Part shown: positions 1 through 64,000 of the stretch, in pieces
Layout: each line of letters opens with the position of its first letter
How positions within the stretch are numbered: position 1 is the stretch's first letter
Source: an uncultured Candidatus Binatia bacterium
GTDB taxonomy: Bacteria > Desulfobacterota > Binatia > UBA9968 > CAXXLF01
Reading direction: 5' to 3'
Assembly (NCBI GenBank): GCA_965218425.1
Contig: OZ244621.1
Location: 2,279,369 to 2,343,368 of the forward strand
Length of the DNA stretch: 64,000 bases
Made by a program: the position numbers and the translations under genes
Notes under the pieces: generated by a model
Database searches by the model: none
Told to the model about the DNA's origin: nothing
The model's input: only the letters and a program-made list of their open reading frames with translations

Positions 1-42
1 CATGACAAGTACGACGATCTCTACAAGAAGCTCGCGAAGTGA
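1..42 (+). CDS. 3' end of a putative Phd/YefM-like antitoxin gene (partial, runs off the window start)
   Basis: Frame 1 reads ...HDKYDDLYKKLAK* and stops at 40-42; ATGA overlap with the downstream doc start at 39, typical antitoxin-toxin coupling. Identity as antitoxin is by position only. Confidence 0.35.
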   Translation, partial: HDKYDDLYKKLAK

Positions 43-416
43 CGGACTACCTCACGCCGGTGGAAGTTCTCGCCATTCACGCGGATCAGATCGAGCGGTA
101 CGGGGGGTCGCCCGGCGTCCGGGACCCTGGTCTTTTGGAGGCGGCGCTCTATCGGCCGCAAACCGGCTACTACGCCGATCTCGTTGAGGAAGCCGCTGCG
201 CTGTGGGAGAGTCTGGCCCAAAACCATCCGTTCATCGACGGTAACAAGCGCACGGCCTTTGCCGCGACGTACACGTTTCTGGCGATCAACGGCGCACAAC
301 TCACGGTCGACGCCGGTGAGGCCTACGCCTTCATTTCCGGACTGTACGAAGCAGGAACGTTCCGCTTTGACAATTTGGAACCGTGGCTGCGGCGCAGCGT
401 CAAGGTTGGCGCGTAA
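39..416 (+). CDS. doc: Doc (death-on-curing) / Fic-family type II toxin
   Basis: 125 aa; HxFxDGNKR Fic/Doc motif (NHPFIDGNKRTAF); size and sequence typical of Doc toxins. Confidence 0.85.
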   Translation: MTDYLTPVEVLAIHADQIERYGGSPGVRDPGLLEAALYRPQTGYYADLVEEAAALWESLAQNHPFIDGNKRTAFAATYTFLAINGAQLTVDAGEAYAFISGLYEAGTFRFDNLEPWLRRSVKVGA

Positions 417-741
417 ACAAAACAAGACGGGCCGCACGTCTATACTTGACGCGTCGTCAAGCATTTCTATGTTTTATCAATATCTTCCATCTCTTCAAAG
501 GAACTCGTTTTGCAGGAAAACAAGCTAATATGCTGAAAATGCCTTTGAATGCCTTTTTCTTAGCTATACTAATCTACTTGTTCTTCTAATTGTTCTTACT
601 GATTCAATGATCCGGGTAAATCTGCGGTTAAGGCTCTTTACGCCTTTAGTGTCTCGGCGCGAAAAACTTTGTGGACCGGTGTTGTTGAGGATTCCATGGG
701 TTAAGATCCAACAGGTCAGGGGAGCAGTGAATTTTTCCGGT

Positions 742-1785
742 TTATTTCTTGGCAGTGAAGATCAGGGTCTTCGGGTAATGGTCCACCCAACCGAACCAGA
801 AGGAGGGGGTGACAGGTACGGCCTCCAACCTTTGACCTTTCATTTGACCCTGAACGGCCTTTCCCGTTAGCCCATTCCACACGGAGCCGGTTGTGTCGTC
901 GGTAAGAAAGGTGCCTTTGTAGTTTTCCGGCTGCGTCTTCTTGAATGTAAGAACCCGGTCTTTCACCTGGCGTTTAAACACCATCCCCGTCGCGCTGTCC
1001 TTTTCGAAGACCGCAAGAATTGGGATCCCTTGGAATACGTCATTGACCACCGGCTGCTTGCTCAGGACGGAATAGGGGTAAGCCTTCGCTTTTCCATCGA
1101 TCACTAATCCAAGTACGTATTCTTTGGGATAGACCCTCTTATCAGACAAGCGAGTGGGAATAATCCCCGTGTCTGCGGAACTATAGTATGATTCGTAAGG
1201 GTCCCGTCCCAAGCTGAGGGGAAAAGGCCGTCCACTGGTTAAAACCTTGGAGTCCGGGTAGAGTCCCATCCAGGTCCCCCAACGAGTAAACGTGGATTCC
1301 ATGGGTTTGAGCTTGTTCCCGTCCATTGGGCCTTTGACCGCCGCTCCCACCAGGTGGCTCCAGAGGCTGTCCGTTTGGTGGTCGTACATTATCAGAGAAT
1401 TGGCATGGAGTTTCCCTGAGACCCCAAAGGTCAACTCCTTGTCTGCGATTCTACGGTCATACACGATGGCCGTATAACAGAGGGGTCACCAGGTGACCGC
1501 GATGGGTATGCCGCCAACTTTGTCGTTGACGATTTCAACCCGGCTCAGTGTGGCTACGGGGTAGGCGCGACTGTCCCCATTGATTTCCACACCGATGACG
1601 GATTCGTCCGCCTTGAGCCATTGGGCACTTTTGCCGTCCTGGAACTCGGGGGAGAGGATGGCCGCAATGGCATCCTTGGCCAGGACGGTAATAATCTCAT
1701 TCGGACGAAGGTCTGCCGCATGAGAATGATTTGGCAGGAATAGTAAGACCAACAGGATCAGCCATAGGGGAAGACAGTATTTCAA
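742..1785 (-). CDS. DUF3179-family secreted protein with in-frame TGA (candidate selenocysteine, W-U-P-L-C; alternatively a pseudogene)
   Basis: Two adjacent minus-strand ORFs (1486..1908 and 742..1464) are in the SAME frame separated only by TGA at 1483-1485 (...IAVTW-TGA-PLCYTAIVYDRR...). N-terminus has a signal peptide from a TTG start at 1785 (MKYCLPLWLILLVLLFLPNHSHA). An ATG at 1908 is an alternative start. Confidence 0.55.
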
Positions 1786-1798
1786 TGGGCCCTCTTGT

Positions 1799-2644
1799 TT
1801 AGCTCTGGATAGGTTTGGAAGCGGACCGGGCGAGGTGCAGGAGCTCCTGGATGGGTCTCTTGGAAACCAGAAGGCAGATTCGTTCTCCCATGCGGTGCAT
1901 GACCCCATTTATCCCATCGTTGGAGAAAGTATAAAAACTGACCTTTCTCTCCGGATCAAAGAGCCTGCGGGCTTGTGGTGGAGCGTCTTGTTCCGTGCCG
2001 AGAAAGGTAAAACAACTGACAGAAGGACCGGTGCCCTCGTACACGGCAATGAGGATATCGCGATTGCCGACTTCTTTGACCGTGCCGCCGACGGCCTTTA
2101 ATCCCGCGGAGGATAGATCATAACCCATTGGCGCGAATTTGCCCTCCATGGCCTGGTGCAATTGGTTTTTAATTGCTGATGGGCTTTCGGCTCGGACAAA
2201 GGAAAGGTCGCCTGAAGCAATCTGTGCATGCGCCTCTATGGCTGCCAGAGGCATAGGCTGACCGGTCGGCCAGGTCAGGTAAAATAAAGGGACGAGCAGT
2301 AAAATCAGTGCGGCCGATGCAAAGGCGGGGCGGGTGATGAAATTGGGTGTCCGGGAGAACCCTTTACAACCTTGGGTTGGTTCGGTGGCCTGAGGTGAGA
2401 TATGGTGATCCGCGAGGATCTTTGCTCTGAGATCGGAGGGGGCGGACACTTTGGCGCCGATGGAAAAGAGCTGTTTTTTGAGCTCCTTTTCCTGCTCAAA
2501 TACGGTTTGACAGTTCACGCAATTTTTTAGATGGCTCTCTATGGCCTGTCGCTCGAGGTCATTTAGTTCGCTATCCGCTAGAGCGGTTATAAGCTCCTCG
2601 GCCTCTTTACAAGTCATTTCCGTTACTTTCCTTCCTCCATGCAC
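1799..2644 (-). CDS. anti-sigma factor (zinc-finger HxxxCxxC N-terminal domain, one TM segment, periplasmic C-terminal domain)
   Basis: N-terminal ...MTCKEAEELITALADSELNDLERQAIESHLKNCVNCQ (putative zinc-finger anti-sigma motif), central hydrophobic segment. Likely true start at the internal Met near 2617. Confidence 0.6.
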   Translation of the reverse strand: MHGGRKVTEMTCKEAEELITALADSELNDLERQAIESHLKNCVNCQTVFEQEKELKKQLFSIGAKVSAPSDLRAKILADHHISPQATEPTQGCKGFSRTPNFITRPAFASAALILLLVPLFYLTWPTGQPMPLAAIEAHAQIASGDLSFVRAESPSAIKNQLHQAMEGKFAPMGYDLSSAGLKAVGGTVKEVGNRDILIAVYEGTGPSVSCFTFLGTEQDAPPQARRLFDPERKVSFYTFSNDGINGVMHRMGERICLLVSKRPIQELLHLARSASKPIQS

Positions 2645-2834
2645 AATAGCTATAACCTATACAACGTCGTTCCTACCCCAGGAGTTCCCGAAATATTACC
2701 CCTTTACGGCGGCAAATCGATATCATAGCTCTTGGATGATCCGGGTGATTGTGGTAAGGGGTCTCTTCGTTCCGTGTCTTGTCCTAGAAAATATTCTGCA
2801 CGGAGTCTTGCACGATGACAAGGGGAGAAAGTTT

Positions 2835-4205
2835 ATGACCACGAAATACGATGCCATCGTTATCGGTACAGGCCAGTCGGGCCCTTCCCTGGCCGCGCGG
2901 ATGGCGGGTGAAGGAATGAAAGTTGCCATCATTGAACGCAAGTCGTTTGGTGGCACCTGCGTTAATACCGGTTGAATACCCACCAAGACCCTGGTGGCCA
3001 GTGCCCATGCCGCTCACATTGCAAGGCGTGGGGCTGAATACGGGGTGATGATCGGCGGGCCGGTCACCGTGGATATGAAAAAGGTCAAGGAGCGTAAGGA
3101 CAAGGCGGTGCAGCGGTCCAATCAGGGAGTGGGCAATTGGGTCAAGAACCTGAAGAACGCTAAGGTTTACGAAGACCACGGGCGGTTCGAGGGACCCCAC
3201 GCGGTGCGTGTGGGAGGGGAGCTCATAGAGGCGGATAAGATTTTCATCAATGTCGGCGCGCGCGCGTCGGTAATGGACCTCCCTGGGGTAAATTACTTCA
3301 CCAATTCGAGCATCATGGAGGTGGATTTTCTCCCAAAGCACCTGATCGTGGTCGGCGGAAGCTACATCGGCCTGGAGTTTGGTCAGATGTACAGACGCTT
3401 CGGCAGCGAAGTGACCATCGTGGACCGTGGGCCTCGGTTGACCCAGCAGGATGATGAGGACACTTCCCTGGCGATCAAGGAGATTTTGGAAGCGGAGGGG
3501 GTGAACGTTCGGCTCGAAGCTGAATGTATTTCTGCTGCGCAAAAGGGCGATCAGATCACCGTCAATTTGGACTGCAAAACCGGAGGTAAGGAGGTAACGG
3601 GTACCCACCTGCTGCTCGCCATCGGACGGCGTCCCAACACGGACGACCTGGGCATAGATAAAGCAGGCCTCGAAGTGGATCGGCGGGGGTACATCAAGGT
3701 GGACGATCGGCTTCAGACCAACGTGCCTGGAGTTTGGGCCATTGGGGACTGCAATGGCAAGGGAGCCTTCACCCACACCTCGTATAACGACTATGAAATT
3801 GTTGCGGCCAATCTGTTCGACGACGACCCACGCCGGGTCAGCGACCGAATTTTAACCTATGGGATGTTTATCGATCCGCCCCTCGGACGCGCGGGAATGA
3901 TCGAAGATGCAGTGAAAAAATCAGGCCGCAAAGCGTTGATAGCAAAGAGGCCCATGACTCGTGTGGCGCGCGCCGTGGAGAAAGGCGAGACACAGGGATT
4001 TATGAAGATCTTGGTGGATGCCGAAACCAAAGAGATCCTCGGGGCCGCCGTCCTTGGTGTTGGTGGCGATGAAATCATTCATTCCATCCTGGATGTGATG
4101 TACGCCAAGGCGCCCTGCACGGTTATTCAGCGGGCTGTCCACGCCCACCCAACGGTGTCGGAGCTGATACCCACCATGCTGGGGGACCTGAAGCCGCTGG
4201 AGTGA
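2835..4205 (+). CDS. FAD/NAD(P)-dependent pyridine nucleotide-disulfide oxidoreductase (mercuric reductase / RclA-like class I) with selenocysteine at the redox-active site (GGTCVNTG-U-IPTK)
   Basis: ATG 2835 preceded by AGGGGAG RBS. GxGxxG FAD motif (VIGTGQSG). In-frame TGA at 2973-2975 sits exactly where the second Cys of the conserved CVNxGCIPSK disulfide motif is expected, and the frame continues uninterrupted to 4205 with a second Rossmann motif and the C-terminal HAHPTxSE dimerisation signature. A 7-bp hairpin lies at 2979-2998, just 3' of the TGA. Confidence 0.8.
2979..2998 (+). promoter_or_regulatory. hairpin immediately 3' of the Sec-TGA of the oxidoreductase (candidate bacterial SECIS core)
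   Basis: CCCACCA-AGACCC-TGGTGGG-like 7-bp stem / 6-nt loop at 2979-2998. Confidence 0.4.
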
Positions 4206-4359
4206 TGTGTCCTTCGCTTGGGCAAATGAGCATCAGGGCAAGCCCATCAATTATGAACGGCTAATCTGGACCCTTCCGCGGCTGGTACAGTGCTTGTACG
4301 TGTTTCGACCAGTTCGCAAGATGGATGATGCATGCCCCGGGCTGAGACCCGGGAAGTCT

Positions 4360-4950
4360 TCATTCTCGCTTTTTCCCGCCTTGTTTAACCTCTTCCACCA
4401 TGTAGCATCGTAGGTATTGGTGAAGGTATTTTCTACCCCGGGAAAGTCTGGAGCGAATGGTTCCCAAGGGGCATGAGAGCACCTCCGAGGCCTCTGCATA
4501 TGAAAGCTCTCCCATGTCCACCAGTACAATGGGCGCTCTAAATTCTTCAGGGATTTTGGTCAGGGCCTCATTGACCTTGACGCTCAATTCTTTAGTGTAG
4601 ACATTGTCTTCCGGCCCTGGCTCCGGTCCCGGAAGCGTCTCCCAATAATCTAAGCCCTCTTCGTCCCAGAGACCCCGTCCTTCCACGGCCGCCCATCTTC
4701 TCTTCCTGTGGTGGTGATCGAGAAAAAAGTTATAGAGGATCCGACTCAGCCACGCCTTCAGGTTGGTTCCAGGGGTGAACTGTTCGAATGAATCAAGGGC
4801 ACGTAGATAGGCTTCTTGGACAAGGTCTTGAGCTTCCTGAGGGTCCCTCGATAGGTGTAGGGCAACTCGATAAAGGTGATCGAGGTGTTGCAGCGCCTCT
4901 TGGGCGAAGCGCTCTCTCCCGGCTTTGGTGTTTTTGCCCCTCCGTATCAC
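4360..4950 (-). CDS. ECF (RpoE-like) sigma-70 family sigma factor
   Basis: 196 aa; region 2 (YLRALDSFEQF...AWLSRILYNFFLDHHHRKRR) and region 4 HTH (ELSYAEASEVLSCPLGTIRSRLSRGR). Confidence 0.85.
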   Translation of the reverse strand: MIRRGKNTKAGRERFAQEALQHLDHLYRVALHLSRDPQEAQDLVQEAYLRALDSFEQFTPGTNLKAWLSRILYNFFLDHHHRKRRWAAVEGRGLWDEEGLDYWETLPGPEPGPEDNVYTKELSVKVNEALTKIPEEFRAPIVLVDMGELSYAEASEVLSCPLGTIRSRLSRGRKYLHQYLRCYMVEEVKQGGKKRE

Positions 4951-5310
4951 GCGGCCATTCTAGCTGAGGGGATGGCCCGTGTCTACTTACTTAAATAGTG
5001 GTTCAGGTTTCGAGTCCACCACACCCGTGGGCCGATTCCCTCTGGGGAAGAGTTCCCACGGGCTCTACGACGTGGTGGGAAACACCTTTAGAGTGGACCT
5101 CCACGCCCGGAGAATAGTTTTGAAGGGATGTTCCTGGGATGATTTACCCGGCGCCTGTGGGGCGGCGCAAAAAACCGGAGGCGGCGGGAAGTGGGTTTAT
5201 CCGGGTTGAAGTGGGTTGATGCGGGCTGACGGAACGAAGATGTTGATTTTGACTTGCCGCGAGATTGCTGATATTACCGAAATCAATCTGGTCGTATCGA
5301 AGAGGCGTCT

Positions 5311-6273
5311 ATGCAGAGCTTCGCTGAGAAAATAAGACAAAGCGGCGACAGCTTCCTCAAGCGCAAGGTGGAAACCCTGCAGGTTAACATGGGGAAGTAC
5401 TGCAACCAGGCATGCCTGCACTGTCACGTGGAGGCGGGACCCACCCGGAAGGAAATCATGACTCTGGAAACGGTAGAGTCGGTGCTCCGTTTCCTCGAGA
5501 AGTCCGATGTGCCCACAGTGGACATCACGGGGGGCGCGCCGGAGCTCAACCCGCATTTCGACTACCTCGTGGAGCGCAGCGTCCAGCTTGGCCGCCACGT
5601 GATGGACCGATGCAATCTCACCGTCATCTTTGAACAGGGGAAGGAGTATCTCCCGGACTTCTTTCAAAAAAACCGGGTGGAGCTGATCTGCTCTCTTCCC
5701 TGCTACACAGAGGGGAACGTAGACCAACAGAGGGGCAAAGGGACCTTCAATCTGAGTATCCGGGCGCTGCGGCTTCTGAACGGCCTGGGATATGGAGTCG
5801 AAGGCACGGGTCTGGAGCTGCAATTGGTCTATAACCCGGTGGGGGCTTACCTTCCGTCGCCCCAGGAACGATTGGAACAGGACTATAAGACTATCCTCAA
5901 GGAAGAATACGGCATCGTTTTTAACCATCTCTACTGTCTTACCAATGTGCCCATCACTCGATTTGAGACCTTTCTGAAGGTGCGAAACGAGTATGACCGG
6001 TATATGGAGCTGATCCAGTCCGCGTTCAACCCGGATACCGTGGACAAGGTCATGTGCAGAAACATCTTGAGCGTAGGATGGGAGGGGTCCGTTTACGACT
6101 GTGACTTCAATCAGATGCTGGAGCTGCCGGTCTCGAACCGACAGGGTAAGCCGCTAAAGATCCAGGACCTCCATGCCGATGGCCTGGAAAATCAATCAAT
6201 CGTGGTCGGAAATCACTGCTACGCCTGTACGGCGGGAGCCGGGAGTAGCTGCGGCGGTTCATTAATAGCGTAA
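5311..6273 (+). CDS. arsS: arsenosugar-biosynthesis radical SAM (seleno)protein ArsS family, Cys form
   Basis: CNQACLHCHVEAGP radical-SAM cluster motif, DITGGAPELNP, CDFNQMLEL, and the family-specific C-terminal HCYACTAGAGSSCGG tail. No in-frame TGA here. Confidence 0.8.
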   Translation: MQSFAEKIRQSGDSFLKRKVETLQVNMGKYCNQACLHCHVEAGPTRKEIMTLETVESVLRFLEKSDVPTVDITGGAPELNPHFDYLVERSVQLGRHVMDRCNLTVIFEQGKEYLPDFFQKNRVELICSLPCYTEGNVDQQRGKGTFNLSIRALRLLNGLGYGVEGTGLELQLVYNPVGAYLPSPQERLEQDYKTILKEEYGIVFNHLYCLTNVPITRFETFLKVRNEYDRYMELIQSAFNPDTVDKVMCRNILSVGWEGSVYDCDFNQMLELPVSNRQGKPLKIQDLHADGLENQSIVVGNHCYACTAGAGSSCGGSLIA

Positions 6274-6275
6274 CC

Positions 6276-6345
6276 GCCGCTTTGCGCTGATGGTAAAACG
6301 CAAAGCGCATGGCGCTATACGCAAAGCGTCTTTTCAGTGACGGGT
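6276..6345 (+). terminator. hairpin-rich putative terminator / repeat element downstream of arsS
   Basis: CCGCTTTGCGC...GCGCAAAGCG inverted repeats (two nested stem-loops) followed by TCTTTTC. Confidence 0.4.
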
Positions 6346-6652
6346 TACGAGTACCGAGTGGAAATTGAGGGTGGGTCAAGGGTGTAGTGAAGTCCGCACT
6401 GTCAACCCTCCACTCCCTAACCTGACCCTTAAACACTTTCCACCGGCTACACCGTTTTCTGCTTACTGCGATCTTCATACGGTTTTCTTTGGCGTCTTGG
6501 CGCGAAAAACTCTTTTGAATTCGTTCTTTTAAAGAATTGATGGGTAGAATTCTAACGGCAAGGCGGGGCCGTGCAGGTCAGGCAGTGAGATTGAGGCGCC
6601 TAGACCCGGCCCCCCACAGGACCCGCAATTCGTTTGGGTTTTGCTCAGCTAG

Positions 6653-6847
6653 ATGGTAAATTACCCCATGGCTGATACATTCCTAAAGCGCAAGAAGGAG
6701 CAGGATCGGCAGAAAAAAAAGAGGGAAAAAGAGGCCATGCGACAGGACCGTAAAGCGGAAAAAGCGAATCGTAGGCCCCTGACTCCAGGCGAAGACCCTG
6801 ACATCGCGGGGATCAAGCCCGGCCCTCAACCGCCGATCGACTGGTAA
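6653..6847 (+). CDS. small highly basic hypothetical protein (64 aa, Lys/Arg/Glu-rich)
   Basis: ORF only; composition resembles small nucleic-acid-binding proteins; no recognisable family. Confidence 0.25.
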   Translation: MVNYPMADTFLKRKKEQDRQKKKREKEAMRQDRKAEKANRRPLTPGEDPDIAGIKPGPQPPIDW

Positions 6848-7012
6848 TCCGCCCCTTCACGAGCAACCTGACGTCCTTCCGCATTCACCCCTTGGACCAG
6901 AGGCCAAGTGCCGTCCTCTTTCAGCCTTATGAAAGACTTTTGCATGTCTCCGAACCCGGCGTTCTTTACCGCTCTCTGCCGGCAATCGTTGATCCGAATC
7001 GCTAAACGCGAA

Positions 7013-8317
7013 TCAGGCGCTATCCTCTGCTTTACTCTGCTTCCGATCCGACTCCAGTGACGCCAGCGCCTCCTTTACCAGCTTGCGCCGTAATTCTTTC
7101 TCTTCCTCGCCCGTCAGGTTTGCCGCGCCGGTGACGTGGACTATGCCGTTGCCCAAAACGACGCGGTTGGAACCGACCATCTTTGCAATGGGCATGGCCG
7201 AGGTAATCTGGACCACCGGGATGCCCGCCTTTTCCAGCTCGGTTGATATCGCAGCTCCGCTGCGAGTGCTCGTTCCTCAGGTGGAGGTGAGGATGACGGC
7301 GTCGACCTCCTCCCGCTTCACTTTTTCGGCCATCTCCCTGCCCAGGCGCCGCGTGTTCGAGAGCGGGTTCGATAGACCAGATGTGGAGATGAACTCGTGG
7401 TGGAGTTTTCCGATCCTGCCGCTTCTTTCCATCTCGCGCATGGCGTCGAGGGGCACGAGACGGTCCGGATCCTGTTGAACGAATCTCGGATCATAGCCGC
7501 CGTGAGAGATCTCGTAGTCCTCCCCCCTGAGATCATCCCGGCCGTCGATGCTATAGGAGCCCCACCGGGTGGCGGCTTGTCCTTCGATTTTGTCCGGGTT
7601 GCCCTTCGGAACGAGGCCGCCGTCGGTGATGAGCATGACCTTGGCCTTCGAAAGATCCCCCACGGCGGAGGGCATGGGAACCGGTTTAAAGGAAGTCGGC
7701 AACATCTCAGACTCGAAGGGCTCTCCTTTCACTTTCGTCAGGAGCATATCAACGAGCCGGACGGCGGCCGTCCGATCCGCCAGTTGATCGCGCAGGATAC
7801 CCCGGGAAAGGTAGCCTTCCTCTGCGGGCAGCCCGATGGACTTACCGTGGACGAGCTTTCCTCCCAGACGCGCCATTTTGGTTAGGACTTGCCGCATCTT
7901 GGCGGGGCTCGCACCCGAATTCACGATATAGAGCGCTTCCCGGTTGAGATCCGCCCCCGGGTTCTCGCTGCCCATCCCGGTAACGACGGGAATCCCCAGG
8001 TTGGACTGAACGGCGGCGCAGAGGGACCCCGCCGCCATCCCATATCGACCCGCTTCGAAGCAAGGACCGGCAACGAACAGCTCTGCACCCGCCTCCCGGA
8101 CCTTTGCCAGCACCGCGGCCGTCAACTCCTCCTGGTGTTCCACGGCATGGTTGTCTCCGGAAATGAGGGTCATAACCACACGTGAGCCATCGCCCAGCAG
8201 TTGTTCCAACAGCCTCCCCGGTCCTACGGCCCCCTCACGCGCCTCAAGGGGCATGCCCGCCTGCTCCTCTCCCCCGACTCCGCCGAAAAACTGATTCAAA
8301 TAGTGTACGATTCGCAT
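7013..8317 (-). CDS. grdB: glycine/sarcosine/betaine reductase component B selenoprotein (GrdB family) with in-frame Sec codon
   Basis: N-terminus MRIVHYLNQFFGGVGGEE...GPCFEAGRYG...GIPVVTGM matches GrdB. ORF 7277..8317 ends in TGA (7277-7279) in context EEVDAVILTST-U-GTSTRSGA, and the 67-aa ORF 7013..7216 is its in-frame continuation (...IPVVQITSAMPIA...EEEKELRRKLVKEAL). Confidence 0.85.
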
Positions 8318-8350
8318 TTTTTGACCCTCCTCACCGGATTCGCGACTGGA

Positions 8351-9631
8351 TCAAGTGACCAAAGCCCGCATTCTCGAGGCTCCCTGTTGATTGGTGACGC
8401 CGGCAACGTTCGCAGCGGCGACCTTCGTCGGTCCGGCCAACACCCTCCTCAACTCCGGGGTCGCGGCGATGATCCGATCCACCGGTGCCAACGTGTAATT
8501 CGTTCCGTTTCCGCCGTTGTATACGATGGCATTCACCTCCGGAAAGTTGAAGAGCAGAGCCGACTCGACCCGCCTGTCCCTTGCCATGTCCGAGACCATG
8601 ACAGTGGTTTTTATGCCCATACCTTCCAGGAGCCGAGCGGTCTCCGCCAAGTCGGCATGGGGAACACCGCCGCCGTACTTGGTTAGAATGACGGCGTCCG
8701 CTTTCAACGCCCACCTGACCAGATTCGCAGCCGTCCGACAGTTTCGGTCGCGGTCGAAGTTGTCGGAACCGGCAACGGTCGCCACCGTGCCCACGAAGTT
8801 GAGATGCCGCGCATGGTGGCGACCGTAGAGCTCCAGGATCACGGGGTGATTTTGATAGAAGTAGGTTTCCGCGCCGCCGATGGAAGAATGGTACGATGGG
8901 ACGACGGCGCCGTCCAGCCACTCGTCGGGATGAAGCGGGATGGGCAGCATCCCTTCCGTGTTGGCGCCATAGAGAATGGGCTCGTCCACGCCGGGCTTTC
9001 GCTGGCGCGAGAAGATCTGGCCTACATATGCGACCCGGGGAAGCCCCTCGCGTCCCGCCTCCGCGGGACCCGCCGGGTCGAATTGACGGGTGGATGCCGC
9101 AGGCTGACTCGCCGCAATGCGGGCCATATGAACCGAGAGCCTGAGACCGGCCCGACGATACGCTTTTCCGATGCTTTGAGCGGGCAACTCCGAACGCGTA
9201 CGGGGAATCGCCACCAGGTGGTGCAACGAGGAGTAATTGCTGCCTTCAGCGGCTGCCCCGCTCATCTCCAATACCCGGCCCGTCACGCCCCTGGACTCTC
9301 CCGGAGACCTCTCCGCCAGAACGGTGACGACGGCTCCTTCGAGCACATGGGTCGTCCCCATGCCCGCCGTTTCCGGCGCACCCAGGATGCCCGGGAAATC
9401 AGGGCTTGAGCCCTCTCCTTTAGCTCTGGGCTCGATGATGTCGAAGACGGGCGCGGCCCGACAACTCTCGCCGGGGCGCACGATTTGGAAATCCACGCCG
9501 GTAAGGGCATCGTCTTCAAGAACCAACCGGCGCAGTTCCTCCGGATCGACGACGAGGACCGAGCCGTCGAGACGGGCCGGTGTTTCCAAGCGGATCTCCG
9601 TGATGGGGTGACATGCCAGGGTCAAACGCAT
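8351..9631 (-). CDS. grdE: glycine reductase component B alpha/beta proprotein (GrdE family)
   Basis: MRLTLACHPITEIRLE...IVRPGESCRAAPVFDIIEPR... matches GrdE N-terminus; ~425 aa; internal N-C pair (DRDRNCR) as possible pyruvoyl-forming self-cleavage site. Confidence 0.75.
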   Translation of the reverse strand: MRLTLACHPITEIRLETPARLDGSVLVVDPEELRRLVLEDDALTGVDFQIVRPGESCRAAPVFDIIEPRAKGEGSSPDFPGILGAPETAGMGTTHVLEGAVVTVLAERSPGESRGVTGRVLEMSGAAAEGSNYSSLHHLVAIPRTRSELPAQSIGKAYRRAGLRLSVHMARIAASQPAASTRQFDPAGPAEAGREGLPRVAYVGQIFSRQRKPGVDEPILYGANTEGMLPIPLHPDEWLDGAVVPSYHSSIGGAETYFYQNHPVILELYGRHHARHLNFVGTVATVAGSDNFDRDRNCRTAANLVRWALKADAVILTKYGGGVPHADLAETARLLEGMGIKTTVMVSDMARDRRVESALLFNFPEVNAIVYNGGNGTNYTLAPVDRIIAATPELRRVLAGPTKVAAANVAGVTNQQGASRMRALVT

Positions 9632-9751
9632 TTTTCTTTCCTCTCGTGAAGACCCGGCAAGGGACCGGGAGTCCTCCAGGAGCGAGCGCAATCTCAGACC
9701 GGCTACTGCTCTGCTTATACCTCAAAGCAAGCTTGCCGCCAAGGGTTCAGC

Positions 9752-10219
9752 TTATCCGTCGGCGAGCCCGGAGCGAACCTCCCGCATCGCCGTGGCGATA
9801 GCCTCGGTTTCCACTGCCATCTCGATCAGGCCCACCTCGTCGGCGTAGGTCTCGGGGTCCACCTGCTCCTTGATCTCGGGCTCGGTGATGTGGAAGACGG
9901 GGAGTTTCAAGCCGACGCCGCCGAGCGCTCCCGCCCAGGTCGGATCCCCATCGGTCATGGTCAGGCCGAACAGTTTGCTGCTCTCTGCGGTGGGAGTTCC
10001 GAGAAGGACAACGACACCGGCAGTCCCCGTGGCGTCTACCTTCCGTTTGATTTCTTCTTGACCTTCCAGGTCAAGCGCGCCCGACGCCGTTCAGACGAAA
10101 CAGTGGGTGAGTTCAAGGATGACTTCGGCGCCCGCGCTTTTCGCGCAAAGAGCGATGGAGTTGCCTTGAACGCCGTCTCTTTCTCCCAGAACAATGACTT
10201 TCTTCCCGTTCAGCTTCAT
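9752..10219 (-). CDS. grdA: glycine reductase selenoprotein A (GrdA) with in-frame Sec codon
   Basis: ATG at 10219 with GGGGG RBS. Translation MKLNGKKVIVLGERDGVQGNSIALCAKSAGAEVILELTHCFV-U-TASGALDLEGQEE... closely matches GrdA (…TECFVUTAAGAMDLE…). TGA at 10091-10093; 155 codons. Confidence 0.9.
10057..10075 (-). promoter_or_regulatory. hairpin 3' of the grdA Sec-TGA (candidate SECIS)
   Basis: CUUGACC-UGGAA-GGUCAAG perfect 7-bp stem, 16 nt downstream of UGA on the mRNA. Confidence 0.5.
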
Positions 10220-10335
10220 AACGCCCCCGTCATTCATATCGAGCCGAGACTACGACCTCGCCAAGCCGGAACATCTAGCAGAGGACAGTAGGCGGCAAGA
10301 AATCAACCTCTTGACCTTACTTTTCTTAAATTTAG

Positions 10336-10394
10336 CTTTGACCGCCGCATACCGCTTACTGCGAACTGCTTACTGGTTTCGCTTTGCGCGAGTC
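10336..10394 (+). repeat. 58-bp GC-rich intergenic repeat, copy A (between grdC and grdA)
   Basis: GCCGCATACCGCTTACTGCGAACTGCTTACTGGTTTCGCTTTGCGCGAGTCATC; ~93% identical to the reverse complement of 62384-62445. Confidence 0.8.
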
Positions 10395-10402
10395 ATCCCC
10401 GG

Positions 10403-11854
10403 TTAGTTTTTCGGGTTACGCTCCAATACAAAGGATAATCCGTCCGCCATCTGAGTCATGCGGCCTAAAAACAGGCTCCCTTTGGCCAAGAACATGGCTC
10501 GATCCATAGCCCCCGACACGATACGGTCCACTGCGTGCCCCAGGAAAGGGATCGCCGAGGCGATATGGCCCTGAGTCGGGGCATAACCGGGCATTCCGTG
10601 TGTTTCCGCAAAACTTGAAATCTCGTTAGGGGCGATCTCTTTGTTCCGCGCCGCCAGGGCGGCGATAAGCCTGTAGTTCGTCAACGGAACGTTGCCGTTT
10701 CCGGACGGTTCCGTCACCTCCGGGTTGTGCAGCTCGGTGGCGTACTTGTCGATATCCCCGAAGCGCAATTTTAGTTTCTGCAGCGGCTCGGCCACCAGTG
10801 AGCCGAAGACGGCCTGCTGGCTCGAGCCGGCACCCACCCGGTGCATACCGACGGAATCCAGCCTTAGCCAAGGATGTTTCCCGTCGTCCCCGGAGACGTG
10901 GATGGCAACTCCCGCCAAAACATCCTCCAAGACCGGTTGTTCGTGTTTGAGATGGCCTTGAAACTTCATCCCGAGTTTCGCCAGAGAGCCGCCCCCGACG
11001 ACCACCACATTGCGGAACACACCCGCGCTCACGAGGCTGCCGGCCAGCAGCAAAGCATGGTTCGGACCCGAGCAAAAGCCTTTGACGTCGACCCCGCTCG
11101 CCATGGAGCACCCGCACATTTCCCCGATGGCCTTCGCCAGGTTTCCTCCGCCGCGCTGGTAACGGTCGCCCACCGCCTCCTCGCCGCTGTTTAGAACATA
11201 ATCAATGGCAGCGGCCTGTGCGCCTTCACCCTTCAGGAGCGTCTTCAGGGCCACTACCGCCGTCGCCTTGCAGGCCAGGTTCTCGAGGAGAATGTCGGGC
11301 GCAAGGGAGCGGTCCTCCCGATCGCCCGGCAGGACGCAGCCCACCAATTGCCCGTCCCGCAGATTGAGGGGGAGCGCGGGCGACGGACCGTCGATCCGAG
11401 CCTCGATGGCGGAGAGCGGCTTGCCGTCGTTGAGGTTCGCGGCTTCCACCTTCCCGAAGAGCGGATGGAGTTCCAACGCCCGCCGCGCCGTCCCGAGAAA
11501 ACCTTCCTCGAGCCAAAGCAGCCCGAAGAGATCGCAGAGCTTCATGACGGCGTAAAACTCCTCTTCCGGCATGAATTCACCATGCCGTTGCCGCCGTTCC
11601 GTATCCTGTCTCACGGCAAACCAGGGCCGTTGGAGGGATTTCAGTTCATCGGGGTAGATGGATCCTAGAAATACCCGGTTCGGCGGATAGGACAAAGCGT
11701 CCTCGAAGGAACGGAGCCGCTCCCGAATTCGTTCGCTTACCGCCGCTTCCCGGACGATTTCACGCGCCGGTTTCGAGCCGTGGGTGACAAGTCCGGGCGT
11801 ATGAGATAAAAAGTAGCGAACGGCCTTGATGACTGGTTGATTTCCCGGGGGCAT
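10403..11854 (-). CDS. grdC: glycine reductase complex component C-like protein (GrdC-like, beta-ketoacyl-synthase-like fold)
   Basis: 483 aa; size and context (immediately upstream of grdA-grdE-grdB) fit GrdC. Assignment GrdC versus GrdD is from size only. Confidence 0.5.
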   Translation of the reverse strand: MPPGNQPVIKAVRYFLSHTPGLVTHGSKPAREIVREAAVSERIRERLRSFEDALSYPPNRVFLGSIYPDELKSLQRPWFAVRQDTERRQRHGEFMPEEEFYAVMKLCDLFGLLWLEEGFLGTARRALELHPLFGKVEAANLNDGKPLSAIEARIDGPSPALPLNLRDGQLVGCVLPGDREDRSLAPDILLENLACKATAVVALKTLLKGEGAQAAAIDYVLNSGEEAVGDRYQRGGGNLAKAIGEMCGCSMASGVDVKGFCSGPNHALLLAGSLVSAGVFRNVVVVGGGSLAKLGMKFQGHLKHEQPVLEDVLAGVAIHVSGDDGKHPWLRLDSVGMHRVGAGSSQQAVFGSLVAEPLQKLKLRFGDIDKYATELHNPEVTEPSGNGNVPLTNYRLIAALAARNKEIAPNEISSFAETHGMPGYAPTQGHIASAIPFLGHAVDRIVSGAMDRAMFLAKGSLFLGRMTQMADGLSFVLERNPKN

Positions 11855-11979
11855 GGTCCAGCACTATATCCATTAGGGGCTTACCGGGTCAATCCTGCTC
11901 GAAACGGACGGACACAGTTGAATACTCTCTCGCAATCCTACGTTTCCTCCCACGCCGAGGCTGCCGGGGCGAATCGCTG

Positions 11980-13479
11980 ATGATCCGTCTCTCAACGATT
12001 CCCAATCGGGCGCACCTGATCAACTGGTTTGAATGGGGGGAAGAGGCGTTCCGCGCGGCTCGAGGCCACAATAAGCCCTTGATGCTTTTTTTGCACGCCT
12101 TTTGGTGCCGTATCTGCCAGCGAATGGACGAGGACGCCTTCTCTAACGACGAGAATATCACGTTGCTGAACGCCTACTTCGTCTCGGTCCGGGCGGAGAA
12201 CGCGAAGCGGCCCGACGTGGACGTTCGCTACAATCAAAACGGGTGGCCCACGATTGTTTTCATGACCCCGGAGGGGGAACAGCTCGCCTGCGCGAACAGC
12301 CTTGACGCGGAGGCGCTCGGAAGCCTTTTGGTTCGGGTCTATGAGGCTAATCGGAAGATTCGAAACGAAGTTCGCGGGAAAAAGGGAACACTCGCACGGG
12401 CCCCACGCGAGGCCGCGAGTCGGCCGGACCCCATCGACCATCGGGACTCTGGCGTTTCGGAGATTACCCAGCTGATCATGGGGCTCGCCGACCGCGTTCA
12501 CGGCGGCTACGGGCATGGTCGGAAATATATCCATTCGGATGCGAACGATTTTTTGCTCTCCCGTTATGGAGCGGCAAAGAATTCCGACTATCTCGATCAC
12601 GTGTGTTTAACTCTCGACCGGATGCGGGAGAGTCCGATCCACGATCGTGAAGAGGGCGGGTACTACCGCACTGCCTCCGGTGAGGACTGGAGCGGCCCCC
12701 ACCGGGAAAAGCTTCTGGCGGATCAGGCGGGCATCCTTAACAACTGCCTGGGGGTTTTCGAGATCACTAAAAACCCAACCTATGCGCGTATGGGTGAAGG
12801 CATTATCGACTACCTGAATAACAGGCTTTTGGATTCTTGCAGCGGAACCTATTTCGGTTGCGAGGATTTTATTCGAAGCGAAGACAAGGATGCTTCTTCC
12901 CGGGCAGGGTATTTCTCCATCCTGGACGACTGTATTTACACGGACGCGAACGCCGACGCCATCGGCGCTTACCTCAGAGCCTATGCCGTGTTGGGCAAGT
13001 CGGCCTGCAAGGAGATTGCGTTAAAGGCGCTGGAATTCATCTGGGACAAATGCCGGAGTCCCCGAGGGGGAGTCTATCATTACTTCGACGGCGCGCCTCA
13101 CGGGCCGGGATTGCTCGATGATCAAGCGCGCCTGGGCGCGGTGTTGGTGCATGCATGGAAAGCCACCGGCGAAACTCGGTATCTGGACCGCGCGAAGGAT
13201 TTGGCCGAATTCATTCTGGCGAGACTGAGAAACCCGGCCGGCGGCTACTACGATCTTTCGGCGCCGGGAGCCGCATACCTCCGCTACCCGCTGACTCTGA
13301 TCGAACGGAACGGAGCCGCTGCGGCGTTTTTTTTCGCCCTCGCCGAGTCCAGAGGCGAGGCCAAATACCGGGACGCAGGGGTTTGGGCCATCGGCGCGTT
13401 CACGGGAGATTTCGGTCGGTACGGAATTCACGCGGCGGGGTTCGGTCGAGCGCTCGCTGAATTCGTGCGGCGTCCTTAG
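11980..13479 (+). CDS. DUF255 / YyaL-family thioredoxin-domain protein (thioredoxin-like N-domain plus alpha/alpha-toroid domain)
   Basis: N-terminal NWFEWGEEAFRAARGHNKPLMLFLHAFWCRICQRM (DUF255 thioredoxin-like with CxxC), long helical C-terminal domain. Confidence 0.7.
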   Translation: MIRLSTIPNRAHLINWFEWGEEAFRAARGHNKPLMLFLHAFWCRICQRMDEDAFSNDENITLLNAYFVSVRAENAKRPDVDVRYNQNGWPTIVFMTPEGEQLACANSLDAEALGSLLVRVYEANRKIRNEVRGKKGTLARAPREAASRPDPIDHRDSGVSEITQLIMGLADRVHGGYGHGRKYIHSDANDFLLSRYGAAKNSDYLDHVCLTLDRMRESPIHDREEGGYYRTASGEDWSGPHREKLLADQAGILNNCLGVFEITKNPTYARMGEGIIDYLNNRLLDSCSGTYFGCEDFIRSEDKDASSRAGYFSILDDCIYTDANADAIGAYLRAYAVLGKSACKEIALKALEFIWDKCRSPRGGVYHYFDGAPHGPGLLDDQARLGAVLVHAWKATGETRYLDRAKDLAEFILARLRNPAGGYYDLSAPGAAYLRYPLTLIERNGAAAAFFFALAESRGEAKYRDAGVWAIGAFTGDFGRYGIHAAGFGRALAEFVRRP

Positions 13480-13552
13480 TGCAAGCGGCTTGCGAAGGAT
13501 ACTCGCGCGGGATAAGACTTCACTCATCGACTCACCTAAGGAACGGGAGGAA

Positions 13553-13960
13553 AAAATGGCTGAAAGCGCGCTTCGAGGGAGTTGTCTTTGTAAATCGGTT
13601 CAGTATGAGTTGTGGCCGCCGTTAACGAGGTTTAACCACTGCTATTGCTCGAGGTGCAGGAAGGCCACGGGAGCCGTGCGGGCAACGAATCTCGGGGTGC
13701 CCGTCAACCAGTTCCGTTGGACCAAAGGAGAGGAGATGATCTCGCGTTACGATCTTCCCGAGGCAAGAAGCTTTGCCACGGCCGTCTGTACCCGATGCAA
13801 TTGTCCCGTGCCTCATGCCTCTCGGAACGGTGAGCAAATGGTTGTCCCCTCGGGTACGCTGGACACCGATCCGGGGTCCAAACCTACCGTTCACAGGAAT
13901 TGGGGCAGTCGGGTGAGTTGGGCGGCCCTGGACGAGTCCCACCTGCCGTGTGAAGAGTGA
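13553..13960 (+). CDS. GFA-family protein (glutathione-dependent formaldehyde-activating / CENP-V-like Zn domain)
   Basis: GSCLCKSVQYEL...CYCSRCRK...CTRCNCPV cysteine pattern typical of GFA domain. Confidence 0.7.
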   Translation, partial: KMAESALRGSCLCKSVQYELWPPLTRFNHCYCSRCRKATGAVRATNLGVPVNQFRWTKGEEMISRYDLPEARSFATAVCTRCNCPVPHASRNGEQMVVPSGTLDTDPGSKPTVHRNWGSRVSWAALDESHLPCEE

Positions 13961-14086
13961 AAAAAAAGTAAAAGGGTAAAAGTCCGTCCGGCGCCCTTAT
14001 GTTACCTGATGAGCGGACCCCGGGCACGGCAAATTCGTAAGATCGGAACGCCCGCCGCCGGGCTTAAGTTTGGGGTGGATTAATAT

Positions 14087-15274
14087 ATGAGTGGATTGCG
14101 CGTACTGGTCGGCACGCGAAAGGGAGCATTTATCCTGACTTCGGACGCAGTGCGCCGGCGGTGGCAGGTCAGTGGTCCCCATTTTGCGGGCTGGGAGATC
14201 TACCATGTGAAAGGCTCTCCCGTGGAACCGAACCGACTCTATGCATCGCAGTCCAGTGGCTGGTTCGGGCAGATCATTCAACGTTCCGATGACGGCGGCA
14301 AGACTTGGCATCAACCCGGTACACCAAAGGGGGAGCCCGCCGCCACCCCGCAAGGCATGCCCAAGAGCGAGAGCAACAGGTTCGTTTACGATTCGTCTCC
14401 CGAAACCGGCAAGCCGCTTACCACGCACCAGTCGTACGACGGCACTCCACAACCGTGGGAGTTCAAGCGAGTCTGGCACCTCGAACCTTCGCTGAGCGAT
14501 CCTGACACTGTCTATGCCGGAGTGGAAGACGCGGCCTTGTTCCGCTCCACCGACGGCGGGCAGACGTGGCAAGAAGTCTCCGGTCTGCGCGGCCACGGCA
14601 CGGGATCTTCATGGCAGCCGGGTGCGGGTGGGATGTGCCTGCACACGATCCTTCTGGATCAGAGCAACCCGAACCGGATCTTCACCGCCATTTCGGCCGC
14701 GGGCGCCTTCCGCAGCGACGACGCCGGCAAAACGTGGCAACCCATCAACAGCGGTTTGAAGTCCGAATACATTCCCGACCCAACAGCGGAGGTGGGGCAT
14801 TGCGTGCACCGCCTCGCCATGCATCCTTCGCGTCCGGACGTGCTTTTCATGCAGAAGCACTGGGACGTCATGCGAAGCGATGATGCCGGCGGATCATGGC
14901 GCGAAGTGAGCGGCAATCTGCCCACTGACTTCGGGTTTGCCGTTGACGTTCACGCGCATGAGCCTGACACCGTCTACGTGGTTCCCATCAAGAGCGACTC
15001 GGGGCATTTCCCTCCCGAGGGAAAGCTCCGGGTGTACCGCAGCCGCACGGGTGGAAACGAGTGGGAGCCGCTTACCAAAGGGCTGCCGCAGCGCGATTGT
15101 TACGTCAACGTGTTGCGCGACGCCATGGCAGTGGACTCGCTGGATTTGTGCGGCGTGTACTTCGGCACCACCGGCGGGCAGGTATACGCCTCAAGCGACG
15201 CGGGTGACAGCTGGATCCCCATCGTTCGGGATCTCCCGGCTGTGCTTTCGGTTGAAGTCCAGACTCTGCCATGA
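14087..15274 (+). CDS. BNR/Asp-box repeat protein (sialidase-like beta-propeller fold)
   Basis: Five SxDxGxTW Asp-box repeats ([40 protein letters not shown]). Confidence 0.75.
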
Positions 15275-15567
15275 TCCGGGTGGCGCTCCCTACGCAACTC
15301 AAAAAACTCGCGCGGGTCGAGGGTGAGGTAAGGCTCCAAATCGAGGGTCCGGTCACGCAGGGCTCGGTTCTCGATGCCCTCGAAGCCCGGTATCCGATGC
15401 TCCGCGGGACCGTCCGCGATCAGGTCACGCAAAAGCGGAGAGCGTTCGTGAGATTTTTCGCCTGCGGAGAGGACCTGTCCCATGAAACGCCGGACACCGC
15501 GCTGCCTGAAAAGGTCGCCACGGGCGCGGAACCGTTTCTGATCGTTGGCGCCATCGCCGGGGGCTAG
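15271..15567 (+). CDS. MoaD/ThiS-family beta-grasp sulfur-carrier-like protein (C-terminal GG)
   Basis: 98 aa ending ...[10 protein letters not shown]; ATGA overlap with the upstream BNR gene stop. Confidence 0.6.
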
Positions 15568-16042
15568 AGCCGGCAAGGCATCGTGCAAGTTGCTATTATG
15601 TCCCCGGAACTCGAAAGTAAATATGTCGAAGTCCGTCCCCGAATACAGGCGATGTTTGCGGCGAGAAAATAAATCCGTCCCCATTGATGATTACTGATTA
15701 ACTTCGCGGCCGTCTTCGAGTCTCAATCGGAGGCACTCATCACCGACGTTAAAGAAGCGGCTTTTGCACGTCCAGTCCTCACCTCGATAGTTCAGCTTTG
15801 CTTGTTTTCCCGGCAATCATGTTGTGAAAAGCAAAACGTAGAGGCGCGGCACGTATTCACTTATGCGGTGGACGAATCACAGGCCGCGGGAGATCGTCAA
15901 GATTGAAAGGCCTGACCCCGTGACCGTGACTGACCCCGGCCACACTCTCCACATCGCCCGTTGCCTTGACAGGCAATAGGACGAGTGATATTGCCAAAGC
16001 ACGGATACTCTGGTGCGATGAGGCAGTGACAAAGGAGGCGAG

Positions 16043-17527
16043 ATGGCTTTAGGGACGGCTGAGATTGTGAAAGACGGCACCGATAAACCTTCGCAGGCCC
16101 CCCTGCTTCTGACCCGCGACCTGCATGGTTTTGTCCGGGAGTACGAGCGGGCCTATCCCGACGAGGTGGTGCACATCGAGAAACCGGTCGACGGCAAATG
16201 GGAGATCACCGCTCTGACCATGAAGCTGGAGCAGGCGAAGCGGTTCCCTTTGCTGGTCTTCCATAACGTCCTCATTAACGGCAAGCGGGCGGAGATGCCG
16301 CTGATGACCTTCATGATGGCAAGCCGCCTCAGGCTCGCTCGCGCCATGGGGGTTACGGTGCAGGAGGCCGGGATAGACTGTTTCGAGCGGGTGCAGCGGC
16401 GCGTGAAGCCCGTGGTGGTCTCCCGGTCGAGAGCCCCGGTCAAACAAGTGATCGAGAAAGGGGCGGAGATAGACGTTCGGCGCTTTCCCGCGCCTCACCA
16501 TCACAAGATGGATCCCGGAAGGTACATCACCGAGGGACTGTTTCTGACCTTCAACCGCACGAGCGGCCTCGACAATTCCGCGTATCATCGCGGCTGGCTC
16601 TCGGGACGCGACGAGATTCGCGTCCACCTGGGTCCCCATTCACACAACAGACGCAATCTCCGGGAGTACGAAGGGGCCGGCGAGGACATGCCCGCCGCCT
16701 ATTGGATCGGCCATCACCCGCTGGTCCTCCTGGGCGCGGAAAACCATATCGGACCCGATGAGAGCCATTACGAGACCGCCGGGGGGACCCTGGGCAGTCC
16801 CATGAGGCTCGCACCGTCGGAAACTCTGGGAGAGAACTTTCTCGTGCCTGCGGACGCCGAAGTGGTCATCGAAGGCTACGTGCCCCGCAACCTGCGGGGG
16901 CCCGAGGGACCCTTCGGGGAATTCACGCGCTACGTGGGGCCCCAGAACTGGGGGCCGATGTTCAAGGTCACTGCGGTCACCCGCCGCCGGGACGCCTACT
17001 GGGACGACGTCATGGTCGGGCACACCCACTGGCTGAGCAGCCTGACCAAGGAAGGCGACGTGCTCCGGGCCGTGCGTAAGCTCGTCCCGGGCGCCAAAGC
17101 CGCCCATGCCCCTATGTCCGGGTGCGGCGTGATGCACATGTACCTCCAGATCAAAAAGACCCTGGAAGACCACGGCAGGTCGGCCGCCATCGCGGCGTTC
17201 GGCTCGAGCCCCGGGATCAAGCATGTGTTCGTCTTCGACGAGGACGTGGATATCTTCCAGGAGAAGGAGGTCCTCCTGGCGCTCGCCACCCGATTCCAGG
17301 CGGACCGCGGCCTCATCGTCTTGAACGACATGATCGGCACCGCCCTGGACCCCAGCTCCCCTGGAAAGACCCGAACAACCAAGATCGCCTTCGACTGCAC
17401 CAAGCCGTTGGGCAAGCCCTTCGCCGAGCGACTATCGATCCCGGAGGAGATCCTCGAAAAGATGGACCCGCTGGAGCTGGTGGGAGGGGATCGTTTCGAA
17501 AAGATCCCCATGGAGCCCTGGGGTTAA
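16043..17527 (+). CDS. UbiD-family (prFMN-dependent) decarboxylase
   Basis: 494 aa; UbiD-family signatures throughout (…GPEGPFGEFTRYVG…, …KHVFVFDEDVDIF…ATRFQADRGL…). Confidence 0.8.
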   Translation: MALGTAEIVKDGTDKPSQAPLLLTRDLHGFVREYERAYPDEVVHIEKPVDGKWEITALTMKLEQAKRFPLLVFHNVLINGKRAEMPLMTFMMASRLRLARAMGVTVQEAGIDCFERVQRRVKPVVVSRSRAPVKQVIEKGAEIDVRRFPAPHHHKMDPGRYITEGLFLTFNRTSGLDNSAYHRGWLSGRDEIRVHLGPHSHNRRNLREYEGAGEDMPAAYWIGHHPLVLLGAENHIGPDESHYETAGGTLGSPMRLAPSETLGENFLVPADAEVVIEGYVPRNLRGPEGPFGEFTRYVGPQNWGPMFKVTAVTRRRDAYWDDVMVGHTHWLSSLTKEGDVLRAVRKLVPGAKAAHAPMSGCGVMHMYLQIKKTLEDHGRSAAIAAFGSSPGIKHVFVFDEDVDIFQEKEVLLALATRFQADRGLIVLNDMIGTALDPSSPGKTRTTKIAFDCTKPLGKPFAERLSIPEEILEKMDPLELVGGDRFEKIPMEPWG

Positions 17528-17636
17528 AAGAGATTAGCTGAGGGAGATCCCAAACCGAAGGCGACCTCGCTTACGTTGATTCCCTCCGGGCTATTTGCAA
17601 ACGGCAATAAGGCAAGCCTGCCCCCTCCAAGTCGTT

Positions 17637-20633
17637 TCAGGCCTCGGGCCGTTCGTACGTCAGACCGAACACCGTGTCCGTCATCCAACGCCGAAAAGAC
17701 TCGTTGTCCATGAACTGCTTGAAAAGCTCGGTGTCGTCCTTGAGCACGGCCGTCATCACGCGCGCCAATGCCTTATCGTGCTCGATACGGGCGTTCTGCT
17801 TGTCGGAGTTCCGCTTCGCGTTCCGGTAGGCCGTGTCCGCCGCGACGCGATTCGGGATGTCCTCGGTGATCAGCCTGTGCACCCGGTCCGAGTCGGTCCA
17901 CCGGATATTCCCGAACATCTCGTTGAAGGTCTTGAGGATGTTCGAGAGGCGGTCGAGTTCGGGTTCAGGTTTACGGCCGCCGCCGCCGGCCGGCACCGGC
18001 CCGATCTCGGCTTCCTCGTCCGGCAGTCGGACCTGCATCGCCGCCTTCTTCTCGACCCGGTAGCTGTCCATGTCGATGGACTCAAGGATGCCTCTGGACA
18101 GATCCTCTTCCACGGGCGCGGGGAGCTTCGGCACGAGGAAGTTCAGGAAGATGGAGAGCCTCTCCCACTCGGCGTTCGTGTAGGGCAGGATAGCGGCGAG
18201 GAAGTCGTACGCGCGCCCGAACGCCTTGGCCTTGCCCTTGAAGTCCACCTGCCCGTCCTCGTCGAGCTGCTCCCTGTAATGCGCAACGCAGGCGTCGAGG
18301 ATGGGGTCGAGCCGGTCGCGGTCGGCCCCACCGAGGTAGAGCGTCACGAGCCGGTCGATCTCCGCGTCGGCATAGACCTGGTAGCCGTCGAGGGCGGCCT
18401 TGAGGTCGTGCAGCTTGTTGGGATCGGTCTCCTCGCTCAGGATCGTCGTCCGGTAGTAGTCGGCGAACGCCGCTTGGATGGTGTTGGCATCGTTCATGAA
18501 GTCGAGGACGAACACGTCGTGTTTCTGCGGGTGCGCCCGGTTGAGACGCGACAGCGTCTGGACCGCCTTGATCCCGGACAGGACCTTGTCCACGTACATC
18601 GTGTGCAACAGCGGCTCGTCGTACCCGGTCTGGAACTTGTCGGCGCAAATGAGGAACCGATACGGGTCCTGCCGGATCTCGTCGGCGATCCGCCCGGGCG
18701 GGAAGCCGTTGAGGGACGCCTCACTGACCTTACCCCCGCCATACTCGTGCTCGCCCGAGAAGGCCACGATGGCCTGATACGGGCTCCTGCGCTCCAGGAG
18801 GTACTGCCGGATCGCGTGGTAATACTGGACCGCGCGCTCGATGCCGCCCGTCACCACCATCGCGCGGGCCTTGCCGCCGATCTTGTGGAGCGCCAGCACC
18901 TGTTCGTGGAAGTGGTCCACCATGATCTCGGCCTTGAGCCGGACGGCATGGTCGTGGCTCTCGACGTAGCGGCGCAGCTTCTTGCGGGCGCGCTTGGTGT
19001 CGAACTCGGGATCACCCTCGATCTTCTTGACGAGCTTGTAGTAGCTCTCGACCGGCGTGTAGCGCCCGAGCACGTCCAGGATGAAGCCCTCCTGGATCGC
19101 CTGCTTCATGGTGTAGCCGTGGAACGGTCGGCGCCTGGTCTTCCCGCCCGCGTCGTACGCTTCGCCGAAGGTCTCCAGCGTCTTGTTCTTGGGCGTGGCG
19201 GTGAAGGCGAAGTAGCTCGCGTTCGTGAGGAGCTTCCGCGCGTCCATGATGCGGTTGATCATGTCCTCGGCGGTCTCGTCCTCCTCCTCGGCGCCCGCCT
19301 CGGAGAGCGCCATGTTGAGCGCTGCCGAGGTCCTGCCGCCCTGGCTGGAATGCGCCTCGTCGATGATGATGGCGAAGCGCCGGCCCCGCTGCTCGTTCCC
19401 GATCTCTTCGAGGATGAACGGGAACTTCTGCACCGTCGAGATGATGATCTTCTTGCCGCTCTCGATAAACGCGCGGAGGTCGCCCGAGCGTTCGGCGTGA
19501 CCGACGGTGGCCCCGACCTGGGCGAACTGCTTGACCGTGTCGCGGATCTGCTTGTCGAGGATGCGCCGGTCGGTTACCACGATGATGGAGTCGAACGCCT
19601 CCGCGCCGTCTTTCCTGAGCCCGATCAACTGGTGGGCGAGCCAGGCGATGGAGTTGGACTTCCCGCTGCCGGCCGAGTGCTCGATGAGATACCGTTTCCC
19701 TGCGTCGTGCCGGCCGACGTCCGCCAAGAGGTTCCGCACCACGTCGAGCTGGTGGTAGCGCGGCCAGATCTGCACCGCACTCCTCTTGCCCGTCTTCTCA
19801 TCCTTGGCCTCGACGACCTGCGCATAGTTCTCCAGGATGTCGGTCAGCCCGTTGCGGGTAAGCAGGCGCTTCCAGAGGTAGTCGGTCTTGAGGCCGTTCG
19901 GGTTGGGCGGATTGCCCGCGCCGTCGTTCCAGCCCAGGTTGAAGGGCAGGAACCACGAACCCTTGCCCTTGAGGTGCGTGCAGAACCGCACCTCGTGGTC
20001 GTCCACCGCGAAGTGCGCCACGCAGCGGCCAAACTCGAAGAGCTTCTCGCGCGGGTCGCGGTCGCGTTTGTATTGCTGGACGGCGTCCTCGACAGTCTGC
20101 TTGGTGAGGCTGTTCTTCAGCTCGAAGGTGGCTACCGGCAGGCCGTTGATGAACAGGCCCAGGTCGAGAGCGAGCTGCGTCTCGTCGCGGCTGTAGCGGA
20201 GCTGGCGCGTGACCGAGAAGCGGTTCTGGGCGTAGCGTTCAGCGGCGAGGGGGTTGCCGGGAGACGGCGCGCCGTAGAAGAGTTCGGCGTGATGCGGCCC
20301 GTCCTTGACCCCCTTGCGGAGCACGTCGATGACGCCGCGCTTGCCGACCTCGCCTTGAAGACGCGCCAGGAACTTGCGCCGCGTCGGGCCGTCCTCTTCC
20401 AGGGCGAGCACCTCGGACGCCTTCGGTTGCGTCTCCCGCAGGAACTCCGAGAGCTGGACCAGGTCCACGCAATACTCCCGGTCGTAGTCGTTCGGGTTGC
20501 CGCAGATCCAGCCGGCGCCATAGGCGGCCGGACGCTCGCGCACCACGCCCGCTTGCGCCGGATCGCAGGGGGCTCCCGTCAGAGCCGCGCAGATGAGGCT
20601 TTCAAGTCCCTTCTCGCCGGTGTCGGTGGTCAC
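17637..20633 (-). CDS. hsdR: type I restriction-modification system endonuclease subunit R (HsdR)
   Basis: 998 aa; N-terminal endonuclease region, helicase motif I (HSAGSGKSNSIAW), DEAH box (IIDEAHSSQ), motif VI region; full length for the family. Confidence 0.9.
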   Translation of the reverse strand: MTTDTGEKGLESLICAALTGAPCDPAQAGVVRERPAAYGAGWICGNPNDYDREYCVDLVQLSEFLRETQPKASEVLALEEDGPTRRKFLARLQGEVGKRGVIDVLRKGVKDGPHHAELFYGAPSPGNPLAAERYAQNRFSVTRQLRYSRDETQLALDLGLFINGLPVATFELKNSLTKQTVEDAVQQYKRDRDPREKLFEFGRCVAHFAVDDHEVRFCTHLKGKGSWFLPFNLGWNDGAGNPPNPNGLKTDYLWKRLLTRNGLTDILENYAQVVEAKDEKTGKRSAVQIWPRYHQLDVVRNLLADVGRHDAGKRYLIEHSAGSGKSNSIAWLAHQLIGLRKDGAEAFDSIIVVTDRRILDKQIRDTVKQFAQVGATVGHAERSGDLRAFIESGKKIIISTVQKFPFILEEIGNEQRGRRFAIIIDEAHSSQGGRTSAALNMALSEAGAEEEDETAEDMINRIMDARKLLTNASYFAFTATPKNKTLETFGEAYDAGGKTRRRPFHGYTMKQAIQEGFILDVLGRYTPVESYYKLVKKIEGDPEFDTKRARKKLRRYVESHDHAVRLKAEIMVDHFHEQVLALHKIGGKARAMVVTGGIERAVQYYHAIRQYLLERRSPYQAIVAFSGEHEYGGGKVSEASLNGFPPGRIADEIRQDPYRFLICADKFQTGYDEPLLHTMYVDKVLSGIKAVQTLSRLNRAHPQKHDVFVLDFMNDANTIQAAFADYYRTTILSEETDPNKLHDLKAALDGYQVYADAEIDRLVTLYLGGADRDRLDPILDACVAHYREQLDEDGQVDFKGKAKAFGRAYDFLAAILPYTNAEWERLSIFLNFLVPKLPAPVEEDLSRGILESIDMDSYRVEKKAAMQVRLPDEEAEIGPVPAGGGGRKPEPELDRLSNILKTFNEMFGNIRWTDSDRVHRLITEDIPNRVAADTAYRNAKRNSDKQNARIEHDKALARVMTAVLKDDTELFKQFMDNESFRRWMTDTVFGLTYERPEA

Positions 20634-20651
20634 GCTATCCCTCTTCCATCT

Positions 20652-20969
20652 TCAGATCGGGACCTCTCTCAGTTCACCGGGGCGTATTTCGTCAAGGACA
20701 GTGCGATTCTCTTCTATCCGCGGCTGGATATAGGGCCATGCCGTGGACAGCAGGACGACAATCGCCAGTCGCCTATCTGTGAGATTCCGCTGGTATCGCA
20801 TATTCTGGTCAGTGGTGATGAGGACTTCGTAGCCTTCCTGCTCGGCCTCCTCAACCAAGTCTCCATTTCCGAGTCCTGACTATCCTTGCTCCGCTGCCGT
20901 ATCCACCGAGTGTCCGTGCAGATGCCCTCGAAGCGGCTTAGGCGTTCCCTGGTCGAATAGAATCTTCAC
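20652..20969 (-). pseudogene. DUF5615-family (PIN-like, toxin-like) gene with premature in-frame TAG
   Basis: Minus-strand translation from a GTG overlapping the DUF433 stop: (M)KILFDQGTPKPLRGHLHGHSVDTAAEQG-TAG-SGLGNGDLVEEAEQEGYEVLITTDQNMRYQRNLTDRRLAIVVL... matches DUF5615. The TAG at 20880-20882 falls where family members carry a conserved Trp (TGG). The supplied ORF track lists the distal part as '+', but the + strand there encodes only the antisense read-through of hsdR. Confidence 0.65.
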
Positions 20970-21193
20970 GGTTCTACGGAAACTTTGAGGGACTTTGCCG
21001 CGTGTTCGAGAACGGCTCTGACCTTCCATTCCTCCACGCCCTCGAACCAATCCAGGAACTGTTCTATCGTGGCGCCGCTCTCAAGGTTCTCGAAGAGGGC
21101 AGATACGGGCACTCTGGTTCCGGTGAACACCCAGGCTCCACTAAGCCTGCCGGGTACGCTTTCGACTGCCGGGCACTTTCCCCAGTCCGTCAT
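20966..21193 (-). CDS. DUF433-family protein (antitoxin-like partner of DUF5615)
   Basis: MTDWGKCPAVESVPGRLSGAWVFTGTRVPVSALFENLESGATIEQFLDWFEGV is a typical DUF433 sequence; the gene is immediately upstream of, and translationally coupled to, the DUF5615 gene. Confidence 0.75.
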   Translation of the reverse strand: MTDWGKCPAVESVPGRLSGAWVFTGTRVPVSALFENLESGATIEQFLDWFEGVEEWKVRAVLEHAAKSLKVSVEP

Positions 21194-21996
21194 ACCGTCA
21201 CCTCGGCAGGAGGGTGTAGGTTTCTATCTACACGGTCTGTCAATGGGCCGTCTTCCTCTGACGAGTCCTGCTCGTCCGCCTCATCGGGCAACCGTGCCGC
21301 CGCTTCGCGAACGTCGAGCTTGCCGGTGACCACGTCGGCGATGAGGCGGGTGCGGTACTCGCGGAGGAGGTTGATTTGGTGCTGGGCGCGGTCAATAGCA
21401 ACGTCGATAATGGCGGCAGCTTTGTCGAGATACGTAACGATGGCGGCTTGTTCGGGGAGGGGGGGTAAAGCAAGGATGAGAGCTTTGACCATGCCCGAGT
21501 TAAGCCCGCGCATGATCGAACCCTTCCCCGCAACCGCGATCTGCTTCTTCACATAGGTGGACTCGTCAATAAGCCGCGAGGCGAATCTGACATTGATGCT
21601 AACGTCAGTTCGCAATCGAAGGAGATGCGAATCCATGATACCCATGGGGGCATCGTCAGGAACATAGGTACACCTTCCGGTTGTTCCCATCATCGTCACC
21701 AACAGATCATTTGGGAGCACTTTGCAAGCGGATAGTTCGTTGAATTTCTCTTGGTCGACGAATTTCGTGCCGCGATCAAAGTCCCTGGCAATGACGTTGG
21801 CCTGGCCGTACACTTTGTAACCCGATGGTGACATCTGTTCGAGCTTCAGTTGGCTGCCGAAAGGGCCGATCTTAATCCCGTCATAAGTGCGGAGCTTTCG
21901 GCGAAGTGCGTCAACCTCCCAATGCACTGGAACCTCGCCCAGCCATGGCACGCCAGAGTCCTTCATCGCGGGGTAGGGCTTGAGATCGGCGATCAT
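21190..21996 (-). CDS. hsdS: type I R-M specificity subunit HsdS, half-size (single target-recognition domain plus conserved C-terminal coiled-coil)
   Basis: N-terminal conserved MKDSGVPWLGEVPVHWEV, one TRD, C-terminal LLREYRTRLIADVVTGKLDVREAAARLP. ~268 aa (full-size HsdS ~400-470). Confidence 0.7.
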   Translation of the reverse strand: MIADLKPYPAMKDSGVPWLGEVPVHWEVDALRRKLRTYDGIKIGPFGSQLKLEQMSPSGYKVYGQANVIARDFDRGTKFVDQEKFNELSACKVLPNDLLVTMMGTTGRCTYVPDDAPMGIMDSHLLRLRTDVSINVRFASRLIDESTYVKKQIAVAGKGSIMRGLNSGMVKALILALPPLPEQAAIVTYLDKAAAIIDVAIDRAQHQINLLREYRTRLIADVVTGKLDVREAAARLPDEADEQDSSEEDGPLTDRVDRNLHPPAEVTV

Positions 21997-22127
21997 GCTT
22001 CAGCCTCTCTGTTACCCATTTGCTTTTCGAAGGCTTGGCGCACGAGGCCCATCACGTAAGGCGGTTCGTCCGGCGTGCTCAAGACTACCTCCACGTCGCC
22101 GTTTCCACTGTGACCGATTCCCGTCAT
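21993..22127 (-). CDS. small hypothetical ORF (44 aa) overlapping the hsdS start (ATGA)
   Basis: MTGIGHSGNGDVEVVLSTPDEPPYVMGLVRQAFEKQMGNREAEA; coupling geometry only; could be a remnant of the upstream truncated gene. Confidence 0.2.
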   Translation of the reverse strand: MTGIGHSGNGDVEVVLSTPDEPPYVMGLVRQAFEKQMGNREAEA

Positions 22128-22321
22128 ATCCCGAGCCTGACCCCTGGGACTGGTTGCATTTCATTGCGCCTGCATCGCGCTGCGTAGGCATTGAAGTTCT
22201 CCGGAAAAGCGCGTTTGAACTGAAGCGCAATTCCGCGCCCCATGACCCCGACGCAGTTGACGGTATTGACCAGAGCTTCGGCTTCTTCGGCGAGGATGTC
22301 GCCGGTCTTGTATTCGATCAT
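22124..22321 (-). pseudogene. darG: DarG-like macrodomain (ADP-ribosyl glycohydrolase antitoxin) N-terminal fragment
   Basis: MIEYKTGDILAEEAEALVNTVNCVGVMGRGIALQFKRAFPENFNAYAARCRRNEM matches the N-terminal macrodomain of DarG antitoxins. ORF stops after 65 aa (full length ~340 aa); no DarT toxin gene nearby. Confidence 0.6.
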
Positions 22322-22454
22322 GGCCTTTCCCCTTCCTCGTCAGTAATACCACTCTTTCTTGATTTCAACAGGAGATCGTTCTCGGGAATGATAGAAGGCA
22401 GACGGTCTACATGGACGATGTGGTAGATCTTGGGATCGGCGGGTACCGGCATGG

Positions 22455-22891
22455 TCAGTACTCGGCATCCGACAGTTCGACATCTTGGTCAATGGGTTCG
22501 CGCCATTCCTCAAACTCATCGACTGGCTCCGGTCCCTCGACCTCGTCCGGGAGTCTTGCCGCCGCCTCGCGCACATCGAGCTTGCCGGTGACAATATCGG
22601 CGATGAGTCGGGTGCGGTATTCGCGGAGAAGGGCAAGTTCGCCGTGCGAGAGGTCAATAGCACGCCGTGCGTCTGCCGACTCTTTGCCGACGACCTCGAC
22701 GATAGTGCGCTGCTCCTCCTGTGGCGGACACAGCAACTTGATACGAAGGAACTCCTCCGGGTACATCCTCAGTCGTGACGAGCGGATACCCGTTGACCGG
22801 CGGATGTACTCGCTCTTATATGACGCCGTACGCAGCAGGAGATCAGCGTACTCGGCAAGCAGTCTCGAAGAGCGGTGTGGTTGGTAGACAG
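22455..22891 (-). pseudogene. hsdS: hsdS C-terminal portion, separated from its N-terminal portion by an IS3-family insertion
   Basis: Translation from the IS boundary reads ...YQPHRSSRLLAEYADLLL...LLREYRTRLIADIVTGKLDVREAAARLPDE (HsdS TRD2 plus C-terminal repeat). Joining 24160.. to ..22887 restores a continuous reading ...GIVSPSYAV-YQPHRS... Confidence 0.8.
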
Positions 22892-24159
22892 TGACCTTGC
22901 CCCCTAAAACGAGTCCAGGTGAAATGTTAGGGATTTTGATTTTAGGAAGGAGGCAAGGATGGCAAGAAAGCGATTTACGGCCGAGCAGATTATCCTCAAG
23001 CTGCGTGAGGCGGAGGTGAGCTTGGCCCAAGGGAAGGCGGTGGGCCAGGTGTGCAAGCAGGTGGGGGTAACCGTGCAGACCTACTACCGGTGGAGGAAGG
23101 AATATGGAGGCCTGAAGATGGATCAGGCCAAGAGGCTCAAGGCCTTGGACAAGGAGAATGCGCGGTTGAAGAAGCTGGTGGCGGATCTATCGCTGGACAA
23201 CCAGATCCTGAAGGAAGTGTCCTCGGGAAACTTCTAGGCCCGGCGAAGAGGAGACGAGCGGTGATATGGGCCAGAGAAAGATTGGGACCTGATCGAGTCT
23301 CCGAACGCCGGGCTTGCCAAGTGTTGGGACAGCCGCGATCGACGCAACGAAGAGTCCGAGAGATCCCGGAAGAGGAAGCAAGACTAGTGGCTCGGATGAT
23401 GGAGCTGGCCAGCGAATACGGGCGATACGGCTACCGGAGGATTACGGCCATGCTGCGTGGGGAGGGGTGGAAGGTCAACCACAAGCGAGTGGAGAGGCTC
23501 TGGAGGCAGGAAGGGCTGAAAGTCCTCAGCCGTCAGCCTAAGCGAGGGAGGCTCCGGTTGACTGATGGCTCCTGCATTCGCCTGAGACCGGCGCATCGAA
23601 ACCATGTGTGGAGTTATGACTTCGTGCACGAGCGAACCGAAGACGGTCGGGCCTTTCGGCTGTTGAGCATCCTGGATGAATACACCCGGGAGTGCTTGGC
23701 GATTGATGTGGCCAGACGGATGAATCACCGGGATGTGCTGGAACGGTTAGCGGAGCTATTCGTGGAACGGGGCGTGCCGCAGTCCCTTCGGTCCGACAAT
23801 GGCCCCGAGTTTACGGCTCAGGCTATCCGGGACTGGCTCAAGGCCATTGGTGTCAGGACACTCTACATCGAGCCTGGCAGTCCTTGGGAGAATGGCTACG
23901 TGGAGAGTTTTAACGGAAAACTCAGGGATGAGCTGCTCAACCGGGAGGTGTTTGAAACCCTGAGGGAAGCTCAGGTGCTGATCGAAAGATGGAGAAGAGA
24001 GTATAACCAGCGGCGGCCTCACAGCGCCCTGGGCTATCGTTCTCCGGCACCGGAGGCCTTTCTGCCCAGAGCGCAGGCTGGGAATTCATCCCCATGGGCT
24101 GGACTCCAGATAATTCCGGCTCTAACTTAAAGGGTGGTACCACTCCTGGGGGCAGGTCA
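22892..24159 (+). mobile_element. IS3-family insertion sequence (orfA HTH plus orfB DDE integrase), 1268 bp, imperfect terminal IRs TGACCTTGCCCCC / GGGGGCAGGTCA, 4-bp target-site duplication ACAG
   Basis: orfA 22959..23237 ([20 protein letters not shown]...[18 protein letters not shown]); overlapping orfB 23051..24130 in the -1 frame with the DDE core (…[10 protein letters not shown]…DNGPEFT…[20 protein letters not shown]…). TSD ACAG at 22888-22891 and 24160-24163. Confidence 0.85.
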
Positions 24160-25154
24160 ACAGCATACGAGGGGCTGACTATTCCAGTCTGCCTAGCAAC
24201 GCCCAGAGCGCCCATCCAAGCCCACATCGTATTGATGACCAGATCGCCGGGCCTACACAACTTGTGCCCGACGTTCGACACCGCCATAAACATCGTGATG
24301 TTCTTCTCACTTCGCGGCGTTACTCCGGTAATGTGAGACACGGACAGCAATTCCTCTGAGCCGGTCTCAGAGCGCTCATCCGTTTCCCGGAAGCACCATT
24401 TCGCTGGCCTTATTTCCCAATGCGCCGGCACCTTTCCCAGCCACTCAACGCCGGAGTCCTTGTAGGCCGGGTAGGGCTGGCCGGTGCAGATGTCCACTTG
24501 GCCCGTGACGGCGCGGTGGATGATGGCCTGCTTCTGCTCCTCCAGCAACTTGATCAGCTTCTGCTTGGCGCGGATGTAGCGCCGGATGCGCCGGTCGGCG
24601 TGGTCGAGGAAGCGGACGATGGCAGCCTGTTCGGGGAGGGGGGGGATAACTGTTCTAATCTCTCGGATTTCACTTTCACTAATAGCGGGTACTGGCCCTG
24701 GTTTCGCAATTGTTGCTAAATCAAGGTGCTCCAGCAGCAACAAGACGAACTGCGGGTTGCCACGACGGACGATGCAGCCCATCAGATTGTTGTCTATACA
24801 GCATGGACGCTCGACCACTCGCCTCTTGTTGGTCAATAGTGCCCCGCCAACTTTAGGGAACACGATTGTTCTAGACGGGAAAATGTTTGCGCCAAGTCTT
24901 GATGCGGTACTACGAGCAACGGAGTTATTCCAACTCCCCATCACTCTGTCGTTATTGGGAAGGTTCATATCGGAGACTTTGAAAAACGGCAGTTCCAGGT
25001 TCTGTTGGCCTTGTTCCAAAATTGGAAATCCAGCTCCGCTACTGAAATGCCCTAACCGCTTCAAGGCTATCACTTCCCAATGCGACGGCACATCACCGAG
25101 CCACTCGACACCGGAGGGCTTGTAGGCGGGGTGAGAGTGGATTCTGGCAGTCAT
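24160..25154 (-). pseudogene. hsdS: hsdS N-terminal portion (TRD1 plus central conserved region plus start of TRD2), interrupted by the IS3 element
   Basis: MTARIHSHPAYKPSGVEWLGDVPSHWEV...PLPEQAAIVRFLD...KQKLIKLLEEQKQAIIHRAVTGQVD...YKDSGVEWLGKVPAHWEI...GIVSPSYAV then runs into IS sequence. Confidence 0.8.
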
Positions 25155-27743
25155 GTGAGACCTGCACTTTGCACCGGGACACGAACGGCCAGCCGGTCTC
25201 TCACTTCCTGGTAGATTGGAATGTTGATTCCTTCGGCAACTTCCAGCGTCACGGCCAAGCCGAACCGTATCGGAGCAGGTATATCACTGGCATCGGCACG
25301 ACAGTTGACTTTGATCGCAATGGTGTCCCCGTCCTGGAAGGCCACCGCCCTAGCACCTTCAAGAACCTCGTGCTGAACCGTGCTTCTTTGGACCGCAAAG
25401 CCGTCGGCGCAAACGCGGTCGGGTGCTATATCGTATTTGGGATTGAACCAAAGGTGAGCGATCCGATAGTTCTGACTGGTACTGCTAACCGGAGAGATCC
25501 ATGCGAGCGTAATTGTCAAACGCCTGCGCTCGTTCACAGCTGACAGGCTGGGTGGCAGTGGAAGGATGAACTCAGCTCCTTCGCCATCGCTGAGTTCGCC
25601 AAACCCCAACACCGTGACGCGTTGCTCCGTGCCAGCCATGACCTTCGCGAGATCGACCGAGCCGTATCCCAAGAACCGTCCGAGGTACTCCTTGAGGACT
25701 CGGCTATTTTGGGCGTTCTTCAGGGCGGACTCGTATCGGAATCTAGCATCTGCCCAGTCTGCGCTGTGCACAAGAAGTGCTTTGATCAAAACCACGTCGA
25801 AGTCCGTGGGCAGGGGCGTGTCTAGTTGCCGGCGGAGTTGCTCGATCAGTTCATAAAGAAAGTATGCACCGCGTGCAGCAAGAGCCGCGGCATCGCTTGT
25901 GCCTCTTGTGTGCATTTTTCGGTTCAACTGCCCCGCGTTACCGGGAGTAGCAACGCAGTGTCCAGGAGGGCTAGTAAACCCGTTGGCCTGCAGAGTGGCC
26001 TTGGTATGAGGTAGTTCCCATCTTCTCGCCCAGGAACTGCCTTCCGCCTGGCAGGAAAACATCGGGCTTAATAGCGCGCCGGTATCCTGGTCCATGAGCG
26101 CTGATCACGTTCGGTAAATCTGTCCCTACAAAAGGGTCGATCAGGCGGTTCAGCGAGGGGGATGACGCATCTGCATGTACTGCCCCAATTGTGAGGCCGT
26201 TCAGCGTCTCGGCAGGTGATAACAGCCGCCGGTTACGCGTGTCCATCGCAAGCGCCTTTACCACAGCTCGTTCCCGTTCTTCGGCTGTTAGGGTGCTTAG
26301 GTCAGACCTTGGAAGGTCCAACTCAATATCCTGGAGATGATTGCCTGCACTGACTATGAACAGGATGTTGTACTTCCATGAAAGCCAGTCCAGGAGTCGC
26401 GCCCAGGAACTCATCTCACGGATAAGAGGACGCGTTTGATCGCATATGGACAGATTGATAATGCGAACGCTGAGTGCTGCTGGTGGCTCACCGTTTTCGG
26501 TCTCGTATAATCTCCGCACCGACCTATGGATCAGGTCTATTGGCAGCACATTCGTGGGTATGGCTTCCTCGATGAATCGCCCGGTAGAGTCGCGTCGGGG
26601 TTGCATGACCGGTCTCGTGTACAGCGGTTTTCCTGTCGCATCGCCGTGTTCATTGAGGTCTCCATGACAGATAAGTGATGTCATTGCGGTGCCATGCACA
26701 CGCTCGTGTGCCTGGTAGGCGTTCTCGTAACCATCCGGATCGTCGATGATCAACCGTCCGTCGAGCAGTTGGTGTCCCGTCAGAGGCATGCCGTCGAACA
26801 AGGCCACGACGGGGTCTCCCTGGGGCAGCTCTGGCTTCGGCTCATCCTGAAGAGAATCCGTCTCCTCAGAATCTTCGGACATACGAATCGCGCACTGCCC
26901 GACCGGACGCAGGTGCATTATGTCTTCGCACTGAAGCAACCTAACCTCCTGGAAGGCATGGAGTCGGTCGATGATATCCTGGACTCGGGTTCGGTGTAGT
27001 CGTCCCAGAACGGCATGGTAAGCAATGTCAGGAATGACACATTGCTGGATCACTTCACCGTTCAAGGACGCGATAATTTCGCGAATATTGGATTCAGCCT
27101 GTTCTGGGCGTCTGTCATCCGCCCTGAACCATAACTCGATTTCGAAAGGAACGTTTTCTTGTCCGTACTGTAGGCGATCCTGCCAATCCTCCATGAGGCC
27201 GGTCTCCCGAATCCGATCCTCTGCGTCCCACGGCCGTATGGTATGGAGGCATTCGAATGCGTGTTTCCATGGAGCCAAGCCCCTGGCAAACTTCGTGTTA
27301 CGATTCTTCCGCCACTCTCGAAATAAGTTATACAATTCCTGTAACGCCTGCAGGTCAGTCATTACAAGGAAGAGTTGGCCTTTCAGTTGCTTGTCCGGAC
27401 TCTTCTCATCCTCGAAGCCGTAGTCGGGAGAAATGTCGTCGAGTTCGTATTCAGCTAACCACTCCAACCCCGACACCTTTTCCACCGCTCGGATAAAGTT
27501 CTGTATTGAGCCAATGGTTTCAATCACCAGGACCTGTTCAGGTTGAAGGCCAAGAGGATGATCCTGAAGGGCAAGGCGTTTTTTTTCCATGTTCTCTTGA
27601 AGGCGTTGGAACTGCGGCTCCAGCCGTTCTGCCTGTCGTGATGCGTCCGGGATACTAACTTTCCCTCCGCCTCCACCACGTTTAGCGCGTTCAGTGCGGG
27701 CCGGTTCAGAAAAGACAAGAAGCGGAAGGTTGGTCTCGGCCAT
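25151..27743 (-). pseudogene. ietS: IetS-like S8 (subtilisin-family) serine peptidase, catalytic residues split across two overlapping frames
   Basis: ORF 25971..27743 carries the Asp (VALFDGMP), His (HGTAMTSL) and Asn (SAGN) motifs. ORF 25151..26095, in another frame and overlapping by ~125 nt, carries the Ser motif (GTSDAAALA). A single original gene of ~860 aa is implied, split by a frameshift or by a sequencing error. Confidence 0.6.
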
Positions 27744-27745
27744 GA

Positions 27746-28741
27746 TTAACTGCTTGCCTCTCTACTACTGGACTCCTTGAGTGTGAACCGCTTCTTCCAA
27801 TGGTACAGGTGCTGTTCAACCATATGCTTAATGTTCCCACCCGGCTGTTCCAATACGATTTTTCGGAGGATGTCAGTCCCGAAGTCCTCGACTTCCGCGA
27901 AGCTCAAGCCCCGCATTCGCTGTCCGAGACTACGCGGGGATAGCCCGAGCGGATGTCCGGTCCGCTTCTCGAACCGATTGAACCACTCCTCAATCTGACT
28001 TTGAGTGGGCTGCGGGAGCTCCAATCGAATCTGGAAGCGGCGCCATACGGCACGGTCGAGAAGTTCAGGATGGTTGCTGGCCGTCACGACCACTACGTAG
28101 CTGGGAAGGGCATCGATCTGGAGCAGCAGCGAACTCACGACTCGCTTAATCTCTCCGGTTTCGTGCAGGTCACCGCGTTCCTTTCCCACCGAGTCGAACT
28201 CGTCGAAGAACAGCACACAGTGGCGAGATCTGGCGTGCTCGAAGACTTGGCTTATCCTTTGCGCAGTCTCGCCCAGGTAGCTGCCGATGACTGCTTCATA
28301 GCGGACTACCATGAATGGAACGCTCAAGGCGTCGGCAAGTGCCTCCGCCAGAGTGGTCTTGCCATTCCCTGGAGGCCCGGCAAGCAGTATGCGGTTGCGC
28401 GGTTCGAGGTTGTACGACCGAAGCAGATCGGCGCGGTGCTGTTCGGTCACCAGTTCGCGAATGGTTTCCTCAGCATCGGCGGATAGTATAAGATCCTGCA
28501 GGCGGCGTACCGGGACAACATCTGCCACGAGAGGACCTGCCACCGAATGGGACGACCGTGACGCTGGCTGCGCATAGCGACCGTTCTCGATCTGAAGCTG
28601 CGCAAGCAACCGATCGGCTAGAATGGTGTGGTTCTTCGCACGCTCGTCGGCAGCCAGTGCCTCGACGGTCTTCCGGACTTGGCTCTCGTCGCCTTGTCTA
28701 CTGGCCTTTATCAGGCTCAGGATCAAGTCTGATCGTGCCAT
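27746..28741 (-). CDS. ietA: IetA-like AAA+ ATPase
   Basis: 331 aa; Walker A LLAGPPGNGKTTLA, Walker B VLFFDEFD, sensor region VVVTASNHPELLDRAVWRRF; directly upstream of and abutting the S8 peptidase gene. Confidence 0.65.
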   Translation of the reverse strand: MARSDLILSLIKASRQGDESQVRKTVEALAADERAKNHTILADRLLAQLQIENGRYAQPASRSSHSVAGPLVADVVPVRRLQDLILSADAEETIRELVTEQHRADLLRSYNLEPRNRILLAGPPGNGKTTLAEALADALSVPFMVVRYEAVIGSYLGETAQRISQVFEHARSRHCVLFFDEFDSVGKERGDLHETGEIKRVVSSLLLQIDALPSYVVVVTASNHPELLDRAVWRRFQIRLELPQPTQSQIEEWFNRFEKRTGHPLGLSPRSLGQRMRGLSFAEVEDFGTDILRKIVLEQPGGNIKHMVEQHLYHWKKRFTLKESSSREASS

Positions 28742-28743
28742 GG

Positions 28744-30804
28744 TTATCTCCTGTTACTCTCGGCAGGACGGTTAGACGTTTCGGCTGCCATAATCTTCTG
28801 TAGCAACCCCTCGGTTTCCTTCTCCACTGCCAGAATATCCGCCCGGATCTCTTCCAGCGTGCGCAGCGGCTGCGGCTTGTAGAAGTAGCGGGTGAAGCTG
28901 ATCTCGTAGCCGGTCTTGACGCTCGCCGGGTCGTACCAGGCGTCAGGGGCATAGGGCAGCACCTCGCGGCGAAGGAATGCTTCAATTCCGCCTTCCTCCA
29001 ACAGCGGCGCCTGCTCGGTGTCCCGCAGGTCGGTGTCCGGCTCGTACTCGACGACAGCCGGCTTGCCTTTGACGGTCGCCTCGAACAGGCCGCGCAGGGG
29101 GTCGGGCTCGACGCCCTTCCTGTGGATCTTCTTGATGACGGGCGGCGCGCTCTCGTCCCTCTCGGCGGTCTCCTTGAGCGCCTTGATCTCCTTCGGCGCG
29201 TAGACGCGGTCGGGGTCTATCCCCGTGAGCCGGAGGGGCCGCTCGACCGTCACCTTCCGATACCCGAAGGCGGCGTTCGGGAAGATCTTCGACTGCTCGG
29301 TCTCCTCGAAGGCCAGGAACGTGTCGCAGATGCGCTGGATGTCCTCGTCGGACAGCTCGCAGTTCTTCTTGCCGAGGTTCTTCCGGAGCGGCTTGTACCA
29401 GGGCGCGGCGTCGATGAGCTGGACCTTGCCTTGGCGATGGGCGGGTTTCCGGTTGGTCAGCACCCAGATGTAGGTGGCGATGCCGGTGTTGTAGAACATG
29501 TTGAGCGGCAGCGCGACGATCGCCTCCAGCCAGTCGTTTTCGATGATTCAGCGGCGGATGTTGCTCTCCCCCTGACCGGCGTCTCCGGTAAAGAGCGACG
29601 AGCCGTTGTGGACCTCGGCGATGCGGCTTCCCAGAGGGGCGCCGTGCTTCATCTTCGAGAGCATGTTCGCCAGGAACAGCATCTGACCGTCGCTGGAGCG
29701 GGTGATGAGCGAGTACTCGGCATCGCCGCCGTGTTCGATCAGAAAGCGCCGGTCCTTGATACCCTCCTTGCCGCCCAGGCGCTCCAGGTCGCTCTTCCAG
29801 CTCTTGCCGTAGGGCGGGTTGGAGAGCATGAAGTCGAACTCGCGGGACGGAAAGGCGTCGTTGGAGAGCGTCGAGTGTTCCGGCCCCCCGATGATGTTGT
29901 CGGCGGCTTCCCCCTCGCCCTTGAGGAGGAGGTCAGCCTTGGCGATGGCGTAGGTCTCGGCGTTGATCTCCTGGCCGTAGAGATGGGTGGCCGCCTGCTT
30001 GCCGCGCTGCCCGGCAATCTGCGTCAACGCCTCCTCGGCCACCGTCAACATGCCTCCGGTGCCGCAGGCGCCGTCGTATACCAGGTAGGTCCCGGAGTCG
30101 ATCCGGTCGGCGACAGGCAGGAGGACCAGCTTCGCCATGAGCTGCACGGCATCGCGGGGGGTCCAGTGCTCGCCGGCCTCCTCGTTGTTCTCCTCGTTGA
30201 AGCGGCGGACCAGCTCCTCGAAGACCGTGCCCATCGCGTGGTTATCGAGGCCGGGGTGTTTGATCGACCCGTCGCCGTGGAGGACCGGGTGCGGACTCAG
30301 GTTCACGTCCGGCGAAAGGAACTTCTCGATCAGCGTGCCGAGGGCGTCGGCCTTGGACAGGCGGGGGATCTGGTTCCGAAACTCGAACTTCTCCAGGATG
30401 TCCTGCACGTTCGGCGAGAAGCCGTCGAGATACGCCTCGAAGTCGGCCTTGAGCTGCTGTTGGCCGGCGCGGGCCTTGAGGTCGGGCAGCGTGAACTTCG
30501 ATGTGTTGTGGAACGCCTGGCCGGCGGCCTGACGCAGTGCCTGGTCCTGGTGGATGATCTTCGCCTGGTCGAGCGAGGCCTTCATCTCCAGCACGGCCGG
30601 CTTGCTCGGCTCCAGGAGGGAGTCGAGCCGCCGCAGCACGGTCATGGGCAAGATCACATCCCGATACTTGCCGCGGACGTAGAGGTCTCGCAGCACGTCA
30701 TCCGCGATGCCCCAGATGAAGTTGGCGATCCAGCCGAGTTGAGATTGGTCCACGGGAATCCTGGAAAGGCTCTGCCGGGATGTCCTTTTCGGCCGCCCCG
30801 GCAC
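28744..30804 (-). pseudogene. hsdM: type I R-M N6-adenine DNA methyltransferase HsdM with in-frame TGA at a conserved Trp position
   Basis: ORF 29548..30804 contains the HsdM N-domain and catalytic NPPYG, and stops at TGA (29548-29550) in ...FTGDAGQGESNIRR-TGA-IIENDWLEAIVALP... The frame then continues into ORF 28744..29499 (MFYNTGIATYIWVLTNRK...). Confidence 0.75.
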
Positions 30805-31386
30805 GTATTATTTAAGGTAACCGATCCACGGCCGCGATACAATGTATTGTATTGGGCCGCCACATCTTGCACTCTTCGGGTCTTCGCGTGCTCAATGAGA
30901 TGAGCCAACCCCCCGGGTGCAATGTCTTCGCAATAAGCTTCCCTGAAGGCTGTGGTCGGGACAATCGCTGACTTGTTCAGCGCCTCGATACCGTAGCAGC
31001 GTCCCCTCCGGTCACTACCGCTTTTTTGGTGTAGTTCGATCAATCGAAATGAACGAAACACGTTATCTACTGCACAAGACGTGACCCAGTGTTGCGCTCG
31101 GCGACGTCGTAGGCTCAGAATGAGGCGCCGCCCACCCCGATTTAACGGCCCTGAAAGGGCCGTTTTTCGACCCCTAAATGCCCCGGAAAATCCGGCCGGT
31201 TTCCGGCCCATTTCCAATTATTTCCGTCCGCCTACGCTCAATCGGTCAATCCCCCGGCGTGCTCTTCTACGTTTCATGATGCGATAGTAGGCGCCAGGGC
31301 ACTCGATCCGCAGTGGACGTGACATGCGTGGGACTCACTACGGCCAAGTTATCGCTATTCGTCCACCGATTATCACCCGGTCTCAC

Positions 31387-32178
31387 TTACTTGACAGTAT
31401 CGAACCCGGCCATGTCCTTCGCCCGCGAGGGCTCGATCCGTTCGACTCCGTCGTCATCGACGGTGAAAAAAGACCTCTCCTCGTACATGCAGCCGGACGG
31501 GCAGTCGCCCCAAGCCCTACGGAAGATGACATGCCAGGTCCCGCGCGACTTCGTTGCTTCGATATCGGAACCATCTCCAAGCAGCACATCGGGCTCCGCG
31601 TAGCTGACGCACTCCATCGCCTGGTAAGCCCTCCTCGCTGCGTCGATGTTCAGCGGTTCGTCGAAGTACATGGCGACCACACCGGTGGAGAAGAACGGCC
31701 GCACGGCCCACAGACCTAGTTTTGCATTGAGGGCATCGAACTCCGCGCGTGCGGTGCGGAGCGGGACGGAACCGCGTTCATCGTCAAGGAGACCGGACAC
31801 GGCTTCCAACAGCTTCGGCTCCAGACCGAGAAGAAGCGTCCCGAGCTTATGATCCTCCCGTGCGGAGATCTCCGCCATCGCCGGATACGCGTCTCGGATC
31901 CGCGCCAGAACCCGCCCGATCTCGCGGCCGAGCTCGCGTCGCCGACTTGCGTCCAACAACAAGTCATCGCTTTCTCTTCGCAGGATGCGATCGGCCAGAA
32001 CGGCAGCTTCCGTGGAGGCCGACGGTTGCCAGGGGTCCGCGCGGGCGAAGATCCGGACTTCGGCCTCTGCCGATGCTTCCGGGGGCGATGCGCCGCAGCC
32101 TGCCAGGGCCAGGGCGCAGCACGCCGCAAACCCGAAGCAAATCCACTCGGTCGGCCCTTTCAGACGTGACAGATCCAT
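31387..32178 (-). CDS. hypothetical lipoprotein
   Basis: Signal peptide plus lipobox (…CCALALAGCGAS…); no family recognised. Confidence 0.4.
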   Translation of the reverse strand: MDLSRLKGPTEWICFGFAACCALALAGCGASPPEASAEAEVRIFARADPWQPSASTEAAVLADRILRRESDDLLLDASRRRELGREIGRVLARIRDAYPAMAEISAREDHKLGTLLLGLEPKLLEAVSGLLDDERGSVPLRTARAEFDALNAKLGLWAVRPFFSTGVVAMYFDEPLNIDAARRAYQAMECVSYAEPDVLLGDGSDIEATKSRGTWHVIFRRAWGDCPSGCMYEERSFFTVDDDGVERIEPSRAKDMAGFDTVK

Positions 32179-32969
32179 CTCGAACGAAACACTCCTTAGC
32201 CGGCTGCCGACAATAAAGTATTTTAATTTATATAGCAACGGCATGTTCCCAGGACGCAAAGGCAAGTGGTCGGCTATTTCGATAATGCTGAGATGACACT
32301 AAATGACGAGCCGGATTCAAATTGAACTCACAGGCGTGAAGTATATTGAGCGGCTCGACCTGAAAATCGTCGAACAGAATCTGCCGATAGCTATCAACAA
32401 TTAGATCGCCCCGCCTTGGTTCACGCGAAGGGAACGGAATGACCGGGCATATTTCGTCTGGCCGCAGTTTTTCGCGGATCAAGGACAAGCGTTCGGCCAG
32501 TCTTGAACAGCTTTGTACCGCTATATTGTCTCCAGATAATAACGTTCCGTAACGGCTATATAAAGCTTTTAATCATGTGGAGGTATCCGGAGTGCAGGAT
32601 TACCCGTCTTCAGTTGTCCGGCAAAATAACCGACTGAAGCCTAACATTCGTTGCTACCTGTAGAGGTCAACACAGGTATTCGAACAGAAAACAAAATGAA
32701 ATTGGCATTGAAGTCAGGTATGATTTTTCGTATTTCGAACCTGCCACAAAATAGAAAGCCGCACGAAAATTGGTTAGCCCCGCCGATGGAATCGGTATGG
32801 GGCATAACCCGCCCGGTACTGAGGACCGAGGTGCACGTTCGGTTCCCGGCTCAACTCCGCCGCCCGCTCCAGGTCCCCCGCCTGGTGCGCTTCCTTCCGT
32901 CGATCCACGGGCTTTCGCCGGGCGCCGTCGCTGCCTTGCTCCGATCGACCGGCCCGCAGGGTCACAGAC

Positions 32970-33821
32970 CTACTCCACCGCTGCGATCCATTCCTTCTTC
33001 CAGGCCCCGACGCTCTTCCCTGTGACCCTCAAGATGCTTCCCCCGGTATCGCTGGCGGAATAGATCCGCATGATTTTCGAAACGCCTGTGTTCTTTAGGA
33101 GATAGCCGACGTAGGAGCCGGCAAAGATGTAGAACATCCGGCGCACGCGCCGATCATGAAATCCCGGAACGCCGTTTTTACCGATGAGATCCAAGGCTTC
33201 CAACGCCGTGTGTCGCCCCTCACGCAGCAGGTCTCGCGTCAATTCGTCAATCGGCGTGCCGAAATTCGGGAACGCCGGAAAGCCATCCAAGCGGTCGTTC
33301 AGATGCGCCGCCAGCCCCTCCTTCAGCCACAGTGCGTGCCAATCCCAACCGATAATATGAACCGTCTCGTGAAGAAAGGGCGTCCGCTGTTGCTTGGCGA
33401 AAGAGAGGAAGATGATGGGATGTAGGTATTTTCGGGGCTGGTAGCCGGTTATCGTGTGCGAAGGCTTGCGTCGGCTATGGACGAAATATTCGATCCTCTT
33501 CTGCTTATAGATATTGCTTGGAAACTTGACCCCCAAGAACGCTTCAACTTCGGCAATCCCCTTGTCGATCCGGCGATGCAGCTGTCGCGAAACGTCCTTG
33601 GAGAGGTAATCCGCTTCCACCCAGACAATGGAACGTTCGGAGACAAGCTTTTGCCCGCTCTCTTTGATGGACTCGATCATGCGGATGTCGCGGCACTTCC
33701 CTGCGATTGGCCCGTGCAGGCATTCTGCGGCCTGTCCTCTCCCCGCCTGAGTGGCTATGAGAGCGCAGCCTATGACCAACGCCGAGCGCCGAATGGGCCA
33801 TGTTTTCCATACGCCCCGCAT
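32970..33821 (-). CDS. hypothetical secreted protein with HExxH motif (possible metallopeptidase-like)
   Basis: N-terminal signal-like segment; FLHETVHIIGWDWH contains HExxH; otherwise no recognisable family. Confidence 0.35.
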   Translation of the reverse strand: MRGVWKTWPIRRSALVIGCALIATQAGRGQAAECLHGPIAGKCRDIRMIESIKESGQKLVSERSIVWVEADYLSKDVSRQLHRRIDKGIAEVEAFLGVKFPSNIYKQKRIEYFVHSRRKPSHTITGYQPRKYLHPIIFLSFAKQQRTPFLHETVHIIGWDWHALWLKEGLAAHLNDRLDGFPAFPNFGTPIDELTRDLLREGRHTALEALDLIGKNGVPGFHDRRVRRMFYIFAGSYVGYLLKNTGVSKIMRIYSASDTGGSILRVTGKSVGAWKKEWIAAVE

Positions 33822-34412
33822 GATCGTCCTTTTTTAAAATTAACCCGATTCCGCTCTTCCAGTCAACATAGCCCCTGGTAGTGGTTCAGTCTGAGCCGTC
33901 GGAAAAGAGTTTTCCCGTTGACCGTCATACTTGCTGGGGTAATATTCAATGCATGCCAACCAAAGGACCGGGTAAGAAGCGAGACTTCACACAGATCGCC
34001 AAAGCCATCATCGACAAGGTGACCGGCAACACCCCACCAGAGAAACCGGATACCAGAAACCCGCACTCTGTCGCGCTGAGCAGGCTATGCGCGAGCAAAA
34101 GAGGGTAAGCGCGGGCCAAAAGCCTTTCAGCGAAGCGACGAAGGGAAATAGCTCAAAATGCAGTACTGGTGGCGAGCAGCAGGCAGAATATCATATTTGG
34201 AAAGGCGTTAAAGATTCCCCCTTGTCCCCGGAGAGGGATGCCGCTTGCTTACAGCCGGTAAGTGCTTGTTGACCCGACAATCAAAAAACCGCCGCTATCG
34301 AGGCCACGGAATCCGTTGGGTCAAATGTCGATCAACGTCCGATCGCCCTCCGGCATAGCGGCATTGAGCGGCAACTGGAGTCAGTTGCCGCCGTCTGCCG
34401 TTATTCTTGACC

Positions 34413-35975
34413 CTATTTATCCAGCCAGAGGTAATTGAGCCCGCCGCCATGGTAGCGGAAGTGACCCCCACTATCCGTATTGAAGCCCTTGACGTAGTCC
34501 CGGAACATAAAAAAGCGGGGTGTAAAGCCGATGGGTATATCCGGTATGTCTTCGGTCACTTTGGCGACAATTTTTTGAAAGAGTTCCTTCCGCTTCTCGG
34601 GATCGGACTCGACCTCGGCCTGTTTAATGAATGAGTCCATCTCCTTGTCGCAGTAACCGGCTGAATTTGCGGCCCGTTTCTTCAGATCGTGTTCGCATAT
34701 GAACTCAGGCCCATACGTAGGGTAAGGATCGGGATCGAATGAACCCCCGGAAAACCTCAAGGCGAAATCGCCTGAGCGTTGGCTTGCGACATAGGCACTG
34801 TAGTCCATGACCTGAAGGACGACCTTCAAGCCGATCTTTTTAAGCTGGGCCTGAAGCGTTGCCCCTTCGGTTTCCATGTCTTCGCCCTGCCGCCCCGTGA
34901 TCGCGATCGGCTCTCCCTTATAGCCGGATTCCTTCAGGAGGGCTTTGGCCTTTTTGAGATCCAGCTTCGGCGTAGGTATCCCCTTGAAATGCCAGACATG
35001 CCCCTTGGGATATAGTTGGTTGGTAGTTTCTCCAAACCCAAAATAGGCTGCCTCTAGAATTTCCTTTTTGTTGATGGCATGGGCTACGGCCTGGCGCAGC
35101 TTCTTGTTGTTGAAGGGCGCGCCTGCGACGTTAAAGTTGAGGTGGCGATAACCGGCATGAGGGGCTTGCACATGGCGGATCCCTTTGATCTTGCCATTGA
35201 GGACCTGCTTCACCCACTCGTAGGGAGCCCGCTCGATGATGTCCACGTCTCCCGCGCGCAATGCCGTGAAGCGCACGGTGGAATTCCGGATGGGCCTGAT
35301 TACGAGCTTGTCGATGAAGGCCTTGTGCCCCCAATAGCCGTCATAGCGTTCGAGGACGATTCGCTGCCTGGCCCGCCACTCAACGAACTTGAACGGCCCG
35401 GTCCCCGGGGGAAACGAGCTGGGCTTGGAAATACCCGCTTGCACGGATTCTTTGGGGATGACGGAAAAGGCGCGGATGTCCGAAAGCAGCGAAAGAAACG
35501 CCGGGCTGGCTTTTTTCAGGGAAATCTTCAGCGTATGTTTATCTACGGCTTCCGCCCGCTCAACCAGGGTGAGCCGGACAAAACCGTAGGCTCCATTCTT
35601 GGGATTCTTCGTGTAGTCGATGGCGAACTTCGCGTCTTCTGCCGTCACCTCCCGGCCGTTGTGGAATTTGACTCCTTTGCGCAGCCGGAACGTATATTGC
35701 CTGCCGTCCTTGGAGATCTCCCACGACTCGGCGAGGTTCGGGCGAATTTTTCCCTCTAGATCAATGGTCAAGAGCGACTCGAACATGAGGTCACGGAGGG
35801 ATTTATCGGTGGATGAAGTTCTGACCAGAGGGTTCATCATGGTCAGATCCTTACGGGTTGAAAAGGTTAAAGTGCCGCCCCGCTTGGGTTGGCCTTGCGC
35901 GTTACCGGCCGGCGCCGCAAGGGCCAATAAGAAGGATGATAAAACTAGGCCTGCAATAATATTCCATTGCTTCAT
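34413..35975 (-). CDS. ABC transporter substrate-binding protein, family 5 (peptide/nickel type)
   Basis: 520 aa, signal peptide, SBP_bac_5-like sequence throughout. Confidence 0.8.
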   Translation of the reverse strand: MKQWNIIAGLVLSSFLLALAAPAGNAQGQPKRGGTLTFSTRKDLTMMNPLVRTSSTDKSLRDLMFESLLTIDLEGKIRPNLAESWEISKDGRQYTFRLRKGVKFHNGREVTAEDAKFAIDYTKNPKNGAYGFVRLTLVERAEAVDKHTLKISLKKASPAFLSLLSDIRAFSVIPKESVQAGISKPSSFPPGTGPFKFVEWRARQRIVLERYDGYWGHKAFIDKLVIRPIRNSTVRFTALRAGDVDIIERAPYEWVKQVLNGKIKGIRHVQAPHAGYRHLNFNVAGAPFNNKKLRQAVAHAINKKEILEAAYFGFGETTNQLYPKGHVWHFKGIPTPKLDLKKAKALLKESGYKGEPIAITGRQGEDMETEGATLQAQLKKIGLKVVLQVMDYSAYVASQRSGDFALRFSGGSFDPDPYPTYGPEFICEHDLKKRAANSAGYCDKEMDSFIKQAEVESDPEKRKELFQKIVAKVTEDIPDIPIGFTPRFFMFRDYVKGFNTDSGGHFRYHGGGLNYLWLDK

Positions 35976-36014
35976 GGTAAAGCCCTCCTTTTGAAGCGAT
36001 TGATTACCATTAGG

Positions 36015-36245
36015 TCATGGCCATGTCAATATCTCGCCCGCCGGCCGGTCTTGCCGTCGGGGAGATGGATCGCGGCGTCGAACCGGGCGGCGGCATCGGC
36101 GTGGTCGATTTCGTCGATCGGCCTCCTGCCGAAGGCGGGGAGGATGCGGGCCTTGAGATAGATGCGCGCGGTCTTGCGCCCGGAGGGTTTCCAATTGGGG
36201 TCGGGGCGGCGCAGATATTGCTCGGCGAACGCCTTGAAAGATTGA
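36015..36245 (-). pseudogene. remnant of a P4-type tyrosine integrase (N-terminal SAM-like domain fragment only)
   Basis: Minus-strand frame without start codon: ...RPWLFQSFKAFAEQYLRRPDPNWKPSGRKTARIYLKARILPAFGRRPIDEIDHADAAARFDAA... matches the integrase N-terminal domain; catalytic domain absent. Confidence 0.5.
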
Positions 36246-36320
36246 AACAGCCAAGGTCTTGTTGTACCGATCTTTCAGTTCCTGTAGCGTCGGCCTTAAC
36301 GGGCCGGTGAGGATTGAAAT

Positions 36321-36959
36321 ATGATCAAGGCTGCATTCCTGACCTGTTTGACGGTCGTGCACGCGATCCTGTTGGCAAGCGCCGCCGGGGCCCGGTCGAT
36401 GGAAGCGGCGCACGCCGCATTCGCCGAAGGCCGATTTGTCAAGGCCGCCGAGATCGGCCAAGCCCTCAAGACATCCGACGGATATGCGCTGGCGGCCAAG
36501 TCGCTGGCGATACACGGCTACTTAATCGCAAAAGAGGAAGAGAAGCAGGCTTTGTTCGACCGCGCCATGCTGTTGGCGGAAGAGGCGGTCCGGCTCGACG
36601 CGGCCAATCCGGAGGCCCATCTCCAGTCGGCCCATGCCATGGGCCGATACGCGCAGACAATCGGCATGTTGCAAGCAGTCAGTGGAGGATATGCGACGAA
36701 GGTGCGCGAGGCCGTCGGAGAGGCGCTACGGCTGGACCCGAAAATGGCGGCCGCTCATTTGGGCCTGGCCACGTGGCACGCGGAACTCGTCAACGGCGCG
36801 GGTTTAATGTCCGGTTTTCTTTATGGGGCTACCGAAAAGCAAGCTCATGCACACTACGAGCGGACCCTTGAGCTTGCGCCCGATGAAAAGGTGGCGTTTG
36901 TCGAATACGCGTTCGGCCTTTTGCTGATGGGCGACCATAAACCGCGAGCAGGCGCGTGA
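36321..36959 (+). CDS. hypothetical exported protein (TPR-like helical)
   Basis: N-terminal signal peptide (MIKAAFLTCLTVVHAILLASAAGA); no family assigned. Confidence 0.4.
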   Translation: MIKAAFLTCLTVVHAILLASAAGARSMEAAHAAFAEGRFVKAAEIGQALKTSDGYALAAKSLAIHGYLIAKEEEKQALFDRAMLLAEEAVRLDAANPEAHLQSAHAMGRYAQTIGMLQAVSGGYATKVREAVGEALRLDPKMAAAHLGLATWHAELVNGAGLMSGFLYGATEKQAHAHYERTLELAPDEKVAFVEYAFGLLLMGDHKPRAGA

Positions 36960-37570
36960 TTTGCTCATGAGCGCGATCAAGATGCCGTCCAAGGACGCTT
37001 TCGACCGTCTCATTCACCAAAAGGCGGTGGAGCGACTGGCGTCCCTCGACGGCAGGTAGTCAAGTCGAAGAAGTTCGAAGTCTGAAGTTTGAAAATAGGG
37101 CAAAGGCTTTTCTTCTCCCTATAATCCGCACCGCGACGCTTACGGGATAACCTCAAAGCTCATTTGCCGGAGGTGATGGTCCAACGTCAATGCCCGGCAA
37201 ATTCGCAATTCTCGCATGAGAACAAAGCCGCGGCAGTTGGTAAAGGGGAACTCCTTGTCCCGGTAGCGGAAGAAGGGCGACCGTGCCAATTCTCTTCGTG
37301 CTTCGTCAATGGACTCGATCCGCAGTCGCGCCGCGCCGTCGATTTGCGGCTACCAAGCTTCAGCGGCATCAAGACCAAGGCGGAACCGGATGGTGGTTAA
37401 CGTCTCGTCGATCACATAGTCGGTGGTCGCTAGCGCGCCTCCCTCCGATAACCGTTGACCCCGAGCTTGCCGTATGGCCGAGTTCGCGGCATCGGTGCGG
37501 TCGGTGGCGGCAATCTACTTTTGAGGACCAAGGTCTGAATGCCAGACCTATTCATCGGATATTTCACGTC

Positions 37571-38044
37571 TCAAATAGTGACACAAGGAACCGATTCCCG
37601 GTCAACCGGACGTTCAGCTTCAGCCAAGTTTCGAAGCGGCGTTGCCAAGGAGACTTCTCGCCTCCTCGAAGGATGTAATGCGAAGAGGACCGAGCACGCC
37701 GGCGTCTCGGCGGCCTCCGTTTGGCAGAAGAAAAACCGCCGGCTATCGAACTCCTCCGGGTCCGTCCAGTGCTCCAACAGTCGCTTGGTAATTCCCGTAA
37801 CGCCCGGATACCCGGCTTCGCGCCATGCCCGCACGCACGGCCGAATCCGGTTGACCAGAGGGATCTCGATGAAATGGCCCGGGTCATCGAATGATCGGGA
37901 GCCCTCCGAGGCAATGACGTATCCGGCCGGGCGACGACCTTCTGCAAGATCGAACAGATGCGTCGTCCGATCGTAACTCCAGTGCCGGGCCGGCTCCTCG
38001 TAGGGTGAGTTGACGATCAGCTGGTCAATAGTTGTTCGCGCCAT
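37571..38044 (-). pseudogene. N-terminal fragment of a type III restriction Res-subunit / DEAD-box helicase family protein
   Basis: MARTTIDQLIVNSPYEEPARHWSYDRTTHLFDLAEGRRPAGYVIASEGSRSFDDPGHFIEIPLVNRIRPCVRAWREAGYPGVTGITKRLLEHWTDPEE...RRFFFCQTEAAET matches the characteristic N-terminus of res-like helicases; ORF only 157 aa. Confidence 0.55.
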
Positions 38045-38046
38045 TA

Positions 38047-38463
38047 TCAGCCCTGTGAAGGAATGTCAGGCTCAGGCGGCACGAGTGGTTCGAGCAGGGC
38101 GATCAACCTTGGCAGGTCTTCCCGCACCGTTTGCCACACAATATCAAGGTTTATGCTGAAATACGCATGCCGACGATTTCCTCCCACGGAATGGCTGACA
38201 ACTGTCCGCGAGTGGTTTCGATTATCTGTAGTGGGGTCGGGTAGAGGGCCTAAGGTCCAGGGGCACGTTCCGGCTGAGTAGATCCGTGACCGCATGACCG
38301 TGTCGTCCAAAGTGAGCCTTCGCGTCAGCCGCACACGATCTTGCGGGCCTTCCAGCGTTTTCCGGTTCAGCAGCCGTTTCTGATACACCACCTGATTCTG
38401 TTCATCGATCAGTCCCACGACACTGTTGTTAGAGTGCAAGTCGATGACACCGTACAATTGCAT
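38047..38463 (-). mobile_element. IS110-family (DEDD) transposase N-terminal fragment
   Basis: MQLYGVIDLHSNNSVVGLIDEQNQVVYQKRLLN... matches IS110-family transposase N-termini; the rest of the ORF is out of family, so it is truncated or frameshifted. Confidence 0.45.
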
Positions 38464-38640
38464 AAGCTCCCTCCTTGAGTTGTAATGTTGGTTATCAAAC
38501 CAACTTACCGCCTCTTGGTGGAGCCTTCTAAATGATTATCAAATCTTTTGCTGACAAATTAGTGGTCCAGCTTGCAGCTGAAAACCGATGGCCCGTCATT
38601 TAGATTTGATGCCGGCGGTCAAGTAGATAAGGGGTTTTTC

Positions 38641-38925
38641 ACCTTTAGTTAAGGATGTCTTTGAAAATATGCGGGGGAGCTACTCCGGAACCGGAGGTGA
38701 ACCAGAGCATAGGTCCGAACTGTTGGATGGCCAGGTTCCCGCTGAAGTAGAGCCCCGGGATACTTGACTGGAAATGTTCGTCCAGGAGGGGGAATCCTCC
38801 GGATACCTTCAGGTGAATAAGAATAGTTTCATAATCTAGAAAAAAGAGGTTGGATACCGCAGGCCGAAAACCCGTGCCTAGGATGATATGGTCCGCCTCC
38901 AGCGGCTGCGGAGTTAAGGCTCGCC
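38641..38925 (-). pseudogene. C-terminal remnant of an FAD-dependent pyridine-nucleotide oxidoreductase
   Basis: Minus-strand frame ...PQPLEADHIILGTGFRPAVSNLFFLDYETILIHLKVSGGFPLLDEHFQSSIPGLYFSGNLAIQQFGPMLWFTSGSGVAPPHIFKDILN*. Its upstream part overlaps the amidohydrolase 3' end in another frame. Confidence 0.35.
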
Positions 38926-40038
38926 GTAAAAACGCACGGCGTTGTCGTACAGGAATTTTCCCTTCTGTGCCTTCGTGAGGTCGGTTCGGTTCACCAGCTC
39001 CGTCGCCGCGTTCTCCCTTGCCTCGCCGTGCGGAAAGTCTGAAGCGAAAAGCACGTGGTTTTCACCCATGAGCTCGATCTCACCGGGCAAGAGCGGGTCC
39101 TCGGCCTCCGGGGCCACGAACAACTTTCCCGATTTGAGATAGTGTCCGATATCTCTCTGCGGCAGTGTCTTTATCGCCGCGTCTGTCCGGTAGGTTGGAA
39201 GATAGTGGCCAATACGCCCCGCCATGTAAAATAGCCACTCGGCTCCAAATTCCAAGAAGGCTACCTTTAAGTCGGGATACTTGTCGAGCATGCCATGTCC
39301 CACCACCGCCACAAAAGCAAGTACCGCGGGGAGGGACATTCCGATGGCATGGGCATCGAGTCTGCTCTGGCAGAGGCGCTCGAAGGGAGGGAAGCTCATT
39401 CCCATGTGGACGCAGAGCGGAAGCCCGCTATGGGCCAATTCATCCCAGACAGGACCGAAGGTGGAATCAGACAACATGCACTCCCCCGCTGTTCCGTATA
39501 CAACCGCGGCGCTTGCCCCCATTCCCAGCATCTCTTGGAGAGCCTCGCACCCTTGTCGGGAATCACGCAGAGGCAGGAGGCCGGCCCACTTGAGCCGCTT
39601 TGAGAAGTGGGTACACTGGCGTCCGACGTAGCGGTTATAGGCTCGAAACAGGACCGCTTCGAAGGTTGGGTCCGACGTAGCATTGGCATACAGCGTCGTG
39701 GGAAATACAAATTGAACATCAATTCCTGCCCTGTCCAGTTCACGAATTCGAGACTCCGGGTTCGACAGGTCAAGACTTTCTACGACCTGCGGTGATGCGC
39801 CGAACTCCTCAAGGACATCCGTTGGCTTATTGGCGCCTTGAGTAGCCGGCCCAAATGGGTGAGGCTGCATTCGACCATCCATCAGCCACCCTGTGTTCCA
39901 TCTGCCCATACCGTCGTGGTCAGAGACTCTTACGGCACGAGGACGCCGCGCCGCGTACTCGGGAGGCAGGTCTTCCCACATCTTGGGACTCAAAATTACA
40001 TGCGCATCAGCATCGTAAATGCGATAGTCCTGAAACAT
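38914..40038 (-). CDS. amidohydrolase-2 family metal-dependent hydrolase
   Basis: 374 aa; ...MGENHVLFASDFPHGE... and overall TIM-barrel amidohydrolase pattern. Confidence 0.7.
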   Translation of the reverse strand: MFQDYRIYDADAHVILSPKMWEDLPPEYAARRPRAVRVSDHDGMGRWNTGWLMDGRMQPHPFGPATQGANKPTDVLEEFGASPQVVESLDLSNPESRIRELDRAGIDVQFVFPTTLYANATSDPTFEAVLFRAYNRYVGRQCTHFSKRLKWAGLLPLRDSRQGCEALQEMLGMGASAAVVYGTAGECMLSDSTFGPVWDELAHSGLPLCVHMGMSFPPFERLCQSRLDAHAIGMSLPAVLAFVAVVGHGMLDKYPDLKVAFLEFGAEWLFYMAGRIGHYLPTYRTDAAIKTLPQRDIGHYLKSGKLFVAPEAEDPLLPGEIELMGENHVLFASDFPHGEARENAATELVNRTDLTKAQKGKFLYDNAVRFYGEP

Positions 40039-40499
40039 ATTTACCGTCCCCCGTCAGCAAAATGATTTCCCAAACATTCTCTACATGAGTATGAACACTT
40101 GGCGCGCCCCATAAATGTTTCCGGTCAGTCCACGCCCCGTCCCTTTAGCAGAAAAGAGTGTCCGACATCAAGCTACTAGGTCAATTCCCTATATACGCTT
40201 CCTTAGCATTGTGTTTTTGATATCGAAATTATCGGTCTAACAGCCAAATTTGGTTGTGCTGCAATTTTCAGATTTAAAAACAGTCAATTGGCTTGGTCCA
40301 GCGCGGCGTGGAAGAAAGATTGTCAAGATATCCAGGCCCGACCCCTTGACCTTCCACTTCGATAGGCCATAAGGGTCTTTATTGTCCGACCTTGTCGGTT
40401 GGCTCCAAAATAATCCACCTTCAATAAATGGGTGCCGATCTTTAAAAGAGCCCGAGAGGTTCTTTAATTCCTTAGGAGTCGCTGGACTCCCGCGCACCT

Positions 40500-40742
40500 T
40501 TAGTTTGCCCTCTTTTTTTGCCGCTCGATCCGGGGCTTGGGCAATTGGAGCTCTTGGTCGATCCCGTCCAGAATGGAAGGGTCAAGCTTGAATCGTTCCA
40601 GCAGCTCCGGCGTTGATTTCGGTATTTGCGCGGTAAACCCATTTTGCGGGAGTATTAGCAAGAGGGCCAGGAAGCATAAAGAGCCCGTAAGTTTCTTGGA
40701 GTTTTTTACCATGGCCTTTCTCCTTTCGTGGAGCCCACGCAT
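40500..40742 (-). CDS. small secreted hypothetical protein
   Basis: Signal peptide MVKNSKKLTGSLCFLALLLILPQNGFTAQ; 80 aa. Confidence 0.3.
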   Translation of the reverse strand: MRGLHERRKAMVKNSKKLTGSLCFLALLLILPQNGFTAQIPKSTPELLERFKLDPSILDGIDQELQLPKPRIERQKKRAN

Positions 40743-41023
40743 AATAGTTCCACTTGGATTCTGTCGAGGCGCGTCCTCCCAGCGAACCGTATCTCAGTAT
40801 TTTATTGACAATTGACATGCATTCGAAGCTTTACTAGAGGTTACCTGAGGCAGGAACTCTCCAAACATTAGCGAAACTTTCGGTAGGATATGAGGCCAGC
40901 GAGGGCGGGGAGCGGCAAGGACCAATAATTTCCAAAGGTTTATTAGCCGGCCGGGATTGTAGGATTCCCTGATCCGAATTCTGTTAAAGGTTTTTAACGG
41001 GAGGCTCTTGAAGAGTTAAGAAA

Positions 41024-43339
41024 GTGAAAATGAATAACACAAGTTCTGTAACAGGTCAGGCAAGATCGGCAGACATCGCGCGGGCCCTCAAGGTTTCCGA
41101 GCAACGCCTCGATGGCCCGTTAAAGGTGAGTGGACAGGCGCGTTTCACAGCTGACGTATGCCTCCCGGGGATGTTGTGGGCCAAGTTTCTATTGAGCCCT
41201 GTAGCCCACGCGCGCGTCGTTTCTGTTGACGTATCAGCCGCCAAAGCGTTCCCGGATGTGCATGCTGTGCTGACGGGTGCTGATATTGGCCAAAGACGGT
41301 TCGGCCGCCAATATTATGATTGGCCAGTGCTGGCAACCGACCGAGTAAGGTTCATCGGTGATCGAGTGGCCGCAGTGGCGGCCACGAGCCCGGAGGTTGC
41401 TGAGGAAGCAGTGAATCTTATTAAATTCGAGTATGAAGAGCTTCCTTCTGTCTTTGATCCAGAAGCTGCTCTGGGCGATAACACACCCATCCTGCATCCT
41501 GACCGGTCAGAGTACTATTACCGGTCAGGTCAGTTTCCGGCAGTGCCCCACCCGAACCTGCAAGGGCATCGGCTGATACAGAAAGGTGATTTGGACATTG
41601 AGGGGGCTTTTGCCCGGGCTGACCGCGTCTTCGAGGACATCTACACGGCTCCACGTCAGCATCAGGGCTTTATCGAACCGCATACAGCCGTAGTCTGGAT
41701 TGAATCCGATGGAACGGTGCGCGTCGTGTCGACCAATAAATCTCCGTTCCTGTTAAGGCATCAATTGTCAGTGGTCACTGGAGTTGTTCCCGAGCGGATC
41801 ATGGTTGACAGCATGTATATCGGCGGTGACTTTGGTGGCAAGGGGCTCTCAATCGACGAGTTTGCCTGTTATTACCTAGCTCAGGCAACCAGCCTTCCCG
41901 TAAAATCGGTTATGTCATACACGGATGAACTACAAGCCTCGAACCCATTGCACTCCGCCAAATTCTATTTGCGTACAGGAGTAACCAAAGATGGCCACAT
42001 CATTGCGCACCAATCCCGCGTGTTCTTTAATGGCGGCGCCTATGCTGCGGGGAAACCAATTCCAGGCCTAACTCCTCCGTCTGGGTGGGGTGCCCTTGAG
42101 GTTTACAACGTGCCCAACGCCCGAATGGAGACCTTCCTCTGCTACACCAACACGGTCCCGGCTGGGCAAAGGCGGGCTACCGGCGCTGTGTTCTCCGCGC
42201 TGGCAGGCGAGGGGCATGTGGATCATATTGCGCGAGAATTGCAGATGGACCCGCTGAACTTCCGGCTCGCGAATGCGATTCGTGACGGCGACACGGGCCT
42301 CGCAGGGGAAGGTATAAGGAACCCAAGGGTTCTCGCTGTACTGGAAGCGATTCGAGGCAAAACAAAGTGGGGTAGGAAAGCCAAGCGACCAAACCATGGA
42401 CGTGGGATAGCGATACGTCGGAGCCATGTAGGCCAAGGCAAAACGGAGACTGCCTTTCACCTTCGCCCCGTAGGAAAAATTGAAACGGTCTACGGGACGC
42501 CGGATCAAGGTAGCGGTTCCCACACGGTGATCCAGCGAATCGCAGCCGCTGTGCTTTCAGTCAAACCCGAGCGAATTCTGGTAAAATATGAGACGACCGC
42601 AAAGGCACCTTACGATCCAGACGGCGCGGGTTCGAGCCGGGTGACCCATATTGCAGGGCAGAGCGCAATCTCGGGGGCGACAAAACTTAAGGAGAAGTTA
42701 GAGCATCTTGCCTCGGAGGTAATGGGCTGGCCTGCAGGCAAGGTCAGCCTCAAGCAGGACAGGTTTGTGGTCGGTCGTGGATCCTCGAATTGGGCGAGCT
42801 TTGAAGAGGTTACAGACCGCATTTTACTTCAAGGGCCAGTAGAGGTCCTCGGCTCGTATGATAGCAGCAGCCAACAACCGGAAGCTCGCGACTTTAATTT
42901 CTGCGCGTACATGATTGAGGTCCGAATAGATCCAGTCACTGGTCAAGTTCACCCCATCGAGGCGGTCATGGCTGTGGACGTTGGGACCATCATCAACCCA
43001 ATTGCCCACCAGGGTCAACTGGAAGGCAACTTTGTCTTCGGGCTGAGTAGCGCATTGATGGAAGAGTTACTTGTCGAGGATGGGAAAGTTACCAATCTAA
43101 GTCTGGGCGAGTATAAACTTCCGACAACAATGGACATACCTCCGTTACAAACTGTCTTAGTGCCCACTGACATCGGACCCGGCCCCTTCGGGGCTAAATC
43201 AGTGGGTGAGATCGCAAACAGCGCAGTTGTTCCTGCTATTGCCAATGCTGTGTACGACGCGGTCGGGTGCCGTGTCATGACCTTACCCATCACTGCGGAA
43301 AGAGTGTTCAAAGCCCTCAGAAAATCAGACAAGGCGTGA
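41024..43339 (+). CDS. xanthine dehydrogenase / aldehyde oxidase family molybdopterin-binding large subunit (CoxL/XdhA-like)
   Basis: 771 aa; a/b hammerhead and MoCo-binding domains recognisable. No FeS or FAD subunit genes adjacent. Confidence 0.8.
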   Translation: MKMNNTSSVTGQARSADIARALKVSEQRLDGPLKVSGQARFTADVCLPGMLWAKFLLSPVAHARVVSVDVSAAKAFPDVHAVLTGADIGQRRFGRQYYDWPVLATDRVRFIGDRVAAVAATSPEVAEEAVNLIKFEYEELPSVFDPEAALGDNTPILHPDRSEYYYRSGQFPAVPHPNLQGHRLIQKGDLDIEGAFARADRVFEDIYTAPRQHQGFIEPHTAVVWIESDGTVRVVSTNKSPFLLRHQLSVVTGVVPERIMVDSMYIGGDFGGKGLSIDEFACYYLAQATSLPVKSVMSYTDELQASNPLHSAKFYLRTGVTKDGHIIAHQSRVFFNGGAYAAGKPIPGLTPPSGWGALEVYNVPNARMETFLCYTNTVPAGQRRATGAVFSALAGEGHVDHIARELQMDPLNFRLANAIRDGDTGLAGEGIRNPRVLAVLEAIRGKTKWGRKAKRPNHGRGIAIRRSHVGQGKTETAFHLRPVGKIETVYGTPDQGSGSHTVIQRIAAAVLSVKPERILVKYETTAKAPYDPDGAGSSRVTHIAGQSAISGATKLKEKLEHLASEVMGWPAGKVSLKQDRFVVGRGSSNWASFEEVTDRILLQGPVEVLGSYDSSSQQPEARDFNFCAYMIEVRIDPVTGQVHPIEAVMAVDVGTIINPIAHQGQLEGNFVFGLSSALMEELLVEDGKVTNLSLGEYKLPTTMDIPPLQTVLVPTDIGPGPFGAKSVGEIANSAVVPAIANAVYDAVGCRVMTLPITAERVFKALRKSDKA

Positions 43340-43377
43340 ATCGCCTGACCTAGGGAACCCCTGGCGGTTTCTTGTTC

Positions 43378-44168
43378 TTATCGTAATAAATAGGTGGCGG
43401 TAAACTCGGGTTTGCGACGCTCGGTGAAGGCAGCGGACCCTTCATCATAGGCTTTGCTCTGGCGCAGGTGTGCGTAGTACTCACGATGCACTTTGAACCC
43501 TTCTTCCCAGCCCTGGATATCGTACAACAGTTTGTAGATGTACTCTTTGGTATGAGCGGCGATGAGTCTTCCGTTCCGATTGATGGTTGTGCATAGTTTC
43601 ATGCAGTCATCAACCAGCTTGTCGGGTTCACAGATCTTTTGCACCAACCCGAGTCGAAAGGCCGTCTCGGCGTCAACCATTTGGCCGGTGAAGGCAAACC
43701 AGAAGGCCCGGCCCGAGGTGAGGGTTGTCAAGTATGAAGGCCAAGCAGCCAGATGAGACCAACGGACCTCAGAGCAACCGAATTTCGCCTGTGGGACACA
43801 GTATCGAACGTCGCAGTTCAGGGCGAGACTGAAGCCGCCACCGACGGCAAAGCCGTTGATCGCGGCGATAACCGGCTTGTTCATCTCCAGGTCGCGCAGG
43901 TTCGAGTAATTCCGATTTCCAAAGCGTGGTTTTGAAACTCACCTCTTGCCGCGGCCAGGTTTTCTTTCAAGTCCCCACCCGCGCAAAAGGAATCCCCGGA
44001 GCCGGTTAAAATAATGGTCCAGACATCGTCGTCGTCCTTGGCCCTTTGCCACGCCTCGTCCAAAGCCCGGTGAAGGTCACTGCTGATGGAATTCTTTTTC
44101 TCTGGACGATTGAGCTGAATGATTGCCGTATGTGGCTCTCGTTTTTCGTAGATTAGAAGGTCTGCCAT
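43378..44168 (-). pseudogene. enoyl-CoA hydratase/isomerase (crotonase) family gene split by a frameshift
   Basis: ORF 43881..44168 gives the N-terminal part (…LNRPEKKNSISSDLHRALDEAW…ILTGSGDSFCAGGDLKE…). ORF 43378..43884 in another frame gives the remainder (MNKPVIAAINGFAVGGGFSLALNCDV…). Confidence 0.7.
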
Positions 44169-44245
44169 GGCCGCTCCCTTTTTCTGATACAGAAGACCAT
44201 CGGATTAAATGGATGCCTAATCTCAGGATCCAATGGTTCGATCGT

Positions 44246-44752
44246 CTATTCATGAATGTCGATGAACACGCAATCGAGGTCAGACAGGTGGGACTTCCCG
44301 TAGCGACAGGTTGCTAATAGCGCGAGTCTTGCCTCCCTATCCGGACCCAGCCCTACCGGCTTTGCGGCGCTGGACGGGTCGGACTTCTCTAGATTTTCTA
44401 AATCCTTTCTTACGGTATCGATGCTTTCGACTTTGAAACCTACATGGTCCAAACTGGGTTTCTCGATCCCTGTCCCTTTGAAATTCGTGATGTCCCAAGA
44501 ATTAATTACTAGAGTTACCCTCCCATCGGTCAGGTAATAATTAGAATCCTCCAGTGCTTTGTCCTCCTCTTCGAGTTCAAATATCTCCCGATAAAACCGT
44601 GCAATTTCTGGCGGATCTAGGACACGCAATACGAAGTGGTCTATAGGCGTGAATAAGGGGTCAAGTTGACCCCTTTGCCTCCAACGAAAACACCGTTGAA
44701 ACTCCGATTTTTCAAGCCGGAAATCTCCTGAGGATTTCCAGGGCATTCGCAA
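44246..44752 (-). CDS. VOC (glyoxalase/bleomycin-resistance/dioxygenase) family protein
   Basis: …IDHFVLRVLDPPEIARFYREIFELEE…DHVGFKVESIDTVRKDLE… VOC fold pattern. Confidence 0.55.
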   Translation of the reverse strand: MRMPWKSSGDFRLEKSEFQRCFRWRQRGQLDPLFTPIDHFVLRVLDPPEIARFYREIFELEEEDKALEDSNYYLTDGRVTLVINSWDITNFKGTGIEKPSLDHVGFKVESIDTVRKDLENLEKSDPSSAAKPVGLGPDREARLALLATCRYGKSHLSDLDCVFIDIHE

Positions 44753-44953
44753 TGAATTCTGTCCGCTAACAAAAGCCGTTATGTCAGGCGGGCGAGCCCC
44801 GGGTAAGTACCGGGTGAGAAACCGTGCGCAATGCGCGTCGGAGACGGTACGGATAGCCTCAGGAACCGTGGCGGTTCCGGCTGTCCCGGCGAGCGGACGC
44901 GCATCTTCCCGCCTGAGACCTCGATCCCGCCGAGGGGTGGATGCCGGTCAAGG

Positions 44954-45856
44954 TCAGCGGCGTCGAATGCGCGGATCCAGGGCGTCGCGCAGGCCGTCGC
45001 CCATGTAGTTCACGCTCAATACGGTCAGCGAGATTGCAAGACCCGGCCAGATCGCGCGGGCCGGAGTGATGTTGAGGAAAGGCACACCGTCGTAAAGCAA
45101 CCGACCCCAGGTCGGGAAATCGGACGGGAATCCGAGACCGAGAAAACTCAGTGCGCTTTCCGTAATGATCGCTTGCGCGATGCCGAGCGTGGCCGCAACC
45201 ATGATCGGGCTCAACGCATTGGGGAAGACATGCCGCAGGATGACCCGGTGCGGCCGCGCGCCGAGGCCGCGGGCGGCGAGGACAAACTCCCGCTGTTTGA
45301 TCCCGAGCACCTCTCCGCGAACGATACGCGCGGTCTGCATCCAGCTTGTGATGCCGATGACGACTACGATCAGGATGAATATTCCGACCTCCGATCCCAG
45401 GGTGGATCGCAGCGGGTCCCGGAATAACATGATGCTGACGAGCAGCAACGGCAGAACCGGCAACGCCAGGAAGAGATCGGTCAGCCGCATCAGCAAACCG
45501 TCGAGTCTCCGTAAGAAGCCTGCCATGACGCCGATGAAGGCTCCGAGGGTCAATGACAGAACCATTGCGGTGACTCCCACGGCAAGCGAAATCCGCCCGC
45601 CTGCCAGCACCCGGGCGAACATGTCGCGGCCGAGATTGTCCGTGCCCATCGGGTGAGCGAACGACATGCCCTGGTTCTTGGCCTTGTAGTCGAGAAATTG
45701 CGGGTCGATGCCGTGGACGGCGGATCCGAACAGGACCGCCGACGCGATCAGCGAAAATGCCGCGGCGCCGACCAGCGCACCCTTATGTTTCAGGAACTGA
45801 TGCCAGACATATTGCGTTGGCGAGCGGTATCGCTCGGAATGAACCGGTTCAGTCAT
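44954..45856 (-). CDS. ABC transporter permease (DppC/OppC-like)
   Basis: 300 aa, six TM segments, binding-protein-dependent transport signature. Confidence 0.8.
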   Translation of the reverse strand: MTEPVHSERYRSPTQYVWHQFLKHKGALVGAAAFSLIASAVLFGSAVHGIDPQFLDYKAKNQGMSFAHPMGTDNLGRDMFARVLAGGRISLAVGVTAMVLSLTLGAFIGVMAGFLRRLDGLLMRLTDLFLALPVLPLLLVSIMLFRDPLRSTLGSEVGIFILIVVVIGITSWMQTARIVRGEVLGIKQREFVLAARGLGARPHRVILRHVFPNALSPIMVAATLGIAQAIITESALSFLGLGFPSDFPTWGRLLYDGVPFLNITPARAIWPGLAISLTVLSVNYMGDGLRDALDPRIRRR

Positions 45857-46868
45857 ATCGAATCTGCGGGTCCAATACCCCGTACAGGAGGTCCGCCACC
45901 AGATTGAACATCACGATCAGGACCGCGAAGATAAACGTCACGGTTTGCACGGTGGGGATGTCGGCGCCTTCGATTGCGCCGATCAGCAACTGACCGACAC
46001 CGTTAATGCGGAATATCTGTTCGGTGATGATGGCCCCCGCGAAGGTCGACGGGAGTCCGAGTGCGATCACCGTGACGACCGGTATCATGCTGTTGCGTAG
46101 CACGTGGACCAGGATGACGACCGGTTCCGCGAGCCCCTTGGCACGCGCGGTGCGCACGTATTCCTGTTTGAGGTTGTCGAGGACCGCGGAGCGGGTGAAG
46201 CGACTGAGCTGCGCCGCGTTGAACAGCCCGAGCACCATGACCGGCATGATCATCTGCTTGACCTGGTAGACGAAGCCGTCGAGGTCGGTCACCTTGTGGG
46301 TGGTGTCGTAGATCGACGGCAGCCAGCCGAGAATGGCGCTGAAGATCACGATGAGCACCGTTCCCGTGAAGAAGGTCGGAATCGAGAAGCCTACCATGGT
46401 GACGAAAGTGCCGACCTGGTCGAAGACCGAGTACTGCCGGTAGGCGGAGAAGACACCGACCGGCACCGCGATCAGGATGGCGACAAGGTAGGAGATGCCC
46501 ACGACGGTCAGGGTCTGCGGCAGCCGAGTTGCGATCAGGTCCACCACCGGCGAGCGGGTCGACCATGAGCGCACGCGCAGGCGCTCGCCGGAATTACCGA
46601 TCTCGATTCCCCACAGCTGCTCGAGCATATTAAGCGGCTCATTGATCATGAACTGCTCAAGCCACCTGAAATAGCGGATGTGGAACGGCTGTCCGAGCCC
46701 GAGACTCTCCCTGATCATTTTCCGGGTCTCCGGAGGGATCGTCAGCGGAAGTTGAGCGGTGGGGTCATTCGGTGCCAGGTCGAGCAGTGCGAAAATGACG
46801 AAGCTGATCGCCAGCAGCGTTGGGATCGAGAAAAGCAGGCGTCTGGCCGCGTACCTTAACATGGACAT
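45849..46868 (-). CDS. ABC transporter permease (DppB/OppB-like)
   Basis: 339 aa; overlaps the downstream permease start. Confidence 0.8.
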   Translation of the reverse strand: MSMLRYAARRLLFSIPTLLAISFVIFALLDLAPNDPTAQLPLTIPPETRKMIRESLGLGQPFHIRYFRWLEQFMINEPLNMLEQLWGIEIGNSGERLRVRSWSTRSPVVDLIATRLPQTLTVVGISYLVAILIAVPVGVFSAYRQYSVFDQVGTFVTMVGFSIPTFFTGTVLIVIFSAILGWLPSIYDTTHKVTDLDGFVYQVKQMIMPVMVLGLFNAAQLSRFTRSAVLDNLKQEYVRTARAKGLAEPVVILVHVLRNSMIPVVTVIALGLPSTFAGAIITEQIFRINGVGQLLIGAIEGADIPTVQTVTFIFAVLIVMFNLVADLLYGVLDPQIRYD

Positions 46869-46947
46869 GGCTCGTGCGCTTGACGGATCACGGGAAGCGT
46901 GCGGGCTGGGGGTGCCGCGGGCCTTCCAAAATCAGCTCCACGTCACG

Positions 46948-48665
46948 CTACTTCCGGCGGCGCCACTCCTGAATGTTCCATGGTGTTGCGTCCCAGGCGT
47001 TATGCCGGACGCCGTCGAGGGACAGCGCCTTTGCGGCGACATCGCCGCGGTGGATCAGGGGGATCAACGCACCGTAGTCCACCAGCATGTCGTTCATCGA
47101 CCTGGCAATGGCCGCGCGTTTCTCGATCCCCGCCGTTTTGGCAAACAACTCCGCCAGCTTGTCGTATTTCGGGTTGCAATAGCGTGGCACATTGCGGCCG
47201 ATCCATTGCTTTTCGGGACCCGGGATCTCATCGCAGATCCAGTTCTGCGTGTAGGCCTGTGGATCGGTCCCGTCGAAGTTGTCGGTGTACATCTCGATGT
47301 CCGCGTAGAACTTCTGGTAGGTGTCCGGGCTCGACGGATCGCTGCCGAAAAACACCGACGCGTTGATGTTCTTCAACTCGGTCTCGACGCCGATCTCACG
47401 CCACATCTGCTTGATCAGGGCCTGGGTGCCCTGACGGACGGAATTGGTCGAGGTCTGGTAGAGGATCGAAAGCCGGGTCCCATCCTTTGCGCGAATGCCG
47501 TCCGGGCCACGGGTCCAGCCGGCGGCGTCGAGCAGCCTGTTGGCGCCCGCGATGTCCTGGGTCTTGCACCAGTCGTTGGCGGTCGAGGCATAGACCGCCG
47601 GGGCCGGGAGAATGTTGCAGGTCACCCGACCTGCGGGACCGTAACCGGCGTCGACCAGGATCTCCCGGTCGATGGCCATCGACAGCGCACGCCGCACCGC
47701 CGGATCCGAGAGGAAGGGGTGCGGGTTCCCGCCGCCCTGGTAGGTTGCTCTTTTGTCGCCCAGCGCCGGATCGGGATTGCTGAGCTGCACCACCAGGCGC
47801 TCGACCATGGTACCGAAGGCCGATATCACCTCGCCCCTGCCGGTATCAGCCATGGCAGCGAGGATCTCGGGCTCGACCTGGAGATTCCAGGCATAGTCGA
47901 ACTCGCCGGTCTGAAGTACGGCGCGGGCCGCCGAAACCGCATCGCCGCCGCCCTTCAGCAGAACCGAGGAGAAGGCCGGCAGGTCGGGATCGCGGTATCT
48001 GCCGTTCAGTTCGTACCGGACGACGTCGTTGGGCCGGAATTCCTTCACCTTGAAAGGGCCGGTACCGATGGGACCGAAGTTCTGCCTGGTGCACTCCGGC
48101 GCCTTTGCACCCATGCAGTTCTCGAATTGCCGCTTCTGTATGACCGGCGAGACCGAACCGACGAACGGAGCGTAGGGGAACGGCATCGGAACACCGAAAG
48201 ATATCCGTACCGCGTGGTCGGCGACAGCCTCGACGGACTCGACGTCCTGAAACCGGCTGGCCGCGTTGCAGCCGCCTTCGGGATCCATGCAGTAGGCTGC
48301 CGTGAACGCGACGTCCGCCGCGGTAAACGGTGTGCCGTCCGACCACACCACGTCATTCCTGAGCTTCCAGGTGATCGACATAAGATCCGTCGAGACTCCG
48401 CCATTCTCGACGGTTGGAATCTCCGCAGCCAGCGCGGGAACCATGATGCCGTTCTCGTCGTAGCGCGCCAGTGGCTCGAGGATGATCGAAGCCGCGTGGA
48501 TATCCTTGGTTCCCCCCGACAGGAACGGGTTCAGGATCGACGGCGCCTGCCAGTAGAGTATCTTCAACCGGCCGTCGGTCCCTTGCTCGGCGACGGCCGC
48601 GGAAGCGAGCGTCGCGACGGCGAACGCTGTCAGGATGAACGATCGTGGTTTCACATCAAAGGCAC
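46948..48665 (-). CDS. ABC transporter substrate-binding protein, family 5
   Basis: Signal peptide VKPRSFILTAFAVATLASAAVA (GTG start inferred); SBP_bac_5-like. Confidence 0.75.
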
Positions 48666-49332
48666 CAGGGCAAAGGTCACCTATTAGAAGGCGGTAGTCA
48701 AGAGGCAAGACTGATCCGCTGAGAAATAATTCCCTTTGGTTCACCCGCCGGCATTGTGATCGCCGGTAACGCGCGCCTGTTTTCGTTGGTTCGGTGTCGG
48801 ACATGGTCCGCACCACTCACCCATCAGGATCAAGTCTTGGCCTATATACTTGATGTCACAATTACATAGGCGATACGGGTTCTAGTGCTGAACGATCGAT
48901 TTCCCTGTTCGGTCTGAACAGCCCCGGACCAGGCCCATTACCCGCGACTTTGCAAGCGCTTTCAGGGCGACGTGTCCAGCATAAGGCGCAAGCGAGTTTC
49001 GTCATCCCCGTGCATAGCGCATTTTGCTTCTTTCAACAGGAATTGGCAGCCTATATTGTTCGAGGTACCCAGGTCCCTTTCCGCTGCCCGAACTCGCCGT
49101 CGAACGGCCTGTCGCTGCGCTGTGACATTCACAACCCGTTCGACGCCGGCTACGCGACGATAACACTGGCACCTGAAAGCGGGATCATGCTATCATCCTC
49201 ACCATGAGGATTATCGCGCTGGCGGCCCTAGAGGGTCTTTCTCGATGCCGGCCGCCTAGCATCAGGGGAATGATGCGCCCATGTGATGATCGTTTCGATC
49301 GCTGTTGAGAACTGTCCGGCAATGGAGGAGAG

Positions 49333-50307
49333 GTGATCATGAAATGGTTGATTGGAATGGCCGCGGGTATGGTCCTTGCCGCCGGCGCGGCGCATGCCGG
49401 CGAGACATGGAATATGCCCACGGCTTACGCGGACTCGAACTACCATACCCGCAACGCCAAGCTGTTCGCCGAAGCGGTGGGGCTCTGCACCGGGAGCGAG
49501 TTGAAGATCGTCGTGCACGGAGACGGCTCGCTGATCAAGGGCGACCAGATCAAGCGCGCCGTACAGACCGGCCAAGCTCCCATCGGCGAACGGCTCCTGA
49601 GCGCACATCAGGACGAGAACGCGCTGTTCGGGTTCGACTCGGTGCCGTTTCTGGCCTCGTCCTTCGAGGCGTCGGAGAAACTCTGGCGCGCGGCGAAGCG
49701 GAAACTGACCGCGATCCTCGCCGACCAGAACCTGGTGTTGCTCTATTCGGTGCCCTGGCCGCCGCAGGGGATGTACTTCAAGAAGGAGATCACCGCCGTG
49801 GCGGACATGGCCGGGATCAAATTCCGCGCCTATAGCGCCGCTACCGCTCGGCTCGCGGAACTCGCAAAGATGTTGCCCGTGCAAGTCGAGGCCGCCGAGC
49901 TCATGCATGTACTGGCGACCGGGGTGGCCGAGGCCTTCATCTCCTCGGCCGCGACCGGTTATTACCGCAAGGTCTGGAAACATGTCGGCTATTTCTACGA
50001 CACTCGGGCTTGGCTGCCGCGCAACTACGTGTTCGCCAATAAGGAAGCGTTCGAGACCCTGAGCTCGCAGGCACGTAACTGCCTGCGCTCCTCCGCCTTG
50101 TTGGCGGAAGCCGCGGGCACGACGCGCGCCCGCGAGCTGATGGGATGGCATCTGAAGCAGCTTGCCGCCAACGGTATGAGCGTACGGGCGCCTGGCAAGC
50201 AGCTCGCCGCCGATCTCGCCGAGATTGGCGCGACGATGTCGGCCGAGTGGGCCGCCGCCGCAGGAAGCGACGGCGCGGCGATCATCAAGGCCTATAAGAT
50301 GCAATAA
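49333..50307 (+). CDS. TRAP transporter substrate-binding protein (DctP family)
   Basis: 324 aa, signal peptide, DctP-like sequence; no dctQ/dctM adjacent. Confidence 0.7.
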   Translation: MIMKWLIGMAAGMVLAAGAAHAGETWNMPTAYADSNYHTRNAKLFAEAVGLCTGSELKIVVHGDGSLIKGDQIKRAVQTGQAPIGERLLSAHQDENALFGFDSVPFLASSFEASEKLWRAAKRKLTAILADQNLVLLYSVPWPPQGMYFKKEITAVADMAGIKFRAYSAATARLAELAKMLPVQVEAAELMHVLATGVAEAFISSAATGYYRKVWKHVGYFYDTRAWLPRNYVFANKEAFETLSSQARNCLRSSALLAEAAGTTRARELMGWHLKQLAANGMSVRAPGKQLAADLAEIGATMSAEWAAAAGSDGAAIIKAYKMQ

Positions 50308-50735
50308 AGGGAGGAGCGCAAGCCTCAGCCTCCCCCTTGTGAAGGCGGCCATGACGCCGACGTTATGCCGCCTTCCGCCGCCCCCCTCGGATGACACGGG
50401 AGTGAGGGAGTTGGAATGAGGCAAGAAACGTGGCGATCTATATCGGAGGACTGCAAAGGGCTATGATACAGTTCCGTCAGTGGAATCATCTTATGGGGTA
50501 GAAAGTAAGATGGCGGGATCTGGAAAGCCACGGAAACGGATTGAAGAGATCGAGAGACATATTCTCAGCCGGCAAGCGTAGGCTTGACCCCTTGCCTTCT
50601 AACACCCGACCATGCGGGTTTCAATGTCATGGAAGCAAGGCATTCACTTGCGCCCGGCGCCGGTGTTCGTTACCGTAGTCGGGTGGAGCGGGATTCAGAC
50701 TTCGCCGTCCTTCGCGCGGCAATTCGGATGTCACA

Positions 50736-51596
50736 GTGGGATTCGTAACCGACGTTGTTCTACCGATTGCGCTTGCCTTCATCATGTTCGCGCTCGGCCT
50801 CGGTCTTACCTTCGGCGACTTTGCCCGGGTCGCGACGCGTCCGCGCGATTTCGTTGTGGGCCTCCTGTCCCAGGTCCTGCTACTGCCCGTGGTGGCCTTC
50901 CTGCTTGTCAGCGTGTGGCCGCTGCCGCCGGAGTTGGCGCTTGGCGTCATGATCATAGCGGCGGCCCCGGGGGGTGTGACTTCCAACATCCTGACCGCGT
51001 TTGCGCGGGGTGACGTGGCATTGTCGATATCACTGACCGCGGTGATGAGCCTGCTCTGCGTCGTCACCGTTCCGTTCGTCGTTACGTTCTCCTACAGTCA
51101 TCTCGTAGGCGGCGATACCGCAGCCGACGTGTCCGTTGCCCGCACGGCGGTCAGCGTGTTCGTCATTGTCACTCTACCCGTTCTGATTGGCCTATTGGTG
51201 CGTCGGCTGGCCGGAGGCTTTGCCGTCCGGTTCGGGCCGACGGCGCGAAAGATTTCGGCCGTGCTTTTCGTGCTGGTCCTGGCGAGCGCGATCTACCAGG
51301 AGCGCAACAACATCGTCAACTACTTCGCTCAGGCTGGCCTGGTCACGCTGGTGCTCAACCTGGCCATGATGGTGCTGGCCTATCTTTTGGCACAGCTCTT
51401 CGCTTCCGGCCTGCGCCAGCGTATCGCCATCACCATCGAATGCGGCCTTCAGAACGGCACCTTGGCCATCGCCGTGGCCACCTTGCTGTTCGGCAGCGGC
51501 CTCGCCACAATTCCCGCGGCAACTTACAGCCTGATCATGTTCGCGACCGCGCTCATCTTCATCACGATCCTGCGCTGCCGCGTTCCGGAGCGGTAG
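50736..51596 (+). CDS. bile acid:sodium symporter (BASS) family transporter
   Basis: 286 aa, multi-TM, BASS-like motifs. Confidence 0.7.
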   Translation: MGFVTDVVLPIALAFIMFALGLGLTFGDFARVATRPRDFVVGLLSQVLLLPVVAFLLVSVWPLPPELALGVMIIAAAPGGVTSNILTAFARGDVALSISLTAVMSLLCVVTVPFVVTFSYSHLVGGDTAADVSVARTAVSVFVIVTLPVLIGLLVRRLAGGFAVRFGPTARKISAVLFVLVLASAIYQERNNIVNYFAQAGLVTLVLNLAMMVLAYLLAQLFASGLRQRIAITIECGLQNGTLAIAVATLLFGSGLATIPAATYSLIMFATALIFITILRCRVPER

Positions 51597-51728
51597 TGGA
51601 GCCGGCTGGTCCGTTATCGGTTGGGACTATCCGATCTCGTCTTCGGCGCGGCGAAGCAGTAAAGATCAAGCCGTTTGTGTCAAAGGGATAAACGCAGCCG
51701 CAGATAATAACAACCAAGGAGGTTCGAA

Positions 51729-52019
51729 ATGCTGTCACAGATTCGCATTTACACGATCAACAAGGGCCAGATGGAGGCCTTCCTCAAGCACTTCAAAGAG
51801 GAAATTATTGTGGTGCACGAGAAAATCGGCCTTCCTATTATCGGCACTTGGGTGAACCGTCCGCAGAACGAGTTTATCTGGGTCAGGACCTACAGAGACG
51901 AGGCGGACCGTGAGGCGAAGGGCAAAGCGTTCCAGGCGGAGATAAAAGCGGCCGGGATCAAGCTGGGAGGGAACGTCGCGAAGATGGAAGTACGCGATGT
52001 CGAAACGGCGTTCGCCTAG
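51729..52019 (+). CDS. NIPSNAP family protein
   Basis: 96 aa; MLSQIRIYTINKGQMEAFLKHFKEEIIVVHEKIG... typical NIPSNAP. Confidence 0.7.
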   Translation: MLSQIRIYTINKGQMEAFLKHFKEEIIVVHEKIGLPIIGTWVNRPQNEFIWVRTYRDEADREAKGKAFQAEIKAAGIKLGGNVAKMEVRDVETAFA

Positions 52020-52459
52020 CCGGCAACGCGCTCCTGAACCACGGTTGGCGGGGTGGTCCCGGATATCTGCCTGAAGAGGGGGCAAGTTGAATCGACCCGG
52101 GTTTCGAAGGGGATTACGCGCGCTGCCAGGTCGGACCGGCCGATTTCGCGGCTTGGCAAAAAGTATGGACTGGGCCAGCCGCGTAAAGAGTCAGAGGGGT
52201 CGGGCCTTGCACTCTATGAAAGGGGACGTTGCGACTTTTATGACCTTCTGCGCGTGGTTGGACACGCAGCGGGACATTGTGTCGCTAATCTTGTCGTGGG
52301 CAGGCGCGTCGAGGCGCTTGTGTTGTTTCAGCTCAGTCCGGCGATATGCTATTCTTGATCACGCTCGTTCTTGGAGACCGACTCTGTCCCCTGGGCCTGA
52401 AGGTCAACCCTATCCGGAAGCTTCCTTGACCCTGTCAGCCTAACAGACAAAATACCGTC

Positions 52460-53137
52460 ATGTCTCCTATGAAAGGATTGCAGATGAGATCCATTATTCG
52501 TTTCCTCGGAGTTTTGCTCATGGGGTGCCTGGTCGCCACTAACGCGCATGCGATGCAGGATGATGTGGATCAAGCCTTGACGATTTTCAAACGCTTTCAG
52601 AGCATTCCCGAGAACGCCATTCCACCAGCGGTGATGCGGGACGCGAAGGGCCTGGCGATACTTACCGTCACAAAAGCCGGTTTCATCTTTAGTGGTCGAG
52701 GAGGGACGGGCATAGTCGTCGCGCGAACCGGTAAAGGTTGGAGCGGTCCTTCAGGGATCGGTTCGGGAGGGGTAGGCGTGGGATTTCAGGCTGGGGCCAA
52801 CACCACTGAATTCGTGATCGTTCTCAACACGGACAAGGCCGTTGACGCGTTCGCAAAAAGGGGTAACGTTACCCTCGGGGGCGCCCTCAGTGTTGCGGTC
52901 GGACCCGTTGGACGCTCCGCCGAAGCCGACGTGGCCATCCAGGCGGCCATGTACACTTACAGTCGCTCCCAGGGAGTCTTCGCCGGCGTATCTTTGGAGG
53001 GTACCGTCATTGGCGTGCGGACCAAGGCCAACGCGAAATACTACGGCAAGCCCGTCAAAGCGAAAGATATTCTCGCAGGCAAGGTGAAACCTCCAGCCGG
53101 TGCGCAGAACCTGTTGAAAGAGTTATCGAAATACTGA
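52460..53137 (+). CDS. SYLF (Ysc84/DUF500) lipid-binding domain protein, secreted
   Basis: Signal peptide; SYLF-domain sequence (…GLAILTVTKAGFIFSGRGGTGIVVAR…). Confidence 0.7.
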   Translation: MSPMKGLQMRSIIRFLGVLLMGCLVATNAHAMQDDVDQALTIFKRFQSIPENAIPPAVMRDAKGLAILTVTKAGFIFSGRGGTGIVVARTGKGWSGPSGIGSGGVGVGFQAGANTTEFVIVLNTDKAVDAFAKRGNVTLGGALSVAVGPVGRSAEADVAIQAAMYTYSRSQGVFAGVSLEGTVIGVRTKANAKYYGKPVKAKDILAGKVKPPAGAQNLLKELSKY

Positions 53138-53267
53138 AGGTGGTCGATGTTTTTGCCTTCACGCCAGGACTGACTAGGTTCTGGGGTCAGACCTGGATAT
53201 ATGGATAATCTTGCAGACCGTGGTTTCGAACGGTGCGATCAACGCCCTGTCATTTTCGTAATCGTGG

Positions 53268-53774
53268 TTATGCGTGTTCGGACACGTATTGGCGCATGGT
53301 GTCGAGGGTCTTTTCGCCGATACCTTTAATGTCCTGAAGCTTGTCTTGGTCCAGGGCTTTTTTGAGATCCTTGAGGCTTCGGATCTTATATTTTTTACTA
53401 AGGACCCGGATCGTCTTTGCGCCGAGGCCGGGTATAGCCGTTAACTCCAGGACGGTTTTCGGGACCCGGTGTACCCATTGCTCCATCTTGGCGCAGGTGC
53501 CCGTCTTGAGGAACTCTCCGATGATCCCGGCAATGGTAGCGCCCACGCCGGGAATCTTGTTAAGGCGTCCCTCCTGATGTAATTGAATTACCGATTCGGG
53601 AAAGCGCGAGATGGTATAGGCTACCCGTCCGTACTGTTTCGCGTGGGATTCGTCGTATCCGCAAATAATCAGATAGTCTCCCATACCTTTGATCTGGTCG
53701 GCAATCTTATCATTGCCGCGCCAGCGCTTCCTGCCTTTCGCATCGGTATAGGATTGATCTCCGTTGGTTGTCAT
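53268..53774 (-). CDS. helix-hairpin-helix DNA-binding protein (Pol X N-terminal-like)
   Basis: Two HhH motifs (…IPGVGATIAGII…, …IPGLGAKTIRVL…, …IKGIGEKTLDTM…). Confidence 0.55.
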   Translation of the reverse strand: MTTNGDQSYTDAKGRKRWRGNDKIADQIKGMGDYLIICGYDESHAKQYGRVAYTISRFPESVIQLHQEGRLNKIPGVGATIAGIIGEFLKTGTCAKMEQWVHRVPKTVLELTAIPGLGAKTIRVLSKKYKIRSLKDLKKALDQDKLQDIKGIGEKTLDTMRQYVSEHA

Positions 53775-53959
53775 AGGGGAAAGACCGCGAAGAGTTTTAA
53801 CGCAGATTTACGCGGATACTTGAATAGCAAAGAGCAGAGCACTCAGAGAAGTGAGCAATAAGCAGTGTTCTCCCGTGGCTCAGTACTCTTTTCTCAGTAC
53901 TAAATGGCGTCTTTGCGCGAGGTATCTTTTTTCCGAGTCCGGAATCCAAACCCCCAGTT

Positions 53960-54649
53960 TTAAAGCATACCGTGATCGCTGAAACTGAAATACCGATCGT
54001 GACCGATCACCACATGGTCCAGGACCCGGATGCCCATCACTTCTCCTACTTCTTTTAACCTTCTGGTAATCTCTATATCCTCCTGGCTGGGGGTAGGGTC
54101 GCCGCTGGGGTGATTGTGGACAAAGAGCACTGCTGCGGCGGATTCCCGGATGATGGGATTGTAGACCTCACGGGGATGCACCAAAGAGGCAGTGAGGGAT
54201 CCCTCGGAGATTTTGACCTCACGAATTTTCCGGTTTTTATTGTTTAGGAGGACCGCGTAAAAGATCTCACGATTCACTTTGTGGAACTTGTCCTGGAAGT
54301 GCCGGAAGACGTTTTCCGGGGATTTTAATGGTTCTCCCGCCTTCCATGTTTCACGTCCCATTCTACGGCCTATTTCCAGGCAGGCCTTGATCTGGGCCAA
54401 CTTGGCTGAGCCTAAACCTTTGATAACCCTCAGTTCCTTTGGGGAAGCCTCGTCGAGGCCTTTTAGCCCATTAAACCGTTTTAGTAGGGCCCGGGCATGA
54501 TCCAGGGCGGTTTCTTTTGTACTTGCGTTTCCGGTTCTCAGGATGATGGCGAGGAGCTCGGCCTCGGTGAGGGATTGAGGGCCGTTGTGGAGGAGTTTTT
54601 CCCTGGGCCGGTCCTCTTCCGGCCACTCTTTAATGGTTTGGTATCGAGC
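53960..54649 (-). CDS. radC: RadC-family JAB/MPN domain protein
   Basis: HNHPSGDPTPSQEDIEITRRL JAMM motif; HhH N-domain. Confidence 0.8.
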   Translation of the reverse strand, partial: ARYQTIKEWPEEDRPREKLLHNGPQSLTEAELLAIILRTGNASTKETALDHARALLKRFNGLKGLDEASPKELRVIKGLGSAKLAQIKACLEIGRRMGRETWKAGEPLKSPENVFRHFQDKFHKVNREIFYAVLLNNKNRKIREVKISEGSLTASLVHPREVYNPIIRESAAAVLFVHNHPSGDPTPSQEDIEITRRLKEVGEVMGIRVLDHVVIGHDRYFSFSDHGML

Positions 54650-54695
54650 CATAATAATGCCTATTCCAATAACAAACTTTTTCGCGCCAAGACAC

Positions 54696-54800
54696 CAAGC
54701 TCGCAAAGATAAGAATCTAGCTCTTGTTTCCGAACCTGGCGTTCTTTGCGCCTTTGCGCGAGTTGTCTTTATCCGAATCCCTTTAACTGATGCCCAATAT
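54696..54800. repeat. ~100-bp intergenic repeat (family 2), copy between moaC and radC
   Basis: TTCGCGCCAAGACACCAAGCTCGCAAAGA...CGCCTTTGCGCGAGTTGTCTTTATCCGAATCCC; homologous to 56306-56420 and partially to 53905-53945, 6481-6520, 641-670. Confidence 0.7.
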
Positions 54801-55279
54801 TACTTTTTACGGCTAAAGGTTCCGCTTTTGCCGCCACTTTTTTGAGTTAGCTGGATCTCGCCGATGGTCATCTCACGATCGGCGGCTTTGCACATGTCAT
54901 AGATGGTAAGTGCGGAAACTGACACGGCGGTCATGGCCTCCATCTCGACGCCGGTCTGGCCTGTCACTTTTATGGTAGCTTCAATTTCCACCCTGGAAGG
55001 GTTCTTCTCAGGAGTGAGAGTGATTTCAACTGATGTAATGTTGAGGGGGTGGCACATGGGGACGAGGTCGGACGTCCTTTTAGCTCCCATGATTCCGGCC
55101 ACCCGGGCCACGGAAAAAACGTCTCCCTTTGCCACTCTTTTTTCTATAATCATGGCGAGGGTTTCGGCACGCATGAGTATTTTTCCCCGCGCCGCCGCCA
55201 CTCGGCAGGTTATGTCCTTTTCCGTCACGTCCACCATCCGCGCGCGGCCTTGGGCGTCCAAATGGGAGAGTTTGGCCAT
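54800..55279 (-). CDS. moaC: cyclic pyranopterin monophosphate synthase MoaC
   Basis: 159 aa; MoaC signature (…MVDVTEKD…GDVF…ARVAGIMGAKRTSDLVPMCHPL…). Confidence 0.9.
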   Translation of the reverse strand: MAKLSHLDAQGRARMVDVTEKDITCRVAAARGKILMRAETLAMIIEKRVAKGDVFSVARVAGIMGAKRTSDLVPMCHPLNITSVEITLTPEKNPSRVEIEATIKVTGQTGVEMEAMTAVSVSALTIYDMCKAADREMTIGEIQLTQKSGGKSGTFSRKK

Positions 55280-55350
55280 GGTTGCCTCCTTAGACCCGAT
55301 GGGATCTGCAGTTTCTTCCTGCCAAAGGGTTTTTATGGTACAAGAATCAC

Positions 55351-56292
55351 ATGGAGAAAAAAAGCCACTACCGCGTAATCATTCTGGGATCCGGTCCGGC
55401 GGGCCTTACCGCCGCCCTCTATGCGGCCAGGGCAGAGCTGGAGCCCCTGGTGATAGAAGGGAGCCAGCCGGGGGGCCAACTAACCATTACCACCGACGTG
55501 GAGAACTATCCAGGATTTCCCAAGGGTATCCTTGGTCCCGAACTGATGGATGAATTCAAAAGACAGGCGGAGCGATTTGGTACCCGGACTTTATTTGGCG
55601 ATGTGACAGAGGTCAGCCTCCAGAAAAGGCCTTTTCAGCTCGAAGTAGGTAAAAATACCCTCACGTGCGATACTCTTATTATTTCAACGGGTGCCTCGGC
55701 AAAGCTTTTGGGGCTGGAATCGGAAAAGAAACTGATGGGATACGGCGTCTCGGCCTGCGCCACCTGCGACGGTTTTTTCTTTAAAGAAAAGGAAGTGGTC
55801 TGCGTCGGGGGAGGAGACACGGCCATGGAGGAGGCCACCTTTCTCACCAAGTTCGCTTCAAAAGTCCATGTGGTCCATCGCCGGAACAAGCTCCGGGCAT
55901 CGAAAATCATGCAGGATCGCGCCATGAAAAACCCCAAGATCAATTTCATCTGGGACAGTGTAGTGGAAGAGATTAACGGTGATTCCCAAAATGGTGGCGT
56001 CACCGGTGTGAGGCTAAAGAACGTAAAAACGGGAAAGACCGAGGAGTTTAAGTGTGACGGTGTGTTTCTGGCCATCGGGCACGAACCCAACAGCAAGCCC
56101 TTCGCGGGACAGTTGGAAATGGATGAGCAGGGATATATCCTCACCCATGACGGTACCAAGACCAGCATTCCTGGCGTCTTTGCCTGTGGCGATATACAGG
56201 ACCATGTCTATCGTCAGGCTGTCACCGCTGCCGGCTCCGGTTGCATGGCGGCCATCGATGCGGAACGGTTCTTGGAAAGCCAGGAATCCTGA
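55351..56292 (+). CDS. trxB: thioredoxin-disulfide reductase
   Basis: 313 aa; GSGPAG FAD motif, CATC redox motif, [15 protein letters not shown] motif. Confidence 0.9.
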
Positions 56293-56305
56293 TCACGTCA
56301 ACAAA

Positions 56306-56420
56306 GATTAAAAATTCTCGCGCCAGGACGCCAAGCTCGCAAAGAAGAGATGTTTTCTCGCTGAGGGACTTAGCGCCCTTTGCACAAGCCATCCCATTCC
56401 GGATCCCTTAATCCAGAATT
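56306..56420. repeat. ~100-bp intergenic repeat (family 2), copy downstream of trxB
   Basis: TCTCGCGCCAGGACGCCAAGCTCGCAAAGAAG...CGCCCTTTGCACAAGCCATCCCATTCCGGATCCC. Confidence 0.7.
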
Positions 56421-56605
56421 CAGCAGAGAATTTAAATATCATTGACTCCTCTTTAAAAAGAGCAATGTTTTTGTTTGTCGTCGGCTCCCGACAAACAAAA
56501 GGTTAATTCTCTGCGCCCTCTGCGGTGAGATGTCCGAATCTTTATCTGCGAGAGTCTGCGTTTAATCGTATTTGACGCTTTGCGCCATGCGCTTTGCCTT
56601 TTTGG

Positions 56606-57463
56606 TTACCAATAGTTGTTTGCCATCTGGTAGACCGCGTGGACCACACCCTCACAGACTTTTGCCATGAACCCCAAGTCCAGGGTATCGATGGTGTCGG
56701 TGCGGCCATGATAGTTCGGATTACGAAAAAACGAAGTGTCGGTCACCAAGAGCGCAGGATAGTCGAGGTCCCAAAAAGGGGAATGGTCGCTCAAGCGTAC
56801 CGCGGGAATCAGGGATCCGTTGCCCGGGACCGCCAGGGTTTCAACGGGCAACCCGGGTACTTTTCGTGTCAGGCGGGAAAACTTTTTCAGCAGCGAGTTT
56901 GAGTTCCAATTGCCGACCACAGCAATGAAGTTCCCTTGTTCAGGGTAAAACCAACTGAGCCCAATGGGGTACTTCTGGCTGCCTGGGCGGTTGTCGGTGT
57001 AGCCAACCATTTCGAGAGATATCATGGCATTGACTTTAGCTCCGGCAGCCCTGAGTTTTTTCGCGAAATGAGTGCTACCGATCATGTTGAGCTCTTCAAG
57101 GTTGAAGGCGCAAAATAGCACCGGAGACCGCAGTCTCGTTTGTGCCAGAGTGCGGGCGGCCTCAAGCAACACGGCGACGCCGCTCGCGTTGTCGTCTGCT
57201 CCCGGGGTCCCCATCACGGAATCGAAGTGGGCGCCAACGATGATCAGGGGTGAGCGTGGGTTTGATCCACCCCGGCCAATGATGTTGCGGAATTTTCTCC
57301 TTCTGTAGTTAAAGGTGTCGTTCTCAACGGTAAGCCCGTAGCTCCGGAATTCCTTCTCGATGTAGCTTTCGACTGCAGCGAGATGCCCCGGGCTGCTGAA
57401 GGGACTTCTCTCTGATACGATGCGTTGGAGTTTTTTTTCGATCTCTTTAGGGTCGATTCTCAA
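56606..57463 (-). CDS. M28-family peptidase (aminopeptidase)
   Basis: …[23 protein letters not shown]… M28 zinc-binding pattern. Confidence 0.75.
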
Positions 57464-58230
57464 GAAGTACTATCCCGCATTCTCACGGGAACCCCCCGAT
57501 CTTTGAGATAGGATTTGCACTCCTGGATGGTGTATTCCTGATAATGGAAGATGGATGCGGCCAGGGCGGCACTGGCATTGCCCGTTGCGAGTCCCTGGTG
57601 GATATGTTTGGGTGTCCCCACGCCGCCGGATGCGATAACAGGAATGACGACTCGGTCTGAGATGGCTCGGGTGAGCTTTAGATCATAGCCGTTCTTGGTA
57701 CCATCCCGATCCATGCTGGTCAGGAGTATTTCACCGGCACCGAAGGTTGCCATTTGATCCGCCCAGGTGCAGGCATCGAGTCCGGTGGGCTTTCTTCCCC
57801 CATGGGTAAAGACTTCCCAATGGTCACCCACACTCTTGGCGTCAATGGCGACAACGATACATTGGCTGCCAAAGGTTTCTGCCGCTTCCCGAACGAACTC
57901 TGGCCTGGTCACCGCCCCGGTGTTGATGGAAACTTTGTCGGCACCGGCCTTGAGGAGCTTTCTGATGTCGTCCAGTTGATTGATCCCGCCTCCGACCGTG
58001 AGGGGCATAAAGACCTGATCAGCGGTCCGCGCCACGATGTCCAAGATGATTTGTCTCTTCTCGTGGGAAGCGGTGATATCCAAAAAGCAGAGCTCGTCGG
58101 CTCCCTCCTGATCGTAGAGCCTGGCAACCTCCACCGGGTCTCCCGCGTCCTTGAGTCCGACAAAATTGACCCCCTTGACAACCCGTCCCGCGTCAACGTC
58201 AAGGCATGGGATGATTCGTTTGGTCAGCAT
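57460..58230 (-). CDS. hisF: imidazole glycerol phosphate synthase cyclase subunit HisF
   Basis: 256 aa; [12 protein letters not shown]…, …SGGVG… canonical HisF. Confidence 0.9.
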
Positions 58231-58496
58231 AAAAACTATTTTTGCTCTCGCGTTCCGCGATTATTCCTTATTTCCTAACTTTAAGACCTAGACAGAAATA
58301 TAATCAAAAGGCGGCAGAATAGGAAGCGCCCTAATATTCACTCTCCCGGTGCGGATTTTTGACCGAGAAAGGGGGCTTTTCGTGTCAGTACGGGTGCTTT
58401 CGTGGATTAAGGAGAGAGTTTGTGGATGATTGACATTAGCTTTCTTGCGGTGATAGGGTTCGGGCCGTCAGTCGTCAGACAAGAGGAGACAGTACG

Positions 58497-59528
58497 ATGA
58501 AAAGAACAATACTTGTTTTTTTCAGTTTGTCTCTAGCCGTCGTTTCTGTGATAGCGTCCTCGACAATAGCTTCAAGCGAGGACTTTTACAAAGGTAAGAC
58601 CCTAAGGTTTCTCGTGCCATTTCCGCCTAGCGGCGGTTGGGATGCCTATAGAAGAGTCGCCGCTAAACACATTACCAAATACATTCCCGGAAAACCTTCC
58701 ATCATTGTTCAGAACATGCCTGGGGCCAGCGGCATGGTAGGGGTGAATTTTCTCTACAATAGGGTAAAGCCAGACGGGCTCACCATAGGAATGTTTCAGA
58801 CCACCAATGCCTTTTTGCAGCTTGCGGGAGACTCGGCCGTAAAGTTCGACGTAGGGAAAGCAAACTGGCTCGGCGTTTTTTCCACCCGCGTCAGTACCTG
58901 TGTGGTGCGCACGGATTCTCCCTTCAAGACAATCCAGGATATAATTGATTCCAAGGAACCCTTGCATAGTGACGCAGTGTCACGGAGTGGCGGAACAACC
59001 ATGGAACCCATGTTGATGAACAAGATCCTGAAAACGAACATCGAAGTGGTTTCGGGGTATCCGGGGACCTCTGCTATTCGTATGGCCTTGAGACGAGGAG
59101 CAGTGCAGGGGATTTGTGGGTGGGGCTGGGCTTCGGTCAAGTCCACTGGCAAGGAACTTTTGGAAAAGGGGACCATCCGGGTTCTGATACAGGCTGCTAA
59201 CCAACGTGAGCCTGACATTCCGAAGGATGTGTCTCTGATCACCGACTTGGCTCCCAGTGATATGCGCCCCCTTTTAAACGTCGATCTTATCCCCCGGACC
59301 GTGGGATGGAACATGATGCTGCAGCCAGGCGTGCCTCAGGATCGGGTGAATATACTTCAAGATGCTTTTGACACGACTATGAAGGACCCGAAGTTTCTAG
59401 AGCACGCCGAAAAGGTCAGGCTGCCCATAAGGCCCTTAAGGGGAGAGCGGATTGCCCAAATGTTTGATCAACTCTTCAAGGAAGCGACTCCAGACGTAAT
59501 CACCGAGCTTAAAAAAATAATGCACTAA
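58497..59528 (+). CDS. tripartite tricarboxylate transporter substrate-binding protein (TctC/Bug family)
   Basis: 343 aa, signal peptide, …FLVPFPPSGGWDAYRR…NMPGASG… Bug-family pattern; no tctA/tctB adjacent. Confidence 0.65.
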   Translation: MKRTILVFFSLSLAVVSVIASSTIASSEDFYKGKTLRFLVPFPPSGGWDAYRRVAAKHITKYIPGKPSIIVQNMPGASGMVGVNFLYNRVKPDGLTIGMFQTTNAFLQLAGDSAVKFDVGKANWLGVFSTRVSTCVVRTDSPFKTIQDIIDSKEPLHSDAVSRSGGTTMEPMLMNKILKTNIEVVSGYPGTSAIRMALRRGAVQGICGWGWASVKSTGKELLEKGTIRVLIQAANQREPDIPKDVSLITDLAPSDMRPLLNVDLIPRTVGWNMMLQPGVPQDRVNILQDAFDTTMKDPKFLEHAEKVRLPIRPLRGERIAQMFDQLFKEATPDVITELKKIMH

Positions 59529-59564
59529 TCACCCCATCCATTTTACTACGAGGATTAGACAACT

Positions 59565-60524
59565 ATGGTGAAGAATTCACACGTCAAGATGGTTTTGCCA
59601 CCTGCCCCCTGGACGAAGGCCCTCGAGGAAGGCTCCGTGAAAGTGCCCGGGCTATCGTGGGAAGCCATGACCGAAATCTCTGGCGCCCCTGAACGTTTTG
59701 TGGCGACCCATGCAGAGGATATAGACGTAGGGGAGAATGGTCTGCGGCGATACATCATTGACCTGCTAAAGGGTGCTCCCCGCCTGGCGATTCCAGCTTT
59801 CTTTGGCCGTGAACACATGCAGCGTAACCTCCTTGTGAGTGCAGATTCGGGTTTCACCCACCCGCGAGACCTGGCGGGTAAAAAAATCGGCTCGCGCCTG
59901 ACCGTTTCCTCCGGTACAGGCGCCGCAGTGCTCATGATGCTGGAACAGGGGTACAATCTACCCCTCGGCGATATGATTTTCTGCATGGGGGATCCGGACA
60001 ATCTCAAAAACAACCGAATGGGTCTTCAGGTCAAACAGGGACCCGCCACCGACAAGGAGGGTTTCCAGCTTCTGATCAAAGGGGAGCTGGACGCGCTCAT
60101 TCTCACCAGTGGTCCGCGCTATTTTTCCATGTTCGGTCACGACCGGCTCGACGAGGCGGTGGCCGCCCATCCCGGGGTACGGGTACTGATTAACGACCCA
60201 TCCATGATTGCGGAGACCTATCGTAGGTCAGGGCTATACCCCATATCGGACCTAGTGGTTCTGGGCCAAAAGGCCGTTGCCACCGACCCCGAAGTGCCGG
60301 CGAAGGTACTTACGGCCCTTTCCGAAGCGAATAAACGGTCGTCCAACTATCGCAATGAAGCGGAAGAAAAATTGGCCCGGGACGAGATAGCGCTCCTTGG
60401 TACCGACCCCCATGAATACAAGCTCGGGACGGAGCAACGAAAAAATATCGCGGCCTATACGGACTTCTTCTATCGGATGGGCGCTATTGAAAAGTACGTG
60501 GAACCGGAGGATCTCTTTATATAA
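59565..60524 (+). CDS. PBP2-fold (NMT1/THI5/SsuA-like) domain protein, no signal peptide
   Basis: 319 aa; weak resemblance to NMT1/PhnD-like binding-fold proteins; cytoplasmic. Confidence 0.3.
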   Translation: MVKNSHVKMVLPPAPWTKALEEGSVKVPGLSWEAMTEISGAPERFVATHAEDIDVGENGLRRYIIDLLKGAPRLAIPAFFGREHMQRNLLVSADSGFTHPRDLAGKKIGSRLTVSSGTGAAVLMMLEQGYNLPLGDMIFCMGDPDNLKNNRMGLQVKQGPATDKEGFQLLIKGELDALILTSGPRYFSMFGHDRLDEAVAAHPGVRVLINDPSMIAETYRRSGLYPISDLVVLGQKAVATDPEVPAKVLTALSEANKRSSNYRNEAEEKLARDEIALLGTDPHEYKLGTEQRKNIAAYTDFFYRMGAIEKYVEPEDLFI

Positions 60525-60565
60525 CGCTGCCGGTGGAAATCTTTATGGTTGGTAACCGTACTCTA

Positions 60566-61032
60566 TCAACCGTTTGAGCATTCGTTCCTGAATCTCCACG
60601 GGCCAGGCCGCATCAAAAGAGGATTTCGCCGGGATCTGCTCCTTGCTCCAATGCTTTGGCCAGGTACAGTCGAAAAGGGCCCTGGCACCCCGAGCGTTTT
60701 TCTCTCTTCCGAGCTCAAAAACGGGATCAAGGATCCTCTCACCGTGGGTGAGAACTTGTGAATATTGCGTTCAGGGTGACAGCGAGTGCTGAAGGCCCAA
60801 AGGACCTCTCCCATGTTGGTCACATCAATGTCTTCGTCAAAAATAAATAGGTGATAGGGCAGGGGGCGTACGGCCTGGGAGCTCCAGACGGCCGATGCCG
60901 TGGGGTCCGTGCATAATAGGGGTAAAGCATTTTCGTAGAAACAAACAGGAGATTGGTGGCGCCTTCAGGAGGCGAATAGAGTCCGGTGACGGGGAAACCC
61001 CGATCCCTGAGATCTTCTAGTAGAGCGCCCAT
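60566..61032 (-). pseudogene. C-terminal remnant of a UbiD-family decarboxylase (frameshifted, N-terminal ~300 codons absent)
   Basis: Frame A: ...GFPVTGLYSPPEGATNLLFVSTKMLYPYYAR.... Frame B: ...AVWSSQAVRPLPYHLFIFDEDIDVTNMGEVLWAFSTRCHPERN.... Together these align to the UbiD C-terminal region. Confidence 0.5.
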
Positions 61033-61164
61033 TGTTTACGTATAAATGGTTGACTTATCAAGCATTTATCAGCAATATCAACATAATCAGTCGATCAGCG
61101 TTGAAACGATGATCAAGGGACGAGAATGAGCCGCGAAATGTGATGGTAAGGGAAGAGAGGCGCT

Positions 61165-62250
61165 TCAGTCTCGAATATCTTGGGTAAACCAATTCGTTGG
61201 GACTTCCAGGCCAAGGCCAAGTTCCCTTGCCCTGCGGACCACGTACTCGGCCACGGATGCGAACTGGAGACCCTGAGTGCCGTCATTAACGAAAAAGGTT
61301 TTTTGTCCGTTGTCAGTCCGTCCTTGTATCCTTCCAGACATTATTTCGGTCAAGGTGGGATAGCTCTTTTCGAAGAGATCCACAGCGGGTTGGCGAATTC
61401 TTCCCATCTCCGACTCGCTTCCGGCTACGTAGGCGGCATAGCCGGCGATGCGCTGCATCCCTTCATCGAGGCTTAGGATCGTCCCGCGCCCGAGTTTGAT
61501 TACCAGGTGACAGTGATCAACGATTTCCGGAGACCACTCGTTTGGTCTGACGCAGGTGAGGTGGACTCCGGGCGCGATCCAGCCTGGCTCCCGCACCACC
61601 ACCTCAATGGAATCGGTGCAGGTGGCTACGATGTCCGACCCCTTTACGACCTTTTGTATGTCCTGTTCGGGGACCACGTCCAACTTGAGTTGAGCGCTCA
61701 TTTCCCTCGCAAAAGTTTCGCGGTGCTCCCTGGTCGGGCTGTAAACCTTGACCCTGCTCAAATCTCGTACTTCGTGAAAAGCTTCGAGATAGCTGCGTGC
61801 CATGCCGCCGGACCCAAGCATGCCCACCACGGATGCGTCGGCTCTTGCCAGGTACCTGGCGCCCAATCCGGCACAGGCCCCCACCCTCATGTGCTGTATG
61901 ATACCGTCGTTGACCATGGCCAGCGGCTCCGCGTTACGGGTGGAAAAAACCAGGATCAATCCACAATAGGTCCCCGGTTCGATGCAGTACTTCTCAACTG
62001 TCTTTCCATCCGGCCAATGAAGCATGTCGGACTTCATGCGAATGGCAAAAGTCTCATGGGTACGGGAGACTCCCTCCATGGTACCCCAGCGAAACATTAA
62101 CTCCGGGTCATCGTTTGGAGCGAAGATATCGATCCTCGGTCTGTAACGCGCTCGATCCTGGCTGAGATCCTTGTAGCCGACCTCCAGGGCTTCCAGACAT
62201 CCCTTCATGTTGAGGATCTTTTCCACAGTCTGGTTATTTATGATTAGCAT
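61165..62250 (-). CDS. ornithine cyclodeaminase / mu-crystallin family protein
   Basis: 361 aa; Rossmann GSGGMARS motif and OCD-family pattern. Confidence 0.75.
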   Translation of the reverse strand: MLIINNQTVEKILNMKGCLEALEVGYKDLSQDRARYRPRIDIFAPNDDPELMFRWGTMEGVSRTHETFAIRMKSDMLHWPDGKTVEKYCIEPGTYCGLILVFSTRNAEPLAMVNDGIIQHMRVGACAGLGARYLARADASVVGMLGSGGMARSYLEAFHEVRDLSRVKVYSPTREHRETFAREMSAQLKLDVVPEQDIQKVVKGSDIVATCTDSIEVVVREPGWIAPGVHLTCVRPNEWSPEIVDHCHLVIKLGRGTILSLDEGMQRIAGYAAYVAGSESEMGRIRQPAVDLFEKSYPTLTEIMSGRIQGRTDNGQKTFFVNDGTQGLQFASVAEYVVRRARELGLGLEVPTNWFTQDIRD

Positions 62251-62383
62251 GGCTCATCCCTATCATATTTCGAAAGCCCAGCCAAAGTTTGAAGAACTAT
62301 TAACCGTAGATATTCGCAGACTGGGAAACGGCAAGATGCATAGTGCAAAACGCAGGAAGTGGATTGCTGAATCGGGATGAAGA

Positions 62384-62445
62384 TGTCTCGCGCAAAGCGA
62401 AACCAGTGGGCAGTTCGCAGTGAGCGGTATGCGGTAGTCAAGGTT
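62384..62445 (-). repeat. 58-bp GC-rich intergenic repeat, copy B (inverted; between ocd and MFS transporter)
   Basis: Reverse complement CCGCATACCGCTCACTGCGAACTGCCCACTGGTTTCGCTTTGCGCGAGACATC. Confidence 0.8.
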
Positions 62446-62593
62446 GAATTCAAGAAAGGCAAGGTGGAGGGACTGATTTCTTGCTGCTTGCTGCCTCCCG
62501 CTCGCTGTTCTCGCTTTGCGAACTTACCCCCCTATTGAACCGGTTCCTTTTGTCGTATAGTCTTTCATCCAAAACGAATGCCCCTAGCCGGCA

Positions 62594-63973
62594 TTGGACT
62601 CCAAAAAATTTATTGAACTCAGCAACACCAACCATCCGATGCTGAAGCGAATCGTTGACGTAAAAAACGGCGAATCCCGTGCCCTGTGGTGGTCTTTTGC
62701 ATACTTCTTTTTTTTGTTGTGCAGCTACTACATTTTACGCCCGGTGCGAGATGAAATGGGCATCCAGGGCGGAGTGAGAAGTCTCAAGTGGGTGTTCACG
62801 GGTACCTTTGTGGCCATGCTATTCGCCGTTCCGATCTTTGGTGCAGTGGCCGCACGGTTCCCCCGGCAAAAACTCCTGCCGATTGTTTATTATTTTTTCA
62901 TTATCGACATCCTGATTTTCTATGTCTTGTTGGAAAGCGGCATCGCAACCCCTTATGTGGCGCGGGCCTTCTTTATCTGGGTCAGCGTCTTCAACCTCTT
63001 TGTGATCTCTGTCTTCTGGAGTTTTATGGCAGACTTGTTCACCAACGAACAGGCACGGCGACTTTTTGGCTTTATTGCTGCCGGTGGGAGCGCGGGGGCC
63101 ATCATAGGTCCATCGGTGACGGCGGTGCTCGCCAGGCCCCTTGGAACGTTTAACCTGTTATTGATTTCTGCCGTGATTCTGGGTTTGGCGGTTGTATGTA
63201 TCCGGCAATTGGGAAACTGGGCCGCACAGTCCGAAGGCATTGTCACTTCGAATGAAAATGAGATTTCGGAAGAAGTAACGGCGACGGACGCCCAATATGC
63301 GAAGGCGCCTGTTGGAGGGGGTGTCTTCACCGGGATAAAGGCGGTTTTCCAGTCACCCTATCTACTGGGAATCGGCCTTTATATCTGGCTATACACGACG
63401 CTGTCTACCTTTTTGTATTTTGAGCAGGCCCATATCGTGAAGGAGGCTTTTGCCGACTCAGAAAGCAGAACTGCACTATTCGCTTACATGGACCTTGCGG
63501 TGAATTCCCTCACGGTGGTTGGACAGGTGCTCGTCACGGCGAAAATCGTTGGCCGTTTTGGTCTGCCAATTACCCTGGCACTTTTACCTGGCCTGGCGGT
63601 ATTGGGCTTTTTCGTGTTGGGATTATTCCCTTCTCTCGCCGTGCTCATCGGTTTTCAAATCGTGCGCAGGGCCGGTAACTATGGCATCGCATGGCCGGCC
63701 CGGGAGATGCTCTACACGGTGATAAGCCGTGAGGAGAAGTACAAGGCAAAAAATTTCATCGACACGGTGCTTTACCGTGGGGGCGACGCGGTGAGCGGAT
63801 GGGTTTTTGCAGCTCTGCAAGGCGCAGGACTCGGGCTCTCGGCGATCTCTTTTGTGGCCGCTCCCATTGCCGCTGTTTGGTTGGTCACGGGCTGGGGATT
63901 GGGAAAGAAACAGGAGACCCTACGAACACCACCAACCAACGAAGCAATACCGGAACACGTTTTACAGACCTGA
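62594..63973 (+). CDS. MFS-type transporter (TLC / nucleotide-transporter-like)
   Basis: 459 aa, ~12 TM segments; N-terminal …LCSYYILRPVRDEMG… motif. Confidence 0.55.
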   Translation: MDSKKFIELSNTNHPMLKRIVDVKNGESRALWWSFAYFFFLLCSYYILRPVRDEMGIQGGVRSLKWVFTGTFVAMLFAVPIFGAVAARFPRQKLLPIVYYFFIIDILIFYVLLESGIATPYVARAFFIWVSVFNLFVISVFWSFMADLFTNEQARRLFGFIAAGGSAGAIIGPSVTAVLARPLGTFNLLLISAVILGLAVVCIRQLGNWAAQSEGIVTSNENEISEEVTATDAQYAKAPVGGGVFTGIKAVFQSPYLLGIGLYIWLYTTLSTFLYFEQAHIVKEAFADSESRTALFAYMDLAVNSLTVVGQVLVTAKIVGRFGLPITLALLPGLAVLGFFVLGLFPSLAVLIGFQIVRRAGNYGIAWPAREMLYTVISREEKYKAKNFIDTVLYRGGDAVSGWVFAALQGAGLGLSAISFVAAPIAAVWLVTGWGLGKKQETLRTPPTNEAIPEHVLQT

Positions 63974-64000
63974 ATGTAGTTATAGTATTTGGCATGGAGG

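Follow-up and report, generated by a model that had tools for sequence, protein, structure and literature searches.

Results

A highly probable selenocysteine codon within a single DUF3179 gene

The in-frame TGA that divides a DUF3179 gene on the minus strand of the window, the 64-kb stretch of DNA analysed here, is almost certainly a genuine selenocysteine (Sec) codon in an exported protein. With high confidence we favour a joint reading in which a single gene encodes an exported DUF3179 protein, its UGA is decoded as Sec by means of a SECIS element, its U-P-L-C motif serves in redox chemistry, and its expression is regulated by an ECF sigma factor. The features concerned are given in Table 1.

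Table 1. Positions of the DUF3179 gene, its elements and relevant neighbouring genes, in coordinates of the window.
Feature	Position	Strand	Remarks
DUF3179 selenoprotein gene	742..1785	-	TTG start 1785-1783, Sec-TGA 1488-1486, TAA stop 744-742
SECIS-like hairpin	1453..1473	-	ACGGCCAU-CGUGU-AUGACCGU; begins 12-13 nt 3' of UGA
U-P-L-C motif	1477..1488	-	C-P-L-C of the DUF3179 family
TGA, read as selenocysteine	1486..1488	-	column is TGA or, mostly, Cys in homologues
Predicted signal peptide	1717..1785	-	MKYCLPLWLILLVLLFLPNHSHA, cleavage before ADLRP; read from sequence
Shine-Dalgarno-like AAGAGGG	1790..1796	-	putative; 4-5 nt 5' of the TTG start, read from sequence
Anti-sigma factor	1799..2644	-	N-terminal zf-HC2 (ZAS-type), PF13490; directly upstream of DUF3179
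ECF-type promoter-like GGAAC-N17-CGTT	2663..2688	-	upstream of the anti-sigma/DUF3179 unit
ECF sigma-70 family factor	4360..4950	-	Sigma70_r2, r4_2; TIGR02937 ECF
GrdB-family gene	7013-8317	-	TGA at 7277-7279, context ...LTST-U-GT...

The minus strand reads ...ACC TGG TGA CCC CTC TGT TAT ACG..., that is T-W-stop-P-L-C-Y-T. Two open reading frames on this strand, listed as 1486..1908 and 742..1464, share a common frame with one TGA between them. The initial annotation had described this arrangement correctly and misplaced the codon at 1483-1485, which is the CCC (Pro) codon next after the TGA at 1486-1488. The peptide around the TGA, ...GIPIAVTW-TGA-PLCYTAIVYDRR, confirms the proposed U-x-x-C arrangement in the translated frame. 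Read through the TGA, the gene yields a product of 347 aa in which U is residue 100. This product matches Pfam DUF3179 (PF11376) over the entire profile (1-292 of 292, E 1.9e-84; 284 bits, where the gathering threshold is 27). Because the full-length match spans the TGA, the codon falls within one domain and does not separate two neighbouring genes.

The TTG codon is the likely start, and it falls 13 nt past the TAA of the anti-sigma gene (1801-1799). Only the maximal ORF, which begins at ATG 1908, runs into that gene, and the overlap with the anti-sigma stop that had been assumed was therefore not retained. In public gene calls for a near-identical contig the gene is cut into products of 99 aa and 215 aa, the former with the same TTG start 13 nt after the anti-sigma gene. 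The DUF3179 and anti-sigma genes are likely co-transcribed. The hydrophobic segment before ADLRP looks like the signal peptide that had been suspected from the sequence. DUF3179 homologues have hydrophobic N-termini that resemble that of the window protein, and in a model of one homologue the N-terminal ~30 residues form a lone helix of low pLDDT.

Cysteine and TGA alternate at one column

P0001 is the nearest full-length homologue (65% identity); its corresponding region is AVTWCPLCYTAIVYDRR, and a Cys aligns precisely with the TGA. At the motif P0001, P0112 and P0119 read WCPLC and L027 reads FCPLC, and L015 has a TGC codon. These homologues supplied the Cys at the aligned column that had been put forward as a check. 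An exhaustive profile-free search collected 10,611 representative clusters of the DUF3179 family. The best 150 of these representatives supplied 142 domains for alignment; at the TGA column ~133 of them have Cys, 8 have Ser and 1 has another residue. The conserved C-P-L-C that had been supposed at about this position is thus real. In the same 142 domains the fourth motif position is mostly Cys and at times Thr, Ala or Ser, which matches the "UxxC/T" of published reviews. C102, P103 and L104 are nearly invariant (alignment A2). The first Cys is kept while the fourth column drifts to T, A, I or D in 16 clusters; the reverse was seen in 2 only.

Across 25 loci (within L001-L026), 28 homologous genes have TGA at this very column, at identities down to 33%. 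According to their MAG labels these genes come from five phyla or classes: Binatia/"Deltaproteobacteria", Tectomicrobia, Dehalococcoidia, Verrucomicrobiia and Planctomycetota. The Dehalococcoidia genes often occur as tandem pairs with the TGA in both copies, and one orthologue, 87% identical, belongs to a Candidatus Binatia MAG (L013). Cys codons stand at this column in an Anaerolineales homologue and in an Albidovulum homologue, so that the TGA/Cys pairs proposed as a check among orthologues do exist. Metagenomes were scanned with the peptide context of the motif, allowing TGA, TGC or TGT at the column; 113 of the 120 matches carry TGA and 7 carry Cys codons.

The initial annotation had offered a nonsense pseudogene as an alternative, in which a TGC/TGT-to-TGA mutation disabled a Cys-type DUF3179 gene, leaving the two ORFs as decaying remnants. 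Both kinds of event do occur: an ordinary nonsense TGA occurs in the window, in an HsdM-like methylase gene (29548-29550), and decay occurs in the DUF3179 family, where the L024 locus has a TAA at the Sec column and a downstream frameshift. Against it stand the recurrence of the identical TGA in genome-derived genes and metagenomic sequences of several phyla, its position exactly at the most conserved Cys, and the hairpin with compensatory changes 3' of it (described below). Moreover, both halves are in frame, and comparison with seven orthologues gave dN/dS values of 0.02-0.21 for the part before the TGA and 0.07-0.11 for the part after it; both halves of the gene are under strong purifying selection. 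Independent frameshifts or stops in close relatives, together with a dN/dS near 1 past the TGA, would have spoken for decay, and the opposite was found. We therefore reject the pseudogene, whose probability we consider negligible, and retain a functional gene with a Sec codon.

Most close database matches are 240-aa proteins with MYDRR at their start, and these span just the region past the TGA. The same type of truncation affects 16 of the 150 best representative clusters. Together with the split public calls (99 and 215 aa), these stubs bias the profiles and the counts of the family.

A conserved hairpin follows the UGA

A stem-loop with a GU-containing loop had been proposed about 13 nt 3' of the TGA, within 1440-1475, and a hairpin is indeed present there, at 1473..1453. 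Its core consists of 7 bp (1472-1466 with 1460-1454) closed by a GU-containing loop at 1465-1461. Folded alone it has an MFE of -11.2 kcal/mol (z = -1.2), and 22 of 200 shuffled sequences fold equally well. Since the single-sequence fold is not significant, we relied on comparative evidence. An Rfam scan of the whole window at the gathering threshold returned no match.

Among 130 distinct TGA-form sequences, 95.1% of the 910 cells of the 7-bp core pair, in a sample for which the metagenome search pattern had prescribed parts of the 5' arm and of the loop (up to column 30) and had left columns 31-35 of the 3' arm free. When the 3' partner was slid by 1-3 columns, pairing fell to 21-50%. Double-sided (compensatory) changes occur in 4 of the 7 pairs, in 28 cells against 3.1 +/- 1.6 in shuffles, and the covariation score of 0.132 (0.039 +/- 0.005 in shuffles) was reached by 0 of 500 shuffles. 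At pair 21-31, which is the clearest case, a change from Ala GCC to Ser UCC is matched by a synonymous third-base change from Gly GGC to GGA (17 sequences), and at pair 22-30 Ile AUH goes with Tyr UAU and Val GUA with UAC. Synonymous third positions are constrained within the stem only, where their entropy is 0.24-0.69 bits, compared with 0.81-1.91 bits outside. G25 and U26 of the loop are invariant, partly since both belong to a Val codon.

Sec and Cys forms with the same peptide context differ in how much of the stem they keep: 6.70 of 7 pairs in Sec forms and 3.86 of 7 in Cys forms (p = 4e-8), the latter being a small control set of 7 sequences in which some amino acids differ from those of the Sec forms. 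The closest Cys form, L030, was tried as a negative control and failed, as its hairpin is identical to that of the window; the metagenome Sec/Cys sample was used in its place. Judging from L030, either the conserved peptide YTAIVYDR or a recent conversion accounts for part of the hairpin. The comparative evidence for a SECIS-like hairpin is strong, and the SECIS-like fold that had been sought 3' of the TGA was thus recovered by comparison.

Probable Sec decoding in this organism

A second gene with a probable Sec codon was found in a glycine/sarcosine/betaine-reductase cluster of the window. The read-through product of its GrdB-family gene matches TIGR01918 "selenoprotein B" over the full length (455 bits, cutoff 65), and the context of its TGA is what we take to be the classic GrdB Sec site. 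GrdB and the other TGA/Cys pairs make it very likely that the organism decodes Sec. In the 64-kb window, Pfam scans of 20 large ORFs revealed no selA, selB or selD, and ARAGORN, run for tRNA-Sec, found no tRNA in the window.

Genome-wide reassignment of UGA (code 4 or 25) was considered and dismissed, as TGA terminates ordinary genes in the window (for example a GrdE-like gene at 8351-8353) and truncates the HsdM-like methylase gene at a non-Cys column. The in-frame nonsense TGA of the latter was also considered as a further Sec site and discarded, because the column holds T, Q or S in solved homologues. In-frame TGAs that preserve the protein were found only at Cys/Sec columns of redox proteins, namely DUF3179, GrdB and a flavoprotein with the motif CVNTG-U.

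These observations bear on whether the UGA could be read through without selenium, by near-cognate insertion of Cys or Trp or by a lineage-specific reassignment, to give a full-length protein that is no selenoprotein. SelB-independent read-through of UGA is known in bacteria, and the window itself displays no Sec machinery, both of which count in favour of such decoding. Against it, the TGAs that end the GrdE-like gene and inactivate HsdM show that there is no general reassignment, protein-preserving TGAs are restricted to Cys/Sec columns, and the UGA is followed by a conserved structured element, as SelB-dependent decoding requires. Selenium-free read-through is in our judgement very improbable, and we continue with insertion of Sec as the preferred interpretation.

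The flavoprotein is a disulfide reductase encoded on the plus strand (2835-4205), in which GGTCVNTG-U-IPTK places Sec at the second redox Cys. Its TGA is kept in relatives of at least 86% identity, and Cys is present in every homologue of 78% identity or less. Term searches of selenoprotein catalogue papers did not find a C-x4-U Sec form of this flavoprotein, which may be uncatalogued.

Predicted fold and the conserved site

P0001 was modelled with AlphaFold from 62 family members, with confident scores (pLDDT 92.5, pTM 0.90). The model consists of two homologous beta modules with 32% identity between the halves. DUF3179 is predicted to fold as a tandem Rieske-like beta module and not as a thioredoxin. 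The C/U-P-L-C motif is located on the turn joining strands 95-102 and 107-112. A nearly invariant His is found 16 residues upstream of it, at a spacing that echoes the ligand boxes of Rieske proteins. In the second module all three site residues are lost together (N, A, S). The CxxC at a helix N-terminus that marks a thioredoxin fold was not found in the model, and neither the C-x-H...C-x-x-H ligands nor the profile match of a Rieske [2Fe-2S] protein was found in DUF3179. A comparison of the motif with the CxxC of thiol oxidoreductases, made at the outset, remains plausible as a way of working; the thioredoxin-like fold that it would suggest gave way to a Rieske-like one. A sequence search of the PDB returned no relative of DUF3179, and no family member has a solved structure. 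To our knowledge, no member of the family has had its function tested.

In the main functional alternative, Sec is inserted and U-x-x-C together with H85 forms a metal site on a Rieske-derived fold, where the selenolate would coordinate Fe, Cu, Zn, Hg or a small cluster and there would be no catalytic selenenylsulfide redox centre. We regard this as a serious and nonetheless unlikely arrangement. Only three candidate ligands are available and the C-x-H box of Rieske proteins is absent; no DUF3179 member matches Pfam Rieske, even at E = 5. H85 is replaced by R, K, E, Q or P in 16 domains that retain C-x-x-C. The fourth-column Cys is often T or A while the first Cys stays. A strict first Cys with a loose fourth residue is what one usually sees when a nucleophile has a resolving residue that can be dispensed with, and is not typical of two residues that chelate a metal. 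Sec normally takes the place of a catalytic redox Cys. The adjoining partner in related loci is, moreover, a Prx-like thiol oxidoreductase. Because the first Cys is stricter than either the fourth-position Cys or the His, a selenol/selenenylsulfide redox centre is favoured over the metal site, and the U-x-x-C of DUF3179 would accordingly have a redox role.

Gene neighbourhood and regulation

The anti-sigma gene upstream of DUF3179 likely starts at ATG 2617 (the public call has 272 aa), and its product gives weak matches to RsrA/anti-sigma models. In the window the ECF sigma gene is separated from it by the plus-strand flavoprotein gene. The order sigma, anti-sigma, DUF3179 recurs in L001, L002 and L013. 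The ECF sigma gene co-occurs with DUF3179 in 7 loci, and in four loci beyond these three the pair is found within a few kb.

The promoter-like sequence GGAAC-N17-CGTT is also found ~95 nt upstream of the sigma gene in L001 and L002, with a one-mismatch version in the same place in L013. Exact conservation was seen in L001, L002 and L033 only, and window-wide the pattern was found 4 times against 1.5 expected, which is not statistically rare. Its position hints that it might be the ECF promoter of the anti-sigma/DUF3179 unit.

An exported Prx-like selenoprotein (FYRGHW-U-PYC) is encoded immediately upstream of DUF3179 in 5 related loci, and a multiheme cytochrome c immediately downstream in 5 loci. 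Such a neighbourhood suggests redox chemistry outside the cytoplasm that is controlled by an ECF sigma factor.

A wider synthesis, tentative and rather doubtful, would make DUF3179 a Rieske-fold-derived exported selenoprotein in an ECF-sigma-controlled, extracytoplasmic selenol redox module with the adjacent Prx-like selenoprotein and the multiheme c-type cytochrome. If it were true, such a module might, for example, move electrons towards the cell surface or away from it, or serve to detoxify an oxidant or a metalloid, and the U-x-x-C would sit at the place of the cluster in Rieske proteins. It would also give a family of >10,000 sequence clusters its first assigned function and structure.

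Discussion

Our data suggest the following course of events. The unit of DUF3179 and the ZAS-type anti-sigma gene would be transcribed from the ECF-type promoter as an output of an extracytoplasmic or redox-stress regulon. During translation the UGA at 1488-1486 would be decoded as Sec and not as a stop, and the hairpin within the gene, 13 nt past the UGA and with GU in its apical loop, would act as the SECIS that recruits SelB with Sec-tRNA(Sec). Sec would thereby replace the first and most conserved Cys of C-P-L-C to give U-P-L-C, at a beta-hairpin turn within the first of the tandem Rieske-like beta modules. After export, the selenol would most likely pair with the nearby Cys as a selenenylsulfide/selenol-thiol couple and be redox-active outside the cytoplasm.

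The initial annotation had proposed a new Sec-containing member. The Sec part of this proposal is upheld by the column, the hairpin and the pattern of selection; its novelty is not, as a DUF3179 domain-containing protein (pfam11376, UxxC/T) is already listed among predicted selenoprotein families (Zhang et al. 2022, PMC9312934, Table) and again in a 2026 AEM review (PMC13188914, Table). Zhang et al. (2022) trace the family to Zhang & Gladyshev, NAR 2007 (PMC1976440), a paper that documented its new families by Sec/Cys alignments and by SECIS-like stem-loops. The name DUF3179 is absent from the 2007 paper (PMC1976440), and by elimination the family would probably be its OS_HP1 or OS_HP2. Since family, Sec position and motif have been catalogued since 2007, a claim of novelty is not justified.

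A literature search on selenoproteins of Binatia found no papers. What is added here is a Binatia-type member, a well-supported model of the SECIS hairpin, the assignment of a tandem Rieske-like fold and a conserved neighbourhood. Within the DUF3179 sub-clade of the window gene the Sec form is dominant, as seen in the environmental sequences. Taken together, the hairpin, the fold and the neighbourhood make the function of DUF3179 testable. The practical value is small and knowledge of selenoproteins as such is unchanged.

With bacterial SECIS elements, of which that of E. coli fdhF is an example, the window hairpin shares its location within the coding sequence, a start ~11-13 nt past the UGA, and an apical loop ~20 nt downstream with G then U in the loop. 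A model of such elements is reportedly implemented in bSECISearch (Zhang & Gladyshev 2005). The window hairpin differs in its short core of 7-8 bp, in a C.A mismatch in the window copy and in its weakness when folded alone; no bulged U was identified in it, and its binding by SelB is putative. A SECIS-like stem-loop 3' of the UGA with GU in the loop, expected of bacterial selenoprotein genes in general, is nevertheless present.

Like the exported Prx-like and TlpA-like selenoproteins (UxxC), the DUF3179 protein is probably exported and has Sec first in W-U-P-x-C; those proteins have a thioredoxin fold (PF00578), whereas the DUF3179 model does not. With the Rieske-type [2Fe-2S] ferredoxin/NirD-like beta fold, which its own predicted fold resembles, DUF3179 has no sequence relationship. 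It is without the C-x-H box, its second ligand box is C-P-L-C and not C-x-x-H, and it is a tandem duplication with a degenerate second module.

The closest known systems are the catalogued DUF3179 selenoproteins. The window gene and these have the same Pfam domain with Sec first in U-x-x-C, Cys homologues at the Sec column and a stem-loop past the UGA. The full-length Pfam match, the Sec/Cys pair, the U-x-x-C motif and a conserved TGA with coding sequence downstream identify the window gene as one of them. Nothing essential differs: it comes from a Binatia-type genome and follows an ECF sigma/anti-sigma pair.

Probable UGA decoding and a flavoprotein with a possible C-x4-U

The source organism very likely decodes UGA as selenocysteine (Sec), since the window carries a GrdB-family selenoprotein B gene with its own in-frame TGA (...VILTST-U-GTSTRSGA), evidence that is independent of the DUF3179 gene. 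The read-through product of this gene is a full-length TIGR01918 match (455 bits), and together with its neighbours (window 7013-11854) it forms a glycine/sarcosine/betaine-reductase cluster.

Features in the window and in related loci (L handles, loci in other genomes)
Feature	Position	Strand	Details
GGUCAC-CUG-GUGACC palindrome	1484-1498	-	6-bp hairpin
GGAAC-N17-CGTT, ECF-type promoter-like motif	2663-2688	-	Upstream of anti-sigma/DUF3179 unit
Same motif elsewhere	L001:959, L002:2675
Class-I flavoprotein disulfide reductase	2835-4205	+	NCBIfam NF004992 'FAD-containing oxidoreductase', 775 bits vs cutoff 629; TGA at 2973-2975
Radical SAM protein	5311-6273	+	TIGR04167 'arsenosugar biosynthesis radical SAM (seleno)protein ArsS', 443 bits
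GrdB-family selenoprotein B	7013-8317	-	TIGR01918; TGA at 7277-7279
GrdE/GrdG-like component B subunit	8351-9691	-	Neighbour of GrdB-family gene
Component C beta subunit	10403-11854	-	Neighbour of GrdB-family gene
HsdR-like	17637-20633		Near HsdM-like gene
HsdS-like	23937-25154		Near HsdM-like gene
HsdM-like type I restriction-modification methylase	28750-30804	-	In-frame TGA at 29548-29550
Prx-like (AhpC/TSA)	L004:4663-4977, L005:5488-5826, L008:4009-4281, L010:3826-4137, L011:9205-9516		Each plus ~260 nt upstream
Multiheme c-type cytochrome, ~459 aa	L010:6528-7907; homologues in L001, L002, L013, L023		MtrC/MtrF-like, c552/c554 Pfam matches

The flavoprotein gene is placed between the ECF sigma gene and its anti-sigma gene, on the opposite strand, and has an in-frame TGA at the position of the second redox-active Cys (GGTCVNTG-U-IPTKTLV). 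The flavoprotein of the Candidatus Binatia MAG L013 also has TGA at this position. Relatives cut off at the TGA site were found only at 86% identity or above (7 clusters), and homologues at 78% identity or below were all full-length with Cys at the site. Term searches of two selenoprotein reviews, deep-Sep, and BSepDB returned no match for the Sec form, and C-x4-U may therefore be an uncatalogued, lineage-restricted form.

A contrast to these Sec sites comes from inside the window. The HsdM-like gene is interrupted by TGA in the context GESNIRR*IIENDWLEAIVALP, at a variable column where homologues of solved structure have T, Q or S. The probable origin of this TGA is a genuine nonsense mutation or an error in sequencing.

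Variants and small elements of the DUF3179 locus

In Dehalococcoidia genomes (L017, L018, L019, L021, and L022) two tandem DUF3179 paralogues lie ~1.3 kb apart (at about 6000-8300 of each locus), both with TGA at the Sec column and each with its own hairpin. A homologue in locus L024 (4734-5550) has TAA in place of TGA at this column and a frameshifted C-terminal half, which points to decay of this copy or to misassembly as the likely cause. Three very long family representatives, P0121 (1587 aa), P0122 (1004 aa), and P0219 (1642 aa), contain two or three DUF3179 stretches, or big additional regions.

In the window the DUF3179 UGA lies within the 3' arm of the palindromic hairpin, which may be a by-product of encoding V-T-W-U-P. 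Where sigma, anti-sigma, and DUF3179 genes are contiguous, GGAAC-N17-CGTT is found upstream of the sigma gene, and L013 has the variant GGAAC-N17-AGTT (about 5045).

Redox genes beside DUF3179

Directly 3' of DUF3179, five Binatia-type loci encode the multiheme cytochrome; it is absent from the window, where DUF3179 is followed by a Fic/Doc gene (39-416) instead. The Prx-like gene lies a few hundred nt upstream of DUF3179 in L004, L005, L008, and L010, and about 2 kb downstream in L011. In all five loci its product has a signal peptide and the gene has its own in-frame TGA (FYRGHW-U-PYC), in a W-U-P-x-C context nearly identical to that of DUF3179. An ArsS-family gene is located near DUF3179 in L007 and L011 as well as in the window. 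Members of the ArsS family are selenoproteins in some organisms, and the C-terminal motif of the window match carries Cys (...SSCGGSLIA).

Follow-up and report, generated by a model that had tools for sequence, protein, structure and literature searches.

A probably rearranged ECF sigma/anti-sigma module with a DUF3179 selenoprotein gene in a group of Binatia

Does an ECF sigma factor control the selenoprotein genes around it when one of these genes separates it from its anti-sigma factor? The question is raised by a locus in a 64-kb stretch of Binatia DNA (the window), for which an envelope-stress or redox regulon that includes selenoproteins had been proposed. The five genes and the TGA codons underlying this original prediction were all found, with small coordinate corrections. 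The genes encode a DUF3179 selenoprotein (742..1785, minus strand; PF11376, 283.9 bits, E 2e-84), a ZAS anti-sigma factor of 272 aa (1799..2617, minus strand; zf-HC2, 37.4 bits versus a cutoff of 22.2), a class I FAD pyridine-nucleotide disulfide oxidoreductase in its Sec form (2835..4205, plus strand; NF004992, 775 bits versus 629), an ECF sigma factor of 196 aa with a GTG start (4360..4950, minus strand; Sigma70_r2 and r4_2; TIGR02937, 88 bits versus 42.9), and an ArsS-family radical SAM protein (5311..6273, plus strand; TIGR04167, 442.8 bits versus 300, and DUF3641). The anti-sigma gene had been assumed to start at 2644, but this position is the upstream GTG of a mechanically called ORF; as the homologues all begin with MxC, the true start is at 2617. 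At least three and probably four Sec codons had been expected within 10 kb, and four in-frame TGA codons indeed lie within 8.6 kb, i.e., in the DUF3179 and oxidoreductase genes, in grdB (7277-7279), and in grdA (10091-10093, motif CFVU, a canonical CxxU motif). Because the sigma and oxidoreductase genes also use TGA as their normal stop codon, the genetic code is the standard one. A second ECF sigma or anti-sigma paralogue was not present in the 64-kb window.

The anti-sigma factor had been regarded as the likely partner of the sigma factor, and the relatives bear this out: the two are cognate partners because, in all 39 related loci outside the clade (L006-L009 and L011-L045), the sigma gene is adjacent to and directly upstream of the anti-sigma gene. 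An ATGA overlap of the two genes is usual in these outgroup loci and is visible in L006-L009. The window sigma factor is 49-68% identical to the sigma factors whose genes immediately precede the anti-sigma orthologue in outgroups, and its stop codon still lies within an ATGA, where it once overlapped the anti-sigma start. The described separation of both genes by the selenoprotein oxidoreductase gene on the opposite strand is also true, and it is kept in close relatives. The split order occurs in at least six independent assemblies (the window, which is identical to L001 and L002, as well as L003/L010, L004/L005/L075, L056, L057, L064, and L076), and it appears to be a clade-specific rearrangement of one Binatia group.

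The leader of the anti-sigma gene retains about 25 nt of the sigma 3'-end together with the ATGA. This relic (2618..2643, minus strand) was recognized by local alignment to the sigma 3'-end and anti-sigma 5'-end of the outgroup loci L006, L011, and L012, and it carries the Shine-Dalgarno-like sequence GGAGGAAGGAAAG. In L056, the relic is a 17-nt direct repeat of the genome's own sigma 3'-end, in which 16 of 17 bases agree. A GC-rich hairpin (4336..4353; CCCGGG-CUGAGA-CCCGGG) lies between the sigma gene and the convergent oxidoreductase gene; its stem is kept with altered bases in L003 (CCATGGG/CCCGTGG) and L056 (CCCCGGGG/CCCGGGG), and it is a probable bidirectional terminator.

All promoters described here are motif predictions in a phylum without characterized promoters. 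For the ECF-type promoter, P_ecf, a 44-nt weight matrix was trained solely on 27 outgroup promoters located upstream of sigma genes. It recognized a single site in the 64-kb window (2653..2696, minus strand), with a score of 33.0; the next best score was 10.6, and 100 random 64-kb sequences averaged 10.1, with 16.4 as the highest value. The site, which lies 45 nt ahead of the anti-sigma ATG, contains a -35 element GGGAAC (2689-2684) and a -10 element CGTT (2666-2663). It takes the 44-nt matrix to discriminate, since the simple pattern GGGAAC-N16-18-CGTT is not rare and has at least one match in 41% of shuffled sequences. An equivalent site is present in L003, L004, L056, L057, L064, L075, and L076. 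In the outgroups, including 8 loci outside the training set, P_ecf precedes the sigma gene; in the derived clade it precedes the anti-sigma gene only, and decayed copies are found upstream of sigma in L003 and L056. Thus, the suggested search for ECF promoters was successful for the anti-sigma gene, but not for the oxidoreductase gene: in front of the grd genes and of positions 2835 and 5311, no P_ecf was found and no matrix score exceeded 10.6, and the oxidoreductase strand contained no match. The oxidoreductase gene and P_ecf have a divergent control region of 217 bp in common, which is 85% conserved. As no oxidoreductase promoter was identified, the oxidoreductase gene may yet be sigma-dependent via a motif that diverges from P_ecf.

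The sigma gene itself retains only a sigma-70-like promoter (4957..4985, minus strand; TAGACA-N17-TAGAAT), the best such match (10 of 12 positions) between 600 and 6700, which stops 6 nt before the GTG. Of 41 family loci, 33 have conserved the arrangement T(G/A)GACA-N17-TAnAAT with a GTG 6-9 nt behind it. Because the sigma gene has no Shine-Dalgarno sequence, its mRNA is probably leaderless. Another sigma-70-like site (2821-2793, minus strand) could be an additional source of anti-sigma transcription.

The DUF3179 gene starts 13 nt past the anti-sigma stop codon and is predicted to be co-transcribed with the anti-sigma gene behind the ECF-type promoter, which would make it a member of the sigma regulon. 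Its 347 codons begin with TTG and encode a signal peptide, and its in-frame TGA (1486-1488) lies in the motif W-U-PLC (U-P-L-C), where Cys homologues read TW-C-PLC. Among the best 120 homologues, 117 are post-TGA fragments, i.e., Sec forms. A SECIS-like hairpin (1452..1475, minus strand; UACGGCCAUCGUGUAUGACCGUA), the apical loop of which contains GU, was deduced from RNA folds and nucleotide conservation and starts 12 nt after the UGA. It is nearly invariant, including synonymous sites, in 9 distinct loci, the proteins of which are only about 68-87% identical.

In the oxidoreductase gene, the TGA (2973-2975) lies in GGTCVNTG-U-IPTK, resulting in the active site C-V-N-T-G-U, and the C-terminal HAHPTVSE motif is present. 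The same TGA was found in twenty metagenome contigs, and the corresponding residue is Cys in 111 of 113 full-length homologues. For the codons upstream of the TGA, the ratios of synonymous to nonsynonymous changes range from 10:3 to 17:7 in four lineages, and both flanks of the TGA are under purifying selection. The Sec form recurs in several metagenomic clades, also in unrelated contexts, and a consensus SECIS across clades was not found.

The ArsS gene had been described as encoding a Cys form without an adjacent arsM gene, which is correct: the motif is GSSCGG, and no methyltransferase gene adjoins. It is preceded by an FGE-sulfatase 3' remnant (4991..5209, plus strand), a pseudogene fragment that shares 57% identity with the C-terminal end of the L004 and L006 FGE-sulfatases. 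Window positions 6267-4991 are colinear with L010 2792-4109, and positions 4993-4300 with L010 7631-8322. This places the junction of a 3.5-6 kb deletion (FGE-sulfatase, cytochromes, Pro-rich protein) at about 4991-4993. ArsS adjoins sigma only because of this deletion, which cut it off from its former upstream operon; in L004 and L010, ArsS is part of a minus-strand cluster and comes after the FGE-sulfatase gene.

Could the locus be an artefact, with the TGAs being nonsense mutations in pseudogenes or the split a metagenome mis-assembly? Automatic gene callers do break the DUF3179 and oxidoreductase genes at the TGA, and the data stem from metagenome assemblies. However, the gene order and the TGAs recur in independent ENA, NCBI, JGI, and Logan assemblies, synonymous changes greatly exceed nonsynonymous changes on both sides of the TGA, homologues carry Cys at the aligned position, and DUF3179 is an accepted selenoprotein family, listed as UxxC/T (PMC9312934, PMC13188914). 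An artefact is therefore largely refuted and highly improbable. That the whole neighborhood (DUF3179, oxidoreductase, ArsS, and grdA/B) forms one envelope-stress or redox regulon of the sigma factor, assembled around selenoproteins, also seems improbable, although less so. The part of this proposal that stands is DUF3179(Sec) behind P_ecf. ArsS is recurrently linked, being at most 10 kb from the sigma/anti-sigma pair in 8 other loci (L004, L008, L010, L025, L027, L029, L030, and L045), in L003 and L004 the minus-strand cluster with ArsS at its end has a P_ecf-like motif (16-nt spacing) in front of it, and L010 retains the order grdE-grdB-ArsS. Yet the single matrix site in the window does not extend the regulon to the oxidoreductase, ArsS, or grdA/grdB, and any earlier ArsS promoter, whatever it was, was removed by the deletion. 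Synteny, which had been named as a check, showed that the oxidoreductase is unlinked, being absent from the locus in the 39 relatives and found elsewhere in unrelated contexts, but that DUF3179 is not.

The oxidoreductase gene might instead have been captured as a functional partner, encoding a dedicated NAD(P)H-dependent reductase of the oxidized ZAS anti-sigma factor or of a monitored small thiol or selenol. ZAS systems are reset by disulfide reductase systems, as in SigR-RsrA, where thioredoxin reductase in the loop is the analogue. In no fewer than five diverged lineages, the insertion has been stably kept and purifying selection acts on the TGA and its two flanks, and the conserved divergent control region fits such a role. 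On the other hand, the missing P_ecf match on its strand, the many orthologues in varied, unrelated contexts, and the fact that co-location in a single clade may be neutral hitch-hiking make the capture of a partner doubtful.

The most probable interpretation is a rearranged ZAS-type ECF module in which the sigma gene is split off and P_ecf drives only the anti-sigma and Sec-DUF3179 genes. We infer an ancestral order, as in the 39 relatives, of P_ecf, sigma-70-like promoter abutting the GTG, sigma, ATGA, anti-sigma, and sometimes DUF3179. The promoter-sigma unit would then have been duplicated, after which the second sigma body was presumably lost, the first P_ecf decayed, and the oxidoreductase gene was placed between the copies. 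This would have led to the present order: sigma-70-like promoter, sigma, hairpin, convergent Sec-oxidoreductase, P_ecf, sigma 3'-end relic, anti-sigma, DUF3179(Sec). Such a multi-step duplication is one among several possible routes to the same end state. Sigma would be produced constitutively, probably from the leaderless mRNA, and be held by the cytoplasmic Zn/thiol (ZAS) domain of the anti-sigma factor, with the extracytoplasmic two-cysteine domain as the likely input. The only genes switched on by free sigma would be those for the inhibitor of sigma itself and for DUF3179, the secreted UxxC selenoprotein, resulting in negative feedback without positive autoregulation. The Sec-oxidoreductase, ArsS, and grd genes would be neighbors and not demonstrable regulon members.

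How do these components compare with known systems? The window DUF3179 protein does not differ from its family (PF11376, UxxC/T) in domain, UxxC motif, or Cys homologues; what is new is the context, as the gene is predicted to be co-transcribed with the sigma/anti-sigma pair, or lies near it, in about 11 loci. ArsS matches the arsenosugar radical SAM (seleno)protein family (TIGR04167) over its full length, including the C-terminal GSS(C/U)GG motif, but the window gene lacks the neighboring arsM of ArsS/ArsM systems; in L008, the context consists of methyltransferases, PHO4, and a VTT-Pyr_redox protein. The oxidoreductase has Sec in place of the second Cys of the N-terminal redox-active CxxxxC pair, the residue that serves glutathione reductase, lipoamide dehydrogenase, and MerA as the flavin-proximal charge-transfer thiol. 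Mammalian thioredoxin reductase and the bacterial TIGR03385 CoA-disulfide reductase/NADH oxidase-like selenoprotein, which is listed in selenoprotein reviews, likewise belong to the FAD/NAD(P)H disulfide-reductase superfamily and use Sec in redox chemistry. However, their Sec is located in a C-terminal GCUG tail and replaces the single active-site Cys, respectively, and the selenoprotein family tables of 2022 and 2026 list no CxxxxU form.

With RsiW (B. subtilis SigW) and RslA (M. tuberculosis SigL), the window anti-sigma factor shares the topology of an N-terminal zf-HC2 domain, one transmembrane helix (about residues 97-115), and an extracytoplasmic domain, and several homologues are annotated 'anti-sigma factor RsiW' by JGI, but there is no sequence similarity beyond zf-HC2. 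Its C-terminal domain (pLDDT about 90 in an AlphaFold model) belongs to no Pfam family and resembles RseB/MucB and roadblock-like proteins only weakly in structure (E about 2e-3, TM-score 0.25-0.5). The best NCBIfam resemblance is to SigR-RsrA/SigH-RshA (ECF12-type, zinc-binding anti-sigma, thiol-oxidative stress), with scores below the cutoffs for both sigma (SigH_actino, 132 versus 251.6) and anti-sigma (RsrA, 41 versus 62.5). As in these systems, the anti-sigma factor has an invariant Cys plus H-x3-C-x2-C (C3, H29, C33, and C36 in 26 aligned homologues), and the promoter is of the GGAA(C/T)-N17-18-(C)GTT type, predicted to be autoregulatory in the ancestral arrangement. Unlike in these systems, the anti-sigma factor is membrane-anchored with an extracytoplasmic domain of about 150 aa that contains two cysteines (C202 and C248) invariant in the same alignment, and the autoregulatory promoter appears to have been lost from sigma in the clade of the window.

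The five genes of the locus lie in the order and orientations claimed in the original prediction, as confirmed by profile matches and coordinates, and a selenoprotein oxidoreductase gene indeed separates the ECF sigma factor gene from the anti-sigma factor gene. The sigma factor, identified by profile matches and encoded at 4360-4950 on the minus strand, matched Sigma70_r2 (59.3 bits), Sigma70_r4_2 (46.7 bits) and TIGR02937 (88.2 bits versus a cutoff of 42.9), and the profile search gave no match to region 3 or region 1. It is an ECF (group 4) sigma-70 factor with sigma2 and sigma4 domains only. Its assignment to the actinobacterial SigH/SigR subfamily (TIGR02947) was rejected at 132.1 bits, below the cutoff of 251.55. 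The anti-sigma factor gene (1799-2617, minus strand) encodes 272 amino acids with a zf-HC2 domain (PF13490, 37.4 bits versus a cutoff of 22.2). The gene had been predicted correctly, but not its start: the position proposed, 2644, is the upstream GTG of a mechanical ORF, and 60 of 60 homologues start with MxC. C3, H29, C33, and C36 were invariant in an alignment of 26 homologues, and the protein is of the ZAS type, with H-x3-C-x2-C and an extra upstream zinc ligand. An AlphaFold model contains one membrane span and a compact alpha/beta extracytoplasmic domain (pLDDT about 90), with C202 and C248 invariant. Neither Pfam nor NCBIfam has a family that matches this C-terminal domain, for which a Foldseek search of the PDB returned only weak RseB- and roadblock-like matches.

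Members of the anti-sigma family were gathered and aligned; loci were collected through exact-protein look-up or by scanning species-representative genomes, and were then mapped by tblastn. In all 39 loci outside the clade of the window (the outgroup, L006-L009 and L011-L045), an orthologous sigma gene is situated directly upstream of the anti-sigma gene. These loci come from MAGs of Binatia and "Deltaproteobacteria", a few of them labelled Syntrophobacter, Verrucomicrobia or Acidobacteria. In the four outgroup junctions that were read (L006-L009), the stop codon of sigma overlaps the start codon of anti-sigma within ATGA. Because the two genes adjoin each other in every locus outside the clade, the two proteins can be regarded as a cognate pair, as had been proposed, and neither a further sigma gene nor a further anti-sigma gene exists in the 64-kb window.

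Two predicted promoter elements precede sigma in the outgroup. The ECF-type promoter, here called P_ecf, is located 55-125 nt upstream and has the consensus TnCGGGAACTTT-N-G-AAA-CCGTTnTA. The second is a sigma-70-like element, T(G/A)GACA-N17-TA(G/C/A)AAT, with a -10 hexamer ending 6-9 nt before the GTG start codon, which lacks a Shine-Dalgarno sequence. The sigma-70-like element is conserved in 33 of 41 loci, and an independent consensus scanner ranked it as the top site in 600-6700 of the window. For P_ecf, a 44-nt weight matrix was trained exclusively on 27 outgroup promoters, and it recovered the promoter in 8 non-training outgroup loci with scores of 26-47. Every locus with the split arrangement (the derived clade) yielded a single strong match (scores 21-33), without exception in front of the anti-sigma gene. 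The sole match on both strands of the 64-kb window is at 2696-2653 (minus strand), with a score of 33.0 and a runner-up of 10.6; in 100 random 64-kb sequences with the dinucleotide transitions of the window, the maximum averaged 10.1 (standard deviation 2.8) and never exceeded 16.4. The pattern GGGAAC-N16-18-CGTT had one match, which was not significant alone (41% of shuffles matched), and it was superseded by the matrix. With respect to ECF autoregulation, P_ecf precedes sigma in the outgroup, whereas in the window and its clade only the anti-sigma gene carries a matrix match. Two further elements were noted close by: a second sigma-70-like site, TTGTCA-N17-CAGAAT, inside the oxidoreductase leader and pointing to the anti-sigma gene (2793-2821, minus strand), and a strongly conserved block, TTGTGGTAAGGGGTCTCTTCGTT, upstream of the oxidoreductase gene (2750-2800, plus strand).

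The proposed regulon of selenoproteins was supported only in part. A search for ECF promoters, suggested upstream of both the anti-sigma and the oxidoreductase genes, was positive for the former but not for the latter; nothing comparable was present in the 64-kb window upstream of the sigma, ArsS or grd genes, and the oxidoreductase strand contained no P_ecf-like motif. The DUF3179 selenoprotein gene starts 13 nt after the anti-sigma stop codon, and due to this spacing the sigma-dependent unit is predicted to consist of anti-sigma and DUF3179(Sec). Synteny in relatives gave a similarly divided answer. DUF3179 directly follows anti-sigma in L006, L011, and L012; in L009, L020, L023, and L027 it is on the upstream side, no more than about 5 kb away. 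ArsS lies within 10 kb of the sigma/anti-sigma pair in eight loci. As judged from these linkage counts, DUF3179 and ArsS are recurrent associates of the module, but the oxidoreductase is not. Weaker P_ecf-like sites in relatives precede a gene for a Pro-rich protein ("p145") and genes for small secreted proteins; in L003 and L004, two loci of the derived clade, such a site precedes a minus-strand cluster of p145, a CarboxypepD_reg protein, a BNR propeller, two c-type cytochromes, FGE-sulfatase, and ArsS. Taken together, the partnership and the predicted membership of DUF3179 hold, but the data give no support for a general selenoprotein regulon.

The split arrangement is limited to close relatives of the window (L003/L010, L004/L005/L075, L056, L057, L064, and L076), whose anti-sigma factors are 70-79% identical to that of the window. 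The loci were obtained from independent ENA, NCBI, JGI, and Logan assemblies; mis-assembly or pseudogenes as the source of the split and of the TGAs were considered and rejected. In the derived clade, sigma retains only about 43 nt of the upstream sequence, bearing the sigma-70-like element, and P_ecf instead precedes the anti-sigma ATG by 45 nt. In the interval is a relic of about 25 nt of the sigma 3' coding end, including a purine-rich ribosome-binding sequence and ATGA. The relic reads ATAGAGGAAGGAAGTAGCGGAAATGA in L004, and the sigma end in the outgroup locus L006 reads AAAGAGGAAGGAAAAGGCAAAAATGA. In L056, the relic is a direct repeat of the sigma end of that locus, 16 of the 17 nt being identical, and the actual sigma gene still has ATGA(AG) at its end. 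A decayed copy of the ECF promoter is present upstream of sigma in L003 and L056; the copy in L003 has kept the -35 element GGAACT and the TTTTAT following the -10 element, while its spacer is shortened. These relics and decayed copies show that there are, or once were, two copies of both promoter and junction.

The simplest reading of this end state is a path of four steps, the order of which we infer. A unit of P_ecf, sigma-70-like promoter, sigma, and ATGA would have been duplicated in tandem, the body of sigma would have been lost from the second copy, P_ecf would have decayed in the first, and the oxidoreductase gene would have been put between the copies in opposite orientation. Duplication of a sigma/anti-sigma unit, the first of these steps, does occur, because the homologous locus L017 (329-3621) contains two sigma/anti-sigma pairs of the same family in tandem. 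A comparison of the upstream flank of the oxidoreductase gene with those of three Cys-form orthologues revealed no similarity. A GC-rich hairpin (4336-4353) that separates sigma from the oxidoreductase gene, two convergent genes, has a stem preserved with altered bases in L003 and L056 and is probably a terminator.

On the other side of sigma, two blocks that are colinear with L010 meet in the window: 6267-4991 corresponds to L010 2792-4109 (ArsS, spacer, and the last approximately 93 codons of an FGE-sulfatase gene), and 4993-4300 corresponds to L010 7631-8322 (sigma-70-like promoter and sigma). Therefore, the window is short of 3.5 kb compared to L010 and of 6.0 kb compared to L004, and the missing segment comprises the bulk of the FGE-sulfatase gene together with cytochromes, p145, and a multihaem c552-like gene. 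The deletion of 3.5-6 kb, which accounts for the position of ArsS beside sigma, is marked by a remnant ORF (4979-5209), an FGE-sulfatase pseudogene that is 57% identical to intact genes and has no Pfam match on its own. Other indels in the ArsS-sigma region also differ among L003, L004, and L010, and the region appears to be a rearrangement hot spot.

The DUF3179 gene (742-1785, minus strand; PF11376, E value 2e-84, 283.9 bits) contains an in-frame TGA at 1486-1488 within the motif W-U-P-L-C. Reviews list DUF3179 among the selenoprotein families, with the motif UxxC/T (PMC9312934, PMC13188914), and the protein of the window fits this family in both its PF11376 domain and the Sec residue in UxxC/T. 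Within the subfamily, 117 of the 120 best database matches were post-TGA fragments, i.e. Sec forms, and the remaining three full-length matches have W-C-PLC. A hairpin with a GU-containing loop follows 12 nt after the UGA and is almost invariant in nucleotides at nine loci. A sequence search found no solved structural relative of DUF3179. Just beyond this gene are a Fic/DOC (death-on-curing) toxin gene and a small upstream partner ORF (window 39-416; 12202-12803 in L001, which is identical at the locus), and a gene for a TonB-dependent receptor is next in the contig.

The oxidoreductase (2835-4205, plus strand) is a class I pyridine-nucleotide disulfide oxidoreductase of NF004992, "FAD-containing oxidoreductase" (775.3 bits versus a cutoff of 629), with Pyr_redox_2 (209.7 bits) and Pyr_redox_dim (76.5 bits) domains and the C-terminal HAHPTVSE motif (HxxxxE). 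Its closest solved structures are Lpd- and RclA-type enzymes. Three named enzymes were rejected as its identity: Lpd (352.9 bits, cutoff 408.8), RclA (323.7 bits, cutoff 740), and MerA, for which 309.6 bits fell below the cutoff of 454.45 and the C-terminus, ...GDLKPLE, has no CC pair. The TGA at 2973-2975 is part of GGTCVNTG-U-IPTK, so that U replaces the second C of the redox pair (CVNTGU). Of 113 close homologues of full length, which are 73-78% identical, 111 have Cys at this position. In the 46 codons upstream of the TGA, synonymous to nonsynonymous changes among four lineages ranged from 10:3 to 17:7, similar to the downstream part (102:39 to 185:43), and this excess argues that the gene is read through at the TGA. 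The second Cys of the CxxxxC pair serves as the flavin-proximal charge-transfer thiol in glutathione reductase, lipoamide dehydrogenase, and MerA; by analogy, the position of Sec in this enzyme would be unusual. Downstream of the UGA, stable local folds were predicted (-23.9 kcal/mol, z -2.04), and RNAalifold found no shared (SECIS) structure in 17 Sec-form oxidoreductase sequences; by inspection, one other Sec-form clade has a textbook GGUC-loop hairpin.

It could be supposed that the exchange of Cys for Sec occurred in the clade of the window only. A pattern scan of metagenomes retrieved 20 contigs (L058-L077) with ...C-V-N-x-G-TGA-I-P-T-K, and about 16 of these encode proteins that are only 60-75% identical to that of the window and lie outside any sigma/anti-sigma context. 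In a neighbour-joining tree, which was unbootstrapped and leaves the number of switches uncertain, the Sec forms make up at least four groups, with Cys forms interspersed among them. The scan and the tree together led us to reject an origin confined to this clade. Gene callers split the Sec-form gene into pieces of about 46 and 385-403 amino acids. The selenoprotein family tables of two reviews contain no CxxxxU flavoprotein disulfide reductase, and the FAD enzymes they list are of the CoA-disulfide-reductase type and type III sulfide:quinone reductase (PMC9312934, PMC13188914). The neighbours of orthologues may hint at the substrate. In the homologous locus L055 (5001-10001), the orthologue is found beside a DinB_2/FGE-sulfatase protein (EgtB/SenA-like), a glycosyltransferase, and Methyltransf_33 (EgtD-like), an arrangement reminiscent of an ergothioneine/selenoneine-type cluster. 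The orthologue there also adjoins a DUF427/NTP_transf_9 gene, and a possibly related 259-aa ORF, tentatively linked to DUF427/NTP_transf_9, lies beside the oxidoreductase in L063 (1-780) and L066.

ArsS (5311-6273, plus strand; TIGR04167, 442.8 bits versus a cutoff of 300) ends in ...GSSCGG and no methyltransferase gene adjoins it in the window, in agreement with the prediction of a Cys form with no neighbouring arsM. In the homologous locus L008 (1-8245), where a methyltransferase gene does adjoin ArsS, the cluster comprises two methyltransferases in all, a PHO4 transporter, a DAO-type flavoprotein, and a fusion of VTT-domain and Pyr_redox; an ArsP permease beside this cluster is called as two pieces of 130 and 192 amino acids and may be another recoded or broken gene. 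ArsS is also paired with a 30%-identical Pyr_redox paralogue in L025, L029, L030, and L045. The grd genes are stable neighbours of the locus, as the order grdE-grdB-ArsS is shared with L010. Their Sec codons are at 7277-7279 (grdB, ...LTST-U-GTSTRSG) and 10091-10093 (grdA, CFV-U), and, counted with those of DUF3179 and the oxidoreductase, the at least three and probably four Sec codons expected within 10 kb proved to be four in-frame TGAs within 8.6 kb. The GrdB selenoprotein motif is UxxC (PMC13188914); the GrdB-like protein here has Ser after Sec, not the Cys of UxxC. A DUF5940 protein (10403-11854) occupies the place in the grd cluster where GrdC/D is expected. Farther away are an rve-family integrase (IS element transposase) at 23051-24130, about 17 kb from the locus, and a 1094-aa ORF at 17595-20879 that has no Pfam match, with a 998-aa ORF on the opposite strand. 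Neither a tRNA gene, tRNA-Sec included, nor an Rfam match at the gathering threshold was detected in the window, and no sel genes were among ten large ORFs sampled there. The canonical grdA (CFVU) and the DUF3179 Sec genes lend indirect support to Sec machinery in the genome.

Most steps of the mechanism that we propose are inferred. Sigma would be made constitutively from a probably leaderless transcript and held by the cytoplasmic ZAS domain of the anti-sigma factor (C3/H29/C33/C36). Once released, it would activate P_ecf, which in the derived clade would raise two products only, the anti-sigma factor and DUF3179, a periplasmic UxxC selenoprotein; the circuit would then have negative feedback but lack the usual positive autoregulation. 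A redox cue in the envelope is a candidate for the signal, as suggested by the recurrent periplasmic cytochromes, DUF3179, and the thiol motifs. A wider reading takes the CxxxxU enzyme to be an uncatalogued disulfide reductase with flavin-proximal Sec that was recruited to the sigma/anti-sigma locus as a working partner, giving, with DUF3179, a selenium-dependent redox-stress circuit. The enzyme might then reset a thiol-based anti-sigma switch, or reduce a low-molecular-weight (seleno)disulfide monitored by the system. If true, a selenium-dependent circuit would have rewired feedback, with sigma constitutive and the inhibitor alone inducible. We consider this combined reading improbable.

The new result is the rearranged ECF module, and the CxxxxU flavoenzyme is a side finding. 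The latter has Sec in place of Cys inside the CxxxxC redox centre of an FAD disulfide reductase family that is widespread, and the exchange occurs in several clades from soil metagenomes. Should it be confirmed, it would be relevant to the tuning of flavin-thiol chemistry by selenium and to the annotation of genomes, in which such genes are now split into two ORFs. Equating a cluster of selenoprotein genes with a regulon, attractive as it is, goes too far, as the promoter evidence ties DUF3179 alone to the sigma factor. ECF sigma/anti-sigma pairs are co-transcribed, positively autoregulated modules, and the relics at this locus provide a natural case that allows an almost base-by-base reconstruction of the rearrangement of such a module. 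With P_ecf on the inhibitor alone, the feedback is predicted to shift from amplifying to purely damping. The inhibitor itself was rejected as an RsrA equivalog (TIGR03988, 41.3 bits, below the cutoff of 62.5): the RsrA equivalog is soluble and has about 100 amino acids, whereas the anti-sigma factor of the window has 272 amino acids and a transmembrane helix.

Follow-up and report, generated by a model that had tools for sequence, protein, structure and literature searches.

A probable selenocysteine next to the flavin in a class-I flavoprotein disulfide reductase of Candidatus Binatia

Here we address how a gene can carry a stop codon at the centre of the redox motif of the enzyme that it encodes. 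In the stretch of Candidatus Binatia DNA analysed here (64 kb; hereafter the window), one reading frame of 456 codons runs on the forward strand from an ATG at 2835 to a TGA at 4203-4205, and translation of the whole frame revealed no frameshift and only one internal stop, the TGA at 2973-2975. This triplet is codon 47 and lies in the peptide GGTCVNTG*IPTKTLVAS, where the asterisk marks the TGA, within an otherwise familiar flavoprotein active site. We conclude that the gene at 2835-4205 very probably encodes a functional, UGA-recoded selenoprotein, namely a homodimer-type class-I reductase of the NF004992/PRK06370.1-4 family with a Cys42-Sec47 selenenylsulfide pair.

Reading frame and active site

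The start of the frame is preceded, at a distance of 7 nt, by a Shine-Dalgarno sequence, AAGGGGAG (2820-2827, forward strand), which was read from the sequence, and a purine-rich box is kept at this position in the orthologue loci. The reductase gene is itself terminated by TGA, which otherwise serves as a stop in this genome; this argues for context-dependent recoding of codon 47 and not for an altered genetic code. Public annotation has broken the gene apart. Every public gene call that we saw for the Sec form is either truncated or labelled "E3 component", the label that IMG gives to truncated homologues; orthologues are annotated as a 46-aa ORF and a 403-aa ORF, and callers are inconsistent about where the downstream product starts (378, 385, 395 or 403 aa).

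The sequence features of class-I flavoprotein disulfide reductases are all present, that is, GxGxxG, a Cys/Sec pair, an NAD(P)H Rossmann domain and a dimerisation domain with its His-Glu dyad. Upstream of the TGA, the FAD-binding GxGxxG motif is represented by GTGQSG (residues 11-16, 2865-2882), and Cys42 is encoded by a TGC at 2958-2960. The CxxxxC pair is present as Cys/Sec and not as Cys/Cys, with UGA at its second position, and the resulting motif C42-VNTG-U47 aligns column for column with CLNVGC of E3, CINIGC of RclA and CVNVGC of glutathione reductase (GR); the alignment with E. coli GR is collinear and gap-free through residue 50. Near the C-terminus, HAHPTVSE (residues 436-443, 4140-4163) carries the His-Glu acid/base dyad of the dimerisation domain and aligns with HPT..E of the Thermus thermophilus E3 component, RclA and E. 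coli GR.

An earlier note on this DNA had placed the TGA on the second Cys of CxxxxC, and the column identity with E3 (2eq6), RclA (6kgy) and E. coli GR bears this out. The same note had called that residue the interchange Cys, which must be corrected: UGA stands where related enzymes have their FAD-proximal charge-transfer Cys, equivalent to Cys47 of E. coli GR, and Cys42 is the interchange thiol by homology. The assignment of roles follows 2-KPCC, in which the charge-transfer Cys is C87 and the interchange Cys is C82 (PMC8358701), and SmTGR, in which C159 is the equivalent of E. coli GR C47 (PMC10535113), as well as our GR alignment.

How the UGA is read

About 30 homologues with 60-93% protein identity carry this in-frame TGA as well, and they come from no fewer than five phylum-level lineages (Binatia, SAR324, Acidobacteriota, Planctomycetota and Syntrophobacteraceae). 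At the same codon it was found in three orthologue contigs and in seven group-A species-level genomes, and of 21 metagenome matches to a degenerate motif pattern, 20 had it. When compared with 25 homologues, the 44 codons before the TGA showed 475 synonymous and 221 non-synonymous codon differences, and the sequence downstream showed 349 and 315, respectively. Both sides of the TGA are therefore under purifying selection. That a Cys-form reductase was recently killed by a TGC-to-TGA nonsense mutation might be suspected, given that a single base separates the codon from the TGC of Cys homologues and that all public gene calls are truncated, yet a frame of this length that is otherwise unbroken, selected on either side of an identical TGA in so many diverged sequences, effectively refutes a pseudogene, to which we give next to no credence. 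The statement in the earlier note that the gene is not dead thus stands, both sides of the TGA being intact and conserved.

The gene-caller annotation would match a second reading, in which the locus yields an N-terminal peptide of 46 residues that stops at the TGA and a second protein, about 403 residues long, with its own start at GTG 2994. We looked for a ribosome-binding site of its own at this GTG and found none; inspection of the sequence upstream of it revealed nothing comparable to the Shine-Dalgarno sequence of the full frame, and the callers themselves disagree on the start (378-403 aa). The GTG encodes the Val of the conserved TLVAS, and only roughly half of the homologues use GTG for this residue, the others having GTC or GTT. 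Such an arrangement would also sever GxGxxG and Cys42 from the remaining Rossmann fold and cut the CxxxxC pair apart. There is no credible independent start downstream of the TGA, and a two-product locus is accordingly very improbable.

Whether the organism can insert selenocysteine is suggested by the company that the gene keeps. The window holds three further selenoprotein genes, those for GrdA (motif CFV-U), a GrdB-like protein (TIGR01918) and a DUF3179 protein, the presence of GrdA and GrdB having already been pointed out in the earlier note. The DUF3179 gene (Pfam DUF3179; maximal ORF 742-1908, reverse strand) has an in-frame TGA at 1486-1488 within the motif AVTW-U-PLC and appears as split ORFs in orthologue loci. 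Use of Sec in the GrdA family is catalogued as experimentally verified, and the DUF3179 family is listed in the same catalogue as a UxxC/T selenoprotein (PMC13188914). Since these other UGA-containing genes lie in the window, the organism presumably decodes Sec. No tRNA gene, tRNA-Sec included, was detected by ARAGORN in the 64 kb, and no Rfam family matched anywhere in the window. A generic scan of the window for in-frame TGA codons was too noisy in this GC-rich DNA and added nothing beyond the four known cases.

A candidate SECIS hairpin, CAGU-G-CCCAUGCC / 13-nt loop / GGCGUGGG-GCUG, was found by folding at 2999-3036 on the forward strand. It has an 8-bp stem, and its loop lies about 36-41 nt after the UGA, at the edge of the range usually allowed for a SECIS. 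The 68 nt from 2973 fold with -29.6 kcal/mol (z = -2.6), and the 60-nt segment after the UGA ranks fourth for folding stability among 435 segments within its own gene. Three Cys-form homologues have z scores of -1.1, -2.3 and -2.0 at the same place, and one of them, L056, forms essentially the same hairpin as the window; because Cys forms fold equally well here, this control rules out hairpin stability as evidence for a SECIS, and the hairpin is not diagnostic. The earlier note was therefore right that a hairpin stands directly 3' of the TGA, but the hairpin alone does not speak for Sec decoding. Within the Binatia clade, changes in it are either wobble-compatible or disruptive, and it is imperfect in loci L001, L002 and L053. 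RNAalifold on 23 distinct 69-nt stretches gave no family-wide consensus structure, just three trivial pairs.

Canonical SECIS hairpins are seen in the sister clades only and not in the clade of the window. Acidobacteria-type Sec forms have the hairpin GGCGCU-GGUCGCG-AGCGCC with its loop at +17, and SAR324-type forms have one with an 8-bp stem and the loop GCUAG at +21. A second reductase subfamily has a hairpin with the loop GGU(N) at +17 and a compensatory change from U-A to C-G. The sister-clade hairpins stand at the expected spacing and are built through clade-specific codon choices. These observations bear on the possibility that the UGA is read through by near-cognate suppression with a standard amino acid, Cys or Trp, in place of Sec. 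The hairpin in the window is no more than a candidate SECIS, and Cys at position 47 would yield a normal enzyme; however, Sec-dependent genes, GrdA among them, are kept nearby, and in sister clades that share this UGA, canonical SECIS hairpins stand at the proper distance from it. Moreover, inefficient suppression at an essential catalytic residue would not be expected to last through several phyla, given that a single mutation leads to TGC. We regard readthrough of this kind as improbable, if slightly less so than a dead gene or a split one, and Sec decoding as the best explanation for the in-frame UGA, one in which we have high confidence.

Family assignment and related reductases

For profile searches, U47 was entered as C. 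The window protein passes the NCBIfam model NF004992 (PRK06370.1-4, "FAD-containing oxidoreductase") with 775.3 bits against a cut-off of 629, and reaches 783 bits with the sister model NF004990, below its cut-off of 842. Pfam domains are Pyr_redox_2 (residues 5-316), Pyr_redox (169-242) and Pyr_redox_dim (344-448), and the motif GGSYIG of the second Rossmann domain begins at residue 174. Several better-known enzymes were considered and rejected. The earlier note had held that the protein is not MerA proper, and we agree, since it scores 309.6 bits with TIGR02053 (cut-off 454), ends in ...IPTMLGDLKPLE without the C-terminal Cys pair, and has no HMA domain by Pfam. It is likewise below cut-off for dihydrolipoyl dehydrogenase or E3 (TIGR01350, 352.9 against 408.8 bits), and no E1 or E2 gene of a 2-oxoacid dehydrogenase was found in the neighbourhoods that carry Pfam annotation. 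The same is true for glutathione reductase (NF004776, 291 against 480), RclA (NF040477, 323.7 against 740) and the HOSCN-MerA reductase (NF041853, 302.3 against 650). High-molecular-weight thioredoxin reductase was rejected on its score (TIGR01438, 145 against 476) and because the protein has neither the C-terminal Gly-Cys-Sec-Gly extension nor a second UGA.

The closest comparison is with Cys-form NF004992 proteins such as P0005, P0009 and P0010, which are 76-78% identical to the window protein and like it in length, domain order, GGTCVNTG-x-IPTK and HxHPTxSE, but have Cys where it has Sec at residue 47. In a comparison of Sec and Cys forms, no residue beyond 47 co-varied with this exchange. 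No NF004992 member encountered here is named after a particular substrate, and the nearest solved structures by sequence, the T. thermophilus E3 component (2eq6, 259 bits) and RclA (6kgy), are distant relatives. E3 and glutathione reductase are the best templates for both structure and sequence. Sec forms do not group together in a rough neighbour-joining tree but are interspersed with Cys forms, and a second reductase subfamily, from Methylomirabilota/Rokubacteria, shows the same Sec trait. The Cys/Sec substitution appears several times within the NF004992-type family and arose also in this second, unrelated subfamily. The earlier note had described the Sec form as uncommon. That holds for annotation, where public calls are truncated; in uncultured lineages the Sec form is widespread.

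Among known systems, the animal high-molecular-weight thioredoxin reductases and thioredoxin-glutathione reductases share the fold and an FAD-adjacent centre of the CVNVGC type, and likewise route electrons through a Cys-Sec selenenylsulfide (PMC10535113). They differ in where selenium sits, since their Sec belongs to an extra C-terminal centre (C596-U597 in SmTGR) and their flavin-proximal pair is Cys-Cys (PMC10535113), whereas in the window protein Sec is the flavin-proximal residue itself. A CoA-disulfide reductase/NADH-oxidase-like protein of TIGR03385, with the motif UGxP, is likewise a predicted bacterial Sec-containing FAD/NAD(P)H flavoprotein reductase (PMC13188914). The window protein scores 79 bits with this model against a cut-off of 579 and belongs to a different subfamily. 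TIGR03385 enzymes have a single redox Cys and are not known to have the CxxxxC pair or the His-Glu dyad at the dimer interface; in their selenoprotein, Sec presumably takes the place of the redox Cys beside the flavin. RclA, the MerA-type hypothiocyanite reductases and MerA are class-I enzymes with CxxxxC, as is the window protein, and RclA is stress-induced. HOSCN is turned over by mammalian thioredoxin reductase thanks to its selenium, and inhibits the bacterial enzyme, which is without selenocysteine (PMC9335216).

Gene neighbourhood and possible function

The reductase gene is flanked by genes for an ECF sigma factor, an anti-sigma factor and the DUF3179 selenoprotein, with a radical SAM gene also among its neighbours. 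The sigma factor gene (4360-4950, reverse strand) is convergent with the reductase gene, scores 88 bits with TIGR02937 (cut-off 42.9), has SigH_actino-like as its best named match, and is kept beside the reductase in all Binatia-clade loci. Divergent from the reductase gene is that for a zinc-binding (zf-HC2) anti-sigma factor (1799-2644, reverse strand), with HxxxCxxC (SHLKNCVNC) and one hydrophobic segment; the assignment is supported by synteny and by the Pfam zf-HC2 domain recorded on orthologues. Between the two, an ECF-type promoter motif, GGAAC-N17-CGTT (2663-2688, reverse strand), faces the anti-sigma/DUF3179 operon, away from the reductase gene. The motif is present in the window, L003 and L053, with a near-match by eye in L001 (AGTT for CGTT); it is the only such motif, and no ECF-type promoter facing the reductase gene was found. 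The sigma/anti-sigma/DUF3179 context is limited to the Binatia clade and does not form a universal conserved operon, the neighbours in other clades being heterogeneous (DNA ligase, TrkA, RpoC, HEAT-repeat, NDH2-like and MOSC-ferredoxin reductase genes).

From the chemistry of the family, a catalytic cycle can be proposed in which NADH would reduce FAD, and C4a of the flavin would attack the proximal chalcogen, which in this enzyme is selenium (Sec47). Asp197, which ends the second Rossmann beta-strand, points to NADH as the probable reductant. Opening of the Se-S bond would give a selenolate-FAD charge-transfer state and a Cys42 thiol, and Cys42 would then attack the substrate with help from the His436-Glu443 dyad of the partner subunit. 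Sec47 would act as the resolving nucleophile, and the Se-S bond would be re-formed. As the better electrophile and leaving group, and fully ionised, selenium at position 47 should accelerate both steps; it should also protect the centre from irreversible over-oxidation. As to the substrate, our best guess is a small-molecule disulfide, selenenylsulfide, diselenide or electrophilic oxidant that the enzyme would deal with in a response to thiol stress. This guess is drawn purely from the position of the gene, between those for an ECF sigma factor and a zinc anti-sigma factor and beside that for a periplasmic DUF3179 selenoprotein.

One alternative is that the family is dedicated not to general stress but to selenium small molecules, either as a reductase of selenoneine, selenosugar or ergothioneine diselenides and disulfides or in the supply of reduced selenium. 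In support of this, the Cys forms P0010 (locus L056) and P0036 (L059) are encoded directly upstream of senA, senB and egtD, all three of which exceed their NCBIfam cut-offs in L056, and in L008 the SAR324 Sec form immediately precedes senA- and senB-like genes. The paper on the selenoneine pathway describes diselenide intermediates and a need for DTT in vitro, and names no reductase (10.1101/2022.04.13.486033). However, of some 20 neighbourhoods that were inspected, just three loci from two lineages show the link, no sen or egt gene lies in the 64 kb of the window, and other neighbourhoods hold NDH2-like, MOSC-ferredoxin reductase or housekeeping genes. Such a dedicated role therefore seems unlikely. 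In a bolder form, the family could be the missing NAD(P)H-dependent reductase of selenium/sulfur histidine-betaines, with repeated, polyphyletic Cys-to-Sec switches eased by a stable mRNA hairpin that the Cys-form genes already have in a suitable place and that might be taken over as a SECIS. This would explain why two unrelated lineages have the gene directly upstream of senA-senB, accompanied by egtD where the Cys form is encoded, but we consider it a long shot. If true, the Sec forms would represent the first case of a class-I disulfide reductase whose charge-transfer centre pairs a selenolate with the flavin.

The Sec-containing class-I type that we describe is missing from the 2026 catalogue of 119 prokaryotic selenoprotein families (PMC13188914), and a literature search for a Sec-containing pyridine-nucleotide disulfide oxidoreductase or an E3-like selenoprotein in prokaryotes found nothing relevant. 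The reductase very probably adds a selenoprotein family to those in this latest catalogue. Because gene calls are truncated or labelled "E3 component", counts of selenoproteins and of redox enzymes in Binatia, SAR324, Acidobacteriota and Methylomirabilota are likely too low. Should the selenoneine link hold, it would point to a reduction step that has no assigned enzyme in that pathway. Since the substitution recurs in this way, the two reductase subfamilies are a good system in which to ask why and how Cys/Sec exchange occurs. Altogether, selenium at the flavin-proximal site of a textbook CxxxxC centre would provide a natural test of the glutathione-reductase mechanism, one that would address how a selenolate-flavin charge-transfer pair and an Se-S bond behave.

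An in-frame UGA in an intact reductase gene

The reductase gene runs from ATG 2835 to TGA 4203-4205 on the forward strand as a single frame of 456 codons, the sole interruption of which is the TGA at 2973-2975 (GGTCVNTG-*-IPTKTLVAS), and a well-matched Shine-Dalgarno box, AAGGGGAG (2820-2827, forward strand), lies 7 nt before the ATG. Mechanical ORF finding restarts at GTG 2994, where the earlier note had envisaged that an independent gene with its own ribosome-binding site might begin; inspection of the sequence revealed no Shine-Dalgarno box before this codon. The frame continues intact past the TGA. Once Cys is substituted for the stop, the Pfam domains Pyr_redox_2, Pyr_redox and Pyr_redox_dim cover the protein end to end, and the NCBIfam model NF004992 / PRK06370.1-4 ("FAD-containing oxidoreductase") is passed at 775 bits against a curated cut-off of 629. 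Sequence, Pfam and alignment show an FAD site, the Cys42/Sec47 pair, an NAD(P)H domain and a His436-Glu443 dyad; apart from that pair no Cys is conserved, and the protein lacks a C-terminal redox tail. Identities as dihydrolipoyl dehydrogenase, RclA, MerA, glutathione reductase (GR) or mycothione reductase were rejected, as the protein scores below each NCBIfam cut-off; this score and the missing tail agree with the earlier view that it is not MerA proper. Its best solved relatives, the Thermus E3 component 2eq6 (259 bits) and RclA 6kgy, are only distant, and in both alignments the TGA falls on the second Cys of their CLNVGC / CINIGC motifs, that is, on the second active-site Cys of a class-I reductase.

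In the database protein search the nearest entries, at 86-100% identity, are calls of 378-403 aa that lack the N-terminus, and full-length forms with Cys at residue 47 (Cys forms) start at 78% identity. All three truncated orthologues that we fetched carry the same in-frame TGA behind a conserved 46-residue N-terminus. The earlier observation of an in-frame TGA in an intact reductase frame is thus confirmed by the frame itself, the NF004992 score, the second-Cys alignment and the orthologues. A scan of one genome per species with the degenerate DNA pattern C-V-N-x-G-TGA-[IV]-P-x-K returned 30 matches, 21 of them real reductase genes, and a family-specific pattern returned 21 matches in metagenome contigs, 20 of them real. 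Homologues of the window reductase (group A; 60-93% identity to it) occur in Candidatus Binatia, SAR324, Acidobacteria, Planctomycetota, Syntrophobacteraceae and unclassified MAGs. Comparison of the window gene with 25 homologues gave 475 synonymous versus 221 non-synonymous codon differences in the 44-codon stretch before the TGA, and 349 versus 315 in the 44-codon stretch behind it; the pre-TGA segment must accordingly be translated, under constraint no weaker than that on the post-TGA segment.

A pseudogene, a split gene or a sequencing error could each be proposed for such a frame, yet conservation of the TGA, selection and the other selenoprotein genes exclude all three. Elsewhere in this genome TGA serves as a stop, and the gene's own terminator is TGA too; the recoding at codon 47 thus depends on context, and the genetic code is unchanged. 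We conclude that the UGA of the window reductase is very probably decoded as Sec, and that Sec insertion at codon 47 is well supported for the family as a whole.

The GrdA and GrdB selenoprotein genes that the earlier note had reported in the window were both recovered. The GrdA gene (9752-10219, reverse strand) has its TGA at 10091-10093 in a canonical CFV-U-TASG motif; in public calls it is reduced to a 68-aa fragment. The GrdB-family gene (7013-8317, reverse strand; ILTST-U-GTSTRSG, TGA 7277-7279) encodes a protein that passes only the broad subfamily model TIGR01918. Typical GrdB has two Cys after Sec (UxxCxxC), and the window protein has Ser at both positions. Next to it, a GrdE-like gene has diverged strongly (172 bits versus a cut-off of 780); the region concerned takes in 8351-9691 and 10403-11854, both on the reverse strand. 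The GrdB-family and divergent GrdE-like genes suggest a glycine-reductase-like complex in this Binatia-like organism. A DUF3179 gene (742-1908, reverse strand; AVTW-U-PLC, TGA 1486-1488), recognized by translation and Pfam, belongs to a family already catalogued as UxxC/T selenoproteins (PMC13188914). Its product has an N-terminus resembling a signal peptide, and gene calls, where available for Binatia-clade orthologue loci, all show the ORF split at the TGA. An ArsS-type radical SAM gene (5311-6273, forward strand; TIGR04167, 443 bits versus a cut-off of 300) belongs to a family that is a selenoprotein in some organisms, and the window copy reads through as the Cys form; its addition brings to five the genes of selenoprotein-prone families within 10 kb.

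Position and expected role of the selenium

The window reductase aligns without gaps through residue 50 to E. coli GR, and Sec47 presumably corresponds to GR Cys47. In class-I CxxxxC centres the N-terminal Cys provides the interchange thiol, and the flavin-proximal charge-transfer thiol belongs to the C-terminal one, as for CysINT C82 and CysCT C87 of 2-KPCC (PMC8358701). Likewise, C159 of SmTGR is "the most proximal thiol", and the equivalent C47 of E. coli GR is needed for the FAD-thiolate charge-transfer band (PMC10535113). Sec47 would therefore adjoin the flavin, and the replaced residue is not the interchange Cys, as had been proposed, but the flavin-proximal one.

By analogy with the family mechanism, NAD(P)H would reduce the FAD and flavin C4a would attack the selenium of the Se-S bond, which leaves the thiol of Cys42 free and a selenolate-FAD charge-transfer state in place; Cys42 would then attack the substrate, and Sec47 would resolve the mixed intermediate. 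Asp197 sits where NADH-dependent relatives have an acidic residue and GR has Val197, which weakly suggests NADH as cofactor. Selenium should speed the flavin-to-chalcogen and resolving steps and protect against irreversible over-oxidation. This expectation echoes the contrast between mammalian TrxR with Sec, which turns over HOSCN, and bacterial TrxR without selenocysteine, which is inhibited by it (PMC9335216).

Hairpins downstream of the UGA

RNA folding of the 68 nt from the UGA gave -29.6 kcal/mol (z = -2.6), and the 60-nt stretch behind the UGA comes 4th for stability among 435 windows within the gene. A hairpin 3' of the TGA does exist, as previously noted, but it is not Sec-specific: three Cys-form homologues fold at the same position with z = -1.1, -2.3 and -2.0, and Cys-form locus L056 has an essentially identical hairpin (CAGC-GCCCGCG...CGCGGGGCUG). 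RNAalifold found no structure shared by 23 distinct Sec sequences, and the stem within the Binatia clade shows no compensatory changes, only wobble-compatible or disruptive ones. The apical loop begins 36-41 nt past the UGA, about the largest spacing that published bacterial SECIS search models use. The window hairpin (2999-3036, forward strand) is accordingly a candidate SECIS only.

Hairpins elsewhere are clearer. The Acidobacteria Sec clade has GGCGCU-GGUCGCG-AGCGCC, with a loop that opens 17 nt past the UGA. In the SAR324 Sec clade an 8-bp stem, CYCUGGUG-GCUAG-CGCCAGGG, can form because arginine is encoded by AGG at a site where the three examined Cys forms have CGY. A second, distant reductase subfamily with Sec at the same position (group B) has a clean hairpin, either (A)GACCUU-GGU-AAGGUC(U) or GGCCYU-GGUN-ARGGCC, with a compensatory U-A to C-G change; its GGU(N) loop lies at +17 from the UGA. 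These three are textbook SECIS elements built from clade-specific codon choices. In the Cys-form genes of L055 to L057, the 75 nt after the TGC aligned with the window TGA form unusually stable mRNA (z as low as -2.3 when scored against the gene itself). A hairpin pre-existing in Cys-form genes may, though this is unproven, have eased repeated, polyphyletic Cys-to-Sec conversion.

Genomic context, distribution and significance

Across the Binatia clade (the window, L001-L003, L026, L040, L052 and L053), the reductase gene lies between an ECF sigma gene (4360-4950, reverse strand; best named match SigH-like) and a divergent operon comprising the DUF3179 selenoprotein gene and a zf-HC2 anti-sigma gene (1799-2644, reverse strand; HxxxCxxC and one hydrophobic segment). 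A conserved ECF-type promoter motif, GGAAC-N17-CGTT (2663-2688, reverse strand), faces the operon, and the two genes are apparently co-transcribed behind it. The promoter-motif search found none facing the reductase gene, so its membership of the ECF regulon is a positional inference.

Outside this clade the neighbourhoods differ. An NDH2-like flavoprotein gene recurs downstream (L018, L055, L057), and a 580-aa MOSC/YiiM, ferredoxin-reductase and 2Fe-2S fusion recurs next to or near Sec and Cys forms (L003 3-449; L046 3403-4362; L053 6920-8659; L055 2205-3947). Directly downstream of the genes for Cys-form proteins P0010 and P0036 are SenA-, SenB- and EgtD-type genes (L056 5672-9001; L059 6702-10089), with L056 scores of 518 bits versus a cut-off of 420 for SenA, 412 versus 300 for SenB and 369 versus 291 for EgtD. 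Genes like senA and senB also directly follow a SAR324 Sec-form gene at the locus end (L008 2-1883, reverse strand). The selenoneine pathway paper describes diselenide intermediates, used DTT in vitro and mentions no reductase (10.1101/2022.04.13.486033). This neighbourhood was seen at three loci in two lineages, against many unrelated contexts, and the 64-kb window contains no sen genes; a possible link with selenoneine is a lead, not a conclusion.

We placed 17 Sec and 113 Cys forms in a rough neighbour-joining tree, which is crude and has Cys sampling biased to relatives of the window protein. Sec forms fall in several separate places in it: Cys forms surround the Binatia Sec clade, and the closest neighbour of L018 (Sec) is its sister P0064 (Cys). 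In the alignment, no further residue varies with the Sec/Cys state. Group B, with the signature RYDLVIIGGGAAG...GGTCVNRG-U-IPKK, has Sec at the same second-Cys position and only 25-33% identity to the window reductase. Its 14 loci (L004, L005, L009, L013, L015, L021-L025, L027, L029-L031; e.g. L013 ~6164-6193, reverse strand) represent ~13 species-level genomes, almost all Methylomirabilota/Rokubacteria, and it passes no NCBIfam equivalog cut-off (best MerA, 346 bits versus 454).

Public gene calls of the Sec form are all truncated, and carry either no name or the label "E3 component". In a review of May 2026, which lists 119 families and subfamilies of prokaryotic selenoproteins, the FAD-dependent reductases are limited to a type III sulfide:quinone reductase and a protein resembling CoA-disulfide reductase (TIGR03385, UGxP); its "putative mercuric reductase" is a UxxU metal-binding protein, and no entry is Pyr_redox_2 / CxxxxU (PMC13188914). 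A full-text literature search of incomplete coverage returned nothing relevant on such a selenoprotein, and a prior description elsewhere is possible. The earlier interpretation was largely right, save that it misidentified the replaced cysteine and read the hairpin over-confidently. The window reductase is best classed as a thiol redox enzyme in an uncatalogued, widespread Sec form. Such variants are a regularly made kind of discovery; what is unusual here, and mechanistically interesting, is that in a class-I CxxxxC centre selenium takes the flavin-proximal place.

Follow-up and report, generated by a model that had tools for sequence, protein, structure and literature searches.

A putative selenoenzyme operon related to glycine reductase, with serines in place of the protein B cysteines, in an uncultured Candidatus Binatia bacterium

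The canonical reference for the system described here is the glycine reductase of Peptoclostridium acidaminophilum, Acetoanaerobium sticklandii and Clostridioides difficile, which comprises GrdABCDE and TrxAB and is represented in our comparisons by Tissierella sp. P1 (locus L068). Its genes are arranged in the order trxB-trxA-grdE-grdA-grdB-grdC-grdD, and GrdD makes acetyl phosphate in the complex. In the related betaine reductase, GrdH retains the CxxC of protein B while its partner GrdI does not mature from a pyruvoyl proprotein, so that substrate activation involves no Schiff base; the two features can thus be lost separately. The closest precedent for the operon analyzed here is fluoroacetate reductase FarBE of Cloacibacillus porcorum MFA1, encoded by a fluoroacetate-induced operon, in which FarB lacks the CxxC and FarE the processing cysteines (PMC10838667). 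FarB and FarE have been suggested to deliver to a common GrdA/protein C.

The operon and its selenocysteine codons

We analyzed a stretch of 64,000 nucleotides (the 64-kb window) of the genome of an uncultured Candidatus Binatia bacterium. An earlier note had proposed a four-gene operon, and the translations and the Pfam and NCBIfam profile matches confirmed all four genes on the minus strand (Table 1), with scores of 430 bits for GRDB, 174 for GRDA, 246 for Gly_reductase and 615 for reduct_C_beta (cut-off of 450). The gene order, grdC-grdA-grdE-grdB, differs from that of glycine reductase. The start of the grdE-like gene was placed at the ATG at 9631, as in public gene calls, whereas in the open reading frame list this gene starts at a TTG at 9691.

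Table 1. Features of the operon and associated genes in the window
Feature	Positions	Strand	Description
grdC-like	10403-11854	minus	Protein C beta subunit, short type, 483 aa; FabH-type nucleophile Cys261 kept
grdA	9752-10237	minus	Selenoprotein A, 161 aa, C-F-V-U-T; Sec TGA at 10091-10093
grdA hairpin, candidate SECIS	10057-10075	minus	CUUGACCU-GGA-AGGUCAAG; begins 16 nt past the UGA
grdE-like	8351-9631	minus	Protein B partner subunit, 426 aa; no pyruvoyl-forming Cys
grdB-like	7013-8317	minus	Selenoprotein B, 434 aa, TST-U-GTSTRSGA; Sec TGA at 7277-7279
grdB SECIS-type hairpin	7250-7264	minus	CGCAGC-GGA-GCUGCG; begins 12 nt past the UGA; centroid structure
DUF255/Thioredox_DsbH	11980-13479	plus	499 aa, N-terminal thioredoxin fold, WCRIC
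trxB	55351-56292		True TrxB, ~43 kb from the operon

The in-frame TGA codons reported for grdA and grdB were both verified by translation, in the contexts HCFV-U-TASG and LTST-U-GTSTRSGA. Beyond the TGA the two reading frames stay open for another 87 and 112 codons, and the protein sequence downstream is conserved in both cases. The best 120 database homologues of GrdB all end at residue 346, which corresponds to the TGA site. As had been noted, each TGA is followed by a hairpin, a feature shared with glycine reductase. RNA folding placed an 8-bp stem in the minimum free energy and centroid structures for grdA (z = -1.74). The grdB hairpin spans the codons of R-S-G-A-A, including that of Ser353. 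Across 21 loci each of its five stem codons is fixed to a single codon and the loop base is the sole variable position, whereas 2 to 5 synonymous codons are used for the invariant amino acids that flank the hairpin. Judged by its sequence, the operon is a genuine Sec-containing system related to glycine reductase.

Cysteines, pyruvoyl site and GrdD in related loci

The GrdB-like protein carries Sec at the same position and in the same TST-U-G context as glycine reductase, but it reads U-x-x-S-x-x-S. The U-x-x-C-x-x-C motif that had been given for canonical protein B is correct, both in 70 genes that we read directly and in the literature (PMC6778437, PMC13188914). Apart from these, 25 loci encoded U-x-x-S-x-x-S and 30 encoded the intermediate form U-x-x-S-x-x-C. 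The two serines are invariant in the 25 related loci, which belong to Binatia, Acidoferrales, "deltaproteobacterial" and Dehalococcoidia metagenome-assembled genomes (MAGs), and the proteins are monophyletic (neighbor-joining tree, bootstrap 100/100). All four cysteines found around Sec in canonical proteins (Cys96, Cys350, Cys353 and Cys372) are lost, and a clade-specific Cys86 is gained. In an AlphaFold2 model (pLDDT of 95), Sec sits between the strand 340-344 and the helix 349-363. The protein belongs to the TIGR01918 subfamily (455 bits, cut-off of 65) but falls below all the NCBIfam equivalog cut-offs, namely, those of GrdB (421 versus 602 bits), GrdF (472 versus 800) and GrdH (424 versus 775). 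Furthermore, GrdB of this type does not match the signature motifs published for GrdB and GrdF (PMC9751293).

The U-x-x-S-x-x-C genes came from Rokuibacteriota, Methylomirabilia, Anaerolineales and "deltaproteobacterial" MAGs (L028, L045, L073, L038) and from ~25 soil metagenome contigs. Those of Rokuibacteriota/Methylomirabilia (L028, L045) form the sister group of the U-x-x-S-x-x-S clade, whereas the other loci of this type branch elsewhere. They are likewise uncharacterized and share a short GrdC followed by GrdA, the absence of GrdD and a GrdE partner without Cys242. However, they retain Cys96 and the second cysteine, Cys353, have no DUF255 neighbor and in some cases contain trxA between grdC and grdA.

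Differences were also observed in the GrdE-like partner, which matched only two NCBIfam families, both far below the cut-off: GrdG (172 versus 780 bits) and FarE (140 versus 675 bits). In the alignment, the canonical SGN|C242VSAC is replaced by PSY-H-SSIGG, and the aligned segment is free of Cys for ~20 residues around that site. Cys242 and Cys246 were present in 48/48 canonical GrdE proteins and in 0/20 clade partners; GrdI-type proteins also lack both. The earlier note had pointed to an N-C site for self-cleavage. That site (RNC, residue 298) does not stand: the pyruvoyl-forming Cys242 is absent, and this N-C is therefore not the homologous cleavage site; its Cys occurs in only 16/20 clade members. 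GrdE-like most likely undergoes no self-cleavage at all, and with GrdB-like it is predicted to form a protein B without a pyruvoyl cofactor. Together with the clade, the equivalog scores and the signature motifs, this supports the suggestion of a divergent protein B subfamily with another substrate or mechanism.

The active residues of GrdA (CxxU) and GrdC (Cys261) are canonical. GrdA scored 177 bits against NCBIfam reduct_selen_A (cut-off of 130), and CFV-U-T was present in every GrdA gene examined (9 non-canonical and 45 canonical). GrdC-like is 43% identical to Tissierella GrdC, and Cys261 is conserved in short-type (482 to 488 aa) and canonical (508 to 516 aa) proteins alike, the window protein being ~25 aa shorter than that of glycine reductase. 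It matches positions 1 to 476 of the 477 in the reduct_C_beta profile, so the GrdC-GrdD fusion that had been considered is not one, and the protein is GrdC only. With an NCBIfam-verified GrdD as the query, tblastn returned no match in the 64-kb window. The missing grdD, noted earlier, proved to be a trait of the lineage: it is absent from 64/64 loci with a short (~485 aa) GrdC and present in 38/38 canonical loci, where it always follows grdC. Genes for GrdD, TrxA or an acetate kinase may lie in other parts of the 1.5- to 4.5-Mb genome.

The hosts are non-Bacillota environmental lineages, and the operon belongs to a widespread, uncharacterized lineage of soil and groundwater. In this lineage, the cysteines and the cofactor site formed by self-cleavage in the textbook enzyme have disappeared, as has GrdD from the loci, and this combination of losses suggests that the compound reduced is probably something other than glycine. 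Taken together, we estimate at roughly 60% the probability that the operon encodes a working selenoenzyme system of the glycine/sarcosine/betaine reductase type that forms a distinct lineage without these three hallmarks.

The DUF255 neighbor

The claim that no thioredoxin genes lie beside the operon was correct in part. No TrxA match was found by tblastn across the window and trxB is distant, but a gene for a thioredoxin-fold protein of the DUF255 family adjoins, 125 bp upstream of grdC-like and divergently transcribed. Its product matches PF03190, PF13899 and PF13098, and the nearest solved chain is 7TKV. Like the DUF255/YyaL/SSP411 (SPATA20) family, for whose bacterial members our literature search returned no biochemical function, it has an N-terminal thioredoxin fold with CxxC followed by an alpha-helical domain, the latter weakly resembling the epimerase and six-hairpin-glycosidase families of Pfam. 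The window subfamily differs in its length (~500 aa versus 668 in 7TKV), its motif AFWCxxCQRMDE, which is invariant, CxxC included, among 8 orthologues, and its genomic tie to selenoprotein B genes.

The protein is a candidate for a dedicated thiol partner of the reductase. DUF255 was found beside or within 12/25 U-x-x-S-x-x-S grdE/grdB clusters versus 1/109 loci of other types, and that single locus also holds a U-x-x-S-x-x-S copy. The alternative that it is a bystander in a catabolic island, with a generic thioredoxin reducing GrdA and the lost cysteines left unreplaced, appears somewhat unlikely. It accords with the 13/25 loci that have no DUF255 in their 10-kb flanks and with two of five independently fetched homologues, both close ones, which lie next to Rieske and molybdenum hydroxylase genes without grdE/grdB. 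The other three flank a U-x-x-S-x-x-S grdE-grdB pair, so the linkage is strong but not obligatory. L006 has the same Rieske oxygenase/molybdenum hydroxylase neighbors. Against the bystander reading stand the association with one type, the invariant CxxC and the placement of the gene inside co-directional operons, in three layouts drawn from Binatia, Dehalococcoidia and marine contigs. In L007, L008 and L012, DUF255 shares the direction of grdE-grdB; in L015 it separates grdB from grdE, and in L106 and L107 it separates grdA from grdE.

Possible reaction and substrate

For a system of the distinct lineage proposed above, the reaction may be outlined by analogy with the canonical mechanism. Without a pyruvoyl cofactor, GrdE-like/GrdB-like would not hold the substrate as a Schiff base, which makes glycine or sarcosine unlikely; a carboxylate whose alpha-substituent leaves readily, processed as by GrdHI or FarBE, would be likelier. 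Sec347 of GrdB would attack the alpha-carbon, expelling the leaving group and forming a selenoether, after which GrdA would take over the acyl unit and hand it on to Cys261 of GrdC. Release of this unit would differ from the canonical route: GrdC might itself discharge it, or CoA, water or a partner encoded at another locus might accept it. DUF255 may supply thiols in trans, keeping Sec347 reduced or resolving its adduct, with TrxB at 55 kb as a possible upstream reductant.

A betaine-type, GrdHI-like enzyme would split glycine betaine, or a different acetate bearing a quaternary ammonium or sulfonium group, into an acetyl unit and an amine or sulfide. The GrdI condition fits activation without a Schiff base (PMC10838667), GrdI-type partners (second copies in L027 and L036) share the missing cysteines and some JGI annotations read "betaine reductase". 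However, GrdH has U-x-x-C-x-x-C, GrdB-like scores far below its cut-off and branches apart from GrdH sequences, and the annotated recurrent neighbors include no BCCT/OpuD-type betaine transporter, so we regard this substrate class as unlikely.

Reductive dehalogenation of a haloacetate, analogous to FarBE, is quite unlikely, even though FarB/FarE share both oddities of the window pair, namely, the missing pyruvoyl cysteines and the lack of a CxxC downstream of Sec (PMC10838667), and FarE is one of the two NCBIfam families matched by GrdE-like. The relation is distant, and the score against the FarE profile (NF053623) implies that the two proteins are not orthologous. Neither a farA-type antiporter nor a farC-type radical SAM partner is a conserved neighbor. 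The window has grdA and grdC in the same operon, plus the linked DUF255, and the hosts, from soil and groundwater, are lineages of other phyla and habitats, not Synergistota.

That the operon encodes an ordinary glycine reductase, with GrdD, TrxA and TrxB elsewhere in the genome and Ser-for-Cys as neutral drift, is highly improbable. In its favor, GrdA and GrdC exceed their cut-offs, a genuine trxB is present, public annotations read glycine, sarcosine or betaine reductase, and the GrdD search in this genome covered the 64-kb window, but all clade partners lack the Cys242 required for the glycine Schiff base, GrdB-like fails the GrdB cut-off and motif, both serines are invariant, which is unlike drift, and GrdD is consistently missing from related loci.

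As for the distinct lineage itself, the neighbors gave no clue to the substrate, and the surrounding genes were heterogeneous across annotated loci. They include amidohydrolase_2, luciferase-like monooxygenase, Rieske oxygenase and molybdenum hydroxylase, as well as MFS and solute-binding proteins, GntR and SDR. An ArsS-like radical SAM gene adjoins the operon in this window only.

The four-gene operon and its family assignments

The operon lies on the minus strand of the window (7013-11854) and consists of four genes, which are listed in the table together with the other features discussed. GrdA had the C-x-x-U motif of glycine reductase (HCFV-U-T) and scored above its family cut-off, and the GrdB-like protein belonged to the subfamily that comprises glycine, betaine, sarcosine and D-proline reductase selenoprotein B, with its TGA at the conserved TST-U-G. 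The scores of the GrdB-like and GrdE-like proteins with equivalog families all stayed below threshold. The GrdB-like protein reached 421 bits with the GrdB equivalog TIGR01917 (cut-off 602), 472 bits with that of sarcosine reductase GrdF (cut-off 800), 424 bits with that of betaine reductase GrdH (cut-off 775) and, over its C-terminal half only, 88 bits with that of D-proline reductase PrdB (cut-off 300). The GrdE-like protein scored 172 bits with GrdG, the sarcosine reductase partner (cut-off 780), and 140 bits with FarE of fluoroacetate reductase (cut-off 675). Controls behaved as expected, with 764 bits for GrdB in Tissierella sp. P1 and 774 bits for GrdH in the second copy of Anoxynatronum. 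Furthermore, the window GrdB departs at several positions from the signature motifs that Nobu et al. (PMC9751293) gave for GrdB and GrdF; for the GrdB motif, these include SGD for CGD, GPCFEAGRYG for GPxF[NF]AGRYG, RLVPLD for RV[IL]PxD, and STSGLSNPL for TxGNxTxV.

Coordinates of the operon, its neighbours and features of related loci
Feature	Locus	Coordinates	Strand	Description
grdC-like	window	10403-11854	-	483 aa; NCBIfam reduct_C_beta, 615 bits (cut-off 450), profile positions 1-476 of 477
grdA	window	9752-10237	-	161 aa; HCFV-TGA-TASG; GRDA; reduct_selen_A, 177 bits (cut-off 130)
grdE-like	window	8351-9631	-	426 aa from ATG of public gene callers; Pfam Gly_reductase only
grdB-like	window	7013-8317	-	434 aa; LTST-TGA-GTSTRSGA; GRDB; TIGR01918 subfamily, 455 bits vs 65
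GrdB residue 53	window	8159-8161	-	SGD
DUF255 gene	window	11980-13479	+	499 aa; DUF255/Thioredox_DsbH; WCRIC; start 125 bp from grdC, opposite strand
trxB	window	55351-56292		True TrxB
Candidate selenoprotein	window	2835-4205	+	Pyridine-nucleotide-disulfide oxidoreductase; TGA at 2973-2975; NCBIfam NF004992 'FAD-containing oxidoreductase', 775 bits (cut-off 629)
ArsS-type radical SAM/Cys-rich protein	window	5311-6273	+	TIGR04167, Cys form; 740 bp downstream of grdB, opposite strand
UbiD-family decarboxylase	window	16043-17527	+	Few kb from cluster
UbiD-family decarboxylase	L004 (Acidoferrales)	20085-21281		Few kb from cluster
Type I restriction enzyme R subunit	window	17637-20633	-	HSDR_N, ResIII, SWI2_SNF2; public gene call; unrelated
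Second protein-B pair	L004/L005 (Candidatus Acidoferrales, GCA_035559995.1)	14861-17438		U-GSS-TRC-GA
Second GrdB	L073 (Anaerolineales MAG OZ252150.1)	18323-19630		In-frame TGA at canonical Cys96 column (GRYGIA-TGA-G)
grdC-grdA-DUF255-grdE-grdB	L106 (metagenome)	8001-14342		Co-directional; U-S-S
grdC-grdA-DUF255-grdE-grdB	L107 (marine metagenome assembly)	8001-13667		Co-directional; U-S-S
DUF255 gene	L088	6001-7569		No grdE or grdB
DUF255 gene	L090	6001-7545		No grdE or grdB

Comparison of the GrdB and GrdE-like sequences with the PDB revealed no relative with a solved structure. An AlphaFold2 model of GrdB (pLDDT 95) has two alpha/beta domains, for which Foldseek found only generic two-domain alpha/beta matches in the PDB (TM < 0.2). 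In this model, Sec is predicted at the start of helix 349-363, and residues 53 and 86, the Cys53 and Cys86 positions, at the ends of neighbouring strands.

Selenocysteine codons, lost cysteines and the missing pyruvoyl site

As far as sequence can show, the TGAs of grdA and grdB are functional Sec codons. Each is followed by a hairpin, and the features expected of a bacterial selenoprotein gene appear to be present, namely, an in-frame UGA, a putative SECIS hairpin with a G in its apical loop, and a reading frame conserved beyond it. Each of the five codons in the grdB stem (CGCAGC-GGN-GCUGCG) was one single codon across 21 related loci; nearby codons of other invariant amino acids were represented by 2 to 5 synonymous codons. 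The GrdB protein sequence after the TGA was conserved over about 80 residues in every locus, and the best 120 database homologues all stop at residue 346, that is, at the TGA. An Rfam scan of the window matched no family, SECIS models included, and no tRNA or tRNA-Sec was found in the window.

The earlier note had given U-x-x-C-x-x-C as the canonical motif of protein B, and this was correct: the motif is stated for GrdB, GrdF and GrdH in PMC6778437 and PMC13188914, both citing Wagner et al. 1999, and was read directly in 70 genes. To obtain these readings, 80 genomic loci (GTDB species representatives) and 80 metagenomic loci were translated through the TGA. All 70 genes with Cys at both +3 and +6 after Sec read U-GTC-TRC-GA and came from Bacillota, Synergistota, Calditrichales, Cloacimonadales and Desulfovibrio, whereas the window reads U-GTS-TRS-GA. 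This Ser/Ser type was found in 25 genes, hosted by Candidatus Binatia, Candidatus Acidoferrales, Thermodesulfobacteriota and "deltaproteobacterial" MAGs, Dehalococcoidia, and soil and marine contigs. Another 30 genes, from Rokuibacteriota, Methylomirabilia, Anaerolineales and soil contigs, had Ser and Cys, 5 had Gly and Cys, and one, from Planctomycetota, had Ser and Gly; in 3 genes the motif was different or was not read. Neighbour joining of 85 full-length proteins placed the Ser/Ser proteins in a single clade (bootstrap 100/100), which bears out the proposal of a divergent protein-B subfamily. Its sister group consisted of Ser/Cys proteins from Rokuibacteriota and Methylomirabilia; Ser/Cys proteins from non-Bacillota likewise reached no equivalog assignment. 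AGC is the only codon used for the two motif serines, and a single step separates it from the Cys codon UGC. Ser353 lies inside the SECIS stem of grdB.

A column-by-column comparison of canonical GrdB with 20 members of the clade (window numbering) revealed that cysteine loss is wider than the CxxC motif. Sec347 was present in both groups, whereas the conserved Cys96, Cys350, Cys353 and Cys372 of canonical GrdB were lost in the clade. Cys100, which is partly conserved in canonical GrdB (48%), was kept in 18/20 members. Residue 86 (AGPCF), Ala or Gly in canonical proteins, was Cys in 20/20 and is thus clade specific. The conserved Cys53 was kept in 19 of the 20 members and, as CGD, in all other GrdB examined; the window protein has Ser at this position and is therefore cysteine-poorer than its relatives. 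The second GrdB of the Anaerolineales locus L073 was considered as Sec/Cys evidence for a redox-active Cys96 and was discarded, since codon 319 of the same gene is TAA; rather than a two-Sec protein, this copy is probably a pseudogene or the product of an assembly error.

The GrdE-like subunit also departs from the canonical pattern. According to a passage of PMC10838667 that cites Bednarski et al. 2001, Cys242 of GrdE becomes a pyruvoyl group after self-cleavage. This residue (SGN-C242-VSAC) was present in 48/48 canonical sequences and in 0/20 clade partners, in which the column held H, Y, W, S, Q or N. The window protein reads PSY-H-SSIGG, with His in this column and no Cys in the aligned segment of about 20 residues on either side, and the Asn-Cys242 cleavage site of glycine reductase thus appears to be missing from its sequence. 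GrdI-type partners, those of betaine reductase (the second copies in loci L027 and L036), also lacked Cys242. An N-C dipeptide had been suggested as the cleavage site of the window protein. This suggestion did not hold: the dipeptide is at residue 298, in a column with Ser in the canonical sequences and with Cys in only 16/20 clade members, and it is therefore not the cleavage site.

Absence of GrdD and linkage to a DUF255 gene

The search for protein C and thioredoxin components was conducted with Tissierella TrxB, TrxA, GrdE, GrdC and GrdD, verified by NCBIfam. No tblastn match to GrdD or TrxA was obtained in the whole 64-kb window. Among related loci, GrdD was found in 38/38 of those that had a long canonical GrdC (508 to 516 aa) and enough downstream sequence, directly after GrdC wherever the gene map was inspected, and in 0/64 of those with a short, window-like GrdC (482 to 488 aa, 51 to 73% identical to that of the window), in which grdA usually follows grdC directly. 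At the loci covered, protein C is thus represented by GrdC without GrdD. The earlier report of a missing grdD beside the operon is confirmed by these data, and its absence from such loci is a lineage trait. A GrdC-GrdD fusion was rejected, because only the GrdC profile is covered by the 483-aa protein, which is GrdC alone. The short GrdC retains the FabH-type Cys261. Neither Pta, AckA nor any other obvious acyl-releasing gene was conserved near these loci. In five short-GrdC loci (L038, L065, L073, L118 and L129), a small trxA without grdD was located between grdC and grdA, with the order grdE-grdB-grdC-trxA-grdA in the first three.

The claim that thioredoxin genes are lacking at the operon was correct in part. 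The linked trxB-trxA pair of glycine reductase was not found, as trxA is absent from the window and trxB is 43 kb away, but a gene for a thioredoxin-fold CxxC protein, DUF255, is adjacent to grdC. Its orthologues share AFWCxxCQRMDE. In the window and in L003, L004 and L006, the DUF255 gene and grdE or grdC are transcribed divergently. It is co-directional and upstream of grdE-grdB in L007, L008 and L012, three MAGs from Binatia and Syntrophobacterales. In L015, a Dehalococcoidia MAG, it is located between grdB and grdE, and in two contigs, L106 and L107, at least one of them marine, it is within the operon, between grdA and grdE. The gene was present in the fetched flanks of 12/25 Ser/Ser loci, or 9/22 when three loci fetched via DUF255 were left out, and in 1/109 of those of other GrdB types, the single case sharing its locus with a Ser/Ser copy. 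Reciprocally, of five further DUF255 homologues, three are adjacent to a Ser/Ser grdE-grdB pair, and two have genes for Rieske oxygenase and molybdenum hydroxylase as neighbours, as is the case in L006. The link to the Ser/Ser type is strong and type specific but not obligatory, and there is a lesser, still appreciable chance that the DUF255 protein is a bystander. Many Ser/Ser loci had no grdA or grdC within 10 kb, which reduces the conserved core to grdE-grdB, often accompanied by DUF255. A literature search found no biochemical function for the DUF255 family.

In L088 and L090, the DUF255 gene is flanked by genes for a three-subunit molybdenum hydroxylase (Fer2, FAD_binding_5 and MoCoBD subunits) on one side and for the alpha and beta subunits of a Rieske ring-hydroxylating oxygenase on the other. 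The neighbourhood in L006 is alike except for an inserted grdE-grdB, which suggests a common catabolic island in the three loci.

Proposed mechanism, alternatives and genomic neighbours

The mechanism that we propose, and prefer with moderate confidence, starts from the intact Sec codons, the canonical active residues of GrdA and GrdC, the linked CxxC protein, and a protein B that has neither a pyruvoyl site nor Sec-adjacent thiols. The substrate would not be activated as a Schiff base, and glycine and sarcosine would therefore be unlikely substrates; an alpha-substituted carboxylate with a good leaving group would be a likelier one. Sec347 of GrdB would displace the leaving group, and in the window system the acyl unit would pass to GrdA and on to Cys261 of GrdC, with release to phosphate, CoA or water in a step that would not involve GrdD. 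The DUF255 protein would supply a dithiol in trans, by which the lone Sec may be kept reduced or its adduct resolved. A bolder reading, less likely than not at a probability of roughly 0.3, is that the conserved core of DUF255, the non-pyruvoyl GrdE-like protein and the U-S-S GrdB is a self-contained selenoenzyme that reductively cleaves its substrate. The CxxC of DUF255 would then be a dedicated dithiol that resolves and reduces the lone Sec in place of the lost cysteines, and in genomes that have no grdA or grdC it would replace GrdA as well.

Two variants of the proposed mechanism concern the substrate. A betaine-type compound is rather unlikely. The window GrdE-like protein and GrdI both lack the processing Cys, but this likeness extends to the mechanism alone. 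A haloacetate-type compound is slightly less probable still. The fluoroacetate-induced operon of Cloacibacillus porcorum encodes a FarB that has no CxxC and a FarE that has no processing cysteines (PMC10838667), and the window proteins also lack the CxxC and the pyruvoyl Cys; however, the window GrdE-like protein is only a distant relative of FarE, and neither the MFS transporter nor the radical SAM partner of the far operon is conserved beside window-type loci. An ordinary glycine reductase with GrdD and thioredoxin encoded distally is very improbable, given that the pyruvoyl site and, in 64/64 loci, GrdD are missing, that the serines are invariant and that the equivalog scores stay below threshold.

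In textbooks, Grd-type selenoenzymes belong to anaerobes that ferment amino acids. The components described here are known families, and the losses of cysteines and of the pyruvoyl site have precedent; our literature search found no paper on the Ser/Ser clade, on a Grd system without GrdD or on a link between DUF255 and Grd proteins. The lineage widens the enzyme family by a cysteine-poor, pyruvoyl-less and GrdD-less version, offers a natural experiment on the role of the Sec-adjacent CxxC in protein B, bears on whether acyl release requires GrdD, and nominates DUF255 as a selenoprotein partner. If the bolder module reading is true, the DUF255/YyaL/SSP411 family would gain its first biochemical role, and Grd-type enzymes would gain a new class of substrate beyond the anaerobic fermenters, in soil and groundwater bacteria. 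One protein search retrieved thousands of related sequences from Binatia, Acidoferrales, Dehalococcoidia and related environmental MAGs. Of the candidates scored, 1,488 GrdE-like, 5,209 GrdB-like and 690 DUF255 relatives exceeded the thresholds. Their public labels as glycine, sarcosine or betaine reductase are probably wrong. The identity of the substrate could expose a new reductive C-X cleavage in soils and would correct metabolic conclusions, for example a "reductive glycine pathway", that MAG studies have based on these genes.

The clustering of neighbouring genes for substrate clues yielded only heterogeneous catabolic and transport genes. The ArsS-like radical SAM gene, whose family is a selenoprotein in some organisms, was rejected as an analogue of FarC, as it is present in the window only, with no tblastn match in the other loci L003-L086, and it is probably unrelated to the operon. 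A third candidate selenoprotein, the flavoenzyme at 2835-4205, has a TGA in place of the second Cys of its redox-active motif (GGTCVNTG-U-IPTK), followed by a stable hairpin (z = -1.8); it was rejected as a dedicated reductase, being conserved beside no related grd locus. Recurrent genes near clade loci, apart from the UbiD-family decarboxylases, encoded amidohydrolase_2 (6 loci), dienelactone hydrolase, cupin, NMT1-type binding proteins and luciferase-like monooxygenase. In the Candidatus Acidoferrales locus, the second protein-B pair is downstream of the U-S-S pair, with amidohydrolase_2 and glyoxalase genes in between, and one grdC-grdA is apparently common to two substrate modules.
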